A stretch of DNA of 35,695 nt from Christensenellaceae bacterium (lineage in GTDB: Bacteria; Bacillota; Clostridia; Christensenellales; DTU072): positions 1 to 35,695 of the forward strand of contig JAITQU010000099.1 of NCBI GenBank assembly GCA_031288735.1. The letters run 5' to 3'. Every line of letters begins with the position of its first letter. Within the stretch, counting starts at the first letter, position 1. The position numbers and the translations under genes were made by a program. Positions 1-35,695 of this stretch are shown here, one piece after another. The notes below the pieces were generated by a model, which made no database searches, was not told the origin of the DNA, and worked only from the letters and a program-made list of their open reading frames with translations.

Positions 1-2503
1 TTATAAACGCACTATCGACTAGAACATCCTGAGTTGAATAGATCCTACTAGCATATTGACTCCATTCGGATTTGTATTCAGACACTAATGAGTCAGCTAC
101 AGCTATAATGTAAACATAAGAAATGGCGGTTGAGAATGCATTATTTCCTAGTGTTGGGACAGACAAAGAATTCAGTGTAACAATCATAAGATTTGAGCAA
201 CCATAAAAAGCTCGAGCTCTTATTGACTCTAGTGAGGCAGGGAGTGTTACTGAAATCAGATTATTAGAATATAGAAACACTTCATCGTTTATCTCAGTAA
301 TGCCATCAGGAATAACAATGTGCGAGTCGCTCCCCAAGTAGCCAAGAAGAATACCTTGAGTAGGATTTACAATGAATTTGTCATCAATTATTTCCATTTG
401 AGTGTCCGAAAATAATATTTCTGAATATGTTCCCCAACTACTATGGCTTTTGTATGCTTCAAACAGCGCATCTGGGACTATTATGATCGATGCAAAAGTT
501 CCATAAGATGAGGTTCTAACTATCTCTCTATCGATTTCAGGCACACTAGAGCAATTCAAATAGACGATGAGCGTTGATTCGTTGTAATTATAAAATGCTC
601 TTTCTCCTATATATTCAACATTGCTAGGAATTGATACACTTTGTAAGCCTGACTCATAAAACGCCCTCCCACCAATTGTAGTTAATGTACTAGGAAATGA
701 CACGCTAGTTAAATTGTAAGTATAAGAAAATGCATATTCATCAATTGTAGTTACTCCCTCAGGTATCTCAACGCTCACTAAATTAGCAAAATCCGAAAAT
801 ACATATTTGCCAATTGTTGTAATTCCAGCAGGTATCACAACGTTAGTAGAGGAACCAATATATGAAATCAAAGTACTTGTAGCTTTATTAACAATAAATG
901 AATTTTGGATCGTTTCGATATTTGGATCATCAAGTGAAAAAATAATGGATTCCCATTCCACTAATGCATTCTTGTATGCTGATAAAAAGTTTGGGGGAAC
1001 TAATATTAGAGAAAGTGATTCAGGTAGATAAACCTCTATATTCGTATCTAAAAACGAAGTTGGAACACTGCCATTAAAAGTTAGAATCCTAAGCGCAGAG
1101 TATAATGATACTTCTTCTAGAGTGGTGAGTGTAGAGGGTAATACCAATTGGGATATAGGACAATTGAATATTGCTACGTTCTTAATCGTTTCTAAATTGC
1201 TTGTAATGGTTAAGTTTCTTAAATCAGAAGAGATAGAAAAGGCAAATGGATTTATAGTAAGAACATCATGAGATAACGTTATGTTAGTAGCTAACCCTGT
1301 GTATTTTAATAATTCACGAGAATTGCTAATTACAAAGCCATCTGATGTATAAACTAGCTCATTTTCAGAGTAAATCGAATCCTTAAATGACAAAGCCAAC
1401 TCGTCAGGCGACTCCTCCACCCACTGCCGTTTATATTCAGCCACTGATGTTTCTGGAACAATTATAATTGCAGTACAGGCAATGTCGTAAGCAAGCCCCA
1501 TAAATTCATCAATTTCAGGTGGTGTTAGTGCATTTATTTTTAAAATTCCAAAAAAACCTTCAAAGGCCGAACCAATATATTCTATACTTTGAGGAAGTTC
1601 TATATACTTGGTATTTAGATCTTCGAATGCAGCATCTTCGATTCTACTCCCGCCTGTTATTGTAACACTTTTTAGTTTTAATGGCATGTCTTCAGGAAAG
1701 ATATAGTAAAAAGATCCTTCGTCACCAGTAGCATCAGCACTTCCTCCTACGAATGGTAATGTTAAACTCTCCAAATTGTGGTTGTCATTGAAAACGCCTT
1801 CTTTAATTTTTGAAATCAATCTCCCATTGTAATACTGTGGGACAACATAACTAGGATTGTCACCATCTACAGAAATTAATTCGTAGGTATTATCATCTAA
1901 CGGAGCGAAAACGAACGGCGATTTGACATTAATAAGTATTGATGTAGATTTACCATTGTAAGAGACCGTGATGTTCTTTTCTCCTGCAGTTGCCGTGTCA
2001 AATCCAGAAAGCATGTTTAGTGTAATTTGAAGTTCGCTTGAGGAGCCGTCTTCAAAGCTAACAATTAATGTAGCGGTAGTAAATGGGTCACCTATGAAAT
2101 ATTCGGTATCAAACGTGCCGTCCTTTATAGCAATTTCACTAATAGGAGTTCCCACAGTTATATCAATTTGGGTTGTTTTTTCCAGGTATGTTATCGTTAC
2201 TGTCTTGACACCACTAGTTAAAGTGTCGAACCCAGAAAGCATATCGGCGGTAATATCAATTTCTTGCTTAGTCTCGTCTTTGTAAGTAATGCGCAATTTG
2301 GCACCAGAAAAAGGATCGCCAATGGCGTAGCTTTGGTTAAAAGTGCCTTCTACTACTTCAATACTCACGATTGGATTATCGGTTTTACATGCAAATAAGG
2401 TAAGAAGAAGAATAATAAGGAAAACAGCAAGAACCTTATATCGTCTTGATCTCTTGCCATTAGATATTTTTTGAGAAACAATATTTACAGAAGAGTTTTT
2501 CAT
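1..2503 (-). CDS. Surface lipoprotein with two Ig-like domains and BspA-type leucine-rich repeats; 3' end runs off the left edge (partial)
   Basis: Absent from the ORF track because it has no stop inside the window. My own minus-strand translation from ATG 2503 is open down to position 2. AAAGGA lies ~10 nt upstream; an alternative in-frame ATG is at 2539. N-terminus MKNSSVNIVSQKISNGKRSRRYKVLAVFLIILLLTLFAC|KTDN is a lipoprotein signal with lipobox LFAC. Two ~75-aa Ig-like repeats follow (IVSIEVVEGTFNQSYAIGDPFSGAKLRITYKDETKQEIDITADMLSGFDT...; ISEIAIKDGTFDTEYFIGDPFTTATLIVSFEDGSSSELQITLNMLSGFDT...). After these come repeated units such as VVIPAGITTIGKYVFSDFANLVSVEIPEGVTTIDEYAFSYTYNLTSVSFPSTLTTIGGRAFY, typical of LRR_5/BspA-type repeats. 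Confidence 0.8.
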   Translation of the reverse strand, partial: MKNSSVNIVSQKISNGKRSRRYKVLAVFLIILLLTLFACKTDNPIVSIEVVEGTFNQSYAIGDPFSGAKLRITYKDETKQEIDITADMLSGFDTLTSGVKTVTITYLEKTTQIDITVGTPISEIAIKDGTFDTEYFIGDPFTTATLIVSFEDGSSSELQITLNMLSGFDTATAGEKNITVSYNGKSTSILINVKSPFVFAPLDDNTYELISVDGDNPSYVVPQYYNGRLISKIKEGVFNDNHNLESLTLPFVGGSADATGDEGSFYYIFPEDMPLKLKSVTITGGSRIEDAAFEDLNTKYIELPQSIEYIGSAFEGFFGILKINALTPPEIDEFMGLAYDIACTAIIIVPETSVAEYKRQWVEESPDELALSFKDSIYSENELVYTSDGFVISNSRELLKYTGLATNITLSHDVLTINPFAFSISSDLRNLTITSNLETIKNVAIFNCPISQLVLPSTLTTLEEVSLYSALRILTFNGSVPTSFLDTNIEVYLPESLSLILVPPNFLSAYKNALVEWESIIFSLDDPNIETIQNSFIVNKATSTLISYIGSSTNVVIPAGITTIGKYVFSDFANLVSVEIPEGVTTIDEYAFSYTYNLTSVSFPSTLTTIGGRAFYESGLQSVSIPSNVEYIGERAFYNYNESTLIVYLNCSSVPEIDREIVRTSSYGTFASIIIVPDALFEAYKSHSSWGTYSEILFSDTQMEIIDDKFIVNPTQGILLGYLGSDSHIVIPDGITEINDEVFLYSNNLISVTLPASLESIRARAFYGCSNLMIVTLNSLSVPTLGNNAFSTAISYVYIIAVADSLVSEYKSEWSQYASRIYSTQDVLVDSAFI

Positions 2504-2765
2504 AAGAAATGATTCCTTTAAATTTTTTTTAGTTTCCATGATGTCTAAAATTTGGATATTTTACTTAGTAATTAGGTTCTATTAATATGAAGTGAAAAAT
2601 GAATAGGTCGAGGTCGAGTGTCAATTTATTTAATTATACCATTTTTATCCGTTAAATGTTATTCGATTACCTAAAATTTTAAGTGAAATGATTGAGTAGT
2701 AAATTACCAAAGACGGGATTTCAATTGTTTGTTTTTTATCCACATAAATGATATACTAAATATTG

Positions 2766-4490
2766 ATGAAGATATTGTTCAAATTTTTGAAACCGTACAG
2801 AACTGCAACGATTCTTGGATTGGCTGCTAAATTTATTGAAACCATCCTTGAGCTATTTTTGCCACTGCTTATGGCAAAACTTATTAAACAAAATTTTTCT
2901 AACTTTGACATTTCATATACTATCAAAGTGTCTCTTTTAGTTTTGGCTATCATTCTTGTAAATATTGTCCTTGCTATGTTGGGGCAGTTTTTTGCTGCAA
3001 AAGCGAGCACCTCATTCGGAAACGATTTGAGAAGATCAACATTTAAGCATATCAACTCACTTACATTTTCAAATATTGACAAAATCGGTGCTGGTTCGTT
3101 AATTACTCGTCTAACTAATGATATAGCATCCGTTCAACAAATAATTTTCATGACTATAAGAATTGGACTACGGGCACCATTTATTGCAATTGGCGCAATA
3201 ACAATGACAATGATACTTGCTCCTGACATTTCACTAGTTCTTATTTCTATAGTGCTGATATTAAGTCTAATTATAGTATTAATTGTCAAATTAAATGCAC
3301 CTGTTTTTAGAGATGTTAGAAAGAAACTAGATAGAATAGCCATAATAACGAGTGAAAACATCTCTGGAGCGCGAGTTGTAAGAGCGTATTCTAGACAATC
3401 TACTGAGATAGAACGCCTCACAAAATCAGCTGCCGAATACAAAACCGCAACACTTAGAGCAACACGTCTGTCAATATTAATGCACCCAATTAGCACTTTA
3501 CTGGTGCAGTTAGGTATTTTTACAATTATTGTAATAGGTGCATATAATTATGATCGAACACAGGTTGCTAATCTTACAGCCTTTGTCACATATCTCACCC
3601 AAATTCTCTTAGCTATCACTATAATATCAAACCTTGCTAACGTTTTTGTTAGAGGTTTTACAGGAGTCTTGCGAATTAATGAGGTTCTCAAATTACCATT
3701 AACTGAAAATCCAAAGGGTGGCATTTGTGAGCTTAGCGAGATCGATCTAAAGTCGCCACCAATTGAATTTAAAGAGGTTTCTGCTGGCTATGGAAACAGT
3801 TGTGCAAATATATTAAACAATATATCGTTCAAACTTGAATCTGGTCAAAAACTTGGAATTATTGGAGGCACTGGTAGTGGAAAAAGCTCGCTCATAAGTC
3901 TAATTCCAGCATTTTATCAAGCAAGAAGTGGTCAGGTTTTGGTTTTTGGAAGAAATGTACTTGAATTTTACCCTGTTTTTCTACGCAAGCTAATTTCAGT
4001 AGTTTTTCAGAAAGCATCTCTTATATCTGGCACAGTAAGAGACAATATTGCCTTTGGTAGAGACATTTCCGATCAGGAAATATTAAAAGCTCTCAAAACA
4101 TCTCAATCGGACTTTGTACTCTCATCTAATGATTGCTTAGATAAAATTATTGAAAGAGATGGCCTTAATCTTTCTGGTGGACAAAAACAACGACTTGCAA
4201 TAGCAAGGGCACTTGCGGGAGATCCCAAAATTTTAATTTTAGATGACAGTGCTAGTGCACTAGACTATGCTACAAATAGAGCACTCAATGATTCGATAAT
4301 TACTAATTACCCATCCACTATACAGATTATTGTATCTCAAAGGGCCTTTGCTATTAGAGAAACGGATACAATTCTTGTTCTTGACAACGGCAATATTGTA
4401 GGACTAGGTTGCCATGATGACCTTGTTTTAAATAATCCAACCTATAAGGCCATATACATGTCGCAAATTCCTAATTCAGGTGTTAAATGA
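2766..4490 (+). CDS. ABC exporter permease/ATPase fusion, subunit carrying the degenerate nucleotide-binding site
   Basis: The track ORF starts at TTG 2763; ATG 2766 is the likelier start. An N-terminal multi-TM exporter domain is followed by an NBD. NBD motifs: Walker A GGTGSGKSS, signature LSGGQKQRLAIARAL, Walker B ILILDD (Asp where the catalytic Glu normally sits), H-loop position Gln (IIVSQRAF). The TGA stop overlaps the next start (ATGA 4487-4490). Confidence 0.9.
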   Translation: MKILFKFLKPYRTATILGLAAKFIETILELFLPLLMAKLIKQNFSNFDISYTIKVSLLVLAIILVNIVLAMLGQFFAAKASTSFGNDLRRSTFKHINSLTFSNIDKIGAGSLITRLTNDIASVQQIIFMTIRIGLRAPFIAIGAITMTMILAPDISLVLISIVLILSLIIVLIVKLNAPVFRDVRKKLDRIAIITSENISGARVVRAYSRQSTEIERLTKSAAEYKTATLRATRLSILMHPISTLLVQLGIFTIIVIGAYNYDRTQVANLTAFVTYLTQILLAITIISNLANVFVRGFTGVLRINEVLKLPLTENPKGGICELSEIDLKSPPIEFKEVSAGYGNSCANILNNISFKLESGQKLGIIGGTGSGKSSLISLIPAFYQARSGQVLVFGRNVLEFYPVFLRKLISVVFQKASLISGTVRDNIAFGRDISDQEILKALKTSQSDFVLSSNDCLDKIIERDGLNLSGGQKQRLAIARALAGDPKILILDDSASALDYATNRALNDSIITNYPSTIQIIVSQRAFAIRETDTILVLDNGNIVGLGCHDDLVLNNPTYKAIYMSQIPNSGVK

Positions 4491-6232
4491 CTAAGAAAAT
4501 ATCACATCAGCACGCAATAACACTTCTTCGTGAACTTATCAAAGATAAGCATGGTCTCATCTTTATTTCGCTCATTCTTTCAATAATTGTAACTGTTGCT
4601 TCAATCGCAGTGCCTTTCATGGCAGGGAAAGCAATTGATATAATTACAAGTGATGGATTCGGACAAATACTTGTACAAATGTCAATAACTGCTGGACTTA
4701 TAACTATCTCTGGTGCCGTTTCTGCCTATTTGTCATCCTATTTAAATAACGTTATTGCACAACGATCCTCTGAACAGCTACGCAAAATGCTTATAGAGAA
4801 AATTCAAAAAATACCATTCAATTCACTCGATAAGATTTCAAGAGGCGATCTTGTAAGTCGAATGACTAATGACATTGAGCTTGTAGGTGACGGGTTACTG
4901 CAACTACTTGACGAACTTTTTTATGGCGTTTGCACTGTTATTGCAACAATGTCATTCATGCTCTATATCAATGTTTATGTGGCACTAGCAATTATCCTTC
5001 TAACACCAATATCAATTCTTACGACATCTAAAATAACAAAAAAAACCCAGAAGTTTTTTAGAAAGCAGCAAAAGGATTTAGGTTTATTGAGTGGATTATC
5101 TGATGAGATGATTTCGCATCAAAAGCTAATTTTAGCCTATAATTATCAATCTACATCAATGGATCGCTTTGAAGCTATAAACAATGAGTATCGTTCATCG
5201 TCAATGCGATCAAACTTTTATTCATCAATAAATAATCCGATCACGCGCTTTATAAATAATATTGCCTATCTTGCAGCTGGAATATTAGGTGTGGTGCTAA
5301 AGCTTAGTGCTGGGAGTATAGGTAGTTTTCTTGTCTATGCGTTACGGTTTGCACGTCCGTTTAATGAAATCGGAAATCTAATGCCAGAGTTGCAACGCGC
5401 TAGTGCATCTGCATCTCGTATCGTTGAAATTCTTAGCATGAACTCAATCGAAGAGACGGCAAGTCAAGAAATTGTCACTGAAAGTGTAAAGGGAGTTATT
5501 GAATTTAGAGATGTCTCTTTTTCATACGACCCTTCAAGGCCACTAATTCAAAATTTTAATCTGAGCGTTAAACCTGGTCAGAGAATTGCAATTGTTGGGA
5601 AAACTGGGAGCGGTAAAACTACACTTGTTAACCTCCTAATGCGATTTTATGATATCAACTCTGGACAAATTCTAATTGATGGATATGACATTTCTAATAT
5701 AACCATTGATTCTCTTAGAAATTGCTTTGGTATGGTCTTGCAAGATAGTTGGACATTTGATGCTACCATTTCAGAAAATATTGCATACTCTAAAAAGGAA
5801 GCTTCTGAGCATGAAATCATTAGTGCTTCAAAAGCAGCATATTGCCATGAATTTGTTATGGTTACAGAAAACATGTACGATACAATTTTAAATGAAAGTG
5901 GTGGAAGCTTATCGGATGGACAAAAGCAATTAATATGTATCGCACGTGTTATGTTAAAAGATGCGCCAATTTTAATACTAGATGAGGCAACAAGCAATAT
6001 CGATACCCATACTGAAAAACTAGTTCAAGAAACATTTGACCTGATGACCGTAGGAAAAACAGGGTTTATTATAGCGCATAGATTATCAACAATTCGAAAC
6101 GCTGATTTGATTCTTGTTTTAGAAAATGGAGAAATTGTAGAACAAGGGACACACGACCAATTGTTATTAAATAAGGGTCAATATTTTGATCTTTACAACA
6201 GTCAGTTTTCAGTATTAGAAAGGTTAAAATAG
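4487..6232 (+). CDS. ABC exporter permease/ATPase fusion, subunit carrying the consensus nucleotide-binding site
   Basis: TM domain plus NBD. Motifs: Walker A GKTGSGKTT, Walker B ILILDE (catalytic Glu present), H-loop FIIAHRLST, and a non-canonical signature LSDGQKQ. Translationally coupled to the upstream gene by a 4-nt overlap. Confidence 0.9.
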   Translation: MTKKISHQHAITLLRELIKDKHGLIFISLILSIIVTVASIAVPFMAGKAIDIITSDGFGQILVQMSITAGLITISGAVSAYLSSYLNNVIAQRSSEQLRKMLIEKIQKIPFNSLDKISRGDLVSRMTNDIELVGDGLLQLLDELFYGVCTVIATMSFMLYINVYVALAIILLTPISILTTSKITKKTQKFFRKQQKDLGLLSGLSDEMISHQKLILAYNYQSTSMDRFEAINNEYRSSSMRSNFYSSINNPITRFINNIAYLAAGILGVVLKLSAGSIGSFLVYALRFARPFNEIGNLMPELQRASASASRIVEILSMNSIEETASQEIVTESVKGVIEFRDVSFSYDPSRPLIQNFNLSVKPGQRIAIVGKTGSGKTTLVNLLMRFYDINSGQILIDGYDISNITIDSLRNCFGMVLQDSWTFDATISENIAYSKKEASEHEIISASKAAYCHEFVMVTENMYDTILNESGGSLSDGQKQLICIARVMLKDAPILILDEATSNIDTHTEKLVQETFDLMTVGKTGFIIAHRLSTIRNADLILVLENGEIVEQGTHDQLLLNKGQYFDLYNSQFSVLERLK

Positions 6233-6874
6233 CTTTATAATTTTCAAAATAAATTACTTTCTAAATTTGATAGAGTCTTTACAGCTTCATTTCTCATACA
6301 CCATATAAACATATTAAAGCACTCACATATTTGAGCACCATGAGAAGAAAATGCCTAAATCTAAACGACGAGTTGAGAGAGTAATCATAGGACCAGAGTA
6401 AACTTATGCGCTAAGAAATCAAATATATGTATACTTAAAATTAAAACAAGTCTCTATTTGGTAAAAACCAAACGACCAAAAAACGCTCAAAGAAAGTTTT
6501 AAAAAGCCTTGAATTCGTATATATATTAGAGAAAACCATGGAATATACATTTTTAATCTAAACGATGAAATGCTCGCATCCGCATCGAAAATTACTTGAT
6601 GCTCGGGCGTATTCCAATGGCGGTGTCTTGAATTAATTGCCAAATGGAGTGCGGGCCGCATTAAATCAATTTATTTCCTTTCTTTGAGAAAAACTCCCTT
6701 AGTTTAGAGTAGGTAAGAAGCATCTTAGACGACAAGCGCATTTTTTAAGCAAATGAGATTCAAGAGGTAAAGCTTCAAAATTACAATGAAACAGAAACGG
6801 TTGACTATATACTGCTAAGCTTATTGAAGATACAAGACAATGATGAAATGCCTCGATCCGTCTGTGAATTTTGA

Positions 6875-7102
6875 TCGGTGGAGGTAGTCGTGTAGCCATA
6901 AAGGGCGGGTCGTGCACTAGTTTCCACGCAGAAAATCTGCCATGGCATATAGACAATTATTCGACTGCCTAAACTAGCAAGACACACGCTAATTAAATCG
7001 AGCTATTCCATTACCAATTTTATTTTTACACCCGTTCACACAGGAAAGAGAATGTGTAGTCTATGGCATCAATTATTTTATCCGCATAAATCCAATATTT
7101 AG
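6875..7102 (+). pseudogene. Possible highly decayed tnpB-like relic (C-terminal part), low confidence
   Basis: One plus-strand frame (codons starting 6875, 6878...) reads SVEVVV*P*RAGRALVSTQKICHGI*TIIRLPKLARHTLIKSSYSITNFIFTPVHTGKRMCSLWHQLFYPHKSNI*. EVVV matches the EVVV of the better relic at 21237-21248. AGRALV..STQK.C.G, L.KLAR, RMCSLW and a terminal ..NI loosely follow the TnpB order yG..lv...TSQ.C..CG / L.LS.R..C..CG / NAA.NI, with deletions. Each match is weak on its own. Confidence 0.3.
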
Positions 7103-7639
7103 GTATGTACTTTTGAGAGTATCGTTACAAAGGTAGTAAAATACTAGGCGAAATACGGTGTCACATATTTTGAAAACTCGAGTCCTTTCATACTTTATAG
7201 GCTTTGGTATACGATGCGCTAGAGAGTATAACAAGAGAGCACACTCATCATATAGTGAACGCACAAAACTCCTTATCATAATTTCGACTATCCGATAAGC
7301 GCAAGCGAGATTATGATATTTTTCATTGTGAAATCAGAAGATGCTTAATACAAATTATTTAGGTGAAGCGATAGAAGCAACAAAAGTTTAACGAACCCAG
7401 ATGCCAACAAACCAAAACCAAAGATATTTCAAAATAAGCATTTTTGTATGCGGTAAACCAAAAACGACTAAGAAAACGACTATAAAAAGAGTGGCTTGAA
7501 AGAAGTCGGCCTTTAAGGTTGAGGGATGCTGAAATTAGGGTAAAAATCGTTCGAATTTAATGATGCTGTAGGCATTTTGATAAAGTAAATCCTTAACTTA
7601 AGTTTTTTAAATCTTTATTAGCGACTAATAAAAAACGCA

Positions 7640-8977
7640 TCAATTGTTTACTTCATCTTCAAAGATAATGGTCTTTGCAAACTTTCTTGAATCCTCTGCC
7701 GCAAATGCTAGTCTATGACTTTCAAGAGTGTCTTCAATAGTTGAAAGACGAGTAGTAGCCACGCCACTTCTTAGAAAGTCTAGGAAATCATTCACAAGCA
7801 TTGAATCACCACCAAAATGGTTAAAGAGATTCCCGGCTTTAACTTTGACAGTTTTAGAGGGGCCGCCGAATATTTTAAGTTCTAGTTTAGCAGATTTGTC
7901 GTTTCCAAAGATTTCGCCTTTCGTCCCAAAGATGTGTATGCGTCTATAGTTACTTTTAGAAAAAGCAGTCATTGTTAGTGTTGCGTTAACGTTGTTTTCT
8001 AAACGCATTGTTACAACTTGGTTTTCCACCACATCATTGTCACATTTATATACACATCGGCCATAGGGGGAAGTTTTAAGTGCCTCCTTGAGATCACGAT
8101 ATCTTGGGTTTCCATTTCCTGTAATCAGTTTGATCTTAACTAGTAATAAAGGCAGTGTGTGCCGTGTAATACCATAATATATTTTTTTCACATCGTATGG
8201 GCATTTTTTTCTATTGGGACATGGATCTAGACAATAATCGGTTGCATTATCTGGTGCGTTTTCATTTAAAAAAAGCTTTCGAGAACTAGTACTGTACAAT
8301 TCCTTGCATTTTGCACCAGAAAAATAATAAATTAGGTCTAAGTCGTGACAGCACTTGGTAAGAATTGTCGGTCCAGATTCTTTACTATTACGCCAGTTAC
8401 CTCTTACATAGCTATGGCTGAAATGCCAATAAGCGACATTTTCAATATCGTTAATTGAAACGACTTCACCAATTATACCACTATCGATAAGTGATTTAAT
8501 TTTATCATAAAAGGCTGAATATCTAAGCACATGACAGACAACAACATTTAAATTTTTTTCCTTAGCAAGACGTGTTATTTCTAAACACTCATTCCAATCA
8601 GGAGATACGGGCTTTTCTAGTAATAGATGATAACCTAGGTCTAATGCTTTAATAGCATGCCTATAATGATCCTTATCCTGCGTTGCGATGACTAGCGCAT
8701 CAGCAAGTTTACCAGCAGCAAAAAAATCATCGTCAGAGATGTAAACTGCATCATCTTTTAAGCCATATGTTTGCTTACAAGATTCAAGTATACTAGCATT
8801 TTTATCGCAAAGTGCAGAAATTTGAACATCTGAGTGCAAATGCAGATTGTTAGCATAAATGCGCCCTCTATTTCCAAGACCAATTAGTGCAATTTTCAAT
8901 ATTTCCTCTTTAATAATGATGTTGTTTATATTTAGCCGTATGGTTAACAACATATTTTTTAAATTCGAATAATTCAA
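7640..8977 (-). CDS. Gfo/Idh/MocA-family NAD(P)-dependent oxidoreductase
   Basis: Rossmann motif KIALIGLGNRGRIYA and the family EKP motif (HLLLEKPVS). The true start is probably TTG at 8899, giving MKIALIGLG..., preceded by AGAGGAAA. The ATG at 8977 adds 26 atypical residues. The gene lies 39 nt (or 117 nt) downstream of the giant gene's stop on the same strand, with no obvious terminator between them. Confidence 0.85.
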   Translation of the reverse strand: MNYSNLKNMLLTIRLNINNIIIKEEILKIALIGLGNRGRIYANNLHLHSDVQISALCDKNASILESCKQTYGLKDDAVYISDDDFFAAGKLADALVIATQDKDHYRHAIKALDLGYHLLLEKPVSPDWNECLEITRLAKEKNLNVVVCHVLRYSAFYDKIKSLIDSGIIGEVVSINDIENVAYWHFSHSYVRGNWRNSKESGPTILTKCCHDLDLIYYFSGAKCKELYSTSSRKLFLNENAPDNATDYCLDPCPNRKKCPYDVKKIYYGITRHTLPLLLVKIKLITGNGNPRYRDLKEALKTSPYGRCVYKCDNDVVENQVVTMRLENNVNATLTMTAFSKSNYRRIHIFGTKGEIFGNDKSAKLELKIFGGPSKTVKVKAGNLFNHFGGDSMLVNDFLDFLRSGVATTRLSTIEDTLESHRLAFAAEDSRKFAKTIIFEDEVNN

Positions 8978-9016
8978 TTAGACTTACAATTTAAGAATGC
9001 TTAGTTAATTTTTTAA

Positions 9017-12000
9017 TTATAACATCGACTCTATGCTACAGTTAATTGCGGCGGTTTCAAAGCCATGAATTGCAATTGGAACACTTGCCTTAAACTCAAC
9101 ACCATTGACAGAAGCTAAGAATCTTGCATTATTTGCAGTGTAGGAATTTGTTGTGTTTCCATCAGCTTTAACCCAAGCTACTAGGTTTTGAGTTGCAGGA
9201 AATATTATAGGTGTAGAACTACCATAAGCAATTCCGTCAACTATAACTGTTATTTTATTTATATCAATTGTAGAACCGTTTGCTTCTAACACTCCAGCTA
9301 CACTAGCTAAGGTTAAACTTATACTTCGGTCGAAGATAATTTGAATTGTGTGTTTATCACCATTGAATAATTCAACATCGCTAATCTTTTGCATTGCATA
9401 TTGCACTAAAGCTGAAGCTTCGTAATCATAGAAAGTAAAGTATAACGAAGTACCATCATAATATAATCTTAGACTTCGTCCTGACAATAGTGTTCTTCCA
9501 CTGAATGCAAACGCATAATCAAAACTACCACTTTGAGTTCCAGAGAATGCAAGTTTTACAGTATCGTAGTTGCCAAAGTAAGCATTACTATAAGCATCCG
9601 ATAGTGTAATTGCTTTGTCAGAGGCTACAGAAATGGGAGTACCTATATTTTGGACATATTGATTATCTATTATGTAATCGTGCTGAGCAGTTGACTCTCC
9701 AAACAAGATGGACCGTAAAGTTATCTTTGTGTCTGATAATGAAATGGCTGCCCTGCGACCCCTACTATCAAATTGTGTATAATTATTCATGATATATCTA
9801 ATTTGACTTTGAGGAATCGTTGAATAATCATCAAAATAGAATTGAGAATCAATATTGCTTACTGAAACAATTATGCCATTATTTCGAATAATTAAGCTCA
9901 TCGAATCGTAAGAATCATCACTACTATTATTATTGAATATCAATTCAGCACTATATACGCTTGTAGTATTCCATGTGATTCCAGTAAGAGTTTTATAATA
10001 AGAACTTGTTGTACCTGTCATATTATACTTAATATGCAGTCTTGCCTCAGTCACATTGCCTGATGCATCATATCTGAGTGCAAGAGCAATACCATAATAT
10101 CCATTTGAAACACTAGCTGTTGAAGCGGCTGTGAAGTCTTCAAAATTATGATTATTGGTAGCAAATATGATATAACTCTCTAAATTATTATTGCGATACG
10201 CATTGGTATTAAATTTTGCACGTTCAATTGAGAAGTCAAGGGAAATTTTTGAGTATCGAGCTGATGGTTGAATCATAAAATTGTTTCTAATTTCAGCTGT
10301 TCCTGATATATAATCCGTGCCCGAAACTCTATTATAGCCATACAAATTAACAGGATTAGATGGTCCTACAACACTAATAGGTATAGCTAACGCACTACTA
10401 CTGATGGTAAATTCGCCAGGACTATTAGTAATAATGACGTTAAGTGCACAATACTCTTCAAGGCCTAAACTTGGATTTTTTATTGTAAGTTCAACAAAAT
10501 GTCTACCCAATGTCATTGTTCTACTAAGAATTTCACTTTGAGTTGTAAGCATTACTCCGTTTACCTTATATTCAAAGGTATAGTTTATCTTCCCTAAAGA
10601 GCGTTGCGTAGCAAACAGGGAGGAAATATTTATTTGTGCACTTTGTAATGCATCGCTAATGTAAATCACTTTTGTTGACGTGCCGGCTCTAGCAACTGTT
10701 CCATATATGTCCTTATACCCTTGCTGATAAATATAGAAATGTCTTACCCAAGCTTTGGCATTATTAACTACAAAGCCAGCATTTGATGATTCTATACTTA
10801 TATGTCCACTTACGGTTGGATTATATTGAGCAACTGATACAGCACTATTGTCATAAACATTTAGATAATTATTATCAATAAGAATATTGAGAATACTAGC
10901 CTCCTTATTGTAATAAATCTTAATATTATGAGTAAATCCGTCAAATATATCTCTAGCACTAGATATATTTGCAATTTGGCTCACCGTGCCACTTAAACTG
11001 TATACTACAAAAATACCACCCTCCTTGAACTCAATTGCAAGGTAGTCACTAGTAAATGAACCATTAACAAGTAAGATATATGAAAAATTAGCCGTATAGT
11101 TAGCAACAAGTCTTACTGTAGTGTCTATGACGTCGTACTCAAATTTTTTATTTAATGAGTTGTCTACTATACTTATATTTGTACTTCCACTTTCAGAGTT
11201 GATTTCACTTCCATAAACGTAATCGCTATTGTTGTCAAAGACAGGATGTGTTGAATAGTTAACCGTATTAATGTCATATCTTCTTATGGCTACAGTAAGC
11301 GAATTAGTATCAGAAAAGCTTGCTGGAAGAATAGCACTAGTTCCTGTAAGAGTAAGAGTGTATTCTGTGGCATTGGTATGCATAAATGTAAGACTCGTTG
11401 CTCCATCGTAGGTTTTCAATGCTTGTCGTAAGCTGTATTGAACCGTCAGCCACTCGTTTTGATTAGGTATCGATGGAATATTACCTGAAACAACACTAAG
11501 GTAATTGTTTGAATCAGTTTGATACAATTGAGATGTCACTGTTGCGCCAGATTGGTATTTTAATATAAATTCGAGGTCTGAAAGTGAAAAATCAGTATCC
11601 GTAGCTAGTAATTTATTAGTTTCGCTCATATCCATTGAAGTAAGGCTGTCGTGCACATGAACTGTAAATGGAGTGTATACAACATTATAATCTGGCTCCT
11701 CGCTAATAAACAAATCCACCTCTCTTACTGAAAGTCTTACTGATTGTTCTCCAACTTGGCTTTTATTATAACCATATACAACGTATGGGACCATATTAGT
11801 GTCTAAATATCTTGTGTTTTCAGTGTAGCCTGATTCTGCCCCTTGCGTCGTTGTAATAGTAGCTACATGGGAACTAATAATTTTTCCTACTGTATCGCCA
11901 CCAACCAAACCAGAATATGTAACTTGGGACATGCTAAAAATCCCACTAACAAGGGAAAGCGAACTTATTGTCACTACTCCAGTATTAGAATTTGTAGCAG

Positions 12001-15000
12001 CTATATATTTAACTCTATATAACCCTAACTCGGTGTTTTTCATGACGTGTATTGTTGTAGATATATTTAACCCAATCGTTAGAGTCGCTTTAGTAACAAC
12101 GAATGGAGTTGAGATAAATCCTAGATTGTAATTTTGCAATGCGGTTTGGGTGTTTGCATTTAGTGATGAATTTTCGGTTGGGAAGGACATATTTGCATAT
12201 CCTAGAGGAGTAACATCACTTACATGCTTATAGAAATCGACTTGCGTTTTTTCTTTGATTTCTGACAAGTGCCCCTGATCGTGTGAGTGCAGACCCACAA
12301 CCTCTAAATCATAGTCCTGTTGGTATATTGGAGTAGATCCATATACCATAGTAAATGAATTATCCACCGTATTTGGTTGAAGTTTAATATTAAGTGTTGA
12401 TTTTGTTATTGTCAAATAAAATGTATTTGATGCAAATGAATCATCAAAAACATAATTTTGCCAATTTGTTTGAGGCGGGTTGAAGCTAACAGGAAGATTG
12501 GATTGAACAGGCATTGAAAGAGTGTTAAGGTAAGCTCCATTTGTTTTTGCAACTAAATTAAATGGCACATTGTTGACAGCAAGATCATCAATTGTGTCTG
12601 TGTATTTAAATCCTGTGATAATAGGTGTCCAGGCAAATCCATAGACTCTCGATATTATATTATTGTTTGCAACTAGAGCTAAAGTAGCCTTATTGATTGT
12701 GATAATATCTTTTGACCAAAGCTCCGTTTTGTTTAATGGGCTGATTATGTTTACCTTGTAGTTTGAGCTCATTGAGAAAGTTGACCCATAATCGATTAAA
12801 AGGTAGTTTCCAGCATTAGGCTTTGCCGTAGTCCCAAATATGCTTTGAAGTGTCCATGTATTGTTAATATATAAATAACCATCAACATTATAGGAGTTTA
12901 CTCTAGGCACTAATGTGCTATCGCTATTAAGAAGTCCCGATGCTAAACCAGAGTTATCGCTAGAATAATATATGAGATCTAAATATGAGCTGTTTTTTAG
13001 CACTGTTTCACCATAATAATTTATTTTTGATGAACGTCCTTCCCAGTGGTAATAGATATTTCTAGGAGTTATAACAAAGTTCGCAGAGTTGAGGGGGGCT
13101 AATAGATAATTGTTGCTTGTTGTACCATACCCATCATCTGCTGTGATTGCATAGGTGTTTGCAGGATAAGGCCATGAATCTGATGTGCTAATTTTGAATT
13201 TAGCCGTAATACCATAATCGGAAATATTGCTAGTTATATCTTGACTTCCTTGAGCTCCTAAATATACGGTGTAGCTTATGGAATTATTGAGTGCTAAAGC
13301 TGTGCTTTCGCCATAGATTGAAGTGCCATTATTTAATATTATTGTTATTGTTGCAGGACTTATACGCACCTTGGGTGGCGCAGCTATATTGAAGTTTAAT
13401 ATAAACTCACGATTGAAATCATTTGGTGACATAGTAATGCCATAACCTAAAGCATTTGCATTAGTTGCATCCCCATCTATTATAAATACAATGTAACTAT
13501 CTAGATTTATGACAGCATTATATAGATTGTTTGCAATGGTTGAAATAGCATTCATGCTTTGTGTTAAGTTTAGCATGTCGGATGCATAACTAGCTGATGT
13601 GATAGCATCTAATAGCGAATTAAAATAGGATAAAATTATATCTTTGTAAGCACTTTCTTCTCTTGCCATGAATGGGGCAACCGTGCCACTAAAATACGTC
13701 TTGAATGCATCAACTCTAGACTTAAGTGAATTCAATCTAGCATTTAGTATTGTAGGATCGCTTGTTGGATCAATGTTGTCTATGTCACTCCTAATACCTG
13801 TTGCCTGTGTTACAGAATTTGAAAATGCTGTCTTTAGGGAAGTATCTGATGTGTTATTGTACAAGGTTCGAATTCTAGGGGCTGTAGCACCATCTATCAC
13901 AGACCTGAACACTACTTCATTACTGCTGAAAGAAAACTGAGAGCCATCGTAGGTTAGCACTAATCTGTTAGATGCAATCTCAACTTGGATATTTACCTTC
14001 AATATAGAGTAAATATAGTCACCATCAAGAGTAACGGTATGGTTAGTGTCGTAACATGCTAGCCCGATACTATAGTCACCCACTTCAGAGGTTGCTCTAT
14101 AAATGTCTGTAGTTCTTGTAAATGAAAAGACTAGAGAATTAAAGCTTAAGCTTGTAGATGTATCGGATATCTGACAGATTGCACTCGAAATTGATGGTTG
14201 CTTATTATCAAAATTTTTCTTTAAGTTCTCATCAAACAAACTTACCGAAATTTGGCGCCTATTAACTAACAGCTTATATGGGTTATCCCCCTCAGCAAAA
14301 AACTTAACAGAAAAATTGTTAGCATCTGATACCTGCGTAAATGGCAGGATTTCAATATCATAGGGAACTATATTTCCGTTTTCATCATACAGGACTGCCG
14401 TTGGTGTTAACTGAAACTCGGGGGCAAATGGGTTTGTTACTTTTAATTGAACATTAATCTCGTTTTTGACAGTTGATCCATCTAATATATCAAATTCACT
14501 GTTAGAATATAGAGCAAGCGGGGCAGAATCATAGGTGCGCTCTTGAATATATTTGCCAAGAGTTGAATTATATACTGCATTCCTAAGTTTAACCTTCAAT
14601 TCTCTAGGTTTAACGACAAAGTTTTCTCTAACAGTAAGATTAGTTGGAATAATATAATTAGGATTGCTAATACCAGCTACTGTGATATAGTAACTACCAG
14701 CGTTAGACACATTTAGAGTTGAGCCCTGTGCATAAATGATATTTATCACATCTCTGATAGGCCGACTTAAATCGTCTTTCATTTGATTGTTGTTTTGGTC
14801 ATACAATATTTCTATTGATTCAGTTTTGACGCTTAGAGCCATAATGAAACTAGAATTATAGTTGTAAACTAGATCGGTGCTGACAGGAGCACCATCAGCT
14901 GTTAATATGAAGTCACTTTCATTTAGACTCTTTGAATTAATTCTATAGTAATTTCTGCCTTGATATGCAAAATTAACATTATAGTTCGGATCACTTGCTA

Positions 15001-18000
15001 TCAAAGTTAACGCATATCGACCAGCCGCTGAGCTTGTAGCTTCAAAGGTGAATGCAATATTATCCTTGTCATATGCTTGATTTAGCTCACTATTCTGATC
15101 TAAAAGATCATATTCATTATAAGAAATTGATGGGAATTTACCATTATAGGTTCTTTCGATTGAATCTCCTGTAAAATAACCACCATTATTGGGATCTATA
15201 AAATGTAAAGTCAAATTTTTGGGGTTAATTGTGAGGAAAGCATTTCCTGCGAGCATTAACTTGTAGTTAGTATTTTGCGCTATCATGCTTGATATTCCTA
15301 TAAGATAAACACCAACGCCATCCCCCGCTATTCTTTCAGGACTGCCTAGTAGCGGTGCTTCGTTTACCATATCTTGTATATTATATTGAAGCTCAAAATT
15401 AGGATCAGGATCTCCATATGTTTTTTCTAAGGAAACTATCGAAACATTGATCTCTCTTTGCTCAATATCAAGATCACCTTTAAGCGATATAACATTATAG
15501 TTATTATAAACTAAGCTCTGCAAATCTTGTGATATTACTGCTAAAATATCATAAGTCCCACATATTTCAGTTAGAGGGTCAATTAAATTAGTGGTTCCCT
15601 TAGAATAATATCTAATTTCAACGACACCTAAGCCAATTGATTCATCATTATACGCAAACGCATCAGTATTAACAGCTGCTGAATCAGAATAAAATCCATA
15701 AATAATTGTTTGATTTCCGTAGCCATAAGTAGAAGATGCGTTAAACGCCTTAAGATATATGTCTTTCTTTATTATTTCTAGTAGGACATGATTATCTGAG
15801 GCGATTTCGGGATTGTAGGGAAGGAGCAATTGATAGTTTGCATTGCTAAGTGTGCCTAAGGTAATAATATGAAATCCAACATTGCGCGCGGATGCTAGCA
15901 TTGAATTTCTGATAGCCAATGCTCCTGCTAGCTGGTCAGCTCCAACAATGCCAGACATAGCGTCACCATCAATTTTACTAGTGGTGTATGCAATTGAATA
16001 TTCACCTGGTAGTAAACCGTACTCAACACTCATAGCAATCGGAGTTATCATTACTTGTCGTTTAGATACTGTGTATTTTGCTGCAGTCTCACCAACGTTT
16101 ACATAAGAAATTGAATAATCTTGGCTTACTATTCCTGATAGGAAAATTGAATACGTGCTAACAGGAGTGTCGCTCCTTACAGTTATGGACTCGCCTAGCT
16201 CATTATAAATACTAATACTAACATACTCGATTAAATTTAAACCATAATAGGAAGGTGTTCCATCAGTGTTTTGCAGTGCAAAATTTTCAGAGCTAAATGT
16301 ATCATCGTAAGCAAATGGTGTCTTTCTTACATCCAATAATCCGTTTGTATCTCCATAGAATTGTATCGTATAATCTTCTGTGTGATTTTCTCCATACACT
16401 TTGTTAATACTAGAAGCCAATACAAAAGCTTTCTTTGGAACTATTGTGACTATTGGGGAATTTGTTGAATTGGATACAAATGCATTATTATTTGCGTTTC
16501 CACTATACTTTAAAATAACATAGTAGGATCCAACACTACGCATATAGCTGTAGTCACCTGGATTGTTTGCGCTAATGTAGTTTGGATATTCCTCAACCCT
16601 TACATAGTCAATAATTAAATTGCCTTTGTTAGCATCAATTGCAGTGTCGAAATATTCAGTAGCATCTGTTGAATAATATCTATAATATTTAATCCTAGCT
16701 GTTGGCATTGCGTTAAGATCAAACAATCCGTTTTCATCCGAAAAATCACCATATGTGTAATTGGTAGTCGCACCACTAGATGCTCCTACATATTCGACAA
16801 CGACATTACGTCTATCATTCATAATAATGTCGTATTCGGCTCTAAATTCTATGTTGTTCCATACATAATATATATAAATTGTCTGTGCATTTGATTTGCC
16901 GCTAAACTCATTGTTGTTAAATTTAACTTTGTTGATATAGAAACCCGTAGATTGTGATTCTGCCTCCGTTAAATTCTTTTCCTCATAGTTGCCGTTATCA
17001 TATGTAAGAATAAGTGTTCCGCTAGTACCATCAACGTCCATTACGGTGAATGGCTCGCCCTCTAAGTATTGTGTTTTTGGCATAATTCCGATTGTAACGG
17101 CCATAAGTGTCTTTTCTATAGTGGTTATAGATATATCACAATATCTTGTTATGCCATTATAAGTGTATGCTACTTGATAGACACGTGTGCCCATTATGCT
17201 GTTTGATTTGTCATAGCCTTGTGGATTTGTCGCTGAAACGTATATGTTTTCATCGAGCACAGGAGCATCAGCATAAGTTGAGTCCGTGAATAATAGATGT
17301 AATTGCAATTCTGAAAGATCAATTGAAGCGTTCTCAATAACGGTTATGCTCGAGGGCGAAACTGAAATTGTATAAAGCTCTCTCGTTATCATGCGAACCA
17401 AAACTTGGAGGGTGCAACCGTTTGCATATTTAATTTCAATAATTTGGTCCACTCTTGAACCACTGTTGTAATTAATAACGGTTAGCTGCGAAATGAGTGT
17501 GTTTAGCGACATAGTTGTCTCAGTTCCATCATTGTAGCTTACACTTATTTCTGATGAGGATAATAAAACCCCAGGACTTCCAAAAATTTCGATTTTATCT
17601 AATTTGAACTCACTACCTTCTGTTATTTCAACTGTAGGTCTACTCGATGTCCAAACCATTGATATTGGGGCTTTTTCAACAATATATATTTTAAACGTTG
17701 CTGTATATGAATCAGGCAAAATGATTGACGGTCTGTAAGTGACTGTAACTAGTCTTGCATCCTTTTCATCTGGCACCTCATAGTTAGGATATGTTGTTGT
17801 GGATGTATTAGATAATGTGTATGCCGTGGCAGGCAATATGCTAGATGTGTTGTTTTTAAAATGAACGCTTACAATGAGTCCTGTTCTGTCAAACGTGTTT
17901 CCAAGTGCATAAACTGTTTTTGTCGGTAGCGCAGTTATTTCAATTCTAGCTATTGTATTTTCTACAACTGTTACTGTCGTAACTGCTTGCATATTGCCAT

Positions 18001-20257
18001 AGGTTATTTTTACTTCAACTGTCTCTCCAACAGTGGTATAAGCGTAGTCAAACTCTATCATGCTTTCTGTGAGTTGAATAATTCTCTCTGACCTGTTTTG
18101 ATATGTTGCAATTATATACTTATCAGTTAAATCGATCTTTGCGCCTACATAAACAGTCCCCATGTTAGCACCATCCTTGTATCGGATAGAAACTAAATCG
18201 TTAGTAACACTCACTCGAAAACTTAAACGATTTGAAACATTGCTTATGTTATAAACGTATATTATCTTTTCGGCATTGCTTGATGTAAATTTGCCATAAC
18301 TTTCTTCATTCGTCCAGTCGGCGCATTCGAAAATCCACTCGCCACCTGAAAAGTCAGAAATGTTATCTACTCCTCCATCATTATAGACAACAGAAAGAAT
18401 CAGCCCTTGCGTACTGAATTCATAATTGCTTTCGCTATATTGTGGATCATTGGCATTGTATACAAAATAGTTAATTCTAAACGGTACCTGAGCAATTGAA
18501 AATGCATCAACGTATCTTACTACTTTTATAGCAATTTCAACGTCAGTTTTTACCATTCCATCATATGTCAGTGTAAAAGTAGCTCTTTGTGCTGTCAGAT
18601 CACTCGTGCTAAAAGAATTTGGGTCTAAGGTGTGACCAGAAAGGTCAGCAAATAAGCCGCTACCATTATTAAATTCTATATATGCAAATATTTCATTTAG
18701 GCTGACCCATGAACTACCATACTCAATAGTTAAAAACTCAAGTGGTCTGTATATTACATTATTTGTATAGAATCCTGTTACGTTCTCAATCGAGAGTGCA
18801 ACGATATCAAATGTGTAGGTTGTCTCCTTAAAATATTGTTCATCCTGGTAAACAATTTGCCACACTGTTGCTCCCGAAACCTCATAAAGTAGAGGAGCAT
18901 CGGAGGTAGCATCCTTTTTCATTGTATAGGGAAGGAGTGCTGGAAGCGTTTGCGTCCCGTTGTTGAACTTTAAAACATAAGTCCACGAACTAAATGGTGA
19001 AAATTCAGTTTTTGAATATATCACCTGCTCATTTTCAGGATTTCCTTCATCATCAAATTCTGACGTCCTATAGATATCAATGCTTGATATAATTTTGTCT
19101 GCAACAGTTATAGTAAGTGTTACAGTCTTATTTAACAATTTCGTGCCAGAATAAAATTTAATTGTGACCTGCTGCTCGCCTACTAAATATTTATTGTATC
19201 CGTAAACATGCATAAGATATCCAGCGGCTGGCGGATTATATGTCTCACCATCACAGTAGACATTTGTAGCAGTGGCAGTTATGTATTTAATCTCTTTAAT
19301 ATCAGTAGGGGAATCAGTGTATACAACTGCAAAAACTAACCCTCTTAAATTCAATGGTGTCTCTACTAGCTGGTTGCTAGTAGGTGCTGTAACAACATTG
19401 CAGTCTACAATGTTTTCCTCAACTATTATAACGTTAAAGTGCGCTACAATACTTCCCCCATCCTTATTTGTTCCATAAATTAACGTTACATCAGACTCTT
19501 GTGTAATAGTTGACGAATCCCATATTGCCTCTAGTCCTGCTAGTGATGTCATTTCTACATCTACTGCATAATTATTGTCATATTGTAGTAGCATTCTGCC
19601 ACCAACTAGATTTAATGTAACTGAATCCTTAAAATATGTTGTTTTATCTGGAAACCTAGAAATGATCATGCTTAAAAGTGATTTCGGTACAACTTGTATG
19701 TCTATTTGCTTTGTATATGCTACGCCACTATATACATATGTAATTGTCAGTGTCTGTTGTCCTATTCTTGTACGTACATAACCACTAACCATATCGATAG
19801 TTACTGGTACTTCAACTGAATAATTCAATTCACACTCAAGATTTAGAGATAAGCCTCTAGGATTAAAATTTTGCTCTTCAACATACTGCCATTTAAAACT
19901 ATCATTTCTAATAATCGTCATTTCTATGAGCGGTGGTGCTTCTACTGTTACTATGACGTTTGTTGTTTTCCCTTCGAAATTTACTTGTAATACTTGCTCT
20001 CCTACTAAAAACTTGTTAAATGCACTTATCATTCCTTCTGTAATTGCTACTAACTCTTCTTGCCCGCCTTCGTATATAACTTTAATATGAGCGTTTGCTA
20101 AATCTAGCTCCTGTCCCCAAAGATAGTAAGTTACTGGACTTGAATATATCTCGATTCTGCTAATGGCTGTTTCCTCTGTATCTTTATTGCATCCAACAAA
20201 CACGAATATTGTTAGGATGAGAATTAAGCATGCCAGAAAGGTTAGTTTTTTGTTCAT
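9017..20257 (-). CDS. Giant (3746 aa) surface lipoprotein: Ig-like repeats, YG-type MBG-like repeats, C-terminal LamG/jelly-roll-like modules
   Basis: A single uninterrupted 11,241-nt ORF, with GGAGA (20268-20264) 6 nt upstream of the ATG. N-terminus MNKKLTFLACLILILTIFVFVGC|NKD has lipobox FVGC. Residues ~30-1150 are repeated 80-100 aa Ig-like modules, e.g. ISRIEIYSSPVTYYLWGQELDLANAHIKVIYEGGQEELVAITEGMISAFN. Residues ~1270-2700 are MBG-like repeats (KVYGENHTEDY, SVEYGLLPGEY, EKTYGDPDPNFELQY, SRVYGFAWTP, TMVYGSTPIY). A helical low-complexity insert sits around aa 2130-2250 (nt ~13500-13870). The last ~750 aa (nt ~9017-11250) hold three jelly-roll-like modules (GFTHNIKIYYNKEASILNILIDN; LFNGDKHTIQIIFDRS). 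Domain boundaries are approximate. Confidence 0.9.
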   Translation of the reverse strand: MNKKLTFLACLILILTIFVFVGCNKDTEETAISRIEIYSSPVTYYLWGQELDLANAHIKVIYEGGQEELVAITEGMISAFNKFLVGEQVLQVNFEGKTTNVIVTVEAPPLIEMTIIRNDSFKWQYVEEQNFNPRGLSLNLECELNYSVEVPVTIDMVSGYVRTRIGQQTLTITYVYSGVAYTKQIDIQVVPKSLLSMIISRFPDKTTYFKDSVTLNLVGGRMLLQYDNNYAVDVEMTSLAGLEAIWDSSTITQESDVTLIYGTNKDGGSIVAHFNVIIVEENIVDCNVVTAPTSNQLVETPLNLRGLVFAVVYTDSPTDIKEIKYITATATNVYCDGETYNPPAAGYLMHVYGYNKYLVGEQQVTIKFYSGTKLLNKTVTLTITVADKIISSIDIYRTSEFDDEGNPENEQVIYSKTEFSPFSSWTYVLKFNNGTQTLPALLPYTMKKDATSDAPLLYEVSGATVWQIVYQDEQYFKETTYTFDIVALSIENVTGFYTNNVIYRPLEFLTIEYGSSWVSLNEIFAYIEFNNGSGLFADLSGHTLDPNSFSTSDLTAQRATFTLTYDGMVKTDVEIAIKVVRYVDAFSIAQVPFRINYFVYNANDPQYSESNYEFSTQGLILSVVYNDGGVDNISDFSGGEWIFECADWTNEESYGKFTSSNAEKIIYVYNISNVSNRLSFRVSVTNDLVSIRYKDGANMGTVYVGAKIDLTDKYIIATYQNRSERIIQLTESMIEFDYAYTTVGETVEVKITYGNMQAVTTVTVVENTIARIEITALPTKTVYALGNTFDRTGLIVSVHFKNNTSSILPATAYTLSNTSTTTYPNYEVPDEKDARLVTVTYRPSIILPDSYTATFKIYIVEKAPISMVWTSSRPTVEITEGSEFKLDKIEIFGSPGVLLSSSEISVSYNDGTETTMSLNTLISQLTVINYNSGSRVDQIIEIKYANGCTLQVLVRMITRELYTISVSPSSITVIENASIDLSELQLHLLFTDSTYADAPVLDENIYVSATNPQGYDKSNSIMGTRVYQVAYTYNGITRYCDISITTIEKTLMAVTIGIMPKTQYLEGEPFTVMDVDGTSGTLILTYDNGNYEEKNLTEAESQSTGFYINKVKFNNNEFSGKSNAQTIYIYYVWNNIEFRAEYDIIMNDRRNVVVEYVGASSGATTNYTYGDFSDENGLFDLNAMPTARIKYYRYYSTDATEYFDTAIDANKGNLIIDYVRVEEYPNYISANNPGDYSYMRSVGSYYVILKYSGNANNNAFVSNSTNSPIVTIVPKKAFVLASSINKVYGENHTEDYTIQFYGDTNGLLDVRKTPFAYDDTFSSENFALQNTDGTPSYYGLNLIEYVSISIYNELGESITVRSDTPVSTYSIFLSGIVSQDYSISYVNVGETAAKYTVSKRQVMITPIAMSVEYGLLPGEYSIAYTTSKIDGDAMSGIVGADQLAGALAIRNSMLASARNVGFHIITLGTLSNANYQLLLPYNPEIASDNHVLLEIIKKDIYLKAFNASSTYGYGNQTIIYGFYSDSAAVNTDAFAYNDESIGLGVVEIRYYSKGTTNLIDPLTEICGTYDILAVISQDLQSLVYNNYNVISLKGDLDIEQREINVSIVSLEKTYGDPDPNFELQYNIQDMVNEAPLLGSPERIAGDGVGVYLIGISSMIAQNTNYKLMLAGNAFLTINPKNLTLHFIDPNNGGYFTGDSIERTYNGKFPSISYNEYDLLDQNSELNQAYDKDNIAFTFEATSSAAGRYALTLIASDPNYNVNFAYQGRNYYRINSKSLNESDFILTADGAPVSTDLVYNYNSSFIMALSVKTESIEILYDQNNNQMKDDLSRPIRDVINIIYAQGSTLNVSNAGSYYITVAGISNPNYIIPTNLTVRENFVVKPRELKVKLRNAVYNSTLGKYIQERTYDSAPLALYSNSEFDILDGSTVKNEINVQLKVTNPFAPEFQLTPTAVLYDENGNIVPYDIEILPFTQVSDANNFSVKFFAEGDNPYKLLVNRRQISVSLFDENLKKNFDNKQPSISSAICQISDTSTSLSFNSLVFSFTRTTDIYRATSEVGDYSIGLACYDTNHTVTLDGDYIYSILKVNIQVEIASNRLVLTYDGSQFSFSSNEVVFRSVIDGATAPRIRTLYNNTSDTSLKTAFSNSVTQATGIRSDIDNIDPTSDPTILNARLNSLKSRVDAFKTYFSGTVAPFMAREESAYKDIILSYFNSLLDAITSASYASDMLNLTQSMNAISTIANNLYNAVINLDSYIVFIIDGDATNANALGYGITMSPNDFNREFILNFNIAAPPKVRISPATITIILNNGTSIYGESTALALNNSISYTVYLGAQGSQDITSNISDYGITAKFKISTSDSWPYPANTYAITADDGYGTTSNNYLLAPLNSANFVITPRNIYYHWEGRSSKINYYGETVLKNSSYLDLIYYSSDNSGLASGLLNSDSTLVPRVNSYNVDGYLYINNTWTLQSIFGTTAKPNAGNYLLIDYGSTFSMSSNYKVNIISPLNKTELWSKDIITINKATLALVANNNIISRVYGFAWTPIITGFKYTDTIDDLAVNNVPFNLVAKTNGAYLNTLSMPVQSNLPVSFNPPQTNWQNYVFDDSFASNTFYLTITKSTLNIKLQPNTVDNSFTMVYGSTPIYQQDYDLEVVGLHSHDQGHLSEIKEKTQVDFYKHVSDVTPLGYANMSFPTENSSLNANTQTALQNYNLGFISTPFVVTKATLTIGLNISTTIHVMKNTELGLYRVKYIAATNSNTGVVTISSLSLVSGIFSMSQVTYSGLVGGDTVGKIISSHVATITTTQGAESGYTENTRYLDTNMVPYVVYGYNKSQVGEQSVRLSVREVDLFISEEPDYNVVYTPFTVHVHDSLTSMDMSETNKLLATDTDFSLSDLEFILKYQSGATVTSQLYQTDSNNYLSVVSGNIPSIPNQNEWLTVQYSLRQALKTYDGATSLTFMHTNATEYTLTLTGTSAILPASFSDTNSLTVAIRRYDINTVNYSTHPVFDNNSDYVYGSEINSESGSTNISIVDNSLNKKFEYDVIDTTVRLVANYTANFSYILLVNGSFTSDYLAIEFKEGGIFVVYSLSGTVSQIANISSARDIFDGFTHNIKIYYNKEASILNILIDNNYLNVYDNSAVSVAQYNPTVSGHISIESSNAGFVVNNAKAWVRHFYIYQQGYKDIYGTVARAGTSTKVIYISDALQSAQINISSLFATQRSLGKINYTFEYKVNGVMLTTQSEILSRTMTLGRHFVELTIKNPSLGLEEYCALNVIITNSPGEFTISSSALAIPISVVGPSNPVNLYGYNRVSGTDYISGTAEIRNNFMIQPSARYSKISLDFSIERAKFNTNAYRNNNLESYIIFATNNHNFEDFTAASTASVSNGYYGIALALRYDASGNVTEARLHIKYNMTGTTSSYYKTLTGITWNTTSVYSAELIFNNNSSDDSYDSMSLIIRNNGIIVSVSNIDSQFYFDDYSTIPQSQIRYIMNNYTQFDSRGRRAAISLSDTKITLRSILFGESTAQHDYIIDNQYVQNIGTPISVASDKAITLSDAYSNAYFGNYDTVKLAFSGTQSGSFDYAFAFSGRTLLSGRSLRLYYDGTSLYFTFYDYEASALVQYAMQKISDVELFNGDKHTIQIIFDRSISLTLASVAGVLEANGSTIDINKITVIVDGIAYGSSTPIIFPATQNLVAWVKADGNTTNSYTANNARFLASVNGVEFKASVPIAIHGFETAAINCSIESML

Positions 20258-20388
20258 ATTGCGTCTCCAAATATGTTCAGTTAAACAGCGATGTGTATCT
20301 TAGGTCAAAATTTTAATCGGAACTTTTTCGCTAGTATAGGAATCCCTAATATATGCGCACGTGTAAACAGACCAAAATATACGCAATT

Positions 20389-20417
20389 ATTATACCATAT
20401 TTGCTGTTTCAATTCAA
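20389..20417 (-). promoter_or_regulatory. Sigma-70-type promoter of the giant lipoprotein gene (TTGAAT-17 nt-TATAAT)
   Basis: On the minus strand, -35 TTGAAT is at 20417..20412, the spacer is exactly 17 nt, and -10 TATAAT is at 20394..20389. This predicts a ~125-nt 5' UTR before ATG 20257. Confidence 0.55.
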
Positions 20418-20424
20418 CACATTA

Positions 20425-21490
20425 TTTTTAAGGGCGATTTGGTATTTAGAGTAACTTTAGAGTAGTAAAATCCATTAAATTCACAATAAATTCACAATAA
20501 ATACCAAAAGTAAGTGGGTGATGTCGCTTGATGAAATACTTGATCTAATATAAATACTACAAAACAAACTATGATAAGTCATAACTTTGCAGTATAATAA
20601 AAGTACAGAAGACCGTCTTAATGTTTAACACAAAATGATATCGTAATTTAGCTTTACACTACAATAAAAATTTAACTTCCTTTTCCATGACGTGAGTTAT
20701 AGAGCCATAGAGAAAAAATCACAGAATGAAACTACTGTTTTTAGAAGCAAGAAAACACATGACCGTTGAAAAACGTCAGCTGTAAGAAAAGGTAGTTCAG
20801 CCTTAGGCAAGTATTCACACACATTCAAAGTAGTATTCAATTCATCACGCATGCATACACTGTATGTGTGTATGACAAAAATGCACTATGATGTTCGAGC
20901 GGATAAGATGACTAAAGATGCTATTACATCCTCACACTGTCATAAGTCTAGATTCGGTATTCATTACACAGTTGCATTTTCAAAGATGGTGTCGATAAAG
21001 GAAACATTTAGCAAATATTAAAACAAATAAATTGTATTTTTTTTAAGTAGCTGTATCCATGTATAAAAAGTGTCCTTCCGCCGTTAAGACACTTCAAGAC
21101 CACCTCGTACTTTTATTATAAGTGCGTAATAAAAATCAAGCAAAACTTTAAATGGCAAATAAAAGGAAAATACACCGATTTTTCGTTCAATTTTGAATGT
21201 AACAAACAAGACAACTACTTGTTTGAGAAGGATACCGAAGTGGTCGTGTCGATGGTGAAATTATAAGGATTGAGTGCTAATGCGCTTTTTTGAGTAGTTA
21301 CTGTTCACAGCTTATATAAAAAACATAGTTATTGTCCCTCTTCGGCATGATATTTTGGAAAAGGTCAGCACTTTAGCGGGAAAATGCACAACAGTAAATG
21401 TTCCAAATGCAGAAAAAATTCCTTTAACTAGCAATCTAGGAAATATGTCCAAGATTTAACACTATTAACATTAATTCAGTTAAGGTCTGA
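20425..21490 (+). pseudogene. tnpB: Decayed tnpB (IS200/IS605/IS607 OrfB-family RNA-guided nuclease) relic with many stops and frameshifts
   Basis: Motifs occur in the canonical TnpB order and spacing, across shifting plus-strand frames:
- 20430-20465: KGDLVFRVTLE*, compare ..ykFRlyPt.EQ (TAG where CAG/Gln is expected).
- 20956-20964: GIH, RuvC-I GID with D->H.
- 21231-21293: DTEVVVSMVKL*GLSANALF*, compare dtiViEDLnvKGm.kN..La (catalytic Glu lost, TAA in place of a codon).
- 21312-21335: LYKKHSYC, compare LeYKa..yG.
- 21390-21413: NSKCSKCR, compare TSQ.CSkCG.
- 21440-21475: EICPRFNTININ, compare f.CP.CG...D.NAAINI with a deletion.
The implied RuvC-I to -II distance is ~94 codons and -II to -III ~72 codons. 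A 240-nt sample (20701-20940) is 89/240 G+C, which is coding-like. Confidence 0.55.
20477..20502 (+). repeat. Perfect tandem 11-mer (aaattcacaat x2 plus a partial third copy)
   Basis: aaattcacaat occurs at 20477-20487 and again at 20488-20498, followed by aaat. It lies inside the tnpB relic and has no assigned function. Confidence 0.6.
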
Positions 21491-21709
21491 ACAGTAACTT
21501 TGAGTATTATAAAGCAACAAAGGTTGCAATTCTTATGAGATATACGAGGGAAATTTATGTTCTTTGTCGGTCTGAAAATTTTCAATTTACTGCGACAATT
21601 CATTTTACATTCTACACATCAAATTTCAAACAGTGAATTCTTAAATCAAATACTATCGAAAATATTGTGATATACTATAAATGCAGGAAATTCAGTGGAG
21701 GCTGTTAAA

Positions 21710-22573
21710 ATGACAAAACAAAAATATTATGCGGTAAAAAAAGGACGAGAGACTGGAATATTTACTGACTGGAATTGCTGTCAAAAATCAACAACTGGAT
21801 TTCCTGGTGCCGTTTTTAAGTCATTTGAAAGCAAGAAAGCAGCAGAGACATTTTTAAGTGATGTCGACATTGCAGTATCTACTGATATAGCTCCACTATT
21901 ACAACTTGATTATTATGCGGTAAAGAAAGGACGCGAGACTGGGATATTCACTGACTGGAGTAGCTGTCAAGAAGCAATAACTGGATTTCCTGGTGCTATT
22001 TTTAAATCATTTAAAAACAAGGAAGCGGCAGAGGCGTTTTTAAGTGATGCGGACATTGTAGTATCTGATGATATAGCTACACGATTACAACAGGGTCGAA
22101 CTGTAGCTTTCGTTGATGGAAGTTTTGATGGTTTAAAAGGATATTATAGCTATGGAATAGTAATCATAAATAACAACATGGAAGAAACTGAGTTGTGTGG
22201 AAAAAGTAATAACGCTAAATTTTTAGCACATAACAATGTTGCTGGAGAGATTTTTGGGGTAGTTGGTGCAATGGATTGGGCACTACAAAATAATTGCAAT
22301 AAGTTGAGTATATTCCATGACTTAGAAGGGTTAGCAAGGTGGGCAGATGGGAGCTGGAAAACTAACAATGACCTAACAAAGTTTTATCAGAGTTTTATAG
22401 AGAAGTATAAAGGAGTGATTGATCTTGAATTTGTAAAAGTCAAGGGTCACTCAAACAACAAATATAATGACCGTGCAGATCAGCTTGCAAGAGAAGCTAT
22501 TTTTGAAAATAAAACTTGTATGGATGCAAGTGGCAATGGTGTGTATATTATAGATAATATAAAAGAACAATGA
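21710..22573 (+). CDS. RNase H1-type ribonuclease with two tandem N-terminal hybrid-binding (Cauli_VI-like) domains
   Basis: The track ORF starts at GTG 21695. ATG 21710 with GGAGG (21697-21701) 8 nt upstream is the likelier start. Two copies of YYAVKKGRETGIFTDW..CQ....GFPGA.FKSF..K..AE.FLSD are followed by an RNase H fold with the catalytic pattern AFVDGS ... AGEIFG ... IFHDLEG ... VKGHSNNKYNDRADQLA. Confidence 0.85.
   Translation: MTKQKYYAVKKGRETGIFTDWNCCQKSTTGFPGAVFKSFESKKAAETFLSDVDIAVSTDIAPLLQLDYYAVKKGRETGIFTDWSSCQEAITGFPGAIFKSFKNKEAAEAFLSDADIVVSDDIATRLQQGRTVAFVDGSFDGLKGYYSYGIVIINNNMEETELCGKSNNAKFLAHNNVAGEIFGVVGAMDWALQNNCNKLSIFHDLEGLARWADGSWKTNNDLTKFYQSFIEKYKGVIDLEFVKVKGHSNNKYNDRADQLAREAIFENKTCMDASGNGVYIIDNIKEQ
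21725..22096 (+). repeat. In-frame tandem duplication, 2 x 186 nt (62 aa), encoding the two hybrid-binding domains
   Basis: Copy 1 spans 21725-21910 and copy 2 spans 21911-22096. Both start tattatgcggtaaa.aaaggacg.gagactgg.atatt.actgactgg and stay alignable without gaps to ...gatatagct.cac.attacaac. Identity is high by eye; I did not compute it. Confidence 0.85.
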
Positions 22574-22997
22574 AGATGCGAGTGCCTCATAAATCGAATA
22601 GCAATTCATTGAAAATCTAGTACTAATTCATAAAGAAAAAAGTATTTCGTTACATAGTCTATGAAAACTATACTGTTTTTATTCAAGCGAAAACTAAAAC
22701 AAATATTTCTATTCAAAGTCCAAAAGGTTAGATATCTTACAACAATATGACTTTTTAAGTTATGTAGTTAGTGAAAATATTATTGTGCACTCGTTATGTT
22801 TATTCGGTTATCTAGTTAATTAGATAGTGGTAAATAGACTAGACAACGCAATTGTCAAAAAATCGCATTCTTGTACTCATTTAGACTGAGAATAGTAAAT
22901 CTTAAACTTACAATCTAAGATTTAAGATAGACAGTATTACAGAATATTCAATTCATAATGTAGTGCATTGAATTAGAGATTTATCAATTATCCTAGA

Positions 22998-24416
22998 TTA
23001 AAGTGTTGCGCTTAGGTACTTTAATAACTTTTCATCGTAGAGATTATACTTTTTGATAAGTTGTCCATAAGAAAAACCATATTTTTCTTTAATATAGCCA
23101 AATAATTTAACAAGCAACTGTTGGTTTGGATATGCAAATCCAAGTTTGCCTAGTATATAATCATAGGCATAACCTGTTTTTTCGTTAATCTTGTAGATGA
23201 TATCATAAATGAGCTTATTGTCAGAATAACCTAATAAACCTAAGCTACTTGCGCACTCATCAAAGGTAAGTTGTGATCGCATTAGCATCGTGACAAACGT
23301 TTTCATCAATATCTCATACCGGTGATTAAGATCTACAAAAAGCCGATTAATAATATAGTTAAATGAATATTTCCCTTTTTCGTTAACATCTAAAATTATC
23401 TCAATCATTACATCTTCTGGTATGTTTTTTTTACCTAAAACCCCATATTTGGCGAGAATTGCCTCTAGATCGGCATCAAATTTTAGTTTTTCTGGTTTTA
23501 TATCGGTCCACGCAAATCCTAAAAATACGCGTCCACCACTTCGAGTTTCGTTTGTGCGATGTGCATTAAGATATGCATATGTAAGCTCTTTTGCGCCTAT
23601 AACCTTTATCAATGGTTCTAGGGATGCAAGTCCAGTCCCAGCTTCTTCCATATATGACGTGTGTGGATAGTCGGTAAATGAAGATGCCAGTCCTGCAATT
23701 ATCGGTTGTGAATGGACATTTATTATTGCTGGAATAATATTTTTTACCCCTGCGATTTCTTTTATTCTTATTTTCTCATTGAAAACAAATCCAGCATCAA
23801 CGTATTGGTCTGCGTAGTAGTTAGAATAAGTCACATTAGCACTATTGAAATAGGCTTTAATACTGGCATCAGCTTGATCATATGTCGAAACAACAAAATA
23901 TGCATTATTTGGTAAAATTGCATAAGCCAAAACTGTAACAGGTATGTTTTCAAGATCTTTAAAGCACCCATGTATATAGTATTTAATGGCAATATCGTCT
24001 TTGAAAATATTAAATGCGGCTTTTCCACTCACTTGAACGGTACGAAATAGTAATTTGTTTGAATTTTTAGCACTTCTATAGATTGATCTGTTTTTTTCTT
24101 TCCCACCTCTAGGTGCGCGTGCATTTTTGACATTAACATTAATTTCAGATACATCATAGCCCAACTCTTGAGAGTATTTTTCATTAGCAGATGCTATGCA
24201 TTGATTAAGATGCAATGCACCACCATAAGTGTCGTGTACTAAGACATTTACGCCGTATGGCGCAAATTTCATAGAGAAAATCTCATAGGTACTCTCACTT
24301 GTGATACCTAGCAATATGTCGTTATAGAATCTTTTTGCTTCCTCTGTAGGGAATAATTCTGACACACTTTTTATAATTATTTTATACCATTCTCCTTGGT
24401 AATTGCTACGTCCCAT
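22998..24416 (-). CDS. Y1/HUH (IS200-like, REP-associated) transposase-like protein lacking catalytic motifs, with C-terminal HTH-like repeats
   Basis: The core FKDDIAIKYYIHGCFKDLENIPVTVLAYAILPNNAYFVVS...GFVFNEK...IINVHSQPIIAGLASSFTDYPHTSY follows the Y1_Tnp pattern (f.dd.d...fl..l......v.i.ay.lMpNHvHll...G.lf..r...YIh.NPv.agl....dYpwSS). The HUH position reads NNAY, and the catalytic-Tyr position (YIH.NP) reads NVHSQP. An N-terminal ~140 aa looks like a second degenerate copy (FAPYGVNVLV). The C-terminus has three similar segments (KGKYSFNYIINRL, KTGYAYDYILGKLG, KYGFSYGQLIKKYNL). GGGGG lies 6 nt upstream of the ATG. Confidence 0.6.
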   Translation of the reverse strand: MGRSNYQGEWYKIIIKSVSELFPTEEAKRFYNDILLGITSESTYEIFSMKFAPYGVNVLVHDTYGGALHLNQCIASANEKYSQELGYDVSEINVNVKNARAPRGGKEKNRSIYRSAKNSNKLLFRTVQVSGKAAFNIFKDDIAIKYYIHGCFKDLENIPVTVLAYAILPNNAYFVVSTYDQADASIKAYFNSANVTYSNYYADQYVDAGFVFNEKIRIKEIAGVKNIIPAIINVHSQPIIAGLASSFTDYPHTSYMEEAGTGLASLEPLIKVIGAKELTYAYLNAHRTNETRSGGRVFLGFAWTDIKPEKLKFDADLEAILAKYGVLGKKNIPEDVMIEIILDVNEKGKYSFNYIINRLFVDLNHRYEILMKTFVTMLMRSQLTFDECASSLGLLGYSDNKLIYDIIYKINEKTGYAYDYILGKLGFAYPNQQLLVKLFGYIKEKYGFSYGQLIKKYNLYDEKLLKYLSATL

Positions 24417-24475
24417 GATACACCCCCAAGTGTTAAATCACTTTGATTTTACTACACGTGTCTATAAATGTCAAT

Positions 24476-24514
24476 GTTTATGTGCTTTGCATTATTTCAG
24501 CAAAACACATAAAC
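24476..24514 (+). terminator. Hairpin with 3' T-run (possible terminator or operator) between the symporter and transposase-like genes
   Basis: gtttatgtg (24476-24484) pairs with cacataaac (24506-24514). An inner ttgc/gcaa pair adds to the stem, and TTTTTATTT follows on the plus strand. On the minus strand, where the flanking genes lie, no T-run follows, so its role is unclear. Confidence 0.25.
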
Positions 24515-24543
24515 TTTTTATTTACTTTAATTTAAACTTTATT

Positions 24544-26043
24544 TTATTCAGCAGGTAAAGGGTTTAGTGCTAACTTTCGCTCCGCAATGGTTTTTACTGC
24601 CTCCCGTTGCTCCGTCTCGTTAAACTTATAGAAGAAGAATGGAATTACTGAGAGAAGCATACTAAGTGCTGGAAGTAGTGCCGTGACAAGCCACAAAATA
24701 TCTTTTGCGCGTTCTGTTACCGTTGAAATATCATCAGCTACAATCCCCGCCCAACCAAGACCAAACGCAGAAATTGCAGCACCTACAGCCATACCAATCT
24801 TAGAGATGAACGTCTGCATTGCAAAGCAAATTCCTTCTCCTCTCTCGTTAAAGTGTAATTCAAGATAGTCAACACTGTCAGCAATCATGGCATAAGTTAT
24901 AATATTACTAAATCCTTGTGGAATACCTGATATTACAAGTCCTACTAAAACTAGTGCTAGTTGCCAGGTTTCTTTATATCCCACAAAATACATAGCAAGC
25001 ATGACCGCACCGCCGATAATGTGTGATACTATATATGTGTTGCGCTTTCCATATTTTCTTGCAAAATACGGAGTCATAACTGAGGCTACAAGACCACCAG
25101 GTATTACTGAGAATGTAAGAATTGTAAATAATCCAGCTCCTTGGAATCCTAAGAAGTTAACGCTTCCAAGTGCATATTGTGCAAAATATAAGCCGCTGTA
25201 CATAAACATTAGCCTAGCAGAACCTAAAACACCACTTGCAATAATAAGCAACAAAGGTTTGTTTTTAAATATAAGACTGAAATTATGTCCTAAACTCTTT
25301 GGCTTCTCATTAACATAGAATCGTTCTTTGGTGTTAAAAAATCCTATAAAGAATGGAACTATTGATAGAAGAGAAATTACTACAGCAACCCAAATAAATC
25401 TCTCTCTCAATATTCTAGCCGCTTCTAATTCTTTTCCTGGAATAATATTCCCGTCAGCATCCTGCATTGCGCCTAGCCAGTTAGAAAGAAGCGCAGGAAC
25501 TATTAGTGAAATTAAACCTGCTCCTGCTGTACAGAAGAGTCGTGCAACAGTTAATATATTGCTTCGAATATTTGTATCAGCTGTCATTTGTGTAGCTAAG
25601 CCCCAGTAGGGTACATCAATTATTGTATACGCAATACTCCATAAAACATACATAGAAGTAGCTACAATTATGGTAATTGCAGTATCAGGTGCTAAAGGTA
25701 AGAATATTAACGATGTTGTTAAAGCAATAGGAATGGGTGTAAATAAAAGATAGGGTCTACACTTTCCCCACTTTGTGCGTGTCCTATCAACAAGACTACC
25801 CATGATTGGATCATTAAAGGCATCGAAGAGTCGAGTGAAAAGCATTATGAACCCAACAGTAATTGGGTTTATTAGTAAACCATTTGTGAAAAAGTAAACG
25901 ATGTACGATGCGCTTACAAATCCACATATTAGGTTTTGTCCAAAGCCTGCAATACTATAACTGAAAGCCTCTGTTGGTTTTAATTCGCTATCTCTTTTGA
26001 GCCCGAACATGCCATATACTAATTTGTTGATTTTCTCTTTCAA
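24544..26043 (-). CDS. GPH-family (glycoside-pentoside-hexuronide) sugar:cation symporter
   Basis: 12-TM profile. The family motif lies around FDAFNDPIMGSLVDRTRTKWGKCRPYLL. TTG start is preceded by GGGGAGGG. Confidence 0.85.
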   Translation of the reverse strand: MKEKINKLVYGMFGLKRDSELKPTEAFSYSIAGFGQNLICGFVSASYIVYFFTNGLLINPITVGFIMLFTRLFDAFNDPIMGSLVDRTRTKWGKCRPYLLFTPIPIALTTSLIFLPLAPDTAITIIVATSMYVLWSIAYTIIDVPYWGLATQMTADTNIRSNILTVARLFCTAGAGLISLIVPALLSNWLGAMQDADGNIIPGKELEAARILRERFIWVAVVISLLSIVPFFIGFFNTKERFYVNEKPKSLGHNFSLIFKNKPLLLIIASGVLGSARLMFMYSGLYFAQYALGSVNFLGFQGAGLFTILTFSVIPGGLVASVMTPYFARKYGKRNTYIVSHIIGGAVMLAMYFVGYKETWQLALVLVGLVISGIPQGFSNIITYAMIADSVDYLELHFNERGEGICFAMQTFISKIGMAVGAAISAFGLGWAGIVADDISTVTERAKDILWLVTALLPALSMLLSVIPFFFYKFNETEQREAVKTIAERKLALNPLPAE

Positions 26044-26074
26044 ACTTAAGCCCTCCCCGTGTGAAATATATTAT

Positions 26075-26719
26075 TTATAATTTCAATGCTTTTCGGTTTT
26101 GAAAAACCGTAATTATATCGTTAAATGAGTATGTCGTATTTTTTGAATAAATACAGGTCTCCTTTTCAATGAATATGCGACTGCTTTCTTCTAAAATCTT
26201 ACACGTCATAAATGCATCATCTAAATTTTTTGCGCAGGCTATAATACCATGATTTGCCATAAGGCATGCATTTCTTTCTCTTAGTGCTATTAGGACTGCC
26301 GTTGTAAGTTTCTTGGTTCCAGGCAATCCGTAATCCGCAATAATAGCATCACCTAAAACATGTTTTTCCATTGCATCAGATATAATTGGCAAATTTCTGC
26401 GCGATGCAGCAACAGAGCTAGCATAGAAAGGATGACTGTGAATTACTGCACCTATCTCTTTGCGATTGCGATATATGGCGGCGTGAATTTTCTTCTCAGA
26501 TGTAGGCTTAATATTCCCACTGTACTCCATAGTTTCAATATTAACTACTACCATCTCTTCGGGAGTTAGTCGTATATAATCAAGACCACTAGGGGTTACA
26601 AGCATATATTTGTCATCAATTCGGACAGATATATTTCCCCAGGTCCCCTGTACTAGATTAGATTCCACAAGTTTTACACCTGCATCCTTTACCAATTGTC
26701 TTAGCTCTGTTTCAGTCAT
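26075..26719 (-). CDS. Class II aldolase/adducin-family enzyme (FucA/AraD-like), metal ligands intact
   Basis: AVIHSHPFYASSVA supplies the His-x-His zinc ligands, LMANHGIIACA the third His, and KPTSEKKIH contains the conserved Glu region. Confidence 0.85.
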   Translation of the reverse strand: MTETELRQLVKDAGVKLVESNLVQGTWGNISVRIDDKYMLVTPSGLDYIRLTPEEMVVVNIETMEYSGNIKPTSEKKIHAAIYRNRKEIGAVIHSHPFYASSVAASRRNLPIISDAMEKHVLGDAIIADYGLPGTKKLTTAVLIALRERNACLMANHGIIACAKNLDDAFMTCKILEESSRIFIEKETCIYSKNTTYSFNDIITVFQNRKALKL

Positions 26720-26730
26720 AATAATCTCTC

Positions 26731-27369
26731 TTATTGCATTTTTGATTCTTGATCAATCTTACTATATTTTTTCTTGTACACAAAACGCATAAGTACCGCA
26801 TCTAAAAATGGAATTTTTTTTGCGCCGCCTAAAATTGTAGCTTCAACAAAAGCTTTTGCACCTTTTTCAAGAACAAGAGAACCAGTATGCGCCTCATCAA
26901 CAGTACGACCCGTAGCAATTACTCCACCGTTTTTAATTAAGCATGCACTGCATTTTTTTAAAAGCTTCAATATTTTAGTAGCGTTTACCGAAGATGCAAC
27001 GTATGCTTTTCTTCCAATTATTTGAGCCACGTCATCTAATACTGCAGGGATATACTTTTCTGTGCTAGAGACAGCAACACAAAATTTTGCATGGTTTGTA
27101 ATTATTGCATTTATGTCTGATCTTGTTTTATAGATTGAGCGATGCAACTCCCCATACTTAAACGAATCAAGAGAATCGGTTGCTTTTACATGTATTACAT
27201 TATACTTGTTAGTGCTGTCAATTTCTCCAGCCTTTAAGCTGGTTATAAGTATATCGCCATCAGGTAAGCGAGCTGAAACACAATCTCCATCCTCTACTAG
27301 CTCTTCTTTAATTAATAGATTAGAAAAGGTTATAATGTCTAGCATTCTTTTGTTTTGCATATATTGCAT
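26731..27369 (-). CDS. Class II aldolase-fold paralog lacking two of three metal-binding histidines
   Basis: The fold and length match the neighbouring gene. The His-x-His position reads IITNHAKFCVAVS (first His -> Thr). The NHG position reads LIKNGGVIATG (His -> Gly). The gene ends 11 nt before the downstream aldolase gene. Confidence 0.75.
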   Translation of the reverse strand: MQYMQNKRMLDIITFSNLLIKEELVEDGDCVSARLPDGDILITSLKAGEIDSTNKYNVIHVKATDSLDSFKYGELHRSIYKTRSDINAIITNHAKFCVAVSSTEKYIPAVLDDVAQIIGRKAYVASSVNATKILKLLKKCSACLIKNGGVIATGRTVDEAHTGSLVLEKGAKAFVEATILGGAKKIPFLDAVLMRFVYKKKYSKIDQESKMQ

Positions 27370-27757
27370 TGTTACTCCTAACGAAAATCTATATTGATTT
27401 TTTCAAAAAAAATTTGAAATCTTGTAACTTCTGAAATCAAGCTTTAGTCATTATAAGCTCATCTCAAATTGCTTAATTAGTTTTGCGGTGTCGTTTTAGT
27501 GTCTATTAAATATTGTATCACAAAATTTTTTCTTTTGTAAGATTGAAAAATTTTTGTGTTTTTTGCACTTTTCTTTTTTTCTTAAGATTAGTATATTACA
27601 TTTATCGATATTTAATTTTAAAGTTAAATAATTTTATACTTACTTGCTTTCTTGGTGTCTATATTAGCATATGTTAAATTTCCTTGTTAATTAATATTAT
27701 TATTAAAAACGTAACTTTGTTTTTAGAGCGGTGCAACAGTTTTATAATTTCACATAC

Positions 27758-29278
27758 TTACTTGTTGGTGAATCTCTTACCGTTTGCTTTTTCATAAGCT
27801 TCCTTAAGTCCATAGTACACATCCTTATATGACATAAATAGCTTATTATAAATTTCAGAGTTTTCTTTATTTGGAATATAGGTTTTTGCAACTTTAGTAA
27901 ACTTTGATGTATCAGAAAAAGTGTAATGCCCTAGCCCTATAAGTGCTATTATTGCACCACCTAAAGCGCCAATGTCGCGCGGTTCATCTAAAACGTCTAA
28001 CTCAATTCCTGTAATATCGGAAATGATCTGTATCCAAGCAGCGTTTAGTGCACCACCGCCAATCACTCTAAAACAATTTCCCCTTATTTTATAATCCTTT
28101 TCGAAATTTTCAAATATCCATTTTAAATTGTATCCAACACCCTCATAGACAGCTCTTAACATATGCTCTCTTGTATGCTCTTCGTTAATGTTGAATAAGG
28201 TTGCCCTTGCTGTGGTGTCGCTTACAGGACAGCGCTCTCCTAGCATCCAAGGTGTAAATATTAAATTATCAGATCCAGCTGGCACTTTTTCGATACATTT
28301 ATCTAAGTATCTGTAAATGCCATCGCCAAGATTTTCCTTTTCATCACTGAAAAATCTATTCAATAGCCATTCAATATTACTTCCAGCAGCTTCAGTCACC
28401 CCTACAACTAGATTATCTTCAGGATCGCCACTTTGAATAGCGGCAGCACCATTTTTGAATCTTGTTTCGTCCTTAGTTGTTACGCAAACCCAAGCAGAAG
28501 TCCCAAGATATATGTGTATATTGTTGTAATCATTCATTCCGCTACCAATGCATGCGCTTTGAACATCATCACAACCACCAAAAACTATTGTAGATTGGTT
28601 GAGCCCTAATTCATTTGCAGCATCAATGGTAAGTGTTCCTACTTGGTCAGTAGATTTTACAAGGGGAGGCAGTTTTTTCATGTCAAGACCTGTTAGAGAC
28701 AGCACTGATAAAAACTTTTTCTTTTTTAGATCCAACCCATACGAAGAAGCACCTGATAGCTCTGATACCATCCTGCCAGTGCATTTATATTTCAAATATC
28801 CATTCACATCTAAGAAATATTTAGTTGCCTTATAAATCTCAGGTCGCTCTTCCTTAATCCAAATGATTTTTGCTATTACATCCTTGCCCATTATGGGAGT
28901 ACCAGATAGTAGCGTGAATATTTTTTTCCCGCCAAGCCGTTTCATTATACTATCAGCCTGCTTTTGCGCTCTTCCATCAACCCATGTAATATTGTTATAA
29001 AGAGTTTTTCCATCGATGTCTACAGGGATTAGTCCCATAGATTGTGTTGTAAAAACGATCGCTTTTATTTCATTAGGCGAGATGCCCGTTTTTTCTAGAA
29101 TTTTTTTTGTTGCACTCACAACAGCTTCCCAATAGTCACTAGGGATTTGTTCTACCCAAGCAGGATTTGGATAATATGTAGGATATGATGCTCTAGCTGT
29201 TGCTATTATTTTGCCATTGAAATCAGCAAGAATAGCTTTATCAGAGCTAGTACCCATGTCATGTGCTAAAACGTACAT
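27758..29278 (-). CDS. FGGY-family carbohydrate kinase (xylulokinase/ribulokinase-like)
   Basis: N-terminal HDMGTSSDKA (DxGTS phosphate-1 motif) and C-terminal FRVIGGGALNAAWIQIISDITG. AAGGAG lies upstream of the ATG. Confidence 0.85.
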   Translation of the reverse strand: MYVLAHDMGTSSDKAILADFNGKIIATARASYPTYYPNPAWVEQIPSDYWEAVVSATKKILEKTGISPNEIKAIVFTTQSMGLIPVDIDGKTLYNNITWVDGRAQKQADSIMKRLGGKKIFTLLSGTPIMGKDVIAKIIWIKEERPEIYKATKYFLDVNGYLKYKCTGRMVSELSGASSYGLDLKKKKFLSVLSLTGLDMKKLPPLVKSTDQVGTLTIDAANELGLNQSTIVFGGCDDVQSACIGSGMNDYNNIHIYLGTSAWVCVTTKDETRFKNGAAAIQSGDPEDNLVVGVTEAAGSNIEWLLNRFFSDEKENLGDGIYRYLDKCIEKVPAGSDNLIFTPWMLGERCPVSDTTARATLFNINEEHTREHMLRAVYEGVGYNLKWIFENFEKDYKIRGNCFRVIGGGALNAAWIQIISDITGIELDVLDEPRDIGALGGAIIALIGLGHYTFSDTSKFTKVAKTYIPNKENSEIYNKLFMSYKDVYYGLKEAYEKANGKRFTNK

Positions 29279-29323
29279 TTTTATCTTTCTCCTTTATGCT
29301 TATCTTAATTTATATTAAAATAT

Positions 29324-29923
29324 TCAATCGCCTTTAATTAAGTCATCAACATTTTTGAATTTCTGTAAGCCTTGAACTCTAGTACTAAACGCTCGTATTA
29401 TTGACATTAAGTCATCTAGCATTTCAGACTGTGGACTTAATGTTTCAGCATTTGCAGCTATCAATTCACAACCGTATATCTTACATATACTTTCTACTAA
29501 CTCAAATCCAAAACGCGCTAATCTATCCTTGTGTGCTACAATTAGCGTTCCAATGTCACCGTTTATTATTCCTTGAACAATTTCTAGAAACCTTGGCCTG
29601 ATTAAATTTAGTCCACTGCCAATTTCTTGTATAATGTTGATAGTATAGCCTTTTGCTAATGCAAATGCCTCCATAACATCACATTGTGTTTTAAGGTCTT
29701 CTTTTTGAGCTTGATTTGAAACTCTACAATATATCACTGTTTTCTTAGGTTTAATGAGATCTGGTTTGAAATTTTGTGCTTTTAATAAATCGGACTCTGA
29801 GTAATATCGTTGATTGCCTACACTCCTAAATGATGGATGGAGTATGTTTTCCTTATCCCACCTCCGGATTGTTGCGGTAGTCACTCCTATTTTATCTGCA
29901 AATTCTTTTATTCGGTAGTTCAT
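29324..29923 (-). CDS. tnpA: IS607-family serine recombinase TnpA (MerR-like HTH + resolvase catalytic domain), no adjacent tnpB
   Basis: N-terminal HTH: YRIKEFADKIGVTTATIRRWDKENILHPSFRSVGNQRYYSESDL. Resolvase core: VIYCRVSNQAQKEDLKTQ...IQEIGSGLN..RPRFLEI...GDIGTLIVAHKDRLARFGFELVE. Only 45 nt and 91 nt of flanking spacer separate it from the neighbouring genes. Confidence 0.85.
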   Translation of the reverse strand: MNYRIKEFADKIGVTTATIRRWDKENILHPSFRSVGNQRYYSESDLLKAQNFKPDLIKPKKTVIYCRVSNQAQKEDLKTQCDVMEAFALAKGYTINIIQEIGSGLNLIRPRFLEIVQGIINGDIGTLIVAHKDRLARFGFELVESICKIYGCELIAANAETLSPQSEMLDDLMSIIRAFSTRVQGLQKFKNVDDLIKGD

Positions 29924-30014
29924 TACAGTGTCCTCGTGTTTTTATCAAACTAATCTACACCCTTTTTTAAGTATTTTATTATTTTTATCTAGAAAAATTT
30001 GCAAATAAATCAAT

Positions 30015-31514
30015 TTATTTTAATAATCCTTTATCTGTCTTAACAACAGTGGAGAATACTGCATCAAACCGGGCTAAAGCATCATCTATTACTTCGTCTG
30101 TGTCAGCAAGCGATGTGTAAAGTCTAGATCCTGCCAGAGTTACTATGCCATTTGCCATATAGGATGCTCCCATTCTTTCCATTGCATCCTTTCTTTCCAT
30201 CACCATTTTTTTGTTTTTAAGTATTCCTAATGCAGACTTAAGCATTGAAAATGATGAGAAATCAAACGCCATAGCTCCAGTGCATTCAAGATGGACAATG
30301 CTTCCCTGGCAATATGTAACATAAGGAAGTCCATATTTTTTAATGATTGCATCTAGCCCAGCTGTCATTTTTTCACCAGCTTGACCTGCTTTAACGCATG
30401 CGTTCGTTCTTTCAATCTCGCGAATTGTGAGATAGCCTGCATAAGAGCTTAATGGATTAGCGGCTAGAGTTCCACCTACATATGCTCGATGCTTGCCTGT
30501 TGCAACACCAGCTGCCATAAGCCCAGCGTATTGTTTTTTGCCACCAACTCCACCAGCAGCTGGATACCCACCAGCTATAACCTTCCCAAAAACAGTTAGG
30601 TCAGGTACGATGCCAAAGTAGCCTTGTGCGCCAGCTAATCCTAGTCGGAAACCAGTTACAACTTCATCGAAAATCATTAGCGCACCATACTTGTCGCAAA
30701 GTGCCCTTACGTTCTTATTGTAATCGAATGAAACTGGTCTTGTTCCGCTTTCTGGCCCTACTGGCTCTAAAATAACGGCGGCAGTTCCACCCCTACACTT
30801 GTTAATTTTTAACATCTTTTCTAACATTGTAAGATCATTTGGTCTTACTTCGTCAGTTAGTGAATAGGACTTGCTAGGTATTCCGTGTGACTCTAAAAGA
30901 TATCTAGAGCCTGGAATTTTAAGTCCATAAACCATCTGGTCAGACCAGCCATGGTATGCCCCACCAACTTTTATAATCCTTTTTTTCTTAGTTTCGATTC
31001 TTGCAATTCTCAGAGCTGCCATAACTGCCTCAGTTCCTGAGCCTAGCATGCGAAACATTTCGACCGCTGGCATATGCTTGTTTATTTCTTTTGCAAGTAA
31101 AAGCTCTGACTCATGTAACAATCCAGTCACTGGTCCACAATTATCTAGTAGCTTTTTGATTTCTTCTCGTATAGGTGCATAGTTAGAACCTAGTATTGTA
31201 GGCCCACCAGCTTGCAAAAAGTCAATGTATTGATTGCCATCGACATCCTGCATGTATGCGCCCTCTGCTTTTTCAATCGCAATAGGGAACGGATAATTAA
31301 ATGCAAGATTATGTTGAACACCACCTGGAATATACTGCTTAGCTTCAGTTGAAATTTGACTAGACTTTGTGCACTTTTCATCAAAGTATTTAAGCACTTC
31401 TTTTAGCGCATCTGGATTTATTTCCCAAATAGGTTCGCTTGTCAATCGTTTTAACTGGCTATATATTCTCTCTGGTTCTTCCCACTTTGAAATTGAATAC
31501 TTCAATTCATCCAT
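30015..31514 (-). CDS. Class III PLP aminotransferase, glutamate-1-semialdehyde aminomutase-like, with ~60-aa N-terminal extension
   Basis: IFDEVVTGFRLG and the PLP-lysine motif DLTVFGKVIAGGYP match HemL-type FDEVMTGFR / LGKIIGGGLP. AAGGAG lies upstream of the ATG. Confidence 0.85.
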   Translation of the reverse strand: MDELKYSISKWEEPERIYSQLKRLTSEPIWEINPDALKEVLKYFDEKCTKSSQISTEAKQYIPGGVQHNLAFNYPFPIAIEKAEGAYMQDVDGNQYIDFLQAGGPTILGSNYAPIREEIKKLLDNCGPVTGLLHESELLLAKEINKHMPAVEMFRMLGSGTEAVMAALRIARIETKKKRIIKVGGAYHGWSDQMVYGLKIPGSRYLLESHGIPSKSYSLTDEVRPNDLTMLEKMLKINKCRGGTAAVILEPVGPESGTRPVSFDYNKNVRALCDKYGALMIFDEVVTGFRLGLAGAQGYFGIVPDLTVFGKVIAGGYPAAGGVGGKKQYAGLMAAGVATGKHRAYVGGTLAANPLSSYAGYLTIREIERTNACVKAGQAGEKMTAGLDAIIKKYGLPYVTYCQGSIVHLECTGAMAFDFSSFSMLKSALGILKNKKMVMERKDAMERMGASYMANGIVTLAGSRLYTSLADTDEVIDDALARFDAVFSTVVKTDKGLLK

Positions 31515-31562
31515 TGTCTACTCCTTAAACCTTTAAATTTTATAATTAAATTATTTTCATAG

Positions 31563-34500
31563 TTATCGTTGTCTTATCATGTAGGTAATAGAATTAGCCC
31601 CATCTACCACTCTATAGTTTTGTGAAACTGTTGCTCTGTAATCGCCCATAACCGATGGTAATTCGTTACCTACTAGTCTTACAAACGCACCATTTACATA
31701 TCTTTCATAGTAGATATCATCTGCTGCTATCGTTATTTGTGAATATCCTGTTGAATAAGTAGCCAATACACGTTTGGGAATACCATCATCTACTAGGTTT
31801 CTATACCCAGAGAAAAGCACAGAGTTGATCTGTCTAGGTCTAACTCTTAGTAAACCACTCTGCTCATCAATGGAATAATAGGAATTCTGATTATCACCAT
31901 CAACTATAGCGTATGATAATTTATAACCACCCAGAACATCACCATCATATCTGACACTTTCGCCAGCCTCTCTTATAATCCTTATCTCGATTTGATCCCT
32001 TACACCATTATTAGTAACTAATGAAGCTTCTCCTAAAGTAAATGTAAATAACGGGTCGTTATTCCCATATATTTTTTCAGCGTCATGAATAACTACTGTA
32101 ATTGGTTTCTGTAGGACCTTAGCCTGATATCCCTCAACTTCACCACCAACATAGTAATCGTTTTCCTCTACGACTATTTTCATGGCATATGTACCAGGGA
32201 AAATTGGGTAATCTCCAGTAGTTTCGTTTACAACAGTCCAAACACCATCGATTGAGAGATATAATAATTGGAAATTTGGTAATATGAAATGCAAAAGCTC
32301 AGGCTGCTGATAGAGTGTAACCTTTGGAATACTACGAGTGCCATAATATGAAATTGCACCACTGATCGGAGTATCGTTTCCAGTAACAATACTAAGCTTT
32401 CTATATGTAGTAATGTTAGTTTCTACAAACACATTCTCGATGCAGATCCTTACATTCTGTGTTACATACGCATTAGTAGCCGATGCCTCGAATGGGTTAA
32501 TGTTATAGTTTTGAATAAACACTGTTCCGTTAGTCATATCGAGATAATCAAAAGTGCTATCGTTAAAGGTCCGTTTTAAAACACCACCCTCAAGACTTAA
32601 TTCTGCGTGAACTGGATATCTAACAACTGTTGGTAGTTTTGTTATTTCAATACTAGTCAGTGTGCGGGTTATAAATTCAATTGGTAGTACTGGCGCATCA
32701 TTTAAACTAACAAAACCAGGATAGTGTATTGCTAAAGCTACTCTGTTAGGATATTCTGGATCAATTGGATTCGCACCTGGTATATGAACATTGGGATCAT
32801 ATTCTACATACCCTCTAAGAAGCGGTATTTGCGTCTTGATCGAGGTTGAATCTCCTGACGATAGTTTATAATAAACATCTAAATATAATCCGTATAAGTT
32901 TAGCTCCTTTCCTTTATCTACTGTTAAAAAGTGTTCGCCCGATCCATTATTTAATACGCTTGAATCGAATATTATATCGGCTATTTCGCTAGCACTTACT
33001 ACTGTTATAGTAAAATTGAAAGAAATTAGCGATATCCCATTATTGAAATACATCGTAATCTTTTTTTCACCTACACTAGAGAGACTAGTGCTGGCACCAT
33101 TTAAATCAAAGATAGAATATGACCACTCAGGAGAACTAAAATCAACAACATCCTCTGGATTTCTTTGGTCGTTAAATTTTTTACTAACACGCATTCCAGC
33201 AAATGAAAGGCTTGTGTCCTTGCCTAATAGATATATTGACTTAGGTGCAGTAACGATTTCAAACGAAGACGCCCTGCGCCCTACAATGTTAATGCTATAC
33301 GATACTGAAATGCCCTTATGACGTAATACTATAGATTGCAGTCCTAGACGAGTAAAATCAGCAGAATAGATATCAGCTTTTGATATAATCGAATCTACAC
33401 TACCGCCTGCTGTTGTGGCTCTAAAGGTCATTCCGCTTGCAGGGAAATGATCGAAATTAATATAATTATTGCTAACAGGAACACCAATGATATAAACACT
33501 AGTAGGTAACAAATCCTCTACGTAAATTCTGTATTGTGCGTATAAACCTTGAGTGTCATTTAAAAGATAAACTCTAACAGAATAGTCCTCTTCGCTTGAT
33601 TCGCCAACTACAAATTCACCGCTAGGATGATTATACTCACTATCCCCAAAATAGTATTTTTTAATAAATCGTGTATCATCAGATAAAGGAACGGAAACGT
33701 TATCGCCATTATTGTAGTAGATCATGACAGATCCACCATCATAGGTAGCAGTAGTTAATGAATCTAGTCTTGTATATTGTTCAAAATAGTTTTTTATAGG
33801 ATCTCTTAGAATGGCTATGTTTGTCGGGGCTACTTGAACCACTGGCAAAACAATAGATTTTTCAGTATTTTCATAACTAAAAACTAATGTCTGGGAATGT
33901 CCCGTTGAAACCTCTGGATTTTGAGACACATTACTCTCACTAATAGTTAATGCACTATTGCCAGAAAGCATGTCGATTGTAAGTCCGTCCCATAGCAATG
34001 GATCAGCAATTGTTCTAGCGTTTATACCAGACGTTAAATATTCACCATTATTAAATAGAACATTGTATGATACTAGGTTGTAGGTTATTGTCTCTCCATA
34101 GGTAAATATTCGATTTGTAAGATATTCAGTGCCATGTAAAATCAATTCCTTAGGAGTTCTAGGGATGATGTTGATTATAAGTGGCACCTCCCATTGAACG
34201 TTTCCAAACTTTAACCAAACCGTGTGATTTCCTAGCACATTTGTATCTATAGCACCTGTATTATTGCTTTCTGTGCGTTTTTGCATTTCACCATCATTTA
34301 GTTTTACAATTCGCTTTGATCCATTGTTATATGTCAATTCTACTGTACCAGTTGTCCAATCTACATTATCTCCCTGTACCACATTTTCAACAGATGTAGG
34401 CTGTATAAAAACAACACCATTTATAGTTATTCCTGTAGTTATAGGTCTACCATCTAAAAGATAACCATTTTCATCGAGATAAAAGAACGTCATTGTTGTA

Positions 34501-35372
34501 CAAGTAGGCTCATCTACCTTAACAGTAAATGAGCTAGTAAATTCCTCAGTATAATCTGTAACTAAGAATCCTTTATATGTCACTACTACTTGTGCTAAAT
34601 AATTTTTTGTTGAAAAATCATATTTGATATCAAAATCATCCTTTGTTTCTTCAGTATAGGGAATTGTAAGGGTGGAATCATCATCATATCTTAATATTAT
34701 AGAAATACCAAGAGGATCTAATTGATCGAACACAAAATACGATTTCTTATTAGCGGCTATTACCTGTGTTTGAGATGGAACTAATGTGTTTGATAGTATA
34801 TAAACTGAAAACTCAGTAAAAAAATCATCATATTTAACCTTAAGTGTGTGTGTCCCTGGATATAGATCAGTGGAATATCCAATTATCATGTCATCTACAT
34901 TAATTTTTAAATCTGAACTTGCTCCGTTTAGAAAATTTAAACGAATAAAGTAATCACTCATTGATAATTCAGTTCCACGAAGGACCGTTATGCTGTATTC
35001 GCCTGCTTCTAAATCACCCGTTTTAAAAAGTTCTATTCCCGTTATGGGATTTGAAACAACTCTATACACGACAGTAAATGTTTTATCTAGATACTTAATC
35101 TCAAACGATCGCTCGCCTATTTCTGTGGAATTAAACCCAGTGATCATTTCAGCTGTTATTGGAACAAGTCTACTAGACCCATCAGAATAGGTTATTTCGA
35201 ATTCTGCACCAGTAGTATTAATAGGTGCTCTTTGAAAATATTCATTGTTAGGAAATGATGAAATTTTAATATCTACTATAGTTAAAAGCGGTTGTGGATC
35301 GGAACAAGCTGTTAATAAAACACAGGCTGTTAATATTATTATTAATATGTAAACGGGGATTAATCGCTTCAT
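31563..35372 (-). CDS. Large surface lipoprotein (~1270 aa): Ig-like repeats plus a C-terminal MBG-like repeat
   Basis: The track ORF starts at ATG 35408 (MYKYLSLLRTGD...). The internal ATG 35372 has AAGGA (35385..35381) 8 nt upstream and gives a classic signal, MKRLIPVYILIIILTACVLLTAC|SDPQ. Ig-like modules include LLTIVDIKISSFPNNEYFQRAPINTTGAEFEITYSDGSSRLVPITAEMITGFN. The MBG-like repeat is KPITVVIHDAEKIYGNNDPLFTFTL...GGYKLSY. Confidence 0.85.
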   Translation of the reverse strand: MKRLIPVYILIIILTACVLLTACSDPQPLLTIVDIKISSFPNNEYFQRAPINTTGAEFEITYSDGSSRLVPITAEMITGFNSTEIGERSFEIKYLDKTFTVVYRVVSNPITGIELFKTGDLEAGEYSITVLRGTELSMSDYFIRLNFLNGASSDLKINVDDMIIGYSTDLYPGTHTLKVKYDDFFTEFSVYILSNTLVPSQTQVIAANKKSYFVFDQLDPLGISIILRYDDDSTLTIPYTEETKDDFDIKYDFSTKNYLAQVVVTYKGFLVTDYTEEFTSSFTVKVDEPTCTTMTFFYLDENGYLLDGRPITTGITINGVVFIQPTSVENVVQGDNVDWTTGTVELTYNNGSKRIVKLNDGEMQKRTESNNTGAIDTNVLGNHTVWLKFGNVQWEVPLIINIIPRTPKELILHGTEYLTNRIFTYGETITYNLVSYNVLFNNGEYLTSGINARTIADPLLWDGLTIDMLSGNSALTISESNVSQNPEVSTGHSQTLVFSYENTEKSIVLPVVQVAPTNIAILRDPIKNYFEQYTRLDSLTTATYDGGSVMIYYNNGDNVSVPLSDDTRFIKKYYFGDSEYNHPSGEFVVGESSEEDYSVRVYLLNDTQGLYAQYRIYVEDLLPTSVYIIGVPVSNNYINFDHFPASGMTFRATTAGGSVDSIISKADIYSADFTRLGLQSIVLRHKGISVSYSINIVGRRASSFEIVTAPKSIYLLGKDTSLSFAGMRVSKKFNDQRNPEDVVDFSSPEWSYSIFDLNGASTSLSSVGEKKITMYFNNGISLISFNFTITVVSASEIADIIFDSSVLNNGSGEHFLTVDKGKELNLYGLYLDVYYKLSSGDSTSIKTQIPLLRGYVEYDPNVHIPGANPIDPEYPNRVALAIHYPGFVSLNDAPVLPIEFITRTLTSIEITKLPTVVRYPVHAELSLEGGVLKRTFNDSTFDYLDMTNGTVFIQNYNINPFEASATNAYVTQNVRICIENVFVETNITTYRKLSIVTGNDTPISGAISYYGTRSIPKVTLYQQPELLHFILPNFQLLYLSIDGVWTVVNETTGDYPIFPGTYAMKIVVEENDYYVGGEVEGYQAKVLQKPITVVIHDAEKIYGNNDPLFTFTLGEASLVTNNGVRDQIEIRIIREAGESVRYDGDVLGGYKLSYAIVDGDNQNSYYSIDEQSGLLRVRPRQINSVLFSGYRNLVDDGIPKRVLATYSTGYSQITIAADDIYYERYVNGAFVRLVGNELPSVMGDYRATVSQNYRVVDGANSITYMIRQR

Positions 35373-35416
35373 ATCACCAGTCCTTAATAAACTTAAGTAT
35401 TTGTACATTCTTTAAT

Positions 35417-35445
35417 ATTATATACTATTTTGTTATAAAATTCAA
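35417..35445 (-). promoter_or_regulatory. Sigma-70-type promoter of the 1281-aa lipoprotein gene (TTGAAT-17 nt-TATAAT)
   Basis: On the minus strand, -35 TTGAAT is at 35445..35440, the spacer is 17 nt, and -10 TATAAT is at 35422..35417. The predicted start is ~35410. ATG 35408 would therefore be essentially leaderless, whereas ATG 35372 would have a ~38-nt leader with an RBS. Confidence 0.55.
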
Positions 35446-35484
35446 TATGATTTTTCAAGATAATCTAAAGCGACTACTATAAAT

Positions 35485-35650
35485 GTGACTTACTCCCGCC
35501 GCCTAACGCCTACGGCGTTTGAGTCGGGGCTTCTTGGGAACTCACCTCACGGCAGGATGTTTAACCCCGCTATCCACCGTGCGTCCCACGGTTCGATGTA
35601 ATGCGCTATGATGTGAGTATTCGAAGCCCTTCTAGCCGAATGTTGCGTCT
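35485..35650 (-). ncRNA. Candidate TnpB guide-RNA (omega/reRNA) scaffold: GC-rich structured tail overlapping and following the tnpB 3' end
   Basis: 66/110 G+C over 35491-35600, against 12/60 in a normal spacer (27541-27600). Helices: 35577-35581 ccgtg with 35587-35591 cacgg; 35525-35529 cgggg with 35565-35569 ccccg; 35505-35510 aacgcc with 35514-35519 ggcgtt. A closing pairing joins 35598-35607 with 35505-35513 and includes a G.U pair only when read on the minus strand. There is an abrupt switch to AT-rich sequence at ~35484. Position and strand match the known TnpB omega-RNA layout. The class was not confirmed by any model. Confidence 0.4.
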
Positions 35651-35695
35651 TAGTTGATGTCTCTATGATGATGTGCACCACAACTTTCGCATGTC
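35606..35695 (-). pseudogene. tnpB: tnpB 3' end (Zn-ribbon + RuvC-III motif) with a 1-nt frameshift; 5' part lies beyond the right edge
   Basis: The minus-strand frame from 35694 reads TCESCGAHHHRDIN, then TAA (35652..35650). Two nt later, in the next frame, it continues RRNIRLEGLRILTS*, with TAG at 35608..35606. Together this matches the TnpB C-terminal consensus C..CG.hH.RDiNAa.NI...EGLr, with 8 nt where 9 are needed between DIN and NI. Confidence 0.7.

Follow-up and report, generated by a model that had tools for sequence, protein, structure and literature searches.

The right-hand edge of the window, by which we mean the whole 35,695-nt stretch of Christensenellaceae DNA analysed here, carries on its minus strand the last codons of a tnpB-like gene and a G+C-rich segment that ends shortly before the promoter of a giant lipoprotein gene. 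This raises the question of whether the locus is the remains of an insertion sequence, an element that can still be mobilized, or a TnpB derivative recruited to control its neighbour. On the strength of sequence comparison, we consider it likely that positions 35485–35695 (minus strand) are the right-hand end of an ISAam1/ISYmu1-type IS200/IS605 insertion sequence, now a decayed relic upstream of the lipoprotein gene.

Translation of the minus strand from the right edge reproduced the two reading frames given in the preliminary description of this DNA, namely ...TCESCGAHHHRDIN followed by TAA at 35652–35650 and, in the frame shifted by one base, RRNIRLEGLRILTS with its TAG stop at 35608–35606. 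The first-frame remnant (35653–35694), identified by translation, by Pfam family PF07282 and by tblastn to annotated TnpB genes, contains the RuvC-III Asp, preceded by the second zinc-ribbon CxxC. The second-frame remnant (35606–35650), identified by translation, by comparison with intact relatives and by alignment to the ISAam1 reRNA, corresponds to the ..(A)RNI..EG.. segment that precedes the stop codon of intact relatives, which end in ...DRDINAAINIKNEGCRILGIA or, in L002, in its own 15-residue equivalent. Read together, the window shows the second CxxC (CESC), HRDIN, a one-base repair and RRNIRLEGL, spaced as in intact relatives, and with them the zinc ribbon and the RuvC-III motif (D/H)RDxNAAxNI..EG typical of IS200/IS605 tnpB genes. 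The frame-repaired peptide matched the last 19 positions of PF07282 (Cas12f1-like_TNB) with E = 2.1e-5, at 25.0 bits and thus below the 26.3-bit cut-off, and in tblastn it matched 1959 plasmid records, most of the listed matches lying under genes annotated as TnpB, which bears out the earlier assignment to the zinc-ribbon/RuvC-III terminus of TnpB. The visible ORF spans 90 nt (30 codons), the contig ending at 35695; the third Asp of the D-E-D RuvC triad is present, and the contig does not reach the positions of the first Asp and of the Glu. In place of an uninterrupted tnpB ORF of ∼350–400 aa there is a premature TAA after RDIN and a broken frame. No Y1 tnpA and no intact tnpB were found within the 35.7 kb window; its 13 ORFs of at least 150 aa, 12 of them with Pfam hits, include no Y1 transposase. 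A solo IS607-type tnpA at 29324–29923 was rejected as the partner of this tnpB, as relatives in the class carry a Y1 TnpA.

The single-nucleotide indel proposed for RuvC-III was found in the NAA codons, where the frame breaks by a net 1 nt, 2 nt (35652–35651) separate the N codon from the first R codon, and the ISAam1 reRNA alignment has a 1-nt gap. The same motif is common to five tiny ‘transposase’ ORFs of 20–77 aa (P0002, P0003, P0009, P0010 and P0015; MAG proteins MDR3185394.1, MDR3185465.1, MDR3185660.1, MDR3185875.1 and MDR3186349.1), situated on five contigs of one Christensenellaceae MAG. Three of them stop identically after RDIN, P0002 and P0003 sharing the ending ...TCESCGAHHHRDIN and P0010 ending in ...TCENCGAHHHRDIN, and P0009 and P0015 continue past this point in the frame to which the window shifts; P0002 and P0009 alone show the first CxxC. 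Elsewhere the sister copies differ from one another by many substitutions. The frame break is old, and not a sequencing error, because it is common to at least five diverged ORFs on five contigs. ORFs of 20–77 aa would argue against an intact TnpB fold, and the annotated ORF lengths suggest that the sister copies in the MAG have decayed as well. A further ORF, P0033, was rejected as a sister copy and belongs to an unrelated class. No longer protein with the C-terminus of the window was found in a word search of 5.8 billion proteins or in a HMMER scan of 1.84 billion proteins; one of the queries was a chimera of 26 residues of M. sciuri TnpB and 29 window-derived residues, a 29-aa peptide being too short by itself, and its matches were judged on the window-derived part alone.

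The DNA downstream of this gene tail is as G+C-rich as previously described (66 of 109 nt over 35485–35593, against 66/110 in that account), with 59.5% over 35485–35605 and 35% in the rest of the contig, and the proposal that it is the guide-RNA scaffold of a TnpB element is supported by two comparisons. In a global alignment with the 182-nt scaffold of ISAam1, the sequence of which is given in Table S1 of PMC11224200 and begins at the D-R-D-V-N codons, the region 35485–35667 (minus strand) was equivalent to the whole omega/reRNA scaffold, 121 positions being identical over 194 columns, end to end. Two covariance models of the family, R1 (29 viral-contig members) and R2 (71 members), both built without the window, matched only the scaffold core at 35502–35596 (minus strand). 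R1 scored the window at 25.1 bits (E = 1.1e-4; next best match 10.5 bits) and R2 at 35.0 bits (E = 1.6e-7; runner-up 9.6 bits, E = 0.69), the core being the sole R2 match in the window with E below 0.6. The structure that these models describe covaries strongly across the homologous loci: 95.5% and 92.7% of cells are paired, compared with about 35–51% when the partners are slid, and the covariation scores are 0.50 and 0.45, compared with 0.17 and 0.13 in shuffles. The R1 score of the window nevertheless lies below that of every true member (≥50 bits; 50–83 bits for members outside the training set), a low covariance-model score being one that may mean divergence of the lineage instead of decay.

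The position of the RNA gene agrees with this identification, as it lies on the tnpB strand, overlaps the tnpB 3′ end and reaches the right end of the transposon. The motif order AACCGT..ACGG..TAGC..CCnAAGAA..hairpin..TCA(A/C) is found in L002–L004 directly past the stop of their intact tnpB genes and recurs in 51 viral and 98 genome loci; AACCGT starts 12 nt past the restored stop codon in the window and some 10–30 nt past the stop in relatives. The 149 loci of ISAam1/ISYmu1-class omega RNAs gave over 100 distinct members, with 105 unique core sequences. A search against Rfam found nothing in the window, and is uninformative because bona fide members of the class likewise have no Rfam match; a c-di-AMP riboswitch match (10.4 bits, E = 8.4) was rejected as chance. 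Exact matches to a 23-mer and several 20-mers of the scaffold were absent from genome contigs and viral contigs, a single metagenome scan returned one chance match inside an unrelated gene, and blastn of 35440–35695 against plasmids and phages gave no match.

The element ends at position 35485. Its terminus, ...GTCAC (35485–35489, minus strand), is also that of 98 genome loci, with a few single-base variants, and of the ISAam1 scaffold, in each case followed by unrelated flank, and copies in Alicyclobacillus mengziensis end in an identical GGGAGTAAGTCAC before their flanks diverge. The window has the P4 hairpin and then GGGAGTAAGTCAC, the arrangement of an IS200/IS605 right end.

Helix by helix, the scaffold has been preserved unevenly. 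P1 (35577–35591), formed by CCGTG (35591–35587) with CACGG (35581–35577), is intact with 5/5 pairs; in the family it is paired in 99.7–100% of cells, and covariation is seen at its fifth pair. P4, the subterminal right-end hairpin (35493–35530), which was paired manually against L113, joins GCCCCGAC (35530–35523) to GGCGGCGGGAG (35503–35493) through ∼7 pairs, interrupted by an A-G mismatch and a bulged C, and encloses a perfect 6 bp inner hairpin, AACGCC-GTA-GGCGTT (35519–35505). Its counterpart in L113, ...GCCCCCGCTTCAAACGCCGTTAGGCGTTAAGCGGCGGGAG, reveals one compensated pair (U-A to C-G); L004 has the same architecture, and all eight P4 pairs covary in the family. P2 (35533–35569), which encloses P3, is damaged and retains 3/5 pairs: its 5′ strand reads CGGGG (35569–35565) and not CTTGG, whereas its 3′ strand CCAAG (35537–35533) is unchanged. 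Among the 105 unique members, 100 have 5/5 pairs in P2 and five have 4/5, including compensated variants such as CTTAG/CTAAG in L004 and CTCAG/CTGAG in ISAam1, and the protein sequence of the sister copy P0009 indicates that it still encodes GCTTGG at P2. In P3 (about 35560–35541), a 2-nt deletion in the 3′ strand relative to ISAam1 leaves ∼3 pairs. The window therefore has P1 and P4, and lacks both CUUGG/CCAAG, or a compensated variant of it, and a complete P3.

Folding in silico gave a similar picture, in that a GCGGGGU/AUCCUGC hairpin replaces P2/P3 in the centroid fold of the window, whereas six family members fold into the family structure with P2/P3 reproduced, although predicted folds of protein-bound RNAs may be unreliable. 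The folding energy of 35485–35596 was unremarkable (z-score −0.14; 86 of 200 shuffled sequences reached the same or a better energy) and was rejected as evidence. The case for an RNA gene in this tail is thus one of homology and family covariation; the several helices previously proposed for it are not a thermodynamically unusual structure.

ISAam1 offers the closest comparison; its TnpB system and that of ISYmu1 have both been put to use in experiments. The TnpB of ISAam1 is a 369-aa protein of an IS200/IS605 element of Alicyclobacillus macrosporangiidus with the TAM 5′-TTTAA (Xiang et al., 2023, as cited in PMC11224200). In both elements the RuvC-III (D-R-D-x-N) codons of tnpB mark the start of the RNA, which proceeds through P1 (AACCGTGGGAC.CACGG), P2, P3 and P4 to ...GGGAG.A.GTCAC, and the spacing of the TnpB C-terminus is the same up to the stop codon. 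Unlike ISAam1, the window copy has the frame break in the NAA codons, an uncompensated P2 5′ strand, the P3 deletion and an extra inner hairpin in P4, and the part upstream of its last 30 codons lies beyond the contig end. The comparison covered the RNA and the TnpB C-terminus. With the ISYmu1 reRNA and unnamed IS605-type elements of Bacillota and their phages (L002–L154), the window shares the order P1-P2(P3)-P4, the motifs AACCG., GG.TAGCTTGG and CCCAAGAA, and a hairpin followed by TCA(A/C). These elements, apart from the GTCAC subclass, end in GTTCAA or GTGTCAA, whereas the window ends in GTCAC, and they score 50–107 bits with R1 as opposed to 25 bits. Relatives carry a Y1 tnpA of ∼135 aa upstream of a tnpB of ∼370 aa, and their left-end junctions start with TTTAAC, in agreement with the TTTAA motif of ISAam1.

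In intact elements of this kind, an RNA that covers the tnpB 3′ end, the right end and 16–20 nt of flank binds TnpB and guides it, once the element has been excised, to the vacated donor site, made up of the TTTAA motif and the flank. TnpB cuts there, and the element is restored by recombination. In the window copy, the old frame break in the tnpB tail makes the ORF stop at RDIN, and P2 and P3, the two damaged helices, are probably required by TnpB alone. P1, P4 and the terminus have been kept, P4 and the terminus being the parts that the TnpA transposase would recognize. The insertion lies 39 nt upstream of the −35 box in the promoter native to the lipoprotein gene, and any effect on that gene would be passive, by read-through transcription, no terminator having been found, or by displacement of upstream DNA, and not RNA-guided. 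The shared frame break and the damage to P2 and P3 thus favour the dying insertion sequence among the options of the preliminary description. The window copy is an ordinary, degenerate IS200/IS605 element end, which has presumably lost its function.

A scaffold of 60% G+C in a 35% G+C genome, with P1, P4 and the terminus kept, could nevertheless reflect recent activity or continued selection, the latter through a TnpA that mobilizes it or a TnpB that uses it in trans. The element would then be non-autonomous and alive, with its TnpB dead in cis, and be mobilized by a Y1 TnpA supplied from another locus; an intact TnpB in trans might also load its omega RNA, protecting the copy from loss. We regard this as unlikely, even though several features speak for it. 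At least six contigs carry diverged copies with this frame break, as would be the case if the element spread once TnpB had been inactivated; neither the P4 hairpin nor the GTCAC terminus is damaged, and P4 has one compensated pair when set against L113; the scaffold has remained G+C-rich; and the contig breaks inside the element, as contigs do at multi-copy repeats. The class also yields elements without tnpB, since there are copies of 319 bp in Tissierella and of about 235 bp in a Thermaerobacter MAG in which the left end directly adjoins the omega RNA and right end. Like MITE/PATE-type non-autonomous IS200/IS605 derivatives, the element is multi-copy, has no working tnpB and has kept its right end; unlike them, it retains a recognizable tnpB 3′ remnant, and its left end is unseen on the contig. 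Against mobilization in trans, P2 and P3, which are conserved in all members, are damaged (3/5 pairs and a 2-nt deletion, respectively), none of the sister copies, separated by many substitutions, looks recent, the 35.7 kb contain neither a Y1 tnpA nor an intact tnpB, and the protein searches gave no intact close relative of the window TnpB.

The reading as a domesticated, nuclease-impaired TnpB of the TldR type, with a guide RNA that would regulate the giant lipoprotein gene next to it, fares much worse. The gene does have the promoter previously noted near the element, with TTGAAT (35445–35440), a 17-nt spacer and TATAAT (35422–35417) on the minus strand (10/12 match), and 39 nt lie between the element end and the −35 box. 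Its product is however 1269 aa long, from the ATG at 35372 (MKRLIP..LTAC), and not 1281 aa, which is the length of the longest ORF only. The promoter (35417–35445) is native to the gene and not part of the element: orthologous genes at L155 and L156, in a syntenic group of lipoprotein, aminotransferase, FGGY kinase, two aldolases and MFS transporter, have the same TTGAAT-17-TATAAT upstream without a tnpB or an omega RNA, and an R2 search upstream of the lipoprotein gene in both loci gave no match. A look-up with the neighbouring aminotransferase retrieved a 9.5 kb Logan contig that stops inside the lipoprotein gene.

To our knowledge, the guide of every IS200/IS605 element is whatever DNA flanks its right end. 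By analogy with the family, the putative 16–20-nt guide of the window copy would be ATTTATAGTAGTCGCTTTAG (35465–35484, minus strand), and a TTTAA-flanked target of it would read TTTAA followed by ATTTATAGTAGTCGCT. The tail had been described as aimed at the promoter; this guide simply consists of the DNA that flanks the element. Between its end and the −35 hexamer at 35445 lie 19 nt, and on its 5′ side stands the scaffold end ...GTCAC and not the TTTAA motif of the family. A search within the window for a second match to the guide (35484–35465) found none beyond chance. TldRs are distinguished by a conserved association with a non-transposon gene and by a guide to a TAM-flanked site that overlaps a promoter, and C-terminal truncation is one route by which they arise (PMC10705468). 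The window copy resembles them in being TnpB-derived, in having lost the C-terminal RuvC segment, the truncation removing the helix past the RuvC-III Asp, and in encoding a guide RNA beside the gene, and it lies in the same orientation as the lipoprotein gene. It differs from them in that it has no conserved gene association, as seen from L155, L156 and the sister copies scattered over five other contigs, in that its guide has neither promoter overlap nor TAM, in that the sister copies are tiny ORFs, and in that the RNA scaffold is damaged. On the criteria open to testing the TldR-like reading is already refuted, and we give it hardly any credence; nothing indicates control of the lipoprotein gene by the element. 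It is equally far-fetched that the RDIN-frameshifted tnpB family has been kept for a host function, whether as a truncated product or as an omega RNA used with TnpB in trans, giving RNA-guided or read-through control of the lipoprotein gene. It is extremely improbable that tnpB is truly intact and its frame broken only by a fault of sequencing or assembly. The break does lie close to the contig end (43 nt), the least reliable part of an assembly, but five independently assembled, mutually diverged copies (P0002, P0003, P0009, P0010 and P0015) either stop at the same codon after RDIN or have shifted into the same frame; more than one base of the NAA motif has changed in the window, and the site is not a homopolymer run.

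The contig end should accordingly be annotated as a tnpB pseudogene fragment with an omega-RNA remnant, and not as a regulator of the lipoprotein gene; beyond annotation, the locus is of little consequence. As the ISAam1/ISYmu1 omega RNA class has no Rfam family, remnants of this kind are invisible to standard RNA annotation. In the decay seen here, the terminal hairpin survives and the internal helices P2 and P3 erode, a pattern compatible with separate proteins each constraining its own part of the RNA gene.

The contig, and with it the readable sequence, stops at the right edge of the window (35,695 bp). Translation of the minus strand from this edge gave ...TCESCGAHHHRDIN followed by TAA (35652-35650), and one base out of frame the reading continues as RRNIRLEGLRILTS and ends at TAG (35608-35606). 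A 29-aa test peptide, in which both frames were joined with one residue inserted at the break, matched the last 19 positions of PF07282 (Cas12f1-like_TNB) in Pfam (E=2.1e-5) and, by tblastn, 1959 plasmid records at 60-76% identity, with genes annotated as TnpB underlying most of the matches listed. Restoration of exactly one base brought the N-to-NI-to-stop spacing in line with that of intact TnpB relatives, namely that of the plasmid locus L002 and another ending ...DRDINAAINIKNEGCRILGIA*, which bears out the frameshifted tnpB 3' end of the preliminary description.

Between 35485 and the tnpB stop the G+C content is ∼60%, against 35% for the contig overall. The folding energy of this tail (z = -0.14) gave no support for an RNA gene, and Rfam returned no match to it, a silence that is uninformative because even bona fide members of this omega-RNA class are missed by every Rfam 15 family. 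The order of motifs located 3' of true tnpB stop codons in three relatives (L002-L004) is that of the window, i.e. AACCGT-7 nt-ACGG, G(G/A)TAGC, a variable hairpin, CCnAAGAA, a second hairpin and TCA(A/C). A pattern based on these motifs retrieved 51 viral-contig loci and a narrower one 98 loci in Bacillota genomes, most of the pattern-found loci being directly preceded by a TnpB C-terminus. For the class (L002-L154 and the ISAam1 and ISYmu1 scaffolds), 149 loci with 105 distinct core sequences were assembled, and these show strong covariation in helices P1, P3 and P4. The family fold runs P1, P2 enclosing P3, then P4; in the family alignment 95.5% of the cells were paired versus 39-51% with the partners slid, and the covariation score was 0.50 versus 0.17 in shuffles, with the same picture in a larger alignment. 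Covariance-model search of the tail was significant: R1, trained on 29 members with the window left out, had its sole match in the window at 35502-35596 on the minus strand (25.1 bits, E=1.1e-4; next best 10.5 bits), and R2, built from 71 members, scored 35.0 bits (E=1.6e-7). Two reRNA scaffolds already used in experiments, those of ISAam1 and ISYmu1 (Table S1 of PMC11224200), are members of the same class, and the 182-nt ISAam1 scaffold aligned over its whole length to 35667-35485 of the minus strand with 121 identical positions. Like that of ISAam1, the window scaffold starts at the RuvC-III codons and ends ...GGGAG.A.GTCAC, which makes 35485 the element's right end, the very position at which the omega-RNA-like tail had been proposed to end.

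As the relatives encode a Y1 TnpA of ∼135 aa and a TnpB of ∼370 aa and their left-end junctions start TTTAAC, in agreement with the ISAam1 motif TTTAA (PMC11224200), the window element is of the IS605 type of the IS200/IS605 family. An IS607-type gene at 29324-29923 (minus strand; serine recombinase of 199 aa with MerR-type HTH and resolvase domain) was considered as the partner of this tnpB and rejected as unrelated, the relatives of the element using Y1 TnpA. This solo gene, flanked by aminotransferase and FGGY kinase genes with no adjoining tnpB, looks like a separate small insertion, because it is present in the Logan contig L001 and no copy was found by tblastn in the syntenic locus L155.

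The class also includes multi-copy mini-elements without tnpB in Tissierella (L064, L071, L086, L093, L152; 319 bp) and a Thermaerobacter marianensis MAG (L074, L092, L096, L116, L138; ∼235 bp), whose copies are 88-99.7% identical. Their left end (TTTAAC... plus hairpin) is joined straight to the omega-RNA scaffold and GTCAC right end; these MITE-like elements carry an entire guide-RNA gene. The Mammaliicoccus sciuri plasmid pK8D55P-fosD (L002) carries two omega-RNA units (2110-2264 and 2422-2576), the second immediately after the full tnpB and omega RNA and consisting of only the last ∼100 nt of tnpB and a near-identical scaffold, a tandem fragment of about omega-RNA length. In many of the draft and MAG loci L057-L154 (e.g. 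L073, L084, L108, L117, L130, L134) the scaffold begins ∼30 nt from a contig end; evidently assemblies break inside the multi-copy element, the window's contig likewise.

Several results point to the window copy being a relic. The motif ...TCE(S/N)CGAHH(H/Q)R(D/N)I(N/T) is common to five tiny 'transposase' proteins (P0002, P0003, P0009, P0010, P0015; 20-77 aa), which lie on five contigs of a single Christensenellaceae MAG and are known from annotated proteins alone. The same stop codon follows RDIN in P0002, P0003 and P0010; P0009 and P0015 have no stop there and continue in the same shifted frame, the P0009 continuation ...SALHRTVGRT corresponding to the window's AACCGTGGGACGCACG as protein. 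Since these copies share the break and diverge from one another outside the common motif, the break must be older than their divergence, and a sequencing error is ruled out. Neither a word search of 5.8 billion proteins nor a HMMER scan of 1.84 billion revealed a longer protein with this C-terminus, and alignment to the ISAam1 scaffold showed substitutions in the NAA codons of the tnpB end besides the frame break.

Damage to the RNA itself falls in P2 and P3, the parts that vary least within the family. P2 of the window (CGGGG/CCAAG) forms 3/5 pairs; among the 105 distinct members 100 have 5/5 and five have 4/5, and variants are compensated, as in L004 (CTTAG/CTAAG) and, unlike the window, in ISAam1 (CTCAG/CTGAG). 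The sister copy P0009 still has GCTTGG, as deduced from its protein sequence. The 3' strand of P3 carries a 2-nt deletion relative to ISAam1, the centroid fold of the window forms another hairpin in place of P2 and P3, and folds of six members reproduced the family structure. Members outside its training set scored 50-83 bits with R1 versus 25 for the window. P1 (5/5 pairs) and P4 (∼7 pairs, including one compensated with respect to L113, and a perfect inner hairpin) are retained, as is the terminus GGGAGTAAGTCAC, identical in Alicyclobacillus copies. We infer that recognition by a Y1 transposase would involve P4 and the terminus, and that TnpB alone has need of P2 and P3, a division that fits elements outliving their TnpB: P2 and P3 would erode while P1, P4 and the terminus are kept. 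With those parts in place, the copy might be non-autonomous yet mobilisable or served in trans, which appears unlikely to us; the old frame break, the P2 and P3 lesions and the lack of an intact close relative in the protein searches favour the 'dying IS' among the options raised earlier. This relic reading is drawn from the visible right end, the element body lying beyond the contig and the sister copies being read as proteins only.

The tail had also been described as aimed at the promoter of the neighbouring lipoprotein gene, with TldR-like control as one possibility. The gene likely starts at ATG 35372 (minus strand) and encodes 1269 aa (MKRLIP...), the form held in the protein database; the 1281 aa claimed before is the longest ORF, beginning 12 codons upstream (region 35372-35408, minus strand). 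This lipoprotein (31563-35372, minus strand; lipobox LTAC) is one of two very large Big_3/MBG-domain proteins in the window, the other comprising 3746 aa (9017-20257, minus strand); in a 292-aa protein (21695-22573, plus strand), an RNase H domain is preceded by two RNase H1 N-terminal (Cauli_VI) domains. A promoter-like TTGAAT-17-TATAAT lies upstream at 35445-35417 (minus strand). In the element's family the guide is the 16-20 nt of flank past the right end, and the would-be guide at 35484-35465 (minus strand) is mere flank, stopping 19 nt short of the -35 hexamer with GTCAC, not TTTAA, as its 5' neighbour; no second match beyond chance was found within the window. In two syntenic loci from another metagenome (JGI contigs L155 and L156) the lipoprotein orthologue is followed, as in the window, by aminotransferase, FGGY kinase, two class II aldolases and an MFS transporter. 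Each has TTGAAT-17-TATAAT upstream of the lipoprotein gene and neither has a tnpB or omega-RNA match there, so that the promoter is native and the element inserted 39 nt upstream of it in this lineage specifically. TldRs are defined by conserved host-gene association, a guide whose TAM-flanked target overlaps promoter elements, and an otherwise intact fold (PMC10705468); here the host-gene association and the promoter-targeting guide are both absent, and the element is no promoter-directed regulator. No terminator was found between element and gene, so read-through transcription is possible, and any effect on the gene would be passive. Because the syntenic lipoproteins are only ∼40% identical to the window's, their comparison suggests a fast-evolving surface protein beside a conserved sugar-utilisation cluster.

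The observation of the preliminary description is thus confirmed and its interpretation partly supported, the frameshifted tnpB end and its omega-RNA scaffold standing and the promoter-directed regulator not. The window element is a degenerate member of a known, experimentally characterised kind, and the ISAam1/ISYmu1 omega-RNA class could be considered for curation as an RNA family.
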